The translations under genes and the position numbers were made by a program. The notes below the pieces were generated by a model. It saw only the letters and a list, made by a program, of their open reading frames with translations. It was not told the DNA's origin and made no database searches. From Octopus vulgaris (taxonomy: Eukaryota), in the NCBI GenBank assembly GCA_951406725.2, contig OX597814.1, forward strand, positions 91,574,001-91,638,000: DNA of 64,000 nt, written 5' to 3'. Positions 1 to 64,000 of the stretch are shown piece after piece (position 1 is the first letter of the stretch; every line of letters starts with the position of its first letter).

Positions 1-965
1 GTGCTCACAACAAGAAATAACATAATTCGTACAGCATTTTAATTAGAGTGTGTGCGTGTGTGTGAGTGTGTGTGTGTGTGTGCATGCGTGTGTTAAAGGA
101 AACTGTTTTATTGCGTTCTTTCATTTGAAACAGCAAAGATGTCAACTCGATCATATGGTCAACCATATGGGATCTTATGATTGCTCGTAAATTTTCGTAA
201 AAGTTACTTACTTTTTATGCTTTGAAGTGAACAGAAAGTGAGAGGAGAAAGTGAAACAAGTATGTATGTGTATATGAAATGGACATGTGTGTGCGTGAGC
301 GAGAGAGGGAGTATATGATTGAGTGAGTGAGTGAGTGAGTAAGTGAAAGTGTCTTGTTATGTATGTGTTTGTCTGTGTGCGAGTGGCACTCATTCACGGT
401 CTCTCTTTCTCAGACACACACATTATCTTTCATTTAAACGTACATAAATATATAAGTATGTATTTTTTTGGATGTTTGCGTGCTTGTGCGTGTGCATGTG
501 AGAGAGATAGTAAGTGACACACAAACACTCTTTTATATATATATATATAGATAAGCAGCTTCATTTAGTATAGTACAGATGTGACTAATTCGGAGAAACA
601 TTACTTTCATTATTCACACATTGTTACCCACGTGATGTAACACTTCGTAATATTGGTTCAAATTGAAAGTGTTGAACCGATTTTCATTTTCTAATGAAAC
701 TTGATCGCGGTAGAGCAATGTCTCTCAAATAACTACAGCTGGCTGTTGAGATAACATAGCAAATATATAAATAAAAATAAAGTTTAATTGGCAGCCGAAA
801 GATTACTGAATATTTTGATACCGCATACATCAAAATCGGCAACTCAATTTTCGAATACGTAAGGAACATACATGAACACACACACACGCGCGCGCGCGCG
901 CGCACACACACACACACACACGAACTCTCTTATATATAAATATGTATATATATATATATATATAT

Positions 966-1032
<67 letters not shown>

Positions 1033-1043
1033 AATAGATAGAT

Positions 1044-2072
1044 TTACAGGGTGGGATGGGTAAATTTTCGCCATTTAATATTTTTAATTTCGCGCATGCA
1101 CGTGGTCTGTTTATGATTTTGTCGGCTACACAGTACAGTAGGGATTTGTTGGGCACCGTCTGTCAGAAAACAAGCCCCATGACGCAATTCACTCTGTCAG
1201 AAATTTGGAAACGACATGTACTATTTGGCATTCGCACCGAAAGCGCCAGTGCGAACATTTCAGAGTATTGGGGTGTGAACGCAGGAGATTCGGAAAGAGT
1301 TGGATTAGTCTAATGATGATTAAGAAAGTACGGCAGCTCGGAAAATTCACTCTAATTGTTCTGATAAGAAAAGAACTCCTAAATTTGTTGGTGAAATCCA
1401 GAACATGATTAACAGCGATCCCTCCAAGTCAATCAGATCTATCGCCAGCGACATGGGAATATGTGAGTTTCATATCAGGCATGTAGCGCATGAAGACATG
1501 CTGTATTCCTCATACAAGATGAGAAAGGGCCAAGTGTTATCCCAAGCCATCACGAACATGAGAAAATACCACGCTAAGAAGCTTTTGAGCAACAACAAGC
1601 ATTCCCTGCAACCAAACATGCGTTAGTTTTTCTCAGACGAGAAAAATTTCTGCCAGGAGCAGATAATGAACACATAGAACAACCGTTAGCTTGCTGTGTC
1701 ACCAAAACATACTGAGAATGATATAACTCAAACATGGATTCAACGTCATGGTGTTTGGAGTGATCACTAGTGATGGCGACGTTATGTCTCCATTCATCGT
1801 TCCACACGGCCTAAGATTCTGCACAGAGGCCTACATCAGGTGCCTTGAGGAGGTAGTGCTGCCCTGGGTCAAGAGGGTGGCTGCTGGAAGATCCTATATC
1901 TGGCAACAAGACGATGCACCATGCCACACCAGCAGTAGAACCCAGTCATGGCTCTCAGGTAATTTCTGCGACCGCATCACTCTTAACATCTGGCCCCAGA
2001 CTGCAACCCCCTTGATTATTATGTGTTGGGCGCAGTTGAGCAGGAGATCAATAAATCTCCTTGTAGCACAGA
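1044..2072 (+). mobile_element. Decayed Tc1/mariner-superfamily DNA transposon, maT/DD37D-like
   Basis: It begins TA-CAGGGTG. Broken frames give FSDEKNF, VMVFGVITSDG, WQQDDAPCHTS and NPLDYYV. The reconstructed D..D spacing is about 37. It has stops and frameshifts, and the 3' end is truncated. Confidence 0.85.
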
Positions 2073-3149
2073 AGATACATATCCATACATACAGACATAG
2101 TACACAGTCACATAAACCCATACACACACAGACACACACAATGAGACAGAGGTACACATACACACACATGGAAACACACACAAACACACAAACAGAAAGA
2201 CGTGGATATGCAGAATACATACATACAAACGTACACACATACATGCATATATGCACGCGCGCACACACTCATACATACATGCATACACACATTTACATGC
2301 ATGCATACATGCATACATACATGTGTATGCACATAAACACTGATCCACACACATGCGCAGAACGAAACAAAATGAACGCAGCTCAGGTAACGGACAGAGT
2401 CAATGACTATCGAAAAGGCTGCATGAAGCAACGAAAATTTTAGAAAAATAAGTAAATGAGTGGAAACTTTCCCAGTAAGTTTGTTAAATAATAAGGCATT
2501 AAAAGAGAATGACTATCCCCAGACACAACTATATCTATATATATATATATAAATCTCTCTGCTTTCCTCTGTTATCTCCCTTACACCTTTTCCTTTGTCC
2601 CTCTCTCCCTCTTTAGTTCTTTCCCTAATTCTTCAATCTCCTTGCTCCCTACCTCTCTCTATTCCTCGAAAGTGACCGGTGCTCAGCGAAGCATGATCTT
2701 TCTTTCTTGGCCTGACCGCAACTCCCACAACACCTTATTTTCTTGTCTCCTAACGTTCATCTATATTTGTGGCTGCAAGGCATCCACTTCGCACGCAAGC
2801 CTAACTTAACTTGTCCTTTTAGTCGAAAGACACCTGTTGTTATTCTTGTTGTTTGTATTTGTAATCGTGTAACATTTTTCTCTCTTTTCTCGTTTTTTTT
2901 TTGTTCGTGTTGCCTCTCATATTCAATTGCTTTCTTCCCAAAATTCAATGCCCTTAGCTTCAATTTTTGGGGTCAACCAATTTTGAATGCTCTCAAGTGT
3001 AACAGGCCGACACTGTAATGATGAGTGGAAATTTCACTGATGGGATGGAAAGCTGCGAGTGTTCCGTCCTGGTTTTCCTGTCCGTCTTTGTATTGTCCAT
3101 CTGTCCGTATGTTTTCATTGTCTTACGCTACGTTCTTGTTCCGCTATTT

Positions 3150-3191
<42 letters not shown>

Positions 3192-3789
3192 CATTAATAC
3201 TCATCAGAGATATTAATGTTTGTGGCCGCAAGCTAAAATAGGCAAAATTAATAGATATATATATTTTAAAAAATATTTATAACAAGGGTGTTTTTTTTAA
3301 GACGTCTCTTTTTCCTGCTCCTGAATTGAATGCAGGTTTACCTTATTGAACTATTTTGTTATATAAATTCTTACCAATTCTTGATTTGTTACCACCTTTT
3401 GCTATTTTCTATGTCTTACCAACATACTACCTGCGTTAGCAAGGTTATGTTTTTCTGAATCCCCCCTATTAAGGGCCAATTATTTTATTAACTCTCTTTT
3501 TGTGTAAAATCTTTACACATGGATACCTGACCGGAAAACGAGATGCAAGTAATCCTATTAGACGAACCATATCAGGAAATGTTCCCCACTCCCAAGTCAC
3601 GAAGCGAGGGAAAAGGAGAATGTATCCGAACAAGAAATACAAAAGGAAATGTACCCGAAAAATAGTAATAACAAATTTAACTTTGCGTCTGTTGCGGGTG
3701 TCACAGGTTGACCCGGACGAGCTGGAGAAATACAAGTGTTTAATGCAAAAGAAGGGAACCAATGTAAAACAGATCCCACCCGGGGAAAT

Positions 3790-4290
3790 GATGCACATCA
3801 CAAAGAGGCATACAATAGTGTACAAGGCCTTGTCACTCAAAACGAAAATAATTGAAATGGCTACTAAAGAAGCAATCGAAAAATGCCTGCAGCCGAAATA
3901 TTGTTAGTAATCGCTTGTTTTTGGAATTATACATATTTTAACAATTAATTCTCTTGTATTTAAGATCAAATTAGTTGAAAGCAACCTGTGCATTTTTTTG
4001 TCAACGTGAAGTAGAGACAATATCACAATTGTTTGGTATTGTGAACACGTACAAGCCTTTTGGCAATGCTTCTTAGATCTGCAATATGAAAAATGCCTAC
4101 ATGTTGGCATCATGAACCCACAGCTTATGGTGTTCGGGTTAAGAAAAAGTACATATACTGAAAAAAAAATGTTTTTTATATAAGAGCAAATTATCAAAAA
4201 CCACTCTTAGCCTCAAACACTTTAGACACTTTGTTCAGGACAGGTATTTTATTGAAACAAAACATCTTACAATAAAAGTAAATAAGATGA
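3790..4290 (+). mobile_element. Decayed L1/Tx1-like LINE fragments
   Basis: 3930-4100 gives the broken frame ILTINSLVFKIKLVESNLC.FCQREVETISQLF..CEHVQAFW, resembling the C-terminal zinc finger of L1/Tx1 ORF2. 3800-3895 (IVYKALSLKTKIIEMATKEAIEKCLQ) resembles 27301-27385 (IVYKTIS.KDKRLQTATKQVVEKCLQ). Confidence 0.6.
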
Positions 4291-4599
4291 GTTTTATAAA
4301 ATTGGATGCTCTAAAATGAATTTGCACATGCGAAGTAATCCTCTATTATTGCTTCTTGTGGAACCACAAAAAGAATATTATATCTGTATTAATTTTTTTT
4401 AGTGATTGACGACTGAATGTGTAGTAGTGTGTAGTCTATTTCTTATTTCTCTCTTCTTTTTCTCGCTTCTTTTTTTTAAGAAAAAGAAAAGTCCTATTCT
4501 CCATTTATCTTTATACAAGACTTCAGTCCCCTGGCTGTGCTGCCTTCAATTATAATAGGGAAAACAGGAAATAGAAAAATGGAAAAAAAATGGGAAAAA

Positions 4600-5175
4600 A
4601 AATACTACGAAGCTACAAAATTTAACACACTATCTTCACAGGCATGGTTGAAAAAAATACAGCAAAATAAGGATTGCATTCTTGCCTCTGTAAAATTGCA
4701 AGAATGAATGTCGGTTATCTTGATATCGTGATTTCGAATTTAGCGCCTAAAGCACGCTTGATTCTCCTGAGTCAAGTCTACTAGTAACAAATGAATTTAT
4801 ATCACTTCAATTAATATATGTGTTCGTTTCAGTACCAATGCCGCAAACATTAACATCTCACATGAATATTAATTTTCTTTATTTTTATAAAAAAATTGTA
4901 TTCACTTAATTCGTTCGTTCTTTCTTTTTTTTTTTCTTTGCAATGCAGTTTGAGCACTGAAACGAACACAGACATTGGTTGAAATGATGAATAAGAGTTT
5001 GTTACTAGTATACTTGACTGAGGAAAATGAAGCGTGTTTTTAGCGCTAAATACGAAATCATGATATCAAGTTACCTTATATCCCTTCTTGTAAGACGCCA
5101 TCCTCATTCCATTTTATTTTTTCCAACCATGCTTGTGAAAATATAGTGTTAAATTTGTTGCTTCGGAGTACTTTG
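4600..5175. mobile_element. Foldback MITE with long imperfect inverted arms
   Basis: About 4600-4850 is an imperfect reverse complement of about 4945-5172. Examples are aaatttaacac/gtgttaaattt, cttgatatcgtgatttcg/cgaaatcatgatatcaag, agtcaagtctactagtaacaaa/tttgttactagtatacttgact and gtgttcgtttcagt/actgaaacgaacac. There is no ORF. Confidence 0.8.
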
Positions 5176-5236
5176 ACTTTTATTTTTAGCAAAGCTAAAT
5201 ACTTTTATACATACATATGTATATACATACATACAT

Positions 5237-5281
<45 letters not shown>

Positions 5282-5309
5282 CATACATACATACACATAT
5301 ATATATATG

Positions 5310-5351
<42 letters not shown>

Positions 5352-5392
5352 CCTATATATACATATATATATGCACATATTTATATATACAT

Positions 5393-5448
<56 letters not shown>

Positions 5449-5459
5449 CGATTCGGATC

Positions 5460-5725
5460 GATCAAAGCCTTGTGAGTGGATTTGGTAAACGGAAACTGAA
5501 AGAAGCCCATCGTACATTACATATATATAATGTGTGCATGTGTGTGTGTCTTTGTGCCTGTGTCTGTCCCCGAATCACCGCTTAATAACCGGTCCGGTGT
5601 ATTTAGGTTATCGTAACTTAGCAGTTCAGAAAAAGAGACGATATAATAAGTACTAGGTTTAAAAAGTAAGGCGGTGCTCCAGCATAACCGTAGTCAAATG
5701 ACTGAAGTAATTAAAAGATAAAAGA
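5460..5725 (+). mobile_element. Partial SINE of the microsatellite-containing family seen at 27820-28234
   Basis: It shares aagccttgtgagtggatttggt..acggaaactgaaagaagccc and ggcggtgctccagcat...agtcaaatgactgaa with the reverse complement of the fuller copy. Confidence 0.8.
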
Positions 5726-5999
5726 TAGATGAATTTGGGCAGCAATAGTTTAATTGTAAAATTTCGGATAGAAATCTTACAACTTATTTCTACAACATTT
5801 CCGATAACTAGGAGTCTTGTGACATTCGACTCGACAGCGTTGATACCAGAAATCTTACCACATCTTATTCCTATCTGACAACTTTGACACTAGGATTTGC
5901 ATAAAAATCATTTAAATTACTACAGATGTATAAAAGAACTGAAGGAAACATTTGCAATTTTTCTTTTTACAGAAGAATACAAGTAATTATTATACATAC

Positions 6000-6041
6000 C
6001 TCACCATTAAAGAAACAATACAGAAGAGCAACAAAGATCCC
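6000..6041 (-). CDS. Class B1 GPCR 42-nt TM7 exon
   Basis: The minus strand reads ctttttctttgcag|GGG ATC TTT GTT GCT CTT CTG TAT TGT TTC TTT AAT GGT GAG|gtatgt, which translates GIFVALLYCFFNGE. This is the conserved 14-codon G.FV...YCF.N.E exon of class B GPCRs and is in frame with the previous exon. Confidence 0.96.
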
Positions 6042-6228
6042 CTGCAAAGAAAAAGTAAATTATATGCAGATATTATAAAAATTCAAAATAGAGACAAAAC
6101 AGTTAATAACTGTTGCGTAGGTGTTAAATATTTTCATAATTGTCTTATATTAATTCTAGGAAGATTACTGCCTAATAATAATCTTGTAAATGTATTTATA
6201 TATTTGCAGTTATCATGAACTATATATA

Positions 6229-7130
6229 CAGTACCGTGAAAAAGCCTTCGTCCACTCTAAAACTATTGTAAATTTCTACTAATTGCCAAATTGTAAGTGG
6301 ATGTTTCTTATTGGGTTTTTTTTTTTTTTTGCGGATGAAACATTGGCCCTGTTGGTATCATTTCCATACCTAATCATTGTATTATATAGTAGAGGTTCTG
6401 AATGAGAAGGGAAGATGCAAGACGACCACCAAAAATGACCGTGCAAAAGTTTTCAGCTACCTCCCATTGACCAATCAAGATATAGTGTTTTAAGACAGAA
6501 AAATGCCTATAATGAAAATTCATTACATAATATATGTTTGAAGAAGTTACTGTACATTGTTAATATTTCGCGTGTCTTCCCTTAGTTTGAGTAATTGCGT
6601 CAATGAGTCTGGGAAGAGATGCGTACAAATCCTTCACGATCTTCACAGGTGTGAGATGTCATTCTCTGTGGCTGAGCTCTTACAACTTTTCGAGATTGCA
6701 TGGATTCTTCTGACGAACACTTCTCTTTTGTTCTGTCCACATTTGCTCAATGATATTTAAGTCAGGGCTCTGAGTAGGCGAATCTTTCAGTACGGTAACA
6801 CCTTAATCAGTCAAACTATGAAGTGCTGCACGCGATCTGTAGCATGGAGTTCCGTTATGCTGAATAATTTCACCTTCATCCAACTCAGGTATCAAATTGT
6901 CCTGCAGTACTCGATGTAACTGGCCCTATTCAAGTTACTGTCAATTTTAACTAAATTCCTTGAACCATCGCTTTTTATGTATCCATAAAGCATCAGACTT
7001 TTTAAAGCCCCCAAGCGTCACTGATTTTGTTATGTAATATGGGTCGTTCGCTTTCCTGGAGGCCTTCTGACAAATTCATCTAATACCTGTGAAGATGGTG
7101 AAGGATTTCTACGCATCCTTTAAGATTTTT
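6229..7130 (-). mobile_element. Decayed Tc1-like (DD34E) transposon
   Basis: The terminus is TA-CAGTACCGTGAAAAAG. The minus strand near 6735-6780 gives PTQSPDLNIIEQMW, the Tc1 catalytic E motif. Confidence 0.8.
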
Positions 7131-7139
7131 CATAATGTT

Positions 7140-8220
7140 GGAAACCTTTTATAGAATTATATTTTCCGAAGATTTTTTTTTTTTAAATACGTTTATCTGC
7201 TATAAAAGTGATTATCTCCTTTTTTTGTTTTTAATCCTTGGTTTTCTGTCAAGAGAAAATGTGTAAATCCTTCTCGGATGAAATCCTAATTTAATTATGG
7301 CTTCATTGTTGACTGGTTTTATCATGACCACTTTAACAGTTTGCTTGGATGAAGCATTATGCGGGTTCTATTTTATATGAAAGCACTCTACTTTTTTAGG
7401 GCTTAAATTGATTTATATATCCTTCTTCTCTTATTGGATCCTTATTTTCCTTTCTGAATTTTAAAATTTTATTATTTGTTTTACAAAATATTATAATATA
7501 TAAATTTTGTTAAATTTTGGGTATACCCTTTCCACCTGCCCATAGTGACTTTCTTTGTTTTCTATTTTAGGTGCCTTTTAACTGATAAAAATAAAATAGT
7601 TTATGTCACCCCTACCCTCCCTCTTTTGGGCATATATCACTATCTTACTACTATCTTCTGAGACTTGTTCCTTTATGTAGTCATAGCGAATTTATAGCCA
7701 CAGTAAATTAGGTGTAGGGAAGAATATATGGCATTAATTAATTTATGATCAGCAGCTAAACCTTAACTGTCAATTCCCAGTGGTTTTAATTCTTAGTGGA
7801 CGTGGAATTCTAGCTGCATCAGATCTTTTGATGGTGATAAGTAGATAGATATATTACCATTTCATTACCCCCATTGTTATTCTCTTCTGCGCCTCCAAAT
7901 TATTGTTGGAGCTTTTTCTCCCTAAGTTAATACTGCTACAATAATAGCAACCGGCATGTAATTCTTTTTGTTCTCTAGTTCTAATGAAAAATTTGCTAAA
8001 CATTTATAATGGAATATCTTGTATGTTGAAAACCTGGTTGGTCTTATGCATCCAAAAACGACGGTGTATTTCAAATTGATTTAATGCTCGAATTGATCAA
8101 TTAAATGGATCCCCTTGAACGCCTGTAATACACTAAATACTTCGATATCCTTGTAACTTATTTGCTTTTTACTCACCTTACTTCGAGCTGTGCAGATAAT
8201 ACCAGACTGACTTGGTTCAA
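7140..8220 (-). mobile_element. Highly decayed probable PLE remnant (GIY-YIG C-terminus)
   Basis: The minus strand at 7920-8200 shows only weak, fragmented resemblance to a PLE endonuclease C-terminus, followed by AT-rich UTR-like DNA. Confidence 0.35.
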
Positions 8221-8887
8221 ATATACAGCCACAGAAGCACACAGACACACAGACACACAGACACACACACACACACACACACGCACACACAGAAATAAAT
8301 TAGTCTCATTCACTCACATAGATACACACACTCGTGTGCATGCCTACATCGTAAGATATCGGCATATGTATGTTTATATATACATATATGTACTGCATAT
8401 ATATATATATATATGCGGGTGTTTGACACTAATGCACGGACGTTGCAAGAAACATACAAAAGGTTGTAAATTTAATCATGTGTTCATTCTCTACAAACAC
8501 TTGACAGATAACATTCAGAGCATTGATTGGTTGGACTTGTTCAGTCAACTGTTTTAGCCTTTACTTACGACCCCAGACATTATCACTTAATACTAACACA
8601 GAAATAGCGGGGAAACTACAAAAATTTCTAAGACCAGTAATGTGAATATCTTGTAACAATCAAATGTTGTTCAAAACCTATACTAATTAGAGCGGTGAAC
8701 TTCCTATAAAAACGGGGCAACACTCAAACACTAGCCAGAAGAAAGACAGCTGCGACGTAAGCCACGTCTTGCTATTTGAACAATTTAAAATCATGTAAAC
8801 TGGGTAACCGGTTAAAGCTTCAGACATATTAACAAAAAAATATTTTAACGGTTCTTAGTGCATTTTCAAATTCTGCTTTTTCCTATG

Positions 8888-8954
<67 letters not shown>

Positions 8955-9284
8955 ATGTATATTATATTAAATTAGAGATAAAACCACTATTAGGCCAATC
9001 ATACAATGAAAAACTTAAGCCAATACATAAGATTAATTAATTATATTATTTAAATATATATCAAAATTATTAAAAAAGATAATTAATATAACAATACGAT
9101 CGTTTCATGGCTGTTCAATTCTCAAAATTTTCGAGTTACAGTCATTCTTCAGGTGGTTTACATATCTTGTTGTATTATTGAAATACTACATACTCACTGA
9201 ATGATAATCGAGTTAATGATCCCATCATAACGAATTAGACAGGGGGAATAATGTTTTCTTGATCGTATGAATGACAAAGTTCAA

Positions 9285-9290
<6 letters not shown>
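8955..9290 (-). mobile_element. Solo PLE pLTR-like fragment with a hammerhead motif, between (TA)n tracts
   Basis: Minus 9091-9157 reads ccac CTGAAGA atgactgt..acagccat GAA ACGATCGT A. Its end motif ttagagataaaaccactatt matches ttagagacaaaaccactatt at about 15947. It is flanked by (TA)n on both sides. Confidence 0.75.
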
Positions 9291-9329
<39 letters not shown>

Positions 9330-9362
9330 GAGTTGAACTTTGTCATTCATACGATAAAGAAA

Positions 9363-9420
<58 letters not shown>

Positions 9421-9509
9421 ATGTATGTATGTATGTATGTGTGTATGTGTGTGTGTGAGTATCTATATATACATATATATAAATATATCTATCTATATAT
9501 CTATATCTA

Positions 9510-9552
<43 letters not shown>

Positions 9553-9561
9553 AATTATATA

Positions 9562-9617
<56 letters not shown>

Positions 9618-9819
9618 ATGTATATGTATATATATGTGTGTGTGAATGTATGTGTATGTATATGTATATATGTGTGTATGAATGTGTGTGTGCCTATATT
9701 TGTACACCACCATCGTTTGACAACCGATGCTGCTGTGTCTACGTCTCCCTAAGTCAGCCTTTTGTAAAAACACGCCGATATGATAAGTGCTAGGCTTACA
9801 AAAATAAATCATATATATA

Positions 9820-10028
9820 TATAACAAAGTGGAGTTGTAGGGTACCGCACGAGTGGAATTATATACGAAAGAAGGTTTGAAAATTGCTTCATTACATTAG
9901 CAATTTGTAACAACCAATAATTAATGCAACCAAACTTCTACACGTTACTTTTAACAATCTTTTTCCAAAGAGTGAAACCGGTAAAGTAAATAAACATCTT
10001 TTAAATTGCATTTTCAAACCTTCTTTCG

Positions 10029-10034
<6 letters not shown>
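9820..10034. mobile_element. Mini element with a 24-bp inverted repeat and a decayed hammerhead-like core, flanked by (TA)n
   Basis: 9860-9883 tatatacgaaagaaggtttgaaaa is the reverse complement of 10011-10034. The interior reads ttactt-ttaaca-atcttt.ttcc.aaagagt-GAA-ACCGGT-A-aagtaa. Confidence 0.6.
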
Positions 10035-10060
<26 letters not shown>

Positions 10061-11264
10061 TACATCTCTTTCCCTATATATCCCCCACAGATACACACAT
10101 ACACGCACATACACACATACGTATATGACTGACTTATTTCAGTTTCTGTTCAGCAAATCCATTTGTAAGGCTTGAATATTTGCTTTTTTAATTCCTTCAT
10201 ACTATGCTTATTATAACGTGGGCTGTGAATCTCTAAGTTGATTTGTAGTAGAACAGTGGTTGGAGGTGCTATAGGCTTGGTTGGTCGATTGCTTGATCTG
10301 TAAAACTGTTGACTTGATTAGTCTGATATTTGAGACCTTTATAACTTCCCGCTTTTAATGTTACATTCTTTATGTTGTGATTCTACTCATTAGGTTTTAT
10401 TATATATGAAGGGAATAAGTATTAATAATTTAACAAAAGTAGCGTTCGGTAAATACTTATTAATAATTAAACAGATTTGTGCGTATGAATGACTGATAAA
10501 TAGCGAAGATGAGGATATCGTAAATTCCACAAGTGTTAATCAAGAGTTTTTAACGAGCTTAAAAGTGCATCTCTAAGTTGCCGTTTAATTTGCTTAAGAC
10601 AGCATCTCAAACCTCTCAATTTGCACACTGTCGTCTTTATAACAGAAAAATAAGGAAAACACTACTTGATAATGCAGTTGAAGATGTAATATGGTGAATA
10701 AAAGGAAGATATTGTCACGGATTGAACACGTTTGATCATATGTCTGTTGAATGAGTGGGTATCTTCTGTCAATCAATGTATCAGTCGAACGCTTTTATGT
10801 CCGAAATGATCAAATGTTTTTTGATAATTACATCTACCGAAGTGTATATTCGTGCTATGAAGATAGGCAAACAACAAACGATTGTGATTGCTAGCGGGCA
10901 TACCAGATTGTTGTATGTCTTCGTTTTCTCATTTACTTATACATTCTTGTTACTATTGCACTAGAAATTTTGAAACTTCAAACAAAAGTGTAATGTCATT
11001 AGGCATAATTTTCATATTGATCTATAAGTATTATTAACTTAAAAATGCAGAACGCAAAACTGTGCATTATACGTGTGTGTGTGTGTGTGTGTGTGTGTGT
11101 CTGTCTGTCTGTCTGTATGTCCGTGTATTTGTGTTTTTGTGTGTTTGTTTGCATTTATATACATATTCATATAGATATATAGACAGATAGACAAACAGAC
11201 AGACAGACAGACAGACAGGCAGACAGACATACATACAGACAGACAGGCAGACAGATAGACAGAC

Positions 11265-11336
<72 letters not shown>

Positions 11337-11499
11337 TGATTGATAGATATATTGAGAGATACATGCATACATGCATGCACACATATATTTTCATCTGTAT
11401 AGCTAAATGTATACATACACAGGCACGTGCATCCCCTTATGAAATCCATGATAGTTGGCACGCGATATGTATTCCACATTTGTATGAAGTTCTTACTCA

Positions 11500-12470
11500 T
11501 TTGTAATATTAACCATGAATAAAAGTCATACCAACCACTAACTGTTGAGTCCTGACCTCTTGGTAACTACATATTGCGCTCAAATAGACATGTGGGTTAC
11601 TGGCTGGGTTCATATACATCTAACGTGTTACAAGATCAAATATGCTTGAGGTATATTCAAACCCGTAAGAAAGCATACACTATATTTGAACTGGTAACAA
11701 GTTTACATTGATACATTTCAACTGCTTATCGCTGTCACCCCGTCTTTTATTCACGTTGAGCTGCTGAAAAACGCAACCAGTCCTTGAACGGGGACAAAAA
11801 TATCACAAAAGTGACCCGCTCCTCGTGACAGTTATCAACGTCGAGTCTCTGTTGCTGAAGAGATCACAATTCTGAAAAGCATGCATCCAACAGTCTGGTA
11901 AGGAGCGCTGTGAAACGGCTCGGTGTGTTTACACCTATGTGTTTACAGCGAGAAACTTTATCAATTACTTAGAAATGGTACATTGTGACTGCACGAAAAA
12001 TATTGTCTTTATGAAGCAATGAGGAACAAATTAGAGTACAATCATATCTGATACAGGGGGAAAATGCCACAGTAAAAGTGGTTGAACAACGAATCAAAAG
12101 AGTCTGTCGGGGAAACAAAATGACATCTGTACAGGCCTCCATAAGAACGAACAATTGGTTTACTTACCCTAGTAACACAGTGTACAGATTCATAACGATA
12201 AAATTTATGGATACATTTTGCTAGTAGACTGAATATAAATTTGAAATTTCCTACGTCTATTGCAATTTGGGAAAAAAGTTAAACATGGACTCCACTTTTT
12301 CCTGTGACATTTTGAGGCACTTTTACCTGTGACATTTTGATGCACTTTTACCTATGACATTTTTCTGTAGAATTTTTGTCCTATGGTAATTTTAGCTTGG
12401 CAATTTTAATGTGGCAGTTTTAGTGTGGCATTGTTTCTTATCGCGCTTTTTTCTGTTGCATTTCTCCCCT
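11500..12470 (+). mobile_element. Possible decayed MULE-like transposon end
   Basis: An IRTNN motif lies near 12140. At 12295-12470 is a run of short degenerate subterminal repeats (cctgtgacatttt / gtggcanttt). Confidence 0.4.
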
Positions 12471-13411
12471 GATTTGGAGCATCTGTGGTGCTCACTGTGA
12501 GTAATATCAATTCGGCTGAGAGTAAGGACAGACTGACTTGTATAAACCTCAGACTTTACCTATTAGCACTTTTGTGGAATCGGTTAGCCTAACAATTTAT
12601 ATTTAATTCAGACTATCGGAAAAAAATGAACGTGGCTTTTCATGGGCTGAGTTCACTTCACTTATGCTTTTAGAAAATCAGGAGTATATCTTAAATACGA
12701 TCCAATTTTTTCTTGCCAATTGATATGAGGCGCCGTTATTGTGTCACGTGATGTTCACTACTGACGTCAATGTTTGAATGGCATTCATATATTTCACGAT
12801 TTAATAACTATTTCGTGGTTTTCATCGTTTGGTAACATGCGTACGCTTCATCGCATTATTTGTAATTTATTGATACGAGATATCCAGTCATGTTTCTCTC
12901 GCAGCTAAATATGATTACTATATTCTACTGCGAAATATCTTTGATGGAATATGGACACGTAACTAACTGCTAATCAGAAAGTAAGTGACCGATATATATT
13001 TCCCTAGATAAGAATGTAAATAGTCTACTGAATATCGGTTAATTTTGTTTCTATTAAGGAAAATAGACACAAGTATTTATAAATGACAATAATATTTGAT
13101 AATTTTCATTTTCTTTAAAGTATTTAGCCAGGGCCGTTTTAGTTGTAATTTAGGCTCCTGCGCAACAACATTCAATAGGACTTCATAGTGTGTACTAACT
13201 ACCAGCGAGCCACAGAATACATCGATAGTTTGAGGGTTCTGTAAATTCCAATTATAACATTAAAACTATCAGATATCTTTCAGGCGGATTTTGTTGCTAC
13301 TAGCAGAATCAATATATACCAATTCCAAATAAGACTATTCCTCTGCCAGCATACTGTTTGCACATCAATGTTTCAGCTTCGACAGCGATGTATTCTTAAC
13401 CTACGATGCAT

Positions 13412-13731
13412 ATAGGAGCACTCCGTCGATTACGACGACGAGGGTCTCAGCTGATATGATCAACGTAACAGCTTGCACTTGAACGTACAAGTGGCTGAGC
13501 ACTCCACAGATATGTGTACCTTTAACCTAGTTCTCAGGGAAATTCAGCGTGACACAGAGTGTGACAAGGCTGGCCCTTTGAAATACAGGTACTACTCATT
13601 TTTTCCCAGATGAGTGAACTGGAGCAACGTGAAATAAAGTGTCTTGCTCAAGGAAACAATCCGTCGTCGGGAATTGAACTCCCGACTTACGATTGTGAGT
13701 CTAATACCCTAACCACTAAGCCACGCGCCTT
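13412..13731 (-). mobile_element. tRNA-derived SINE
   Basis: The head is GGCGCGTGGCTTAGTGGTTAGG...GAGTTCAATTCCC (box A/B). It is followed by ccttgagcaagacactttatttcacgttgctccagttca, a core shared with the copy at 55977. Confidence 0.88.
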
Positions 13732-15015
13732 CATGGATGCATATAACACAAAGGGAATCTTTATTATATATGCATTGTAAATACTTATGCATGCAACAAT
13801 ACAAATCTTTAATAATTTTCTGAAATATTCTGTTTGACTGTAAGAGACTACAAGTTTTTTTCTGAATATAAAGGCGCAAATTTGTAGATTTGTTGCATTG
13901 TTGGATAGAATGTTTCTCTGTGTTTTCACAATGTTTTCACCCTAACTTTAAACTGCTGTGCAATAACACCTTTCGCCTTCCCAAACACAAGTTGCTGACA
14001 TCACCCAAGGCTTAACCAAATAGATTTTTTTCTGGTGAAAACTGGGCCTCCAGGATAAAAACAAATAAACATTGATCTAATTGAGACCAGTGGTGTCTTA
14101 AGGGAAACAACAAATCGGAACACTGTACGACCGATATATTGCATTTAATATATAATCAATAAAAGAATTTCTTGCTATTCTGACACATAAAGCAGCCATA
14201 TTGTTATTTGAGTAAAAATAGTTCGCTTACGGCATTTTAGAAACGCTAGGTTCTTATCAGTTATCAACTCTTATATTATTCATCGCAATATGTTCTAGTA
14301 CACCATGTTAATTGACTCGAGTATATTCATATTTTCACGTAGTCAATTTTATGCAGGTCAGTGAGTTGGAATACAGTTTACAGAGAATTTTAAATCATAT
14401 ATATCACTAAATAATTGCACCTAAAATATTTATTCTATATTCTATATGCAACATTTCTTGTTTATGTCTATTTGAGACATCCACAGCTATAAAGAAATGT
14501 GAAAGCTAAATGTGATGAGAAATCTCTCCCCTCGCCTCATCTACTTTTCTCTTTCCTGCTCTCTTGTGTGTCTATTGCAGTCTGCATGTATATGTAGATG
14601 GATGGCTGACTGGCTGGCTGACTGCCTGGTTGGATGGATGCTTTAATGGACAAGTGGACGGTAAATTGGCATACAGCGTCGGAAAAATGCTTTTGTAAAT
14701 ATTTCGGTTATCACATTGCCATAAAAACAATCCGTATAAATTAAACTATTTAGTTGATTGCATTCCACCAGCTATTGTATTTCTTTACATGGCTAGAAAT
14801 AATTTCGAACAATATTTTATTCTAAATTTCGATTTTCGCTCACTCAAGCGTCAAATGCGTATTTCTAAAGAAATAGACCTTATTAACAAAAGTGAAAAAA
14901 ACTCTACGAAGTTAAAATACACATTGAATAAGAAGTATTTGTAAAAACGAACTTATTTAGACATCGATCAAAAGATATTAATGGCAGAGAAAAATGTTTA
15001 GGAATGTATGTATGA

Positions 15016-15046
<31 letters not shown>

Positions 15047-15239
15047 ACGAATCACTGGCGCAAAGCAGTGTTTAATTATAGGCAGAATTTAGAAAACTAT
15101 CCTCCATGTTTGTTTTCGTTCGGTTTTCTTGTATGTCTGCACTGTCATTTTTTTGTTCGCAACATTAACTCTCCATAAATCCTAAATATTATTTTAGAAT
15201 TTATGGGAGGAACTGTCTTTGAAGATTCATATATATATA

Positions 15240-15310
<71 letters not shown>

Positions 15311-15347
15311 TATATATATATTTTCTAAGTGACTCACAATCACTGAT

Positions 15348-15880
15348 CAAATAAAATAGAAACATTGATGTTCCTAAATATTTCAAGGAGAGATATTCAT
15401 AGCAGCACTTTAAATTCACGAGTGTTTTCCAACCTAATGTGGTAGTCCCCTTTTGGGACGAATGCGAATGTTGTTTAGTCCCCGGAGACATCGTCAACAA
15501 CTGGCTTTACGACACGCGATCTGTATCCTTATATTTTCGAACAGGGGAGGTTGGCACCCCCACCCAGCAAAAGGCAGTGTCTGTCGACCGTACTGTTTCG
15601 GGGTTATTTTTCGGTTGCGATGGTACTGCTAAACACATGTTCGAAAACATATACTCAACCAATAAAATAGAAACAGTGTTGTTCCTAAATCTCTCAACAA
15701 GAGATATTCAGTAGCAGTACATTAACGTGATCGGTTTCTGCCAACCTAATGTGACAGTTCCATTTTGGGGCAAATGCTAGTGTTGTTTAGCCCCGGTAGA
15801 CATCATCTCCTGCTGGATACACGACACACGATCTGTGTCCTCATATTTCTGAACAGAGGAAGTTAGCATCGCCACCCAGT

Positions 15881-15883
<3 letters not shown>
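15348..15883. repeat. Diverged tandem duplication with a period of about 310 bp
   Basis: 15350-15570 and 15661-15880 share ordered blocks: aataaaatagaaaca, gttcctaaat, agagatattca, ccaacctaatgtg, tgttgtttag.cccgg.agacatc, gatctgt.tcc and cacccag. Confidence 0.8.
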
Positions 15884-15944
<61 letters not shown>

Positions 15945-16031
15945 TATTAGAGACAAAACCACTATTTTGCAAAACAAACAAGGAAAGACTTAATCAATAC
16001 ATAAAATTTTAATAAATAGTCAAAAAAACCG

Positions 16032-16074
16032 CCACTACAATTGTTTCCTGTCTTGATCGACAATCTTCAGGTGG
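16032..16074 (-). ncRNA. Minimal type-I hammerhead ribozyme motif (inverted copy)
   Basis: It is the same as 17136-17178 except for CTGAAGA. The difference is at the variable N7 position. Confidence 0.9.
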
Positions 16075-17135
16075 ACTTCCAATCTAAAATATCAATATTT
16101 TAAAATATAAAAATAATAATTTTAAAATAATTAAAGTATTAATGAAAAAATATAAATATATAATCCATATATAACCTATATATAATCCATATATAATCAA
16201 TATATAAACAATATATAAACTAAAATAAACCTATCAACAATTAAATATAAAATATAAAATATAAAATATAAAATATAAAATAAAAAATATAAAATATAAA
16301 ATATAAAATATAAAACAAAACAAAAAAAATAATAATAATATAATAATAAACTATATATACACCCATACACATATAACTAATTATATATAACCATATCTAA
16401 CTACATACACTAAATCACACTCCTATATATATATCCCTATACATACACATAAAAACGTCTAGGCAACTATAAATAAATAAAATAGCTAAATACTTCAACA
16501 CAATACTTATTCATACTCTCACACACACACATACAACCCACATTCACGCTCTAGAAACGGACATCACTTAAAAAGTGTTCGTTTTACCAAGTGAATATAA
16601 TTTTTAATTCCATTTATTCCATTTCTCCGTTCATAATTTTAAGTGATGTCCGTTTCTAGAGCGTGAATGTGGGTTGTATGTGTGTGTGTGAGAGTATGAA
16701 TAAGTATTGTGTTGAAGTATTTAGCTATGTTATTTATTTATAGTTGCCTAGACGTTTTTATGTGTATGTATAGGGATATATATATAGGAGTGTGATTTAG
16801 TGTATGTAGTTAGATATGGTTATATATAATTAGTTATATGTGTATGGGTGTATATATAGTTTATTATTATATTATTATTATTTTTTTTGTTTTGTTTTAT
16901 ATTTTATATTTTATATTTTATATTTTTTATTTTATATTTTATATTTTATATTTTATATTTTATATTTAATTGTTGATAGGTTTATTTTAGTTTATATATT
17001 GTTTATATATTGATTATATATGGATTATATATAGGTTATATATGGATTATATATTTATATTTTTTCATTAATACTTTAATTATTTTAAAATTATTATTTT
17101 TATATTTTAAAATATTGATATTTTAGATTGGAAGT

Positions 17136-17178
17136 CCACCTGATGATTGTCGATCAAGACAGGAAACAATTGTAGTGG
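17136..17178 (+). ncRNA. Minimal type-I hammerhead ribozyme motif
   Basis: The motif is ccac-CTGATGA-ttgtc(gatcaa)gacag-GAA-ACAATTGT-A-gtgg. It has stem I ccac/gtgg, a 5-bp stem II, a palindromic stem III and a GUA cleavage triplet. Confidence 0.9.
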
Positions 17179-17355
17179 CGGTTTTTTTGACTATTTATTA
17201 AAATTTTATGTATTGATTAAGTCTTTCCTTGTTTGTTTTGCAAAATAGTGGTTTTTGTCTCTAATAATATTTTATAATATTTTACTATAAAATTGGATTT
17301 AATCCTAAATCTGATTTTTTTCCCTGTAAATTTGGATTTATTCCCTAATATTTAT

Positions 17356-17402
<47 letters not shown>

Positions 17403-17616
17403 ATTCTTCCGTTATGGTGAGATTAACAAAAAAAAATGGTACTCCATAAATATTATTTGATTAACACAGTATATATTTTATGAGCTACTAATTGTTCCAA
17501 GCAATGAAAACATCTCATACAACATCTTTAAACAAGTCTGATGCTTTTACGCAATCCTCCCGCAGTTTATATGTATGATGATTCCAATGTTTATATACAT
17601 ACACACACACGCACGG

Positions 17617-17696
<80 letters not shown>

Positions 17697-18502
17697 TAGT
17701 ATTATACTGCAGAAACTTAAAATGTACACATTCACCCCGATTCATACTCCTTCCTTGTTAACATATTTTCATATTTGTAGCTCTTCTCTCTCTCTTTCTC
17801 CCTGTCTCTTTCTCTCTCCCCCTCTCTCTCTCTCTCTCACTCTCTTTTTCTCTACCTCTCTCTCTTTCCCCTCACACTCATACATTTTATACTATTACAA
17901 GAAGATTGGCAACAGTAATTTTGAAGTTACGGCCTGCTACTCTAATCGAACTTTTCGAGAACAGATCGAGACATTGAAATTACTGTCATCATACTTCCTA
18001 CGACAGAATAATACATATATACTATGCAAAAAGTATTGAATAATCCGACAGTTTAATTCAAAATTGATTTTAATTTGGTATAAATATAAACATTAATTTA
18101 TATATGTATCTTTGTGTACGTATGCATGTGTACGTTGCGTATGTATTTGTATGTGTGTGTATGTGTGTGCATGAATGATTGTAGGCAAATAAGCGAGTAA
18201 GTATTGAAGTCTATATGTTGCAGATATATTGTATGAATGCCAAAGATATCTGAAAAACAGCATATGTTTTGTGGTAAAATACATGCATATACATACATAG
18301 GAACACATACGCACGCCTGCACTCGTACACACACACCTGCAATCACACACACACAAATACGCACACATGCACACACATACACACATATACACACACGCTC
18401 ATACACACACAGAGCATATTTATGCGAGCAGAAATCAAGAAATATTTTACCGTAATGTATGAGAACGTTTGTATGGTAAAGGGGAAAATATTTATGTAAT
18501 AC

Positions 18503-18638
18503 CTGAGATGACTGAAGGACTGCATTTGCGATGTGGTAGACTGATTTCCACGTGCCCTCAATACCTGGTTCAGCGAAAAATAACAGATTTGTAATTCCTA
18601 GCAGAGGAAATAATACGATAGTTGCCCGAATGGCTTTC
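18503..18638 (-). CDS. Class B1 GPCR exon, TM6-ECL3-TM7 start
   Basis: Junctions are ttttctcttttatgcag|G AAA GCC ATT ... TCT CAG|gtatta, 136 nt. It translates (R)KAIRATIVLFPLLGITNLLFFAEPGIEGTWKSVYHIANAVLQSSQ, with the TM6 PLLG motif and KA.RAT typical of CRF/DH44-type receptors. Confidence 0.96.
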
Positions 18639-18924
18639 CTGCATAAAAGAGAAAACAAATATTAGCAAAATAGCAATTTCAAAGAGGACAACAACAATAT
18701 CAAAATATTCAATGATAAACGATTCTAATATAAGCTTAAGTGATAATATTTTAGGGTAAAGTGTTAAAGAAATATTCGATTATATGGAATCTAGTAAATG
18801 ATTGGCGCGTATTTCATTAAAATTTGTCGGTTTAACTAAAACTTCCCATGTGTTTTCACCTAAAAAGTATGTAAACAAAGACTAAGTTGATACATAGCTG
18901 TTACCAACTACTCTTAATAATTCT

Positions 18925-19205
18925 TTCTGCTAGGCGGAGTTCTCATCAGTGGCTACGCCAAAACATTACTACATAATTTAGAGGCAGAATAGCACGTGTC
19001 TCATCATTATATATATGTTGTTTAGCTCCGGTAGACATCATCTCCTGCTGGCTACAAATTCACTTCGCAAGCACGGTTTCAGTCGGCAGCAAATGAAAAT
19101 ATGTTTTGGCGTAGCAAATTATTTTATTTGCTAATTAGTTTGAAACATAGGTATGGCTGTAAAAAAAAATCAAGGTAAAAGTTTTTTTTTTTCGTTTTCC
19201 ACTTC
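18925..19205. mobile_element. Partial copy of the MITE at 20981-21480
   Basis: It shares tgctaggcggagttctcatcagtg, caaattcacttcgcaagcacg and agcaaattattttatttgctaattag with 21157-21400. Confidence 0.85.
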
Positions 19206-19249
19206 AACATTGCTCTGAAGTTTTGTTGGAGGGGACTAATTCGGTTATA

Positions 19250-19400
19250 TCGTATCCAGTTCTTGACTGGTATATATTTTATGGATCCCAAAAGGATGAA
19301 AGACAAAGTCGACTCTATGCGAAATTTTAACTCAAAACGTAAAGACGGACGAAAGCCATCCTGTCCTGCGTGATAACGATTCTACTAACTCGCTGCCTTA
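19250..19400 (-). mobile_element. Decayed SINE of the family seen at 27131
   Basis: aaggatgaaagacaaagtcgac is the approximate reverse complement of gtcgactttgcctttcatcctt at about 27154. Confidence 0.7.
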
Positions 19401-19652
19401 ACCACTCTCAATAATAATTATGATAATATCCTACAATGCTTAATTGTTGGACTTCAAAGTAGAGAGATCAATTTCAGAAATGCTCTTCTAGCAGGTTTTC
19501 GAATTAGTAACTGATCTCAGCACATGTTTTAGTCTAGTATGTATTCAATCCTTTGCATTTTTGCCGAATCGGTAGTTATGCTGACGCAATCCAGCCAGCG
19601 CGGGATGTCAGTGTAGAGAGACAAAACAAAAATCCCAAGACAGACAGACACA

Positions 19653-19745
<93 letters not shown>

Positions 19746-20149
19746 GCGTAAACATATACATGCATATATATAGAGAGAGACATACACGCACACGCATAAG
19801 TTTATGTGTGTGTGTGCGCGCGCGCTTGTGTAATGTGGGCATCCCCTTTATTATTGTCCAAAACACCCCTTCAATCCCATTGGTACATCCAGATCTATAG
19901 CAGAAGACGTGTTCCGTCGTGCGATATAAATGAGGCAGAAAAACTCAGAAGAAACCACACGCTTAAGTGACTAAAATATGAACCACACTTCCATGCCAAC
20001 GACAAATATTTTTCCGTACTTGTTATCAGCAACTTCCACTACATCAAACATTTGAAAGCCAGACGCCACCAATTAAACAGTAGCAAGCATACATTAAATG
20101 CGTTACTATTAATATGCAACAAATTTTAATATCATCATATCAAACTAAC

Positions 20150-20235
20150 CTTATTTGTGCACTTTCCATGGTATTATGAGCCCGCAGTTTTGTTACTAGA
20201 ACAAATATAATGTTGATCAGAAAAATGAGGTTAGT
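20150..20235 (-). CDS. Class B1 GPCR (CRF/DH44-receptor-like) exon, TM5 second half and ICL3
   Basis: The minus strand reads ttctctccttcattcacag|ACT AAC CTC...CAA ATA AG|gttagt. This is an 86-nt exon translating TNLIFLINIIFVLVTKLRAHNTMESAQI(R). It has the N.IFL.NI..VLVTKLR motif of secretin-family receptors, and its phase-2 end matches the next exon. Confidence 0.95.
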
Positions 20236-20513
20236 CTGTGAATGAAGGAGAGAAAATATTTAAATAAGATTTTAACATTGAATTGTGAGACGTGTCAGGA
20301 AAAAAACCCATAAATATAGCATTAATATGCAAATTATAAAGTTTTCAAAAATATATTTGCGTGTTAGAAAATGTATGAAAAAATGAACAATATTGCGATT
20401 TCAATATAACTCTAAAAACACAGACAGAAGTATATATATCCATTTGTGCATGTGTGTGTCAGAAAATATAATGAACAGAAATTTATACATATATATATAT
20501 ATATAAATGATTA

Positions 20514-20980
20514 GTGTATGTGATCAAAGGCCAACTAAGATGGAGCGGCCATGTGGTTAGAATGACTGACGAACGACTTCCCAAACAGATCTTCTACTCC
20601 CAACTCAAAGACGACAAGCGTACAAAAGGAGGCCAGAAGAAACACTACAAGGACTCCCTGAAAACGAACCTCAAAAAGTGTGACATCGACTTCACTAACA
20701 GGGAGGAAACGGCAAAAAACAGACCACTCTGGAAAACCACCATCCATGAGGGAACGGCGACTTTCGAGTCGAAGAGGTCTGCAGAGCTGGAGGAGAAAAG
20801 ACGACGACGGAAGGAGCGCCAACAACAACCACGTGCGACTCTCCCTTCCGGCACTAGATGTCCGCACTGCGACCGATCTTTTCAAGCAAGAATTGGTCTT
20901 ATCGGTCACCTACGGACTCACCAGTAAATTTGCGCGAAGACCATCATCCTCGACCTTGAGGGATTGCCATCATCATCACA
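20514..20980 (+). mobile_element. 5'-truncated RTE (BovB-like) LINE 3' end
   Basis: The ORF reads QLRWSGHVVRMTDERLPKQIFYSQL...GGQKKHYKDSLK...CPHCDRSFQARIGLIGHLRTH*. A short 3' UTR ending in (CAT)n follows. Confidence 0.93.
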
Positions 20981-21480
20981 TTTAAACACTAAAGAGGCGA
21001 CCCTTAACAGGCAGCCTTACACGCTAGAAGAGGCAGTCAAAAACGATCAAAACCACATTTAAGAGCAATTTGGAAGGGAATGAAAATTAAAAAGTTTTAC
21101 CTTGTTTTTTACAGCCAAACCTAGGATTCAAACTCTAATTACTAAATAAAATAATTTGCTAGGCGGAGTTCTCATCAGTGACTATGCCAAAACATTAACA
21201 TAAAATTTAGAGACAGAATAACACGTGTCTCTTCATTATAAATTATAATTTCTCAAATTCACTTCGCAAGCACGTAGCAACTGATGAAAACCCCGCTTAG
21301 CAAATTATTTTATTTGCTAATTAGAGTTTGGAACCTAGATATGACTGTAAAAAAATTAAGATAAATGTTTTTATTTTTCATTCCCTTCGAAATTGCACTT
21401 AAATGTGATTTTGATCCTTTTGACTGCTCCTTCTGGCGCGTAAAGTTGTCGGTTAAGGGTCGCCTTAATTGTGATTAAAT
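20981..21480. mobile_element. Foldback MITE with about 200-bp imperfect TIRs
   Basis: Paired blocks include aggcgacccttaac/gttaagggtcgcct, gcagtcaaaa/ttttgactgc and aaataaaataatttgcta/tagcaaattattttattt. There is no ORF. Confidence 0.85.
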
Positions 21481-21612
21481 GTACACTAATTTTATATGGA
21501 GAATATATGTTGTCTATTGGCGTTTTATACATGCTAGGCCACTGGTTGTGAAAATTTTCCAAAATTCGCTACCCTATATATTTATTATACCTGTACACAC
21601 ACACACAAACAC

Positions 21613-21645
<33 letters not shown>

Positions 21646-21668
21646 AACACACACACACACACACACAT

Positions 21669-21727
<59 letters not shown>

Positions 21728-21733
<6 letters not shown>

Positions 21734-22530
21734 GCGGTGTGTAAATTGTCGCGATTTAATATTTATTTTATTTTGTGCATGCACGTTGTTTGTCTTTGAT
21801 TTTGTCGACTACAGATTATAATAGGGTCAGTTAAAAAACAACGCCCTTCACTCTGCTAGAAACTTGGAAACGACATGCTATACTGTTTGGCATTCGCCGG
21901 AAGGTCCAATACGAACACTTAAGAGTTGTTAGGTTTCAATCTGAGGACTGTGCAATCTGAGGTCATGTACCGAAAGTGATAAAAATCAAACATCTAGTCA
22001 CCGTGGTGTTTGGAGTTATCACTAGTGATGGTGATGTTATGCCTCCATTCATCCTTCAACACAGCCTCAGAGACTACACGGAAGTCTACATCAAGTTCCT
22101 CGAGGAGGTAGTGCTGCCCTTGGTCACAAAGGTGGTTGCTGGAAGGCCATGTGTCTGGCAGCTGAACTCTGCACCATGCCACACAAGCAAGAGAACTCGG
22201 CCATGACTGTCAAGACAATTTCTGCGACCACATCACCCCTAACATCTGGCCATCTAACTCCCCAGACAGCAGCCCCTTTGATTATTATGTGTGGGGCGCA
22301 TTTGAGCGAGAGGCCAAAAATCTCCTTGTAACACCAAAAATTAACTAAAGGCAAGGATTATGACCAACTTAAACAAGGTGACTGTCTGTAAGAGCTGCAG
22401 GAAATTCCGAATTCGTCAGGAGACCGTGGTTGAGGCCAATGGCGATTTTATTGAAAAAATTAACACTGTTATATGTCAAGATATTTTTATGTAATTTGGT
22501 AAATATATCTGTTAAAATTATATCCTGATA
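21728..22530 (+). mobile_element. Internally deleted maT/DD37D-like transposon, same family as 1044-2072
   Basis: It has the same 5' end. Fragments read VVFGVITSDGDVMPPFI...WQLNSAPCHTSKRT and IWPSNSP..PFDYYVWG. Confidence 0.85.
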
Positions 22531-23703
22531 TTGTTGTTCTTCAAAGGGCTGCTGACTATTTTACTTTCAACGCCGTCCTCACCCATCGATGTACCCTCAC
22601 TGTCACAGCTTGCATCATATTCGTCACCACTTCATTACGATACGATAACTTCGTTCCACTCCGTGAAATCGTCCTCTCCATTCAGCATCATTGAACCTTT
22701 ACCATCGATCTCCTCCGCATTTTCTCCTTCCACCCTTTCATCTCAATCCTCTTCCTTCTTACCGTTTTGTTTCTCTTCGTCTTCCTCCGCTTCCTCTGCA
22801 TTCGCCTTACCTGCCACCTCACCGGTTACACTGCTCTTTTGTTCTTCTTCCTCCACTTCGTAGTTATCACGTGACGCTTCTTGCGCTTCCTCTTCAGTTT
22901 TCTCCAAAGAACCACCTTTTCTTCTACATTCTTCGTGTACTTCGTCAACGATATCAAGATACTTTTTCACAAGAAAACACTGAACACACCTCAAGCTCGT
23001 ATCGACAATCTGAATGCCAGCAACTCGACAAAAGGGCAATGTTGGGTTCTGCTGTTTCTTTTTATTTTGTTTTTGATTTCGCACTGAAAAGATTTAAGCT
23101 TCCATCTTCAAAGACGCCCTTGGCATAAAACGTTGTGTATGTAACAGTGGCCAAACAGACAACCCGGTGCATGTAACGCATATCCCCGGAAGACTTATTT
23201 TACGCTGTATCCTGCGCCAATAAAAAGAAAGGACAGACCCCTCCAAAATGCAAACAGCTCAGCGGGTATAGCTGCACAAAGGGGTACCATGTTTGAAGTA
23301 TAGTTGACACATTAAGACAACGAGCCAGAAAAGTTGTAGACAGGCAATGCAACGGCAAGATCAAAATAGTGAAAGCAATGAATCAAGAGTTCAATCCTAG
23401 GCGCAACAGGCCACGTGTGGTAGCAGGTTCCTTATGACAATGGACCCCGTTTTGTAACGGGCCATGACGAATGAAATGTTGCTATTAGAATTTGAATCCG
23501 GCGTCCATTGGCCTTATTCACGAGCAAACTTGCAATGCATTCACGTACACATCAAAGAAATAAAATAACATAATAAACATCGTGAAAACAAGACTATGTT
23601 TTAACTTTTATTCAACTGATATATTATTCTATACACGTTCAAACAAATTCGAAAAAATGATAATATATATATATAGATATATAGACAGACAGATAGATAA
23701 ATT

Positions 23704-23770
<67 letters not shown>

Positions 23771-23772
23771 AA

Positions 23773-24726
23773 TATGTGGTTCACTCTAGTGCTAAAAATA
23801 GATCCGCTAATGGTATAGCCACTAAAAGTTGTTTCTAAGAAGAAATACCACTACAGTTAACGTAAGGTAGGTGAAACACAACGAAAAATAGATTAACCCT
23901 GAACAATTGTTTCATTATTAATGTAATATGCAATTTTACTTGCATAACATCCATAAATCTTCAGCAGAGGTTTGTCTTAAATACAATTTATTAAATCGCA
24001 GCGAGCGTCAAATACACGTGCGGTTTAATCGATTGTATTCGTAGTTATGATTCAAATTTCCCCGCCAAAAGAGCGATAAGACTTACTGGAAACGAATACT
24101 GCATAAAATATTTACTGCAGTATACTTAAATATATTTGGAAAGACGTGACTTATCTGTCGAGGGGTAAGAAATATAGCATAATGAAAGTTAAATTTGTTA
24201 CAGAAGATGTAGCAAAACGGCCCTCAAAAGTCCAGCTGAGAAACAGCGAACTTGTCCTAGTTCGGTCATACTGGAACGGCATATGGCCAAAATAATAATA
24301 CCGGCGATACCACCAGAAATGAACGCTTGCTTGATTGTCGCGGCCTCCCTTCTCGACTTGGAAGATAAGATTTCCCCGCGATTTAATAAATTGTATTTAA
24401 GACAAACCTCTGCTGAAAATTTATGGATGTTATGCAAGTAAAATTGCATATTACATTAATAATGAAACAATTGTTCAGGGTTAATTTATTTTTACGTCGT
24501 GTTTCACTTACCTTACGTTAAATGTAGTGGTATTTCTTCTTGGAAACAACTTTTAGAGGCTATACCATTAGCAGATCTATTTTTAGCACTAGAGTGAACC
24601 ACATAGTGGTCGCTCTCTAATATTTATGTATAAATTTGTATTTTCTCCCTTGGTTTTTATGTGCTAAGCCACTTGGTGTTAAATTGAGGGTATTATTAAA
24701 TTAATATCAAATTTTTCACCCTCATT

Positions 24727-24730
<4 letters not shown>
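23773..24730. mobile_element. Non-coding PLE-type inverted-arm element: 227-bp arms, 378-nt spacer, about 125-nt tail, inserted in (TA)n
   Basis: 23773-23999 is the reverse complement of 24378-24605, with about 9 substitutions counted. Each arm has a hammerhead, and (TA)n lies on both flanks. Confidence 0.9.
23895..23972 (-). ncRNA. Type-I hammerhead motif with a long stem II
   Basis: The motif is aacctctg-CTGAAGA-[tttat..atgttatgcaa gtaaaa ttgcatattacat..ataat]-GAA-ACAATTGT-T-cagggtt. The mirror copy at 24405-24482 (+) has G8>A (CTGAAAA). Confidence 0.8.
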
Positions 24731-24774
<44 letters not shown>

Positions 24775-24812
24775 AGAGAGAGAGAGAGAGAGAGAGAGAT
24801 TGATAGATAGAC

Positions 24813-24853
<41 letters not shown>

Positions 24854-24854
24854 C

Positions 24855-24886
<32 letters not shown>

Positions 24887-25609
24887 ATAGAGAGATATAT
24901 AGATAGACAAACAGACAGATAAATAGAAACATACATACATAGATACATACATGCACACACAGACATGTATACAAATTATGCATAATATATATAAAATATG
25001 GATATATTTATGTGGATATATAATTATGTATAAACACACGCAGACATATATCAGTGTGTGCGAGTATATATATGTGTTTGTCGTAAATATTTTCATGTTT
25101 GCAAGACATAGTACTGATTGTAGTAGCATTAATATAGTAAATGTTGTGGTGATAGCGGCACTGAGTTAGCCCAATGGCTTAGAGTACGAATCCATACATA
25201 TATAGGTAGAGGTGTGCATACATACACTCATGGCTACATGCACACGCACACACACACACGCACGCGCGCACGCGCGCGTGCGCGCCAATATAAGTATTAT
25301 CGGCCACATATACTTAACGTATAAATATTGTGTTTTTGCTGGTAGGCAGCGATTTATACATATACACTAATTATTGAATTATAAAGAGAAAGCGATTCAG
25401 GAAATGATAGTCGAAAATGATTAATGTATATCAATATTTGAAATTCAGGACCTCCTCTGGAAATTTATCGGAGATATGTCTATAAACACATAGTATTGAA
25501 ACAGAAGTTAGCTCAATACTATTTTCCCGAATTTTTCTGCAGAAACGGAACTAGCCATGAATTATTGAAATATAAGGTAAAAGTATTGATCATCAATGTT
25601 TGTTATATA

Positions 25610-26363
25610 TTATTATTATTCAGTAGTTTTATTTTTATTTTTTAGCGTGCTTTCACTTCACTACCGAGCGCAGCTCTGTGTGCCTTGGGTATGTGCTGTG
25701 ATTTGTTGTGATGCTCTGATGGTTATTGTATGGAAAGTGTTCTGCGTAGGATGTGTGCAGTGCCTAGTAGTGCAATTTTCTGTATGTTATATGTGTTTGT
25801 AAGTCCTGGTGTTTTTGTTATGTATTTGTCTGAATATTTTTTATCATGCCTAATGCACCTACTATGATAGGAATTGTTTCTGTTTTCAGATTCCACATTC
25901 TAGTTACCTCTATTTCCAGGTCTTTGTATTTTGAGAGTTTCTCCATTTCTTTTAGAGACACGTTGTCATCTGCCGGTACTGATACATCAATTAGAAAGCA
26001 TTTTTTTCTTCATGGTCTCTGACAACTATATCTGGTCTGTTGGCCTTAATTTCTCTATCTGTGTGTATCGGCATATCCCAGAGTATGGTTGCTTTCTCGT
26101 TTTCTGTCACCTTTTCTGGTGTGTGCCTATACCATCTTTTTTCTGTTGTTATTCCATAATGTTGGCATAGCTTCCAATGTATGTAAGTTCCAACTCTGTC
26201 ATGTCTGTGAATATATTCCTTCTTAGCCAGGACTGGGCAGCTAGAGATAATATGATTTATTGTTTCTTGTCCATCTCCACATATTCTGCAGTTACTTGTA
26301 ATATTTCTTTTCATTACATGTTTTTGGTAATTTCTGGTGGGGAGGCTTTGGTCTTGTGCTGCA
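25610..26363 (-). mobile_element. 5'-truncated R4/Dong-like LINE with a restriction-like endonuclease, inserted in (TAA)n
   Basis: The ORF reads CRICGDGQETINHIISSC...YIHRHDRV...IKANRPDIVVRD (CCHC, RHD and PD..D motifs). It has a 3' (TAA)n tail and a long (TTA)n tract at the 5' junction, 26365-26420. Confidence 0.92.
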
Positions 26364-26423
<60 letters not shown>

Positions 26424-26579
26424 TATTTATTTTTTTTATTATTACACGGAACACTGCTCGTGGATTTCAAAGAGGAAGGACGTGTTCTCGTGAGTTATAA
26501 GATTTTGTGCAATATTTACAGATAACATTGCCGTATCTGAAAAATGTTTATGACATTTCTATGGCCAGACCGACTGGGC

Positions 26580-27720
26580 TCTAGGCGGGACTTTTCCCCT
26601 TTTGGGGCAAATTTTCAACTTAAAATCTCCAGCTTTTCATTTTTCGATTTTTAAATTGGTAACAATGTCCTTGGAGAAGAGTGTCAGCTCTTCCTTTCTT
26701 TTCGACTTCCCTTCCCCGCAAATATTTAAAATTAATTTTCTCCGCCCACTCCGCGCCTTAAAAGGCAGAGAGTGGGACGACAAAAGCTTTCCTACCGCGT
26801 GCAACACAGCAAAATAAGGAAAAGAAAGAAAAAAAAACTGCGAGAATGAAGAGAAAAAGAGCAAGGAAATTCAGATAATGGGTGCTGCCTGCTTTGCAAC
26901 ACCGGTGGATCCAAGCCCTCCAACTACCACAAGAAACACTAACACATTGGCCATCCAACAACAACAACCCAATGCATTAAACAGCCGAAGTTTTGCTTTA
27001 ATAGCAAAACCAAGCAATGAATTAATAGATGTCTGTAGAACCTCGCAATGGCTACAGAAACATTTTAAAAAGTAAAAGCGAATGATGCGTTTCGATAAAC
27101 GTATCAACAGATATTATAGAGAAAACAAACATGGCGAGCTGGCAGAAACGTTAGCACGCCGAGGTCGACTTTGCCTTTCATCCTTTCGGGGTCGATAAAT
27201 AAAGTACCAGTTTCCCACTGGGGTCGATGTAATCGACTTAATCCCTTTGTCTGTTCTTGTTTGTCCCTTCTATGTTTAGCCCCTTATGGGCAGTAAAGAA
27301 ATACATAGTGTACAAAACTATATCATGAAAAGATAAACGTTTACAAACTGCCACAAAGCAAGTAGTTGAAAAATGCTTGCAACTCATTTGGAAAGACGTG
27401 ACTTATCTGTCGAGGGGTAAGAAATATGGCATAATGAAAGTTAAATTTGCTACAGAAGATGTAGCAAAACGGCCCTCAAAAGTCCAGCTGAGAAACAGCG
27501 AACTTGTCCTAGTTCGATCATATTGGAACGGCATATGGCCAAAATAATAATACTGGCGATACCACCAGAAATGAACGCTTGCTTGATTGTCGCGGCCGCC
27601 CTTCTCGATTTGGAAGATAAAATCAGAATCATTGAAGTCGAGAAACAAAGAAAAACAAAACAACTTGACTGGTCAAGAAGTGGGGAAGGGCTGTCTATTT
27701 GTGCAGTAGGGAAAGATGAG
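26580..27720 (+). mobile_element. Decayed LINE 5' region / ORF1-like sequence (tentatively Tx1-like), interrupted by a SINE
   Basis: The broken frame reads MGAACFATP...RSFALIAK...IVYKTIS.KDKRLQTATKQVVEKCLQLIWKDVTYLSRGKKYGIMKVKFATEDVAK...AKIIILAIPPEM. A homologous fragment is at 3800-3895. Confidence 0.55.
27131..27303 (+). mobile_element. SINE with an internally deleted head
   Basis: It has a head ggcgagctggcagaaacgttagcacgccg and a core gtcgactttgcctttcatcctttcggggtcgataaataaagtaccag. Related copies are at 19250 and about 55700-55870. Confidence 0.8.
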
Positions 27721-27819
27721 TTTATGATGGCTAATAATCCTTTTCCTAAGCAACATATTGCAAGAATCGCATTGTATTATAGGTGCTGGTTGGGGTTGGT
27801 GGCTCTGTCTTTCCTCTCT

Positions 27820-28036
27820 CTCTTTACTCTTTTACTTGTTTCAGTCATTTGACTGCGGCCATGCTGGAGCACCACCTTTAATCGAGCAACTCGACTCCGG
27901 GACTTATTCTTTTGTAAGCCCAGTACTTATTCTATCGGTCTCTTTTGCCGAACCGCTAAGTAACGGGGACATAAACACACCAGCATCGGTTGTCAAGCAA
28001 TGCTAGGGGACAAACACAGACACACAAACACACACA

Positions 28037-28077
<41 letters not shown>

Positions 28078-28234
28078 GACGGGCTTCTTTCAGTTTCCGT
28101 CTACTAAATCCACTCACAAGGCTTTGGTCGGCCCGGGGCTATAGCAGAAGACACTTGCCCAAGATGCCACGCAGTGGGACTGAACCCGGAAGCATGTGGT
28201 TGGTTAGCAAGCTACTTACCACACAGCCACTCCT
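27820..28234 (-). mobile_element. tRNA-derived SINE with an internal (TA)/(TG) microsatellite
   Basis: The head is AGGAGTGGCTGTGTGGTAAG...GGGTTCAGTCCCACTG. The body recurs at about 5460, 9700, 33960 and 53880. Confidence 0.9.
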
Positions 28235-29330
28235 TCATTCTAGCTGTTCTCTTTTCTTCATAACGTGATGTCCCTACTACTATTACATTACGCCAAGGAA
28301 TGCGTTGGTTGGCTATCATTTCCAAGTAATTTTGGTCTACTTTCAAGAATTTCTTTGAATTGGCCTTTGTAGCTTCGCGAAGGGCGTCCGCGATGGCGTC
28401 TCTCAGTGTTCAGTTCCTCAAATAGTTATATCATTCGGAGCCTATTTCTTCCCCATGCGAGCAATGTGGCCTGTCCATCTGCGGTGCTTGATAACTGTGG
28501 CCTCCTTACTAATTTTTCCTCTCTCTTTATTACTTCAACGTTGGTAACTTAGCTTGGCCATTCAACGTTCAAGATTACGTGGAGTATATTTTAATGCAAT
28601 TGTTCAAGCTCTTTCAGGTTATTGTGGTAAAGTATACATGTCTCACACCTATACATCCGGGTAGACAAAAGTATGACAATGTACACCATCACTTTGGTTT
28701 GCATAACAAGATTACAGCTCCCAAAGACTCTACTGGGAGTAGAGCATAATGTATACATGCATATATACTTAGATATATCCTAACACATACACACGCACGG
28801 CGCAATAATAACAACGTGGGCATTGGTGCATGACATTCTGAGAGACATGTTTCCACATACTGTGTCACGTCAGTAAAAAGTTCGTTCGCTGAAAGTATAA
28901 GCAAAATCACCGACAACCTTTAGGCTCAGATTTCCAGCTGCTTCCTGAGGAAACAAATATATTCCAGAGTGCTGCGTGCCAATGAGTTGATTTCGTTGAA
29001 CTCACTGTCGATGTAAATGGGAAGGTTTATTCCCCAAAGACGTACATTATAGCAATCAACATACTTTTCACTCGACTCTGCCTAAACTTTTAAGAATAAA
29101 TATACAAACAATCGGTTCAAATCTTGCTGTTTACTGGACCATTGACGGTTTTCTAAAATAAAGAGTTTTGCATAAGATAAATATGCTGCGCATAAATCCG
29201 TAGCCTTTAATGTCGTTTGTATGTTTCTAACCATATGTCAGTCTCTCGTTATCATCCCTACCGATTTTTTTCTACTTCGCCTTCTTTCTCCATCCATCTA
29301 TGCATACATACAATTGAACATAAAATCATC

Positions 29331-29361
<31 letters not shown>

Positions 29362-30125
29362 CTACAAGAGAGATTCTGTTTTTCTGTTTGTCGCACAAAA
29401 CATAAGGGAAAAACATCTCATTTATAAGCGTGAGTGTTTTGTCAACTTTCATACTTTAAATATGGAGATGATAATGATGATTATGGTCTGACCAGAGCTA
29501 AAGCACCAACATTTTCAAAGAATCGACACCTTTCAATCCCACTCTCCCCCTCTCTCTATTATCTTTCTATTGGCCGGAAATTGTCCTGTGGCGAGAATAG
29601 TCAGCGTTCAAGACACTGACAACCACAACATCATATTTATTTATTCAATTGTTTATTCAAGGATGGTAAGTTCTGCCAAATTAAACACAGTCACTCTCTC
29701 TCTCCCTCCCTCTCTCTCCCTCTCTCCCTCCACTCTCTACCTCTCTCTCTCCCCTCCCGCTCCCTCTCTCTCCCCTCTCTCTCCCTCTCTCTCCCTCTCT
29801 CTCTCCCTCTCTCTCCCTCTCTCTAATGACTGCCACAAGTAAAAAAAGAAAAGCATTCTATGGTCAATACGTTCAACTAAACATTATTCAAGGCGGTGCC
29901 CCAGCATGGCCAAAATCTAATAACAGAAAGAAGTAAAACGTGAAAAGAATTTAGTCGAGTGAGTGTTTTGTACATTTCCACCAATATAGCAGAACTCTAA
30001 AGAAATGGCGCTGCTATTTTGTTATCTGTCTCTCTCTCTCTTTCTCACTCTCTAAAAGAATACATATACGCACGCACACACACGCACGCACACACACATA
30101 CACAGACAGATAAACACACACACAC

Positions 30126-30158
<33 letters not shown>

Positions 30159-30520
30159 TATATTCGTTCTTGTTTCAGATAAACTTATTTTTCTAACTTT
30201 TCCGTTCAGATATAAATATACAAATTTCTCTGATATAAGCAGATACCATCAGTCAGAAAAGTCATGCGCACACAGACACAAATTCACAGCGAAACGAAAA
30301 TCATCGACACACCAACAAAGAGACAACCACACAATGCCTTGCCTTGCCCTACATTCCTGTAATATAGCCTCGGAATTTCAGCAAACACATTGACACTATT
30401 CAGCATTTGTCAATTCATTTCACTATTACTTCCTGATATTCACATCAATTGTACTTTCATTTCATTAAAACTTACAGATATTGCTTATCAAAAACATTTC
30501 TCATTTCCTTAAGCTAGTGT

Positions 30521-30790
30521 TCTATATAATATGCCTTTTTTCCTTGCATTAGTGGGAGATAGCGTCCGAATTTCATTTCATTATTACTTACTCATATTTA
30601 TTATGAACAAATCTCGCTTACAAAGACTGGCGGAGAAGGAACACCAATCAAACGCACGACGTGCAACAGAAAACGATTATGAGACACGCGCACGGCTTGG
30701 TGATAAGCGTCAAAGAAAATCAACGAAACGATAAATAAGCAAAATAACACATGCAACTCACTTCATATTGTCATATTATAAACAAGCACA
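30521..30790 (+). mobile_element. Possible Helitron 5' fragment
   Basis: It starts TCTATATAAT. The frame RLQRLAEKEHQSNARRATENDYETRARLGDKRQRKSTKR resembles the charged E.R.RL repeats at Helitron RepHel N-termini. Confidence 0.45.
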
Positions 30791-30799
30791 GGTTCATGT

Positions 30800-32687
<1,888 letters not shown>

Positions 32688-33959
32688 TATACAATTGTGT
32701 ATATGAATATATATTGTAATCTTCCAATACTGAAACACGTGTAGTTCCTTCATATTTAATAAATATAAGTATTGACTAAAGTATGTTATAATTAATGAAG
32801 TACATAGCTGACAATTTAGTTTATATCCTTTAAGTGTTATTTCGTGATGTGCAAACTGATACCATGAGTTTACCGTCAGATATACTCATTAGGTTATTTT
32901 TGTATTATCTGGAATTGAATATCCGCTTATCGATTAATCTCCCAAAATTGAATATTAACTTTTATCAGATACTTTGTATATTTATAGATAAATATATAAA
33001 TATACGATAAATAAGACCCCAAAGTACGATATGTAGATGCATATAACGCTGTAGGGTTACACCTGATTGATTTGGAAATTTGTTTTCCCAAATTATTTAT
33101 ATATAATAATATAAATAATATATATATATGCATATATATAGACATACATGTACATGCCTATATATATGTATATATATATATATTTATACACGCTTACATA
33201 CATGTACAAACATGTTATGTACGTATGTATGTATGCATGTATGTATGTATGTATGTATGTATGTATGTATGTATGTATGTATATGTGTATGCGTAAGTGC
33301 TAGAAGTTTGAAACATGTGAATAAGTGTTCATTCATATAATATTTGTACTTTGTCATTATGACTGGTCATGATGTATCTATTTTATCATTTGTTTCTTTG
33401 TGACTCTACTTCAAAATCAGCCTTAGGGATAGCACCCCCGTCGTTGTTTTGCTGAGGCACAATTTGCCGGTTTCGTTGCAGACTGAATGCAGAATGTCTT
33501 TTAACAGCAACGTGTGATGGATTCAATCACACAGTGATGTATAAATGATTCTGAATTTACTAGGTTTCATAACGTTTCCTATAGCCACGCTTAATTTCAA
33601 TTTACATCTGTTCATCCCTGATTTATATTGGTTTACTTCATTGCTACTTTAGATCATTAATGAGATGAGACATCACTGGTCACTAATTGCCACGCTATTG
33701 AAGTAAGAGTGAAGTGTTTCATAATATTTAGTGCCTACTTAAGATCAAAAGATTAATTAATTCACTAATAAAGAAAAAATACACATAAAGTAAATATAAT
33801 TAACAGGAGCAATTATATATTTTTATATCTCTGTCGGAAAACTTTAGATATTGGTATTACACACACAGATATCAACACGCATACACACACAGGATTGCAC
33901 AAACATACACACTCATACTCATTTACACTCACACATATACGTATATACATAGATACTTT

Positions 33960-34160
33960 TTTTCCTTTTTTCCTTTTATTTGCTTCAGTTAATTGAGCGC
34001 GGCCATGCTGGAGCACCGCCTTTAGTCGAACACATCGACCCTGGAACTTATTCTTTATAAGCCTAGTACTTATACTATCGGGCTCTTTACCGAACCGCTA
34101 AGTTACGAGACGTAAACACTCTAACATCAATTGACAAGCGAAGGTGGGGGGACAAACCCC
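33960..34160 (-). mobile_element. Partial SINE of the family seen at 27820
   Basis: The shared blocks are gcggccatgctggagcaccgccttta and ccgaaccgctaagt. Confidence 0.85.
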
Positions 34161-34710
34161 ATTATTTCTGTCTACCGTCTTTATCTCTCTTTTGCCTTCC
34201 ACCCTCTATCTTTCTCTTTCTTTTTGTCTCCAACTCATTTCTCTCTCTTGCCTCTCTCCCTCTGCCTTCCACCATGCCTTCTTTCTCCTCCCAATACCAC
34301 GTGACCTATGACCATTCACATCTCTGTCGTCCATTTCCTTTTTCGCTTAACCGCTTAATCTCAGTGTGAGATTTCAAACGAGTGAAGAACAATTCATGTT
34401 AGTTGTTCTACAGTTGAAATTTTGCTTGTTTTTTAATCATTTGCATATTTGCAATCCCCACGTTTCACGCTCTGGCTATAGTATTCTCTCTCTCTCTCAT
34501 TTGTTCCCTCAACATTGTGTTCGTGTTTCTATCTATTGCATGGAGAATGCCCACTTTTATATGATACGAGATTGACGAAATACCAACGTGATATAAAACA
34601 ATTTTTGAATATTTGTTATAAATATGAAGCTATGTCTAAAGTATAAGGGATTGCTTCATCTCTTATTTATATCTTACGCCTACTTTCAAATCATATCTGC
34701 TGAACACTAA

Positions 34711-37655
34711 CACTGGTCAAAAAAAAAAAATTGAGATGGTCTCGAGACACCAAACATCTTTTCTTAGCAAATTTGAGGGCGCTGAATCTGAAAATGACCA
34801 TGGTTTGTCTTAATTAGCTACCGGTTTTGCTGTACAGAAATGCCTCATTTTTGAAAATGAAATAAAACATTCGTGAGTATAAGAACTATGGTAAAAATTT
34901 TCTCTTTCTTGATTGTCTGTTATGTTCAATGTTATTTGAGTCCTTTTTGATACTCCAGCAGTAGTCAGCCATCATTCGTTTGTCCCACCGACCCTGCTAG
35001 CGCTCTTCCATTGTTTTGATATCCTGATGGAATCGTTCTCTATGCTCATCACTCTCATCGCCACAATTATTCGAAAATTTATCTAAATGGCTATGTAAAA
35101 AATTAACCTTAATACTCATGTTAGCGCCTATCTCCTGTATACTTTTCTACTAACTCCTTGTGGTTTTCGGCCCGGCGATTGCCTAAGAGGTTTTTCACCA
35201 CGTCAATAAATGATGCCCAGGCGCGTAATCCCAAGTCATTTATTCAATCAACAAATTCATCATCCTTAATGAGTTACCTAATATCAGAACCGTCAAACAA
35301 TTCTGCTTTGAGTTTTTCGGTGCTAAGTCCTGGAATTGATTTACATATATACTCAAAATATTTGATTTCTTTGTCGAGTGATTTTACAAACTGTTTCATT
35401 AATCCCAATTTGATATGCAAGGAAGGGAAGATGATTTTTTTTCATTCGGAACTAGCACTGCACTGAAAACGTTTTTTTCAATGACCTTCAACTCTTGGGG
35501 TGGCCAATCTTTCCTTTTTCCGTGCTCCTATTTTGCTCTACTGTCCCACATAGGCAAAAAAAAACCCCAAAAACATGTTTGATGGCATCATGTTTTTCTT
35601 TCAGTGTTGTTGAATGGCCTATAGGTATTGGCGCATACATGTTGATATTATGAAGCAAAACACATTTCAAACATCATTTTGAACTATCAATGAACAATCT
35701 CCATTCATCAGGATAGTATCTGCGGACGCCTAGTCGAAGAAAAACGCTCTCAACGTTATTCCAATGAACAAGATCCGTGTTCTCTTAAAAATGCTTCAAA
35801 TTCGGCATGCCTATTTCGATAGAATGTTACCTTTGTGTCTTTTGCTAAGAGATATATTTCGTTGAGCCCAGAGGCGAACATCTCTGCTGATTCTTTGCAT
35901 AGATTTAAGTCTTGAGCCAAATCATTCAGCTCATTTTGGTTAAATGGCACTGGCACGGTTCCGAGAACATAGTAAGGATAATTTCCGCTGTCTTTCATTT
36001 AAATGAGCATCAGACTCATCACTTTCAACAAATCATCTGAATGCGGTATTGGTCAAATAGCGGAATGGAAACTGGGATAGTCGGTAGATCTGTGTTTCCT
36101 TTGGTTCTAGTCCCGCTGAGCAGAAGTGACATTCGTCAGACTGGTTTTTTGGCTCACGCCCGATCATAGGAATAGCGAATCTCAGCGATTTTCGGGTACC
36201 TTACATTGTCTCATGTGTTCAAAACATGTCTTTCAAACAATGTGAAGGGCCCATGATTTGCCCTGATCACCTAGCTCGGCGTGAATGTAAGCGCGATAAG
36301 CTTTCTTGTAAAAGTCAGATATCGGTTTCCTGTTGGTTTTCGGTGTGAACTCGCCGCATGTATAGCAAAATAAGTTGGGATCATTTTTGTATTAATTCGT
36401 TGAAGCTATGTCATTTGATATCTATCTCTATGATTAAAAAAGAACAGTAGTTGGTTGAGCATTTATATTACACTTTACGTGTTCACATTTAGGTAATTTA
36501 CAGAGATGGATGCAAGAAGCAAACGCGGGCTGGACAACATAAATGAAATGACTGATGAACAAAATAATGATATTGATAAGAGAAGCAAAGGACGCCCGCT
36601 GATCAATGCCCCCCGAGAACACTGTTCTTTCTTGTCATTTTTTGTCCATTTTAAATATTTAAACACAAGTGAAGTAATGAACCTCTTACAGTAGTCAAAA
36701 AGTTCTAATTCAATCGAGGCGCCAAGACCTCTTACTCCACTTCCCCGATCAAATCTGTCGCCGTCCGCAGGCAATCCTGCAGTAACAAGTCGGAGACCCA
36801 GAAAAGATGTAATTGAATTCCTCCTTCCAAAAGGCCTGCATTATCTTACAAAAGCAATTCTCCTCAATGACCTCCGCAGCAACCTGCGGAGGCCAATGTG
36901 GGCTATCAATGCAGGTCGGGACCGCCAGTTCCCGACCTTCAAAACGTCTTTCCTAATGCCCTACGGAAAGACTCGTAAAACTGTCAGTAGCAAAAGACAG
37001 AAAGAGTCGTTACGATGATTCTCCTTTGTATCTTCGTAATCCCGCGTGGAGGACAGATGTTATGGTGAACCATTTTCAATGTGTTCATCATGTACAATCG
37101 ATAGAATAGGTGATTTCAATTGGGATGGCTTTAGTTGGAGGTATTTTTCCAACTGTTAAAACAAAAGCTCTTAATGTGCTTGGTTTCCTTCTCTATTGAA
37201 GGGATAAACGTGATGGGATATATTCATGAATATCAAACAGAAGATTTTAGGATTTTATATTTTTGATTTTACCTTAATTATCAGGTTTACTAAAGTGTAT
37301 TTCTGATAAAGTTTATCACTTAATTTGAATTTTGGTAACAAACTGGAAAACTTCGGTGCTTCTATTTTAATAGTACAGATTCAAAAACGCTGTTTTTGTA
37401 ATAAAAATAGTTTATTTCAGGAGGCTGACATAAATTGCTCGGCCTACCTGAAAATATATGGATTTCTACTACCTTTTTAAAGTAAATTTGCCGATCAGCC
37501 AAGATCGTAAATTGATCTTTTTCACAAAAATGAGCAATTTCAGTAGAGCAAAAACTGTAGCTAACCATGAAAAGCTAAGGTCATTTTCAGAATCAGCACC
37601 ATCAAATTTGCTAAAGAATGTGTAATTTATGTTTACCGAAAATTTGTTGCTTGTT
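34711..37655 (-). mobile_element. Decayed CMC/Chapaev3-like DNA transposon
   Basis: The left end is taa|CACTGGTCAA. Diverged inverted ends are gcaaatttgagggcgctgaatctgaaaatgacc (34768) and ggtcattttcagaatcagcaccatcaaatttgc (37579). Minus-strand fragments read ICGEFTPKTNRKPISDF.KKAY....LGDQGKSW and HSHLDKFSNNCGDESDEH.ERFHQDIKTMEER..GRWDKRMMADYCW. Confidence 0.8.
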
Positions 37656-38147
37656 TATCCATTTTCATTATGCTGGCGTTTTGAAGTCATCTTCACAGAA
37701 CGATGGACTCATTAGCAGATCTAATGCAATAATGATAATTAACTCCATTTGTCACTAATTATCAACGTATGTTAATTACTACAGCCTGTCGCAAACATTT
37801 TAGAAAGAGCATTGTTCAGGTGATTAATTACAGAAGAGGACAAATAAATATGCTATTAATATACTAAAACAGAATGAATAATAGAATTTCATATTTATGT
37901 CGAGAAACTTATAAGGTACACAAAAACTAAAACCCACTCTCATATTCATATATATATATATATATATATATCGAAAGTGATGACTTTTATAGTTTGTATA
38001 TTTATTTCTGTTCCTTATCTCTCTTCCATTCTAAACAAAACTGTCGGACGAACGGGAACGTATAACTCTGAGTAACACTTTTCCTACTCTACCTCTGGTA
38101 TTCGAGTACTATTTTTACAACTTGTTTCGCATTTATGTGCTTGTTCC

Positions 38148-38199
<52 letters not shown>

Positions 38200-38205
<6 letters not shown>

Positions 38206-39280
38206 TGGTAGTGAAACATGGGCTGTGACTGCTGAGGATATGCGTAAACTCGCAAGAAATGAAGCCAGTATGCTCCGATGGATGTGTAATGTCAGTGTTC
38301 ATAATCGACAGAGTGTAAGTACCTTGAGAGAAAAGTTGGACCTAAGAAGCATCAGTTGTGGTGTGCAAGAGAGACGTTTGCGCTGGTATGGTCATGTGAC
38401 GAGAATGGCTGAAGATAGTTGTGTGCAAAAGTGCCACACCCTAGCAGTTGAGGGAACCTGTGGAAGAGGTAAACCCAGGAAAACCTGGGACGAGGTGGTG
38501 AAGCACGACCTTCGAACTTTAGGTCTCACCAAGGAAATGACTAGAGACCGAGACCTATGGAAGTATGCTGCGCGCGAGAAGACCCGGCAAGACTAGTGAG
38601 AACATAACCTGTGGCCCACATACCTTTCCTTCTTGGGACACAAAACTCCACTTGTGAAGACCCGTTGAGGCAAGTGAAAATCAAAATCAAAATCAAACCA
38701 AATCAAATCCGATATCAGAAAGCAGAACCAAAATCGAAGTCGATCAACATCAATGGAAATTGCAGCTGTGGTACCAGTGCCGGTGACAAGTAAGCGAACC
38801 ATCCGATCGTGGCCGTTACCAGCGCCGCCCCGACTGGCCTCCGTGCCGGTGGCACGTAAAAGCACCATCCATTCGTGTCCGTTGCCAGCCTCGTCTGGCC
38901 CCCGTGCCGGTGGCACGTAGCACCATCCGTTCGTGGCCATTGCCAGCGCCGCCCCGACTGGCCTCCGTGTCGGTGGCACGTAAAAGCACCATTTGTTCGT
39001 GGCCGTTGCCAGCCTCGCCTGGCCCCCATGCCGGTGGTACGTAAAAAGCACCATCTGTCCGTGGCTGTTTGCTAGCTCCGTCTGGCACCTGTGCGGGTGG
39101 CACGTAAAAAGCACCCACTACACTCAAGGAGTGGTTGGCGTTAGGAAGGGCATCCAGCCGTAGAAACACTGCCAGATCAGACTGGGCCTGATGCAGCCAT
39201 CTGTCTTCACAGACCCCAGTTGAACCGTCCAACCCATGCTAGCATAGAAAGCGGACGCTAAACGATGATGATGATGATGA
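38200..39280 (+). mobile_element. 5'-truncated RTE-clade LINE 3' end with a tandemly repeated 3' region and (GAT)n tail
   Basis: The ORF reads YGSETWAVT...MLRWMC...RLRWYGHVTRM...GRGKPRKTW. It is followed by five units of about 60 bp (38798-39115), then ggttggcgttaggaagggcatccagccgta and (GAT)n. Confidence 0.9.
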
Positions 39281-39488
39281 TATATATACATATATATAAT
39301 GTGATGACTTTTTGCCAATATAATGTCGCAGTCCCAGGATGGGACGAATCATACTGTTATTTGACCCCAGGAAATATCGTTGCCAGCCGGAACTGCCACA
39401 TTTTGTTGGCAAAAAGTCATCACCTTATAGTGCTGTCAGTGTGTATCTCACTTTAAGAGATTTAGAAATAATATTATTTCTATTTTCA

Positions 39489-39519
<31 letters not shown>

Positions 39520-39522
39520 AAT

Positions 39523-39585
<63 letters not shown>

Positions 39586-39603
39586 TACAAAGTGATATAC
39601 AAA

Positions 39604-39629
<26 letters not shown>

Positions 39630-39643
<14 letters not shown>

Positions 39644-41107
39644 AAAGTGAGATAGGGGTTGTGAGTGTGACACATTTTCGGATTTCAGTTATCCAATATA
39701 TCCAAAAGGCTAATACATAAATGCATTGCAATTATTGCATGAATGGACATATTTTCTGCGCCATCGGACATTTCCGTCACTTTCCGCCGGAAGCAATTTC
39801 TGGTGAAGCCTTTCTTTGCGATATCAATTAACAAATCGCAGGGACAGACACTCTCAGCCGCGGGAATACATCTGGGCGAGCCCTGCTTTTCGCATCGGCA
39901 ACTTTATGTTGCCTGCTCCCGCGTTGGAAGTAGGAATGCCCTGTTTATATCTGCCCCTGAGGGTAAAACCCGCAGCGTTGTTTACAACAAGATTTTGGAT
40001 AAGCATTTATAAAAGCGTTGGTATACCAATGCTATTTTCAAAGAAAACAATTCTCACTTTGTCGGATGTTTATTAAGTTAGGTTAAAGGGCTAGGTCCCA
40101 TTTTGTAAAGGCTGTCGGTAAGTTTTAGTAGGTTTTGTCAATGCAGATCTCCAAAGCTACATTCTTCAATGGTCCTTAATATATTACAGTCTTCCTCCTC
40201 CGAAACAAACCAGTCATGCACATTTCCACAGCCAATTTCCTCTACGGCCATGTCGTTTAGAACCTCTAGGATGGGTTAGTGATAGATCGGGATTAGAAGC
40301 TGACTATTAGAGACTCCCGAGTTCCCTTCCGTAAGGTTAGTCTAGGTTTTAGTTGAAGGCTTAGTTGTGTTCCGAACCTAACCTCCTCCGTTTCAGTAGA
40401 TCGGGAGCCCAATTAGCCTTCCAGCAAAAATACATACCAATCATTTATACCTTAGTTAACCTTGATGTCTTACGTGGTTCTATGCGTCATGAATTTATAA
40501 CTGTTGACCTTACTGCGTTACTTGCTTCAATGCATCATACTCATAAAATCACTTTGAATGCTGTTTTTGTGCTCTAATTGCTCTGCCTTTTCGCCGGAAT
40601 CAGCACTCTCCGCACCATTGCTATTCACTCATAGGACGAGGGGTGTTAGGTGAGGGGGTTGGTGTCAAAAGGGCTGGTATGTGCAACTTGATCACCTCTG
40701 CCAGTCAAACTCTCAACCCATGCGTTCCCGTTGCGACTCAGCTGGCGCAGAACTGGGTTGGGTATGAAACCAAAACTCAACAAAAACGAGATTTATGCGT
40801 ATTTTCAAAATCATGCTATTTTGCGGCCAAATTCGAGTTTTTCGCTTCCTTCTGCCTCCTTTTTTGCCCGAATAATGGCATGTGCACAGTCCCGCTAATT
40901 TTCCATGATTATGCCGTTCCAGGTGTGAAAACCGAAGTCTAATGAATATTAATTACTCTCATAAAAATCTCCAACTAGCTCATAAACACAAAACTGAAAT
41001 GGGATAAGAAAGTTAGCATTTGATGTAGTGAGAATTTTTTTACTGCGACCCGGCAACGAACAACAAGCACTAGCACTAGACTCGGCAACGCCGGGTCATA
41101 GTGCTAG
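39630..41107 (+). mobile_element. Non-autonomous Helitron with a PIF1 helicase C-terminal remnant
   Basis: 39743-40012 reads FRRKQFLVKPFFAISINKSQGQTL...CFSHRQLYVACSRV. The 3' end has a GC hairpin gactcggc-aac-gccgggtc followed by CTAG|T at 41104-41108. The 5' boundary is uncertain because it lies in a TA tract. Confidence 0.9.
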
Positions 41108-41708
41108 TCATATATTGCTTTTTTGACGTACAAATTGCGACTGAAACACCTCGTTCGTAAAAAGAAATCTAAGTACAGTATAGAACAATATTACTTGGTG
41201 AATTGTTAAAATTTCCTTCCTATAAATACATACCGAGTGAAACAGTAAGCACACCTGATAATTTTATAGTTATAATGATATACACATATTAATGCTTTCT
41301 CAGTGAACGTACACACAAAAATAAACAAGTGGGAGTGAGATAAACAAAACACAAAGAATAAGCAAGCGGGAGCAAGATAAACAAAACAGAAAACAAAATG
41401 AAACAAACCAAAACACAAAGCGAACCGAAACAGAAGACGGGGAAAACGAAATGACCTTTTGAACTTTTAAACATAAGAAAACAAATTAAATATTTAACAA
41501 TGTCTCAATAATATATATATAACATATGTGTGTTTGTGTGTGTGAGAGAGAGAGTGTGTATGTGTGTATGTATATATATATATAGAGAGAGAGATAGATA
41601 GATAGATATATATATATGTATATATATATATATGTATATATGTATATATATATATGTATATATATATTTATATATATGTATATATATATGTATATATATT
41701 TATATATG

Positions 41709-41764
<56 letters not shown>

Positions 41765-42230
41765 AATTGCGCTGAGAGGTAAGCACAGTAACAAAACAAC
41801 AAATAATGAAGAATTTCAAAGAGTGATTAACGGAAAGTACAGGTCAGGATTGGTAAAAATATTTACACCTCCGAACGAAGTGGCCAAATATATATTCTGA
41901 CCTCTCACTCCAATTTTTTTTATTCGCTCTTCGTTTTTTCCCCTCTTAATACTTTCTAGAGAACACCGAAGGTTCGAAGCATCAAAGAATTTTAAATTAT
42001 TTACGAGTATTTTGATTTCTGTAAATTTCAATTCTTCCCGAGTGTTTTGCTTTCTGTAAATTTAAATATATATATATATATATATAATAATAAGGGTAAA
42101 TAATTTCTATAAAGGTTTTTAAAAAAACCACAATTATTTACTGGTAGAATTCGGTATGTAAATATAGCCGATTACCGGCAGGAACTTCTGTAAAGTTCAG
42201 TATATGTATTGTATATAAGAAAAAGGGACA

Positions 42231-42299
<69 letters not shown>

Positions 42300-42301
<2 letters not shown>

Positions 42302-45240
42302 CATATTCAGTTGAATTAGGTACTTAAATTGAGGGACCTTGCCAGTTCGGTATAGTGCGCACAACTGCAAGTCAGTTGAACAGAATGTAAATAAGAACGA
42401 AGTAACGGTGTTAATACATTACGGCCGTATCAAGCGGCTCAATTTAATTGATCAATGAAGATATTGCATTAATTTGAAAGAAACTGCTCTCTTCAGTTGC
42501 AGATGACCATATAGGTTACAAACATAAATGTTAACCCATTTTTAACAAATTTACATTAATAATAGAAACCCAAATAATTACATTGTTTCCATACGTTATA
42601 TATGCGGCAGAATGAGTTTAGAAAATAATGCATGTTTTATTAAGCCTACTACAATTAGAGATTAGCAAAGGAAACATTGTAGGTAGGTGTCAAGATAAAG
42701 GAGTTGTGACGTAGTTATTTATATCTAAAAGATTTTATGCAGCGTGTAGTCTTCAACCATTAAAAATTACTTTATTTTGAATTGTCAACTGTATTCTAGT
42801 TGATGGTGATAAATCAGTTAATGTCGGACAATCTTCCAGACACCCCTTGTACTGGAACTCTATTTCTAGCTTTATCTACATAAAAGTATATTTCACAGAA
42901 CTGCTAGTAAGAGAATGACTGATGGGACGAAGTGGTAACTAGAAGAATGAAGGATGGGTATGACAAATACTTATCTACATTATCAAATAAAAGGGAATAT
43001 AATGAAAAACAAAAGAATTAAGTACTATAAGCTTTCAGAGTGGAAGTTAGAATTGAGGTATACGAAAGGTAGTAATTCATAACTTAGCAAAATTATTATA
43101 TTAAATGGTGAATCTTTAAATCAATATATATATGTAAAAAGGATAGAAATTAACAACAAACAAAATGAGGACAGATATCCGCCAATTGTAAATAATGTAA
43201 ATAATGTACATAATTCCTCATCTCTTAAATATAGAACTGTAATAGAGGGTATGCTATAGATAATATAACTCACCGGATACTTCGTGCTACCAAATCATAG
43301 TATGATATACTTATTATTACTTGCTTCTGAAATATTTGAAGGTATGGGTAATCCTATGAACACATGATATTCTACGATCAAATTTGTTATTAGGTTTTGT
43401 TTATCTCTATATTTGAATATTTCATATATTTCCACACAACACAGTTCACATCCACATCAGCTGAGATCTATGCCCTATATCCCATTTTAGGTTAAATTCA
43501 CTATTGTTATCCTTGAGGTCCCAGATTATCGTAGGTAATGAGGTACTGTTGCCTTTATACCAACAGTAACTCATTACTTCTAAAGGATGAAAAATGGTTA
43601 TTCTAGCGTTTTTAGATATTTACACAGCACCCGGTGAAAATGAAGTTATTAGTTTCTGCCATTATTGTACATTTATGAATGACAGTTTCAACTCAACACT
43701 GGCCCAATGACAGGCATTGGGATCCTCCCTACAATCGCAAATGCGTATGTCTTTATTAGCATTACTTACCCTATCATCAATATTTATAGTGTCGTCATTC
43801 AAGAATTCGTAGAAATATTATTATTATTATTCGAGTTATTATAATAGGTATTATTACATCTATTTATATTAGCCTATTGTTTGGGATTATATGACTAGAT
43901 AGTAGGCACTCAACCTGTAACCATAGTATTTAGGATATTTGGCGTATCATCTACAGTTTATTAGCCCTGTTATCTATGTTGACTGCATTGTTACTAGCTG
44001 TGAGTGCGTTCTCAGTATTATCCATGATATTATTGATTCTTACACATCTACTATCATTAGAACCAATATTAGCAGTTAATCCACAATTACCACTATCATT
44101 ATCAATCTCGCAGGCGGTGGAATATGAGATTCTGATTCTCATACGGGAGAAGCATTTGCTATACTTATGTGAAGCTGGGAAGTTTTTCTCCAAAATCGTT
44201 ATAAATTTATCATATTTATTAATAGAGATTGCTTAAATGAACGGAATGTTATACCAGGCCACGTTATGATTTTTAGTTTTCTTATGTTTATGAAAGCGGT
44301 TCCTATCAGCCCTTCTATTACTTCTCCAACATCCACTTTGATTATTTATTACATTATCATTATCAGTATCTATGTTATTATTAGATTTGGCGTCATCCTT
44401 CTCATTCTTATCCTCGCATTATTATACATGTCTTAATAGCTTTTCTCATTTATTAAAGTATCCCATTATTAGGTTTTAAGTTTAGTTTCTATACTTTTTC
44501 TATATGTTGATTTAAGATTTCTCCATTTAATATGATAAATTAGCCAAGTTATGAATTACTAGCTCACGTATCCCTCAATTTTAATTTCTACCCTAAAGTT
44601 TATATTACTTATCTCTTTTGATTTTAATTATATTCCATTTTATTTGATAAGCTAAATAAATATTGGCGATCCCCATTTTCCCTTCTTCTAGTTAACACTC
44701 CTTCCCCATCAATCATTCTCTTACTAGCAGCTCTGCGGCATATACTTTTATGTAGATAAAGCAAGACATATGGTTCCAGTACAACGAGAGTCTGAGAGAT
44801 TGTCTGAAATTAATTGATTTATCACCATCAACTAGAATACAGCTGACAGCTCCCAGTGGATTTCCTTCTAAATGGTTCAAGACTACATGCTGCATAAAAT
44901 CTTCTAAATATAAATAATTACGTCACCATTCCTTTATCTTGACCAACACTATTTTTCCTCTGCTACTCTCTCAGTTATAGTAGGCTTAGTATGATATTTA
45001 TTATTTTCTAAACTCATTCTGCCACATATATAACGTAGGGGAACAATGTATTTATATTGGCTTCTATTATTATTTAAATTTGTTAAAAATTATTTATCCT
45101 TTGGGTTTGAAAACTATATGGTAATCTTCACCTGAAGAGAGCGTTTTTTTCAAACTGATGCAATGTTTCCATTGACCAATTAAATGGAGATGCTTGAAAC
45201 GGCCGTAATTTATTGACATCTGTACATCCTTATTACTTAT
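42300..45240 (-). mobile_element. Old PLE with inverted pLTR arms and hammerheads
   Basis: Diverged inverted arms are about 42410-43100 and about 44500-45215 (for example ctgtattctagttgatggtgataaatca / tgatttatcaccatcaactagaatacag). The central minus-strand remnant reads VAWYNIPF...LEKNFPASHKYSKCF...RISYST and IHKC...IIWDLKD...KWDI...CELC. HHR motifs are at 45132-45207 (+) and 42420-42496 (-). Confidence 0.85.
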
Positions 45241-45266
45241 TTACTCTCTCTCTCTCTCTCTCTCTC

Positions 45267-45346
<80 letters not shown>

Positions 45347-45384
45347 TGTGTGTCTGTGTGTGTGTGTGTTTGTGTGTGTGTCTA

Positions 45385-47760
45385 CTCCTTAATCAGAGTT
45401 TGACCATCTTCTGTACCTACATCTTAGAACCATCATGGCACCATATGTGGATTTTAAAGCCAGACAATGTTCTGAAAAGACACCCACACAGATTGGACAT
45501 CCGATTTGGACAATCAAGAATTGCAGATAAGTTCTCATCTTTGTGGATCTTAAAATGTCTATTGAGGTCTCCGTTAGATTTGCAAACCTTCTGGCATGCA
45601 CTGCATTTAAAGGTATGCACAGATATATAGGCACAATAGTTGGTGGAGGTTCGTTTTCCATTGGTTCGCCAATGAGAATTAAAACCCAGCAAAAGAAAGG
45701 CATAGTTTATCACTAATTGTGCACACAAAGGAAGGTCATTGGATTTCACATTCTCGATCATAACATTATTCCTTAAATCTCTTTTGAGTTTTGCATGCGT
45801 TACCCTGGCCTCTTCAAACGCTTTCACACCACTCCACACTTTTGTTCGGCATCCAGCTCGATCCAAAACAAGAGTTTTATCTCCTTTGCATCCATTCCAA
45901 GTGACTTCATATTAGTCGTTACACCGTCCTTAAACCTTATTTTAGGTTTATGCCGACAGTGTTTCCCCTCTGAAGGCTCACCATGAAACAGCTGTTTGGA
46001 CATGCCTTCATTCGCGATTCGAATAATACGTCCACACCATCTCATTTGGTTTCCCCAAATCATAGCTTTAATTGAGGTGATGCCTGCTGATTCAAGGACA
46101 TGTGTTTGGAGTAGAAGAACTTCATTTAATGTATAAAATGCGATGAAGGCATTTTTGGTGGAATTGTTCTAACAATTTAAAATGCCTTTCATAACAAGTC
46201 CATGTTTCACAAGAATACAGCATGGATGGTAAGACAAATGATTTGTAAAAGCCAGCTTTGTATTCTTATTTATATGTTGCTGGCGCCAAACCCATGACTC
46301 CAAGCCACCAAATCCTTTTGATGCCCTTTGAATTCGCAGATGTATTTCTGTATCAAGATTTCTATTATTTTGTACAGAGCTTCCAAGGTAGACGAACGAA
46401 TCGACAACCTCAAGTAATTTTTCCTTAACATAAATTTTATGGAGGTTACAAACAGCACAACACGCAGGTTGATGCATTACAACTGTGATTTTCAAGTCGA
46501 TGATAAAGCCAAAATCATCACAAGCTGAGTCAAATGCAGATACAGGAGATTGCAATAACCTCCTTCAGATTGACTGACAAGATCGCAATCGTCAACGTAT
46601 AAAAGTTCCCTAATGAGTGAGGTAAAAATATTCGTATTGAATTTCAATCTGCTCAGATTAAAAACATTCCTTGTTGTTCAATATTGTATGTAAATACCTT
46701 CCTCAGAGTTTTGAAAAGCGTGTGAAACACAACAGCAAAGTATATTGCAAAGAGGGTGGGTGCATCAAGCTCTCCTTGCTTTACGCCATTTTCCACGGCA
46801 AAAGATTCAGAGAGCCTACCAACAAAGTTAACTCATATCTTGATGCAAAGCCATGATCAGGTTTACAAACTTTTCTGCGCAACATATTTTCTATTGAATT
46901 CACCACAGAGCATTTCAATTAACAGTATCGAATGCTTTGCTGAAATCAACAAAGCAATGGCATAGAGCAAGATTCTGTTCACTGCACTTTTCTTGCAATT
47001 GCCTCATAGTAAAGATACAGTCAGCTGTGCTCCTGGAGGAACGAAAACCACACTGAGACTCAGACACTATACTTGGAACTATGAAGGTATTTAAACGTTT
47101 TAACAGAATGCGGGCAAGTACAGTTCCAGACACAGGAAAGCGAAATCCCACGAAAATTACCACACAGATCCTTTGACCCCGACTTATAAAAGGATACTAA
47201 AACGGCATCAATTCAGGCGTGAAGCACTTTCTCAGTTCTCCAGCAGTGACAAATTAATTTATTTAAGAGATCAAATATTTTGTCACTACCATATTTTAAG
47301 ACTTCTGCACACATTCCATCAGACCCTGGAAACTTATTGTTATTCAGTTTGTTCCCAGCTAAATAAATGCCATTTAGAGTTGGTTCAAATGCCATTTCTT
47401 CTATAACTGGAAGGTGTTCGATTTTTTCTATCGTCCTCATGTTAGCGGATGATCGTCTATTCAAAAGTGAAGAAAAATGTTCTAACCAGCACTTATGAAT
47501 AGAAGCGGTGTCAGTCAGAAGCAAACGTCCATTTGCTGTTCTCACTGGAGCTATTGAATAAGATTTTGGGTCATATGCCTCCTTGACATAAGAGCAGAAA
47601 CCCTTGGCATCATTTCCATCAGCTGCTTCTTGTGCGCGTTTTGCTCTATCATTCCACCATTCCTTTCTGCACTTTCCCTTTCAGCTTCCTGTAAGCCTCG
47701 TTTGAGTTGGGGTTCAAGGACTGAGAAAGAAGTGTATTGCCTAAGTTTTGTTTTTCTAAA
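45385..47760 (-). mobile_element. Decayed RTE (BovB-like) LINE
   Basis: Fragments read ESQCGFRSSRSTADCIFTMRQLQEKCSEQN...FVDFSKAFDTVN, LLY.DD, LEVVDSFVYLGS, QMRWCGRIIR, and C-terminal C2H2-like fingers. There are many frameshifts. Confidence 0.93.
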
Positions 47761-47809
47761 AGGAGATCATGATAAAATCATCGATCGTGTTTACTACAGT
47801 CAACTGGTT

Positions 47810-48487
47810 ATAAATTAAATAGCCAATGCTATAAGCCTATCCATTGAGAGAGTTAAGAATATTCTGCACAATCAACTTGGCATGATGAAGGTTTATGCTA
47901 CGTGGATGCCACGTCTTCTGTGACATCTGATCGAAAGCGCACCAAGCTAATCACAACGCAGGAACATCTGACACTGAGGTAAATCCTGCTGGTTTCCTCG
48001 AACAGTTCTTAACCCAACCTTAGTGTTGGGTTGATCACTTTGAGACAAAGCCATAATCCTTGCATTGGAAACACCCACTCTCCCATCACCTGCTCCAAAG
48101 AAAGCCAAGGTTTTATCTACAGGGAGGGTGACAGCCTTGGTATTTTGGGATGAAAGACTATCTTCAAAAGAGCCACACAATCAATGGAATGTGCTATGCC
48201 AACTTGCTAAGGCAGTTACAAAAGGTTATCAAGAAAAAATGCCCAAGTAATCTAACGAAAGTCGTCTAGTTTCATAAGAGCAATGCTCCAGTACAGAAGT
48301 CCTTGCTCTCAATGTCTGTTGTCCGCCACTTTGCACTTGAAATAGAAGACCAGCCTCCCTATTCCCCTGATTTTGCCCCATTATCAGCTCCCCATCATTG
48401 TTCCCTTGTGTGGGACAATGTTGAAAAATGAACCTCATTTTGTTACCTTCCATGCTCAGCCTACGAACATTTTAGTCAACCCTCCTA
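47810..48487 (+). mobile_element. Decayed mariner transposon
   Basis: Fragments read ILHNQLGMMKVYATWMPRLL (WVPxxL motif) and PPYSPDFAP. A mariner-like terminus lies near 48485. Confidence 0.8.
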
Positions 48488-49209
48488 ATAGAAGCAATAC
48501 TTTACTCACCCATTTATATAAACTTCAAACTCCTAACAGCTATGTTAAATGATATAAACGTTCTAATGTAGAAAATGAGAATAAAATAAAATTGGAAATA
48601 GGCCAAAATTAACTAAACCAATAAAGGTCTGAATTCTCTGCCATTTACTCAGGCACATTTAACTGTAGAATAGCCATTTACTGTCCTTTCCAAGACATGC
48701 TCCCATTAAGCAATGCAATATTTAAATGTAATGACGTAACGTTGAATGACAATAGATATTATACACGTTCCACAAGAAATACATTTCAGCGCTGATATAT
48801 TTGCGCATCTAAATACTTTTAATAGTAGAACATTATGTAATGCAACTTCTCGGCAATACATATTGCTGGTTTTAGACAGCAACGTGTAGTAAGAGGAAAT
48901 AAAGAACATTGTAAATTTGAAGATTAAAGGGACGAGCTTCGAGATGAAAGAATTATTATTTAATCGAAGGAATTCATTATTTCATCTAAACATAAATCCG
49001 TGAAATCTTTTCCTCTTGATCATAATAGCACCAAAGAGAAATATTTTATGCACAAAACGAAATAATGTACAATGTTTGCCAATCACTTTGGCATACTCGC
49101 ATACACTGCAAAGACAGTAATTTGACACTCGTATGCATGTAAAAATAGGCTGGAAGTATGTGTCATTGATGATTATATTGTGTGTGTGTATGTGTGTGTG
49201 TGTTCGTAT

Positions 49210-50385
49210 GGTGCTATCTCTTTTCGTCCGGCGTCACTTCGTCCAACGTCACTTCGTCCACGTCTTTTCATCCGACGTCTTTTTGTCCAATTTTAAATAA
49301 ACTCTCTAGAAAAAAAGGTGAAATATCTCTAATGATATATACACAGAACTATAACGAGCCTTATTGTAGGCTTAATATTATCGCTCTTTTTCCTTGTTTG
49401 TTAACGTTTTACTCCCTCTTTTTCTTTCAGTCTCTTAAGTACGGTGCTGAGTATAGGGAGTGCTGCAAATTTAGTGATCACATTTTTAATTTACCCATCC
49501 CGAAATGACAAAGTTCATAGTATCGACCAAAAACAAAAGAAAAATAGTTGAAAGTAATTACAACTACGATTTTAATTCAAAACAATACAAAACTAGGAAA
49601 AGAATGCTGGAAATGTGAGAAAATAATATTACGTTCAGTGCGAATTTACACTGTAACGGAAAACAATGAGCCGAAAATTATTTATTTTGCTAGTGAGCAA
49701 TTTCCTCCAACTGATGTAGATTCGTTAAATGCTAGAAAAGCAGTTGCAGAAATAAAGCATGAAGCGGTGGAAAACATAGTAGCAAGTTCGCGTGGTTTGA
49801 TAGCAGCAAAGTTTACGCAGCCAACAAAAGATACTTACTGACACCTTCCACGTTTGCCCGTACTTTCCAGGTTTATTCAAAGGTATCGTCTAAAATTTTC
49901 TGGATTTCCCGGTAATCTTGGGGCTAGAACTGGTTTCGAAATATCTGAAGAATATTATAAACTTGATAATGGTGAACAGTTTCTGAGATACGATTCGGAT
50001 ATCGAGGATCAACAGCGCATACTAGTATTTGCAGCAGAAAATTCTCTTCGGTATATAGCATCCTATCGTCGTTGGGCATGTAATAAATAGTATATTCAAA
50101 ACTGTGCCAGATCAGTGGTTTCAACCGTTTAGCATTCATGTACAAGTTAACGCTAACAGTTTGCCAATGGTATTTGCATTACTGCCGAATAAAACAAAGC
50201 AGATATATGGATAACTTTTCGAGCAACTGAAGCTTATGCAACCTAATGCATATACGCTTTATCTCATGGCATGTTTCGAAGTTGCAGTTCACAAGGTATT
50301 TAATTCATCATTCGCTAATTCATTTATCGTTGCATGTTTGTTTCATTTAAGCCAATCAATATTTCGAAAAATGTAGGTTTAGGTA
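49210..50385 (+). mobile_element. Decayed MULE (Mutator-like) transposon
   Basis: Subterminal cgtcacttcgtcca repeats lie at 49225-49290. Fragments read GEQFLRYDS..RILVFA...FKTVP...LPMVFALLPNKTKQIY...FEVAV...ACLFHLSQSIFRK. Confidence 0.88.
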
Positions 50386-51797
50386 TAGTGGAAATGCAAA
50401 CTTCACCACAGAGAATATGACTGAGCAGACTATTTTCCGAAACAATCTAGAGAGAATTGAAAATGTATTAGTGGCTTTATAGTTTTGAAGAGTTGATATG
50501 CTAGGGAAAATTTGAAAATCTGGTGATGTGCTTTGATAATAAAGGTACAAAGTTTACATTTCAAAATATTTACGAACATACCCATTTACAATATATAGCA
50601 CTCCTTAGTTCACTTAAATTTTAAAATAATTTAAAGAAACATGTGGCTTCATATCGTTGATCACCATGTGAAGTGAAACATACGGAAGATGGTGTAACTA
50701 AATGTCTTACCACAATTTTCTTATGATTTTCTTTTGTTTTATCTCACATACACACAGACACACATTCACTTCCTCAAACACACATATATAAATTGTATAT
50801 TAATATAAATTCTCTTATAAATATATAAACATATAAGTAACAATATATATATATATATATAGTTATGTATGTATGTATGTATGTATGTATGTATGTATGT
50901 ATGCATGTATATGTTTGTTTTTATATATTACATCACAAGCAAGCATGCTGATGTGCTTTCCAGTGTCATTTTCTTCATAAAAATTATATGTTGCAGTTAT
51001 ATTATTAGTAGTGCAGAATGTTAGTATTCATATAATGTATTAACAGAATATATTCTGTATAATACATAAGTGTATTCAAGTTAAAATACCTATATGGCTG
51101 CTATACTGGTAGGAATCTTACTGCCTTTGTTTACTCTCCATATGCATATATACACATATATATATGTGTGAGTTTGTCTGCCTGCTTCTATGTATATACT
51201 TCTATATACGAAAGTATGCATATATGTATGTATATGAATGGATGTGGATGGGGAATATATATATGTGTTCGTATGTGTGTGTTTGTGTGCGTCTTTGTGC
51301 GCGTGTGTACTTGAGTGTTTGCATGTCTTTTCTGTATCTGTGTGTATTTGCGCGCGCGTGTGTGTGTGTGCGTGTGTGAATGGATTATGCATCGTGAGTG
51401 AACATGTATCTATCGAAGTTTACTAGCATGTAATATATTCATAAAATTACTTTCCGAGATATGTCAAATAACAAAATTTGAAATATATTTTGAAGACTAA
51501 TAGAAGAATCAGGAAAATGCAAAATAAACATGTATCGACACGAAAAAATAAAACTTATAAGAAAATGTTTATTAGAAATAGATAATGAAGCGAAAATACT
51601 GAAATACGTTTATTTACATAGATACTTGTGATTTATAAATATACGTAAACCAATACATAGAAAATAAAAAGAAGCAGGAAAGCAGTGTAGCATTAAATAC
51701 TTGTTTAAGCTTATGAAAGGTATAAGCTTCCAACGAAAATATTCGAAGAGTATGACTCTGCACAAGTCTAACAATTTAGAAATTACTTTTTTATTTA

Positions 51798-52077
51798 TGC
51801 GCCCTTTTTCAAGCCTAGCCAGGCTCATGGGCCCGGTTTCCCGATTTCTGTGGTGTATGTGATCCCCCAGCTGGACAGGAGGCCAGTCCATCGCAGCGTT
51901 ACTCAAGAAACAGGAAGAAAGAGTGAGAGAAAGTTGAGGCACCACCACCCCTGCCGGAGCCTCGTGGAGCTTTAGGTGTTTTCGGTCAATAAACACACAC
52001 AACGTCCGGTCTGGGAAACGAAACCGCGATCCTCCAACCGCGAATCCGCTGCCCTGACCACTGGACCATTGCTCCTC
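51798..52077 (-). mobile_element. tRNA-derived SINE with a V-domain-like core
   Basis: The head is GAGGAGCAATGGTCCAGTGGTCAGGGCAGCGG...GGTTTCGTTTCCC. The body contains ctgcgatggactggcctcctgtccag, resembling the V-SINE core. Confidence 0.8.
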
Positions 52078-53997
52078 AATATAAACAATTATATAATACA
52101 CAATAAATGCACAATATAAATAATTACAACATTAAACTACACGGGCCGAAGTCGACGGTCGAAGTAATCTTTATAGTTGCAAACTATAGAATTTGACGCA
52201 TAAATTGAACTCGATTCTTTGTGATGGCATCACAAACTGATGCACTGCACTTTTACTCACATGCCAATCACCCATCAAATTCCCATCAATCATGTTGTAA
52301 AAATAAATCATCAAGGGGAGATATGCTATATTCTCCAAAGAAATTATCCCTAACAATGGTGCTGTGAATTACAGTAGGACTTTGAAATCTAGCTTAATCA
52401 ATAAATTTCTATTCTCTACTATACCACATAGAAACTACTCTAAAACGTTGAGAGAGAAATTGTTTGTTATATTTTGTTATAAGTTATCATAATCTTTAGT
52501 ATAAAACTGATAATGCAATTTTGTTTTCTCTGAAGCAGGAAAACCTTTCAGGAAATGCCATCAATTCCATATGTTTAAAAACCAGCATCCAAATTGAAAT
52601 ACAACAAAACAACTGAAGCCAAGAATTCAAAATGTAAAATCACTGTAACGAAGGGAATCGAAATGTCGAGACAAAAGTTTTTACATTTGAATGGATAAGT
52701 ATCCAGAAATAGATAATATTATATGACATGGTCTATGCCAGCAACACATTAACAATCTATACAAGACTTATAGAACAATCGTCGTACTGTCATATACACA
52801 ACAACGACAACCAGTACTGTCGCCACCACCTTGAAAACTGAATGTCGCGTGTAGTCTATATTTGAGTAACAAAGGTTGAATTACATACTCGCGGTTATTT
52901 GACTGGTAAATACAGCTGCTGTTGATTATAGTTGCATGCAGAGTAAGAGAGAGAGGGAGAGAGAGAGACATACGGGAAGAGCGCCGCTTCTACGTTTATA
53001 TTTTATCTTGAGAGTCATTCTCCTATCAGTAAAAGGAATTAAGGTTCCATATTTCCATAAAATCTTTTATTAGTTATTCATGTAGTTGCAGATAGCACCA
53101 TTTCGCTTTTATTTTTGGCTCGTCAGCACAGATTAACTTGAGAACTTGAAACTAGTTGATCTATAGTCATTTAAAAGATTTCAGAATTGAATATCAACAC
53201 TTTCCTTTTTTTCCCTCCTTTTAAGAGAGGGGAAAGGAGCAGAGAGATAGAGGAAGAGAAAGGATAGCCTCATATTCCTTTAAAGTTAAAATTAAAATTA
53301 AACATAAATTTGATCGCTGCTTCTATTTCCCTTATCGTTAATACTGGAGAGAAAATGGAGAGGTAGAGAGATGTAGTGATAGGTATTGAGAAAGTCTGTT
53401 TCATGTTTTAGTTTTCGCCTTAGGAGTATGCTGTTTTATACCCCATTTACCTTTCTCCAATACGGATCTTCCTTGTGTTAGGCCCTTCATGTAGATAAGC
53501 TTTACGTTTGCTTTGCAACACAAAAGAAGTTTTAAAAAAGGAAAAATGAAAATGGGAGACGAAACAGCGGCGGCAGCAGATCAGTGCCCAACTGCTGCCG
53601 CTCGCCGCGACGGCTGGGCAAAATAGACGGGTGCGAAGGTGACATCTCTGTCGTATTTCTTTGTTACTTATACGATCAAGATATATTAGGATCAGTTAGC
53701 GATCATAAGCGCTTGTAAGTGAAGTCTGCATGTGCGTCTATATATGTGTGTGGTGGTGGGGATGAGGGAGTTGTGTGAGTGTATTTGTGTCCATGTGTAT
53801 GTGTGTGTGTACATATAGATATATGTTTGTGTACATATAGATATATATACACAAACACATATATGTATATACGGTGGGATTCTTTCAATTTTCATCTACC
53901 AAATCCACCCAGAAGGGTTTCATTGACCCGAGTATATACGTAAAGAGAGAGAGAGATACATAGGTAGACATATATAATGATAGATAGGTAGATAGAC

Positions 53998-54082
<85 letters not shown>

Positions 54083-54885
54083 TAGAAACACTTATATACA
54101 TACACATATACATACATACGTACATGCATACATACATACATTTATTATGTTGGTATTGAGGGTAACTTTCTAGGTGCAATCCCATGGTCATTCATGACCG
54201 AAGGGGGTCTTTACCCTTTATTACAATATCATAAACATGTCTGATATAACCTTACGCCAGAAGTGTATAGAATTTTATATATGCATGTCATGATATATAA
54301 ATGCAGATTCCGTTATCCAATCTTGGACGTGTGTAGTCGATGGAACTTTCATTTCAGTAAGTTTTAGATTAATAAGATAACTTTAGGCGATGTAATCAGA
54401 ATAAATTTGGAGTTGTCGTATCTCTTCATGCATGTATTTTTCCGCCATTGAGTTTGAAAATCTTCACTCATCATAAAAACCTTCAGAATATGTTCGTCGG
54501 CATTAGCAATGTATAGACATTAGCAATGCACACACACACATGAAAATTAGAAAATGCATGACAAAATTACTTACGAAGAGAAACTATATGTAAAACTTCT
54601 TATATTTTAAGGCATTCAATTTTAGCATAAATTTCATTTACTGTGTGAATTAGGAAACCAGCTATCAGCCGTCATTTCCATTCCTCTCTCATTCCCCCAC
54701 TCTCTTTCTGTCTCTCTCTCTCTATTTCACTCACATGTATACACACATATACATACGTACATACATACATACACACACGCATGCACACGCATGCACACGC
54801 ATATATGTATATATGTTGATTCGTTAGTTACTGCACGCATTTTTTTTCTCTCCTTCTTTCTGTGTTTTTTTTTTCTCTCTGTGTA

Positions 54886-54923
54886 TCTTTCTGTTGAAGA
54901 GCGTAGGCTTGAAACGTTAAAGA
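54886..54923 (+). ncRNA. Very small hammerhead-like motif within a short repeat element (about 54815-55027)
   Basis: The motif is tcttt-CTGTTGA-a-gagc(gtag)gctt-GAA-ACGT-T-aaaga. A6 is replaced by U, so it is probably inactive or variant. Confidence 0.6.
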
Positions 54924-55976
54924 CTTGTTTTATTTATATTTCCTGAGCGCCATACTAATACAATTGTTTGTTTGTTTTCCACCTGCCTTCGTCTTTTGTC
55001 TATTTTCATAAAGCTTCCCGTTATATACAGCTTGGCACCAGTGACGTCGCCACCCATTTCTATATGTGAGCGAACCGGAGAACCGTGAAATAATGCATTT
55101 TGTTCAAGAACAAAACCTACAACCCTGTCCGGGAATCGATCTCACTCCTTCATTATTGTGAGACCGAGGTTCTAACCTCTTGGGCATGCTCTTTCACAGT
55201 TGAGAGTAGTACGAGTGTAAGGAAGCTGCATTGCGAATGGGTAACAGTCAAATATATTGACCTGTTATTGCTTGGAACCTGTCTCGGCGACTGTAGAAAG
55301 ATAAATCGTTACATTGGCTCAGGGTTTCTCAAGCATTTTTTGTCTATGGACCCCTTTGATTACCACTTCATTCTGGTGGACCTCCGTAGCCATTCGATGT
55401 TTAAAAACTAGCGTTATAGAAACGTCTTTCAAAATCCCTATTTTGTTTTTCACTTATTTACCTGCGTTGGTTGAACTATGTGAAACATTAGAGAAAGAAA
55501 CCTGTTTCTTGCAATACATACCAAAACATAAATCTAAAGCAAAATTTTTTCGGGTGTTATTAGAATACTATTTTGGATCCCCAGTTTACTATTTTCTTGC
55601 GTGGACCCCAAAAATCACTGCGTTATCAAATATTTCACTATTTCTAGAGATTTACTCTAGTATTGTTTTTCATTCTACTATAGGTACAAGGCCTAAACTT
55701 TTGTGAGGAAAGGGTTACTCGGTTACATAGAACGTAGTGATGGTATATATTTTATCGATCGAGAAATGATGAAAGACAAAGTTGACTTTGGCGATATTTG
55801 AACGCAGAGCTTAGAAGGCCGGAAGAAACACTGTTAAATATTTTGTTCTACACGGTAACAATTTCAATTTCAACTCTCCGTTTTGCAACTCACTCAAATA
55901 ATTCTTTCTTTCTACAGTAGGGAAAAGACCAGGAAGTATGTGGAAAATTGAATCAAGTAATCAGCTAGTTGTGAAA

Positions 55977-56257
55977 GCGCATGGCTCAGTCGTTAGAGCG
56001 TCTAGCTTACGATCGTGAGGTTGTGAGTTCGAATCCCGGCCCGGGCTGCGTGTTGAGTTCTTGTGCAAGACACTTTATTTCACGTTGCTCCAGTTCAGCT
56101 GTAGAAATGAGTTGCGACGTCACAGGTGCCAAGCTGTATCGGCCTTTGCCTTTCCCTTGGATAACACTTGTGGCGTGGAGAGGGGAGGCTGATATGTATG
56201 GGCGACTACTGGTCTTCCATAAGCAACCTTGCCCGGATTTGTGACAAGGAGGGTAAA
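55977..56257 (+). mobile_element. tRNA-derived SINE
   Basis: It has box A TGGCTCAGTCG and box B GAGTTCGAATCCC, followed by the gcaagacactttatttcacgttgctccagttca core shared with 13412-13731. Confidence 0.9.
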
Positions 56258-59200
56258 AATTGCGACCAGTACAGCAGTCTTATAGGTATTTTAACATGAA
56301 TACACCTATGTGTTATACAGAATAGCAATTCCTCCAGCTAATTGCCTTAACGCTTACACAAATAATGATTTAAAATTTTCGCACAAGGCCATCAACACTA
56401 AGGGAGGGTGAAAGTTGATTATATCGCCCCCAGATTAGATCGCCCCAGTACTCATAAAATAAGACCAGTTTTAAATGCCTCACTGAAATAGTTTAGAAGT
56501 AGCAATGTGTGTCGTGTGTTTTTTTGCGCGCGCGTATTTTTAATGGCAAGTGGTTAAGCCAAGGTTTATTGCTCAGTCATGCAATGAAAGAAAGAATTTG
56601 ACCTAGAGACAATAACTCCTATCTATTAATCTCTTTATCTTTATTTACATTCATACTTACACACGCATACAAACTCACACACGCAAATATACACACACAT
56701 ACATGCACACATACTCACCGATACATATATACATTTTCAGGACTGTTCTGTTGGTTTCCATTATTTTTTGAATTAATTGATGTCTCTAAGGTGGCAAAAT
56801 CTATGATTATTTATCATAAAGGTGAATCTATTACACTTTTTAAGAAGTCAAGAGACATCTGTATACTGAAAAAGAGCCTCTTTATGCCAGATAACTGGGA
56901 GGTGGAGGGCCACCCTCTACTGAATGCTACACACCCTTCGTAGCAGGGGTTCCAATGTCCAACGAGGTCCCAGAACAGTTGCCCTTTTTTCGGCTTCTCT
57001 CTCCAATACATGAATCGCTCTTTTTCTTGATCTCGATTGTAGGTAGGGCACAGTGTATCTAACCATAATCACAGAATATCCCCTGGGCAAGTATTTTCAG
57101 CTGGATATTTACTGAATCAGTACAATTTTTAATGGAAATTTCTAACTAGATGTCTTTGCATATGATGGTACATTTAGTAAATAGACATACGTGCTGACAG
57201 TGTTTAGACATATATCGTTTTGTCTAAATTGGAAGTCTCACTCTTATGTTATATACGATGAGATTGAATTATTTGCGATCCATGTAACAGATGTTGCAGT
57301 CATCTGATTAATTTAAAATTAGATGAAACTCCCTAAGAAAATATTTTACTTTCCGTTATTCTACGCTTCGATAATTTGATTTCTTCCATTTTAGCACTAA
57401 TCTGTACTTTCCCTACTTCCAATATGTTTTCACTTCAAAGAGTGAAAGAATCAGTTTCTATACTTACAATATATATTGATATTATTGATATTTTAACACA
57501 AATCGATTTGGGACATGGGGAAAAACTATTTAGAGAAATATTACGCACAAACACGTCAGCTCGATTATGTATTTCTGATGATTATGTGTATGCTTAAGTG
57601 TAAGTGTGTAGGGAGAAAGAGAGAATGATAGATACATGAGGTAAGTATTGTTTATATATAGATTGATGTCATTATTTTATAGCTTTATGTGTATATGTGC
57701 AAATTATTTGTATGTATATTAAATGAATACATGCGCTAAATATTCACATAATAACCGTAACTTGTTGAGATTAACAACTTCAGATCATTGCAAGTAATAA
57801 ATGAAATGAGGATAATTCAGTGAATTCAGAAAATATCCTTTAGAATTAAGAAGATAGTTTCATAGAATTCAAAAATTAGGAAAAAAACCACTAATTATTT
57901 TGCTAGGTGGATCAAATTATCCTTCTCTGCTTCTCTCACTGTAGCAAGTAATCCATTAATGTAAATTCGGAATTACACTGTTTATCTTAACCTAGATATG
58001 TTTTAATTACAAGAGTAAGATGCTCACGTAAAATTACTGCTAAGAGTAAGCATTTCATTATTTGATAATCGTAACAGTGGAATGAACGCAAAATACAAAA
58101 CGAATTGTTATGGCACTTATTAAACGATTAGAAATTGTAATTAAGTACAGTGTTACATGCATGTGAGCAGAAGCTTAAGGTACGATACACGTTCATAGTG
58201 TTTGTCTTTCCGTTACAAGACCAGTTGTCTTCCGATAGTGATGTAAACAATAGTGCTTATATGTTCCAAGAGAAAACATGACGTTACCGTTCATTGTAAC
58301 TATCGCAGTATTCTACCAAAACAACCACTGAATGCGAGTTTGACCTTTAAATTTCCAAAGATTTCTAACGCTTTTGACTTCACTAGTGTCAGTTAGCGTA
58401 GATATGAAATCATATATAAAAATATTAAGTATATGATTTAACTCATTAAACACAGTTCAAAAAATACATTCATATTTATGTAACTGGAGGAAACAAGATA
58501 TTAAAAAATATTATAGTTTTTATTACTCATGTTGCTATACAATTTGTTTCGTACAGAAAGACAGAGATTTTCATATTAAAAAATCCGATTTGTCAGAAAG
58601 TACTCGTCGGTAGCTAAGATAAAAACTAAAATGACGTTAGCTGTGGTGTTATTAATCGTTTTGTAATGAGCTCTTGTTTCTTGTTCTTCGAGCCATGTCT
58701 ATTTTAAACAAGACTAAAAAATATAAATTGGGTGCTAATAATATTAAAATATTAAAGGGTGACATTCTCTCTATAACTTTTTACATATGAGCTAATATAA
58801 AATTCCGTAAATGAAGTAAATTAAATGGCGAGGCTGTATTTTTAGGATACGACCATCAAATAAGGTTCTAATGAATTTTGAAATACAAAATACTAAGATT
58901 ATATTTAACCGTCAATTATCAAGACTTAATAAGTAATTCGAAAAAATGCTTAACAGTAATCAATAATAATTTCAGGTTTGCAAAATTTATAATTAGATTA
59001 TTTGTTGTAAACAATGGGTCTGATATTTATAGAAAAAATATGTGTAATAATTCGGAATTTATCATCTAGTTACAATATAAAAAGATTTGAATCAGGTATT
59101 GGAGTATATACTAAACGGTTAAAAAATAAAAGTAAAATTGAAGATGAAAGGGAATTTACTTACGTTATCAACAACTAAAAAGTATATAAAGCGGTATCAA

Positions 59201-59537
59201 GTTATTTTTTAATTAATTTTGAAAAAAATTGTTTATTATTGTAGAGATCATAGGAAAACTATAGCATGATGTTATAGGATTTTGATGTAGTGTAGGAGAT
59301 ATAGTAATTAATGGAAAATTGGAGACTTACATATATTTTTTAAAAAAATAAAACGTTAATACATTGACATCAGATATACATGAATATGTACTCTCAAATT
59401 TTATGTCTCTTACATACCATTATACATAAGTTTAAGCGTAAACGTACTGATATAGCCAAATATACATATACACACGATTTTTGTATATACAAACACACAC
59501 GAATAAATACTTACCTATACATTGTATACACACACAC

Positions 59538-59576
<39 letters not shown>

Positions 59577-59653
59577 TGCAGCGTGGAAGGTGTTTATAAG
59601 CCATTTAAGAAACACACAAAAGCCGTTCGATTCACTTCAACATTTAAGTTTAA

Positions 59654-59703
59654 TTTGTCAAAATATTTTCGTCGCTAAAATCCGCGACCTGTTCACTGAC
59701 AAA
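59654..59703 (-). ncRNA. Hammerhead-like motif with a G3-C8 core
   Basis: The motif is tttgtca-GTGAACA-g-gtcgc(ggatttta)gcgac-GAA-AATATT-T-tgacaaa. The mirror copy is at 63779-63828 (+). Confidence 0.8.
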
Positions 59704-60690
59704 AATCCGTGCTGCATCTGAGAAAGTAACAGTTAGTTCGTTATATATATGTACGTATGTATGTGTGTATGTATGCATACATGTGTGTATGTATGTACGT
59801 ATGCATGTACGTACATACGCCTGTGTATGCATGTATGTATGTATGTATGTATGTATGTATGTATGTATGTATGTATGTATGTATTTATGTATATATGTAT
59901 GTGTGTGTATATGCACGCACATACACTCTATAAACATAAAGCTATAAACCTGTAGCTATGGATAGAAGTAGAGTGACCACTCATCACAATACTATCAAAT
60001 TTCAACTTCCTCCGGCCGAAGCCTGGAAGTGATTTACGACCCTTACTCCCAAAACTATACCCTAAAACCTATTATCAGATCTTTATCTCTATATCACAGA
60101 ACTTTTGTTTTACTATTGTGCGTATGTATGTATGTGCGTATGTATGTATGTATGTATGTATGTATGTATGTATGTGTGTATGTATGTGTGTATGTACATA
60201 CGTACGCATGTGCGTATGTACGCATACGTGCACGTATGCATGTGCCCATGTATGTGTGTGCGTACATGTACGTGCGTATGTACGTGTGTATGCCCATACG
60301 TAGGTATGTATGTATGTTTGTACTCATGTGCTACGTATGTATGTGAGTGTCTAGGAGAATGGCCAGACGTGTCTGTGAGAGTGTGTACATGTGTATGTGA
60401 ACATATGTCCGTGTACTGGCATGTGTCCGTCCAAGTTGTGTACATGACTGTTACTTTGTTGAAGGTTGTATACATATTCACATATATGTTTGTATAGACG
60501 CACACACATACATATCTGTGTGTGGGTGTGTGTTTGTTCCTCTCATCACCGTCTAACCGTGAATGGATACAACGCCTGTACATAGGCGTTGTATCAAACA
60601 ACGTACGCTCATACTGTTATATATAACTGCACATACGCATTGCAACCTGTATGTAAGGACTACAAGTAAACGAGAGAGAGAGAGGGGTGG

Positions 60691-61384
60691 TTATAGAATA
60701 GTCCTTCTGAATGGGATCTGGATGTTACTCCATTCGGACTTTCGGTTGAGAGTAGGTTTGTATTCTTGTATACAAACAGCTTCTGTGACCTGTCTCAACA
60801 TTGCATCGGTGGGATGTGTTGATAGGATGTTCAACTTAAGTTTCCCTAAGGATCCCTTGTGGCAGTCTACAGCATGTTGGTAGAAGATGGAGTTTGGCTT
60901 CCTTTCAATGTAGTTGTCCAGCTGTTCTTTGAACGTATCATTGATGCTTCTAGAAGTCTCACCTATGTATGATTCTGGGTTAGTCGCGCAAGCTTCCTCC
61001 TGGCACTTAATCTGGTATACAGTGCCCTTGGTTTTACAATTTACATGTGGATTTGTCGAACATACTGCACAATTACTTTGACAGATGATACTATCAAATG
61101 GATATGACCTGCATAATGCCGATTTGATAGTCCTACCTGTCTTTTCTGCAACTTTAATTTTTAGGCCCGTAGTGCGCAGGATTTTCTTGAATGCCTTACT
61201 TAGCTCGTTCTTAGGTGTGGCGTCAACGAACATTACTCCGTGAAATCTCCTGTTATCGTACCAAGTAACGTTTCTCATCCTTTTGTTGGTGTCCCTCTCT
61301 AACCTATTCCAGAACTTGTTGCGGTATAGGGGGCATACACCGTTTTCGTCGTTCCTTAGAATGCGTTCGAATCTAGCTTTCGCT
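60691..61384 (-). pseudogene. Inverted copy of the PLE linker and intact GIY-YIG endonuclease domain
   Basis: The open frame reads GTVYQIKCQEEACATNPESYIGETSRSIND...H..DCH...RQVTEAVCIQEYKPTLN. Confidence 0.92.
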
Positions 61385-61389
61385 AGCCG

Positions 61390-62778
61390 GACTACTCACC
61401 TTCAAGTGCACACGACATTAGAACCACCATCGCACATGCTATCGGTGTCAGCCTGAGATTTACGCTAAAAACACATATTTTTAAATTTGACATCAAACTG
61501 TATAGGCAAACGAAAGGCGGTGCTATTGGAGTGGGGATCGCCGGTGACGTTGCAAACCTCTTCATGGTATGGTGGGACAAACATTTTAAACAGTGCCTAG
61601 CAAACCGTAACATCCACTTGGCTATGTACTCTCGTTACGTCGACGACATTAACCTTGTTGTGAAATATAATACAGACACAGTTATGGGCCCTCTACCAAG
61701 TGAAGAACAGGTGATGACATCTATACAACACATAGCTGACTTTATCCACAGCAGTATAAAATTTACCATAGACTACCCCTCTAAACACCCCAGTAAACGA
61801 TTACCCGTCCTAGATACTGAGCTATGGATGGAAGATGCTATGATTAATGGAACCATTAAACCCTGTATACTCCACTCACACTATCAGAAACCGATGGCTA
61901 ATCCACTAGTAATCCGTAGTGACTCAGTTATGTCGGATACTGCCAAACTCAACATCCTAGTGGCAGATTTAATTAGAGTAATGAGGAATGTATCACCACT
62001 ATGCCAACCACAAGAACGACAACAACACATCCAGCACTACATATTCCGAATGCAACGCTCCGGATACACACAAGACGATAGAGTCTGGGTGTACAAAAGA
62101 GCGAAAGCTAGATTCGAACGCATTCTAAGGAACGACGAAAACGGTGTATGCCCCCTATACCGCAACAAGTTCTGGAATAGGTTAGAGAGGGACACCAACA
62201 AAAGGATGAGAAACGTTACTTGGTACGATAACAGGAGATTTCACGGAGTAATGTTCGTTGACGCCACACCTAAGAACGAGCTAAGTAAGGCATTCAAGAA
62301 AATCCTGCGCACTACGGGCCTAAAAATTAAAGTTGCAGAAAAGACAGGTATGACTATCAAATCGGCATTATGCAGGTCATATCCATTTGATAGTATCATC
62401 TGTCAAAGTAATTGTGCAGTATGTTCGACAAATCCACATGTAAATTGTAAAACCAAGGGCACTGTATACCAGATTAAGTGCCAGGAGGGAGCTTGCGCGA
62501 CTAACCTAGAATCATAAGAAGCATCAATGATACGTTCAAAGAACAGCTGGACAACTACATTGAAAGGAAGCCAAACTCCATCTTCTACCAACATGCCCGT
62601 AGACTGCCACAAGGGATCCTTAGGGAAACTTAAGTTGAACATCCTATCAACACATCCCACCGATGCAATGTTGAGACAGGTCACAGAAGCTGTTTGTATA
62701 CAAGAATACAAACCTACTCTCAACCGAAAGTCCGAATGGAGTAACATCCAGATCCCATTCAGAAGGACTATTCTATAA
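61390..62778 (+). pseudogene. PLE reverse transcriptase plus GIY-YIG endonuclease (partial, frameshifted)
   Basis: Motifs include YRQTKGGAIG, YSRYVDD, LPVLD and HYQKP, a Cys-rich linker CQSNCAVC..C, and GTVYQIKC. A 16-nt deletion removes the YIGET motif in this arm. Confidence 0.93.
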
Positions 62779-64000
62779 CCACCCCTCTCTCTCTCTCGTT
62801 TACTTGTAGTCCTTACATACAGGTTGCAATGCGTATGTGCAGTTATATATAACAGTATGAGCGTACGTTGTTTGATACGTACAGTTGCACTTAGGCGTTG
62901 TATCCATTCACGGTTAGACGGTGATGAGAGGAACAAACACACACCCCCACACAGATATGTATGTGTGTGCGTCTATACAAACATATATGTGAATATGTAT
63001 ACAACCTTCAACAAAGTAACAGTCATGTACACAACTTGGACGGACACATGCCAGTACACGGACATACGTTCACATACACATGTACACACTCTCACAGACA
63101 CGTCTGGCCATTCTCCTAGACACTCACATACATACGTAGCACATGAGTACAAACATACATACATACCTACGTATGGGCATACACACGTACATACGCACGT
63201 ACATGTACGCACACACATACATGGGCACATGCATACGTGCGCGTATGCATACTTACGCACATGCGTACGTATGTACATACACACATACATACATACATAC
63301 ATACATACATACATGCATACATACATACATACATACATACATACATACATACGCACATACATACGCACATACATACATACGCACAATAGTAAAACAAAAG
63401 CTCTGTGATATAGAGATAAAGATCTGATAATAGGTTTTAGGGTATAGTTTTGGGAGTAAGGGTCGTAAATCACTTCCAGACTTCGGCTGGAGGAAGTTGA
63501 AATTTGATAGTATTGTGATGAGTGGTCACTCTACATCTATCCATCGCTACAGGTTTATAGCTTTATGTTTATAGAGTGTATGTGCGTGCATATACACACA
63601 CATACATATATACATACATACATACATACATACATACATGCATACATACATGCATACACAGGCGTATGTACGTACATGCATACGTACATACATACACACA
63701 TGTATGCATACATGCACACATACATACGTACATATATATGACGAACTAACAGTTACTTTCTCAGATGCAGCACGGATTTTTGTCTGTGAACAGGTCGTGG
63801 ATTTTAGCGACGAAAATATTTTGACAAATTAAACTTAAATGTTGAAGTGAATCGAACGGCTTTTGTGTGTTTCTTATATGGCTTATAAACACCTCCCACG
63901 CTGCAATTGTTTTCGTTTCAGCACACGATCTCAGATCAAGTTACTTGCTATGCGAGTACCTCTCCTAAATATATACAGTTGAGGCCAAAATGTTCAGAAC

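Follow-up and report, generated by a model that had tools for sequence, protein, structure and literature searches.

Endonuclease-bearing (EN+) Penelope-like elements (PLEs) are known from several insertion products. According to the accessible parts of PMC8557442 and PMC3846280, they form pLTRs in partial tandem, leave inverted truncated copies, carry a tail at one end (30-40 nt in known cases) and target (TA)n; a hammerhead lies in the pLTR, the 5' UTR contains an intron (75 bp in Penelope, 398 bp in Chlamys-3), and an N-rich insert can separate RT from EN, as described for rotifer Penelope elements in PMC3846280. Within the C-terminal EN+ PLEs, the Hydra clade is characterised, in the accessible text of PMC8557442, by DKT instead of DKG, a CxCX5C linker, CxxC and CxH motifs flanking conserved E and N, GIY-YIG-type motifs, a hammerhead, (TA)n targets and a length of generally <3 kb. 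How PLEs make inverted copies and tails is described as unresolved in what could be consulted of PMC8557442 and PMC11167929, and the consulted part of PMC3846280 favours an antisense template. In vitro, the Poseidon_Ac protein cuts and extends both strands of an AT-rich target and starts at two internal sites that define the tail, with no strand difference in start site reported in the accessible part of PMC11167929.

We analysed a window of 64,000 nucleotides from Octopus vulgaris (contig OX597814.1, positions 91,574,001 to 91,638,000), in which a hairpin element of ~1.4 kb lies between two (TA)n tracts (Table 1). The earlier note, made from the letters of the DNA, had described arms of about 640 bp with about three differences, a 63-nt spacer, an 85-nt tail on the right only and TA tracts on both sides, and all of this was reproduced. 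The arms, each ~640 bp, differ by two substitutions (16481/16729 and 16066/17144) and one 1-bp indel (near 15954/17256), the loop measures 63 nt, and the palindrome match is far beyond chance. The arm/loop junction at 16573/16574 is blunt, with 0 nt of exact microhomology or overlap; automated measurement of junction overlap is unreliable in low-complexity DNA, and the value of the window copy alone was used. The element was also rightly called ORF-less: its interior contains no stop-to-stop frame of at least 70 aa, while one frame starting in the left TA tract enters its first 78 bases. Its proposed location in a GPCR intron was confirmed as well, since the pair of class B exons on the minus strand with GT-AG ends places it inside a 12.5-kb intron. 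The left flank (15342-15884) consists of two copies of a ~312-bp repeat, 76-84% alike.

Table 1. Features of the hairpin element and of the host gene in the window
Feature	Position	Strand	Basis or remark
Class B GPCR 42-nt TM7 exon, downstream of the intron	6000..6041	-	
Left (TA)n tract, insertion target	15884..15938	.	family ends run into (TA)n
Left arm: inverted 5'-truncated copy of the element 3' end, ~-683 to -82 from the tailed end, ending at the short end site	15935..16573	-	mapping to parent
Minimal hammerhead of type I with the family-type core CUGAAGA, in sense orientation relative to the host gene	16032..16074	-	sequence
Retained 3' part of the 5'-UTR intron, AG acceptor at its end, oriented with the host gene	16084..16573	-	intron comparison
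63-nt loop: intron sequence that continues the right arm upstream as in the parent	16574..16636	+	genome search, loose contig ends 16574/16575
Right arm: direct 5'-truncated copy; intron to AG 17125-17126, then ribozyme-bearing exon; all three private changes	16637..17275	+	
Minimal hammerhead of type I with a private core, CUGAUGA; cleavage predicted after 17174	17136..17178	+	sequence
Tail between the two fixed end sites of the family (82 nt apart in the parent)	17276..17360	+	family ends
Predicted 13-bp RNA hairpin, ~12 nt behind the short end site	17289..17318	+	folded on parent L061
Right (TA)n tract	17361..17398	.	
Class B GPCR exon preceding the intron, encoding TM6 to the beginning of TM7	18503..18638	-	7tm_2 E 0.0013, just under curated cut-off

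A search of the genome (2.8 Gb, 227 contigs) with the ribozyme and tail as query returned 1,518 candidate places, 40 of which were scored and are all at least 98% identical; the nearest named protein homologues come from octopods. The parent, L061, has a unit of 5,996 bp in partial tandem and an intact ORF of 838 aa. A second intact ORF of 840 aa was found in L146; four further ORF starts that were checked are broken or cut by the locus edge, and the element units measure 5,996 and 6,828 bp. The PLE origin suspected earlier from inverted pLTRs and a one-sided tail thus acquired an ORF-bearing parent. Its single ORF carries the telomerase-like RT motifs PMG and YRDD, and the six best PDB matches of the predicted structure (pLDDT 79) are telomerase RTs (E 4e-10). 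Sequence searches against Pfam and PDB gave no direct hit for the parent protein, and RVT_1 (Pfam) was found in 1 of 12 aligned family members. GIY-YIG-type motifs (VVY at 708, VYIG at 730) are conserved in the alignment; the Pfam GIY-YIG match is weak (E 0.065, 1 of 12 members), and no endonuclease is among the fold matches shown.

Of the EN+ PLE features, pLTRs in partial tandem, inverted truncated copies, the one-sided tail in (TA)n, the hammerhead in the pLTR and the retained 5' intron, are present in the octopus family. An asparagine-rich insert of ~110 aa lies between RT and endonuclease (L061:4200-4520). The octopus tail of 82 nt and the intron of 1.8 kb are both longer than those described above. 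Judged by its motifs, its (TA)n target and its hammerhead, the parent family fits the Hydra clade: it has DKT at 128, CTCRDKSNC at 689 (CxCX5C), CYLC at 795 (CxxC) and CRH at 824 (CxH), with one variant, KWK at 43, where the accessible text of PMC8557442 gives RWK for the clade and 10 of 11 homologues have RW. The parent differs from that clade in length (6.0-6.8 kb), which is due to long non-coding parts; a length of <3 kb is a typical trait of Hydra-type elements and not a diagnostic one. Other Penelope-like remains were seen in the course of this work. Some copies (L110, L122, L125, L126) lie near members of an older sister family that has diverged and shares the two-end layout. In the window, 30782-31913 is a decayed N-rich piece related to the linker motif of the parent (14/23 identical, E 1e-7), and 59572-63910 is another large inverted repeat (1.85-kb arms, 94%) that encloses RT/GIY-YIG-like ORF pieces belonging to a different Penelope-like family. 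Inverted repeats of 769 bp at 81% (42388-45239) and 228 bp at 96% (23773-24605) are possibly older insertions of the same type.

Counted from the tailed end of the parent, the window copy joins -683 to -82 in inverted orientation to -752 to 0 in direct orientation. Its junction has a single match genome-wide at no more than one mismatch, and all 39 other scored places (39/39) match the right-arm side alone. The spacer is the native 5' continuation of the right arm and thus not a separate part of the element. None of the three arm differences, all private to the right arm, occurs in the left arm, which shows no substitution relative to the sister copy L083. Given the unique junction, the private changes and the unchanged left arm, the window copy is a young, one-off truncation product and not a non-autonomous family. 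It is unspliced in both arms, ~490 of the 640 nt per arm being intron, and it is likely retrotranspositionally dead because it has neither an ORF nor the 5' exon of the parent. The earlier note had left two readings, an extremely truncated PLE insertion or a young non-autonomous ribozyme element, to be told apart by whether the arm/spacer junction varies or is constant. The junction is unique, truncation points and junctions differ among copies, and the first reading prevails; the absence of other copies and of a parent PLE, named there as a possible refutation, is contradicted by many copies and by L061. We are highly confident that a young Penelope-like retrotransposon with Hydra-clade motifs inserted at this locus, 5'-truncated and back to back, in the (TA)n of a GPCR intron, and a truncated Penelope-like insertion made by two-site copying is, with strong though slightly lesser confidence, the best explanation overall. 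The locus itself is a real but ordinary insertion of an already known pattern.

The hammerheads of the two arms point outwards. As read from the sequence, each comprises a 4-bp stem I, the core, a 5-bp stem II, GAAA, a palindromic 6-nt stem/loop III and the GUA site, a core layout that is matched in 108 of 109 family blocks. In the residue numbering of the hammerhead motif (N7, G10.1-C11.1), the arm difference at 16066/17144 falls on N7, as had been noticed before (A left, T right; CTGAAGA and CTGATGA). The right-arm variant occurs in 1 of 109 ribozyme blocks and the private changes of that arm in 1 of 62 arms; the N7 difference is a private mutation of the right arm and carries no signal. Stem II of the window motif closes with U-G and not with the usual G10.1-C11.1 pair. 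An Rfam scan detected no hammerhead, just chance miRNA matches below threshold, and the isolated motif gave no hammerhead fold in prediction (z 0.3 and 0.9). In the accessible part of PMC4209133, the G10.1-C11.1 pair is called highly conserved, and minimal PLE hammerhead motifs showed no activity as monomers. The claim of an intact minimal hammerhead per arm therefore stands for the layout in both arms, and "intact" applies to the sequence alone. That transcription of either strand would yield one sense hammerhead and a long double-stranded RNA is likewise correct on paper. On either strand, though, the full complement of the ribozyme is transcribed ahead of it, and the ribozyme would be expected to be paired up within the hairpin; the predicted fold of the minus strand pairs the whole motif.

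The copies of the family end at the tailed site or 82 nt earlier and then continue into (TA)n, a target that hides any target-site duplication. Among 45 two-ended inverted insertions found with tail-lacking queries, 42 have a tail at one end and none at the other (p 4e-10 if such pairing were expected in at most 50%). These 45 comprise 18 of 28 loci in a first set, 14 of 29 in a second and 13 new ones among 22 distinct places, the remaining tail-blind loci showing one end or repeating earlier loci; end types were called by script and then corrected by eye. The three like-ended exceptions are L087 and L093, both ends short, and L132, both ends tailed, and in a tail-selected set all 14 insertions (14/14) were also unlike-ended. 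In contrast to the window copy, L132 (1090-1780; G000:C1:21587000-21596900) has mirrored flank DNA as well and represents either an assembly artefact or a genuine fold-back duplication. Both start sites sit in the 5' UTR, ~135 and ~50 nt before the ATG, and a hairpin is predicted ~12 nt behind each on the parent L061, with 13 bp at the short site and weaker at the tailed end (z -3.2 and -1.9). That these hairpins mark initiation is suggestive only.

The intron in the pLTR serves as an internal marker of the template. It is 1,818 nt long with GT-AG ends, and its acceptor lies 10 nt before the ribozyme. Exact junctions occur genome-wide in 275 spliced and 295 unspliced copies, and the similar numbers of both set the octopus family apart from the EN+ PLE insertions described in PMC8557442 and PMC3846280. 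Spliced copies belong to three SNP subfamilies that also contain unspliced ones, which points to repeated splicing and excludes one deletion, and the hundreds of spliced copies show that sense RNA serves as template. Inverted pairs within 20 kb on contigs C1-C4 were counted among the matches listed (64 of the 275 spliced and 100 of the 295 unspliced), by exact patterns, which would overlook an arm that carries a mismatch or is cut within the 13 nt preceding the junction: 18 pairs are spliced-spliced, 26 unspliced-unspliced and none mixed (44/44 concordant), where ~21 mixed pairs would be expected. The fully read loci contain no mixed pair either. Of 109 comparisons at polymorphic sites between arms of the same insertion, 1 is discordant, against 29 expected; the arms of L108 differ at a polymorphic site. 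The paired arms of family insertions were likely copied from one and the same RNA, although two RNAs of the same class from one source locus could also produce a concordant splice state. An A-to-I edited template was considered and rejected: A>G changes show no excess, making up 3 of the 34 sites that vary in the exon block and 7 of the 93 that vary in the arms.

Hundreds of hairpins of ~400 bp consist purely of spliced 5'-end RNA (genome-wide in G000, and at L108, L125, L129, L130, L135 and L147-L176), and some of their junctions recur across SNP subfamilies. Several spliced arms stop at the A of an initiator-like TCACTT (L117, L135, L147, L149); L170 extends ~35 nt further, and a single transcription start at this A is not claimed.

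In L1 twin priming, two target primers on one RNA yield an inversion, one at the poly(A) end and the other at a variable internal site, and the copied parts do not overlap. The octopus family differs in that both sites are fixed and the arms often overlap by hundreds of bases. The concordance of splice state together with the pairing of ends favours two priming events on one sense RNA, and we consider such a one-RNA, two-primer mechanism reasonably probable. The endonuclease would cut both strands in (TA)n; cDNA synthesis would begin from one 3'-OH at the tailed site and from the second 3'-OH at the short site 82 nt away, on one unspliced sense RNA in the case of the window copy. Both cDNAs would stop early, after ~750 and ~600 nt, and repair would join the two cDNA ends, with 0-nt overlap in this copy, and fill in. 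Tailed arms often stop near the second start site, and in eight insertions (L083, L097, L098, L107, L114, L127, L149, L167) the tailed arm covers just -57 to -120, which is what twin priming predicts; neither of these arms can have been copied from the other, as the tailed one ends near the start of the other. We lean slightly towards the broader proposition that PLEs insert by fixed-site twin priming, in which both cut strands prime one sense RNA at two hairpin-marked sites, one per strand. The Poseidon_Ac start sites lie in the ORF, whereas the octopus family has them in the 5' UTR and pairs them across the insertion ends, and the lack of a strand difference in the accessible part of PMC11167929 is a point against a model with one site per strand. 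Long overlapping arms, as in the window copy, would also need the RNA to be read twice. PLE reverse transcriptases are not known to have RNase H.

A fold-back route, by which one cDNA primed at the tailed site snapped back, left the 63-nt loop and copied itself to the short site, fits the window copy, whose tailed arm is longer and contains the whole other arm, and would guarantee matching splice state and SNPs. It also fits some recurrent short junctions: one junction with a 4-nt loop recurs in four spliced mini-hairpins (L151, L155, L162, L173), always with the longer arm tailed, and three of the four were typed to three different SNP subfamilies. Self-priming is proposed in the consulted part of PMC3846280. 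Fold-back cannot, however, yield barely overlapping arms or the many insertions whose untailed arm extends further in the 5' direction (e.g. L062, L064, L066, L071, L083), and since either arm can reach further, simple fold-back is excluded as the general route. At the window copy, the junction without exact microhomology and the location of all three private changes on the right arm also speak against it, the latter weakly, as the changes may post-date the insertion. Taken together, we regard fold-back as an unlikely origin.

It is just as doubtful that a protein dimer held two RNA molecules, one for each of the cut strands to prime on. A dimer extending both strands is predicted in the accessible part of PMC11167929, long overlapping arms would then need no strand displacement, and the polymorphic difference between the arms of L108 agrees with two templates. 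On the other hand, no mixed splice-state pair was found among 44 although both forms are about equally common, independent templates would not predict the strict pairing of tailed with untailed ends, and the frequent ends of tailed arms near the second start site are not explained either.

A non-autonomous ribozyme element, retrozyme- or MITE-like and moving as a 1.4-kb unit, is largely refuted and most improbable: the window copy has no ORF, has intact-looking ribozyme cores and resembles the animal non-LTR retrozymes (described, in its accessible part, by bioRxiv 10.64898/2026.07.22.740005) in being non-coding, hammerhead-bearing and pLTR-related, and some junctions do recur among the much shorter spliced hairpins, but retrozymes are families of tandem repeats, whereas here no tandem monomers of 150-400 nt exist, a single junction occurs once in 2.8 Gb, the spacer is native parent sequence and truncation points vary. 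A fold-back assembly or chimeric-read artefact is equally remote despite the near-perfect palindrome and the mirrored flank DNA of L132 in the same assembly, as the flanks are unrelated, unique and unmirrored sequences, the arms differ at three sites, the left arm ends exactly at the biological short end of the family, and dozens of loci show the same asymmetry. None of the contigs listed from four public runs, which are short, bridges the junction, and the evidence for the locus is therefore the assembly; contigs of these runs with loose ends at 16574/16575 carry native parent sequence. No RNA run is among the public runs listed as containing the sequence. The empty insertion site was sought through the old repeat that lies in the right flank, and none of the 4 places examined, out of 40 scored, connects it to the left flank.

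The literature searched at listing level, outside subscription journals and supplements, contains no report of arm concordance; the supplements of PMC8557442 and PMC11167929 may show the family or the arm pairing. The mechanism of PLE insertion is constrained by how strictly ends and splice states are paired, and the intact copies of 838-840 aa are available for an in vitro assay. If true, fixed-site twin priming explains the one-sided tail and the inverted copy together, and it would settle the question of a sense or an antisense template left open in the accessible part of PMC3846280; the 1.8-kb intron, spliced in half of the copies, would then amount to a natural labelling experiment. For the host, the predicted fold of the minus strand suggests that the arms would pair in the pre-mRNA over ~640 bp (-955 kcal/mol), forming a duplex in which the ribozyme and the element acceptor at 16084 are masked. 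Each such insertion leaves a long perfect hairpin, which in a transcribed intron would be expected to form double-stranded RNA.

Follow-up and report, generated by a model that had tools for sequence, protein, structure and literature searches.

A 235-nt stretch at the joint between two hammerhead retrozyme copies in Octopus vulgaris is a real duplication and derives from one specific neighbouring locus. It may well have been written by template switching onto nearby DNA while the two cDNAs of a Penelope-type enzyme were being joined. This templated insertion at a Penelope-type retrozyme joint is genuine, rare and not propagated, and it looks like a rare accident of the kind known from human L1. 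The DNA analysed, called the window below, is 64,000 nt of contig OX597814.1 read on the forward strand. Features are listed in Table 1.

Table 1. Coordinates in the window of the insertion, the captured segment, its donor and the host-gene exons.
Feature	Position	Strand	Basis or remark
Host-gene exons	two at 18503..20235; three within 5982-20235	-	exon peptide and protein match
(TA)n tract, left half of target site	23708..23762	.	sequence
Left arm, 5'-truncated retrozyme copy	23763..24135	-	3' end at first preferred start site (unit ~157), 5' end at unit ~252
Type I hammerhead (predicted), intact core	23890..23976	-	CUGAAGA at 23958-23964, GAAAC, palindromic stem III; predicted cut after 23902
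Source of the 10-nt filler, within left arm	24056..24065	+	sequence match
Captured 235-nt copy of 27386-27620	24134..24368	+	0-2 nt microhomology with left arm
Filler templated from 24056-24065	24369..24379	+	left, 3-4 nt imperfect microhomology (one mismatch) with source; right, 2 nt with right arm
Right arm, 5'-truncated retrozyme copy	24378..24736	+	unit position 388 to second preferred start site (~260)
(TA)n tract, right half of target site	24737..24772	.	sequence
Decayed LINE ORF1-like (plausible) interspersed repeat holding the donor	26400..27682	+	homology to 28 paralogous loci flanking the donor on both sides
Donor segment	27386..27620	+	genome search, alignment and paralogue comparison

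The insertion and its retrozyme family

The structure annotated as a hairpin is a pair of 5'-truncated retrozyme copies, whose full unit is ~485 nt and carries a type I hammerhead. They are joined head to head within (TA)n, a target in which a target-site duplication is undefinable. Each arm is shorter than one 485-nt unit. The left arm carries a 17-nt internal deletion, and in the hammerhead core of the right arm G8 is changed to A at 24418. Over 23773-23999 and 24378-24605 the arms are identical at 219 of 228 positions, and they have in common one allele found in 0 of 46 other family copies, which argues that both came from one template lineage. We rejected a terminal-repeat element, the arms being head-to-head 5'-truncated retrozyme copies, and also a MITE or Pack-TIR with cargo, the arms being offset pieces of a circularly permuted unit whose outer ends differ and whose inner ends vary. 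Two more long palindromes, without a hammerhead core and possibly MITE-like, lie at 16448-16762 and 20978-21482.

The insertion and the donor both lie in a ~56-kb intron, upstream of 20235, of a secretin-family GPCR gene (CRF receptor 2-like), which spans ~158 kb of contig C1 on the minus strand. The host exon peptide was 100% identical to the CRF receptor 2-like protein of Octopus sinensis. An acidic low-complexity frame is found in the same intron (22743-23093, minus strand).

The family was sampled as 160 fetched 10-kb loci plus the window (161 in all), drawn from the best BLAST hits and exact-motif lists, so that the sample is non-random and biased to contigs 1-6. As a gauge of family size, one 18-nt motif occurs 295 times in the genome without a mismatch. 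The period of the unit is 485 nt, circularly permuted, with head-to-tail repetition at L039; head-to-tail repetition was also seen at L174, which has two successive hammerheads. Stem II of the hammerhead is long and stem III is palindromic. For covariation we used 24 rows from 64 distinct core-bearing sequences; the rows were picked for having the core, and the core motifs are invariant in these 24 core-selected rows. In this set 93.5% of the cells were paired and four of the seven stem I pairs had changed on both sides (0/500 shuffles; slid controls 30-47%). Folding of single strands of the two hammerhead regions was not better than that of shuffles (z 0.01 and -0.73), so the evidence for the hammerhead is covariation and not energy. 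An Rfam search of the window at gathering score gave no match. The short unit without an ORF, its type I hammerhead, a predicted ribozyme, and the head-to-tail repeats are consistent with a non-LTR retrozyme.

Among the 161 loci, 92 are head to head, 68 have a single orientation and one is tail to tail. Most outer ends (225/252) lie at two unit positions ~103 nt apart (107 and 118 ends), and 213/252 have a TA-rich flank. The ends and the orientation of the family, with two start sites and inverted copies in (TA)n, correspond to the footprint known from Penelope-like elements. At L141 (4802-5777; G000:C3 near 57,853,000) the head-to-head arms belong to different subfamilies, are 81% alike, and the right arm has a 496-nt period; this locus shows that the arms can be two separately primed cDNAs, from two different RNAs at one cut. 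The 5' end of the left arm in the window falls in a stretch holding 10 of 253 family 5' ends. As this is no clear enrichment, we rejected a recurrent 5' stop there, and the end does not prove an unresected cDNA end.

Several other observations were made in the sample. At L213:4965-5059 the 3' end of one arm is at the predicted hammerhead cleavage position and not at either of the usual start sites. The same palindromic stem III recurs in other hammerhead families, at L225:5901-6367, L114:6973-7058, L183:5271-5372 and L209:6396-6497, and the pair at L225 is also head to head. The same SINE-like repeat was inserted twice, with target duplications, at unit ~213-228 in copies of different subfamilies (L194:5435-5669 and L225:5061-5266).

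The captured segment, its donor and the joint

The first-pass annotation had reported that 235 bp at 24134-24368 match 27386-27620 in direct orientation with about 7 substitutions and no indels. On re-alignment this was exact, with seven substitutions (24176, 24198, 24265, 24271, 24302, 24346 and 24357 in the copy) and 0 indels; the repeat search stretched the match to 238 nt at the cost of one extra mismatch. That annotation expected this locus, rather than another LINE copy, to be the best genomic match of the segment. It was the top non-self match in the 2.8-Gb genome (97%, E 3e-107), and the runner-up had 84% and the rest at most 84%, among 40 scored candidates. An alignment was made with 26 near-full-length copies of the donor repeat (two of the 28 fetched were too short and were omitted). 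The copy and the source agree against the majority state at 28 columns, and 14 of these shared states are seen in 0/26 paralogues. The frameshift said to be shared by both is a 1-nt deletion near 24270, present in just 2/26 paralogues. Other LINE copies that match equally well and have the same frameshift, the refuting condition named in that annotation, did not turn up among these candidates and paralogues.

Homology to the paralogues continues on both flanks of the source (26400-27131 and 27304-27682), whereas the copy ends abruptly, so the direction was from source to copy. Polarised against the paralogues, five changes fall in the copy, one in the source and one is ambiguous; faster mutation of the copy was rejected because these are too few for a call. 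The donor is local, as had been proposed, with an offset of 3,252 nt from copy to source, and it sits 2.65 kb past the right end of the insertion. The spacer assigned to the element was too long, since 24005-24133 is left arm and the foreign part extends only from 24134/6 to 24377.

The donor is an old decayed repeat, plausibly from a LINE ORF1, and is split by a SINE-like insertion at 27133-27303. The earlier label, LINE ORF1-like, is borne out as far as the paralogues have decayed frames with a weak zinc knuckle (L019, Pfam zf-CCHC, E 0.2, below the cut-off), and it stays plausible rather than established. Pfam gave no name to the repeat. The paralogue L021 has a motif which we take, by likeness, to resemble the start of an AP-endonuclease and which had no Pfam match; the fetched flanks of the paralogues end before an ORF2 would begin. 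A frame resembling by eye the LINE ORF1-like family of the donor repeat lies at 3473-3907 (plus strand) of the window.

Read on the plus strand, the left arm overlaps the 235 nt of donor by 0-2 nt, the donor segment overlaps the 10-nt filler imperfectly by 3-4 nt, and the filler overlaps the right arm by 2 nt. The donor match begins at the first base past the left arm and stops 9 nt short of the right arm. The motif atttccccgc, noticed earlier at about 24056 and 24370, is the filler; these are its sole two occurrences in the window, with ~0.0003 expected within the arms. The joint therefore comprises three switches on short microhomologies, that is, serial template switching, probably during integration. 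The patch belongs to neither unit and is flanked by the 5' ends of both, which point in opposite directions. Among the other head-to-head joints of the 92 in the sample, 53 are blunt or have microhomology, 35 carry 1-20 nt and two carry 21-50 nt of element-derived filler, and L141 makes up the remainder.

How the joint may have been sealed

We regard capture during integration, on either type of template, as quite probable and, given such capture, a DNA template as somewhat the better bet. From the anatomy, the local donor, the copying direction, the microhomologies, the filler, the two 3' start sites, the (TA)n targets and the rarity of the event, we infer the following course. A Penelope-like RT/endonuclease would cut the (TA)n tract and prime one cDNA at each DNA end, and the free cDNA ends would need to be joined by microhomology. 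One of them would anneal to the donor, which was probably single-stranded after resection of the right-hand fragment, as this would expose the strand needed. The annealed end would copy 235 nt, slip to the partner arm for ~10 nt and be sealed on 2 nt of microhomology. The candidate polymerase is a host polymerase theta-like enzyme or the RT itself. A purified Penelope-like protein from Anolis cleaves both strands, extends both and initiates at two internal sites of the RNA (PMC11167929), and in the octopus family the two preferred outer ends and the TA-rich flanks match these start sites and the two-strand cleavage and extension. Both patch ends lie at the joint and small-scale joints of the same style occur in the family, which supports capture while sealing. 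Against this reading, there is one event, and its microhomologies are short (0-2, 3-4 with one mismatch, and 2 nt).

Three routes would yield the identical sequence. In route (a) the left cDNA would anneal to the bottom strand of the donor, exposed by resection of the right fragment; in route (b) the right cDNA would first copy 8-10 nt of the left cDNA and then the top strand of the donor. In route (c), which we consider possible but somewhat doubtful, the RT would have jumped from the retrozyme RNA to the minus-strand intronic pre-mRNA of the host, copied 235 nt, gone back to the retrozyme RNA for 10 nt and then joined the second cDNA. The host gene is on the minus strand with both sites in one intron, which makes its pre-mRNA the right template for extending the left cDNA. 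The orientation relative to the host gene thus fits a pre-mRNA template equally well, although the prior for such a strand match is 50%. The polarity of the filler is that of cDNA, as if the retrozyme RNA had been re-copied. Template jumping is described for the R2 RT in the part of PMC2912911 cited here, and transcription-coupled templated insertions at breaks are reported in the corresponding part of 10.1101/2022.09.30.509517. Yet the seven differences bear no A-to-I signature, as only two or three of them read A-to-G on the pre-mRNA strand and one of these more probably arose in the source, and a DNA-only route in either direction gives the same sequence. The DNA template is favoured over pre-mRNA because it has two routes, a natural geometry and no editing signature to account for.

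A different origin is that the insertion was sealed normally and broke later, in the middle of the inverted repeat, where host repair by synthesis-dependent end joining copied neighbouring DNA. Inverted repeats are break-prone, which counts for later repair, and the features of the junctions are generic for microhomology-mediated repair. The divergence between copy and source (7/235, 3.0%) is also nominally below that between the arms (9/228, 3.9%), but the difference is not significant (Fisher p 0.62). The original loop would have been ~136 nt, and 91 other head-to-head loci, many of them with tighter loops, are without such a patch. In addition, run X3, a sample under a different organism label, has the same right junction, so any later repair predates the separation of those lineages. 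We consider repair of this kind unlikely.

The first-pass annotation had noted that the two divergences, about 3% and about 4%, are similar, and they are compatible; we counted this for capture at integration. The divergences are too few to split "at insertion" from "soon after". The contigs flanked by source sequence in runs X1, X2 and X3 carry some copy-type alleles. For X3 the rough depth arithmetic fits merged copy and source instead of allelic variation at the donor (contigs cannot phase), and for X1 and X2 either merging or allelic variation would explain them. With copy alleles in such contigs, by whichever cause, the 3% divergence is not a clean clock. The suggestion that the segment was captured by template switching during or soon after insertion agrees with the look of the junction ends and with a patch that comes from a neighbouring locus and lies outside the family unit.

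Frequency of capture and likeness to other elements

We tested the junctions of the family for local matches with a length of 25 nt or more at 88% or more, starting within 15 nt of the junction and outside the element; at single-arm loci donors more than ~5 kb away would escape detection. Three of the 92 head-to-head joints had a match, namely the window, L141 (the period of its own arm) and L171 (a local duplication of the element itself), the last two being element sequence. Among single-arm 5' ends there was 1/68, an adjacent palindrome at L174, and a foreign patch in 0/68. This 138-nt palindrome (L174:4643-4780) adjoins the 5' end of the family copy. The 3' ends used as a control gave 7/252 (six repeats also present at other loci and one local duplication), and random positions gave 30/322, of which five were long and locally specific. 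Thus the window holds the sole long foreign local copy among 160 5' junctions, or 1/92 at head-to-head joints (95% interval 0.03-5.9%), and the rate of capture is not above the background of local duplications (5/322 random positions). What ties the patch to the insertion is that both patch ends coincide with the joint. Other candidate captures were rejected: the long spacers that L159 and L141 seemed to have are an older subfamily and a second retrozyme subfamily, respectively, and the gaps at L194, L204, L225, L129 and L166 are later SINE-like insertions within an arm.

Local capture might be a regular property of the family, or the patch the cargo of a chimeric element; both would be very improbable, and this reading is largely refuted. 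In its favour, unrelated sequence was captured between Penelope pLTRs in Adineta vaga (PMC3846280, in the part cited), the sample is non-exhaustive and the interval for 1/92 reaches 5.9%. Against it, the rate of 1/160 compares with local matches at 7/252 control ends and 5/322 random positions, and a second copy of the chimera above 84% was absent among the 40 scored genomic matches. The chimera has not spread. The place of the patch between two opposed 5' ends also speaks against cargo. The first-pass proposal that these elements may shuffle local sequence accordingly fails as a family property (1/92 and 0/68 junctions, no second chimera). Comparison of the spacers of other members with their own neighbourhoods, which it recommended, turned up no other foreign local patch among the 160 5' junctions; the segment, being outside the unit, is not a standard part of the family consensus either.

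An assembly artefact is hardly credible: 0/24 runs contained half of the sampled words of the insertion, which has little weight because such contigs drop paths in high-copy repeats, and the left junction is unbridged in the contigs shown from X1-X4, but the seven differences and base-exact junctions speak against it, as does run X3, whose organism label differs from most listed runs. An independent 111-nt contig of X3 bridges the right junction: 42 nt of it are donor-like, and next come the filler and the first part of the right arm; this contig also has a ~15-nt deletion of its own. The contig depths of X3 roughly fit merged copy and source (67.5 expected and 66.9 seen; 54.3 and 58.7).

An autonomous Penelope partner with matching ends was found neither in the fetched loci nor in the window. 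Penelope-like ORF pieces are present in five fetched loci, none as part of the retrozyme unit. At 59573-63909 the window has an inverted arrangement of two frames, 61387-62517 (plus) and 60691-61395 (minus), with no DNA match to the retrozyme unit. By motif likeness we take these to be Penelope-like RT and GIY-YIG-like frames; neither had a Pfam match.

Like the templated insertions of human L1, the octopus patch is a non-element segment of less than 250 bp copied and duplicated in a new retro-insertion, and such events are rare (22 among ~3,600 insertions and 1/92 here). In the portion of 10.1101/2024.08.27.596794 cited, the non-L1 genomic templates are usually below 250 bp and typically within 15 bp of the site, although its distance figures may include donors in the kilobase range; PMC11702581, as cited in part, adds three more. 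In contrast to L1, the octopus donor is 2.65 kb away, the event is germline with a Penelope-type footprint and no poly(A) tail, and what the patch connects is a pair of cDNA 5' ends, not cDNA and target. The patch works like the L1 templated-insertion class and is not an L1 event. Templated insertions at DNA breaks are enriched within 100 kb of the break and can be transcription-coupled, according to the part of 10.1101/2022.09.30.509517 cited. They too show serial switches on 2-4 nt microhomology, short filler from one flank and a donor near the break, but here the joined ends would be retro-cDNAs.

Like metazoan non-LTR retrozymes, the family has a small non-coding type I hammerhead unit, more than one unit head to tail at some loci, and dispersed copies. 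Retrozymes have been argued to be non-autonomous Penelope derivatives (10.64898/2026.07.22.740005; PMC7229834, each as cited in part). Unlike them, the octopus family has a unit of 485 nt instead of the ~300 nt typical in those parts and consists mostly of sub-monomer head-to-head pairs; captured local DNA, as found here, is not described in the cited parts of the two sources. It resembles Penelope-like elements in its inverted 5'-truncated copies set head to head, its pair of 3' start sites and its (TA)n targets (PMC3846280 and PMC8557442, in the parts cited; PMC11167929). The former source, again in part, also describes unrelated sequences captured between pLTRs in Adineta. The octopus unit differs in having no ORF and in start sites ~103 nt apart rather than 30-40 nt, and the donor of its captured piece was located a few kb off, with no onward mobilisation of the piece. 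A literature search, in a collection with few of the subscription journals, found no account of DNA templated from nearby at the head-to-head joints of retrozymes or Penelope elements.

How Penelope-type insertions are completed is still open according to PMC11167929 and the cited part of PMC8557442. The joint suggests that two cDNA ends were free long enough to copy DNA or RNA kilobases away before sealing, and this speaks for two cDNAs primed independently and then end-joined, over a programmed fold-back. The impact on the genome is minor: ~1% of joints are affected, the cargo is a fragment of a dead repeat, and there was no onward spread. The value of the patch is as a seed for a genome-wide census, in which donor strand compared with transcription would separate DNA from RNA templates. 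If, as is less probable, a Penelope-type RT bridging the cut with two cDNAs had jumped onto nascent intronic RNA of the target gene and back, head-to-head retrozyme joints would be germline fossils of RNA-templated local capture and a readout of how Penelope insertions are sealed.
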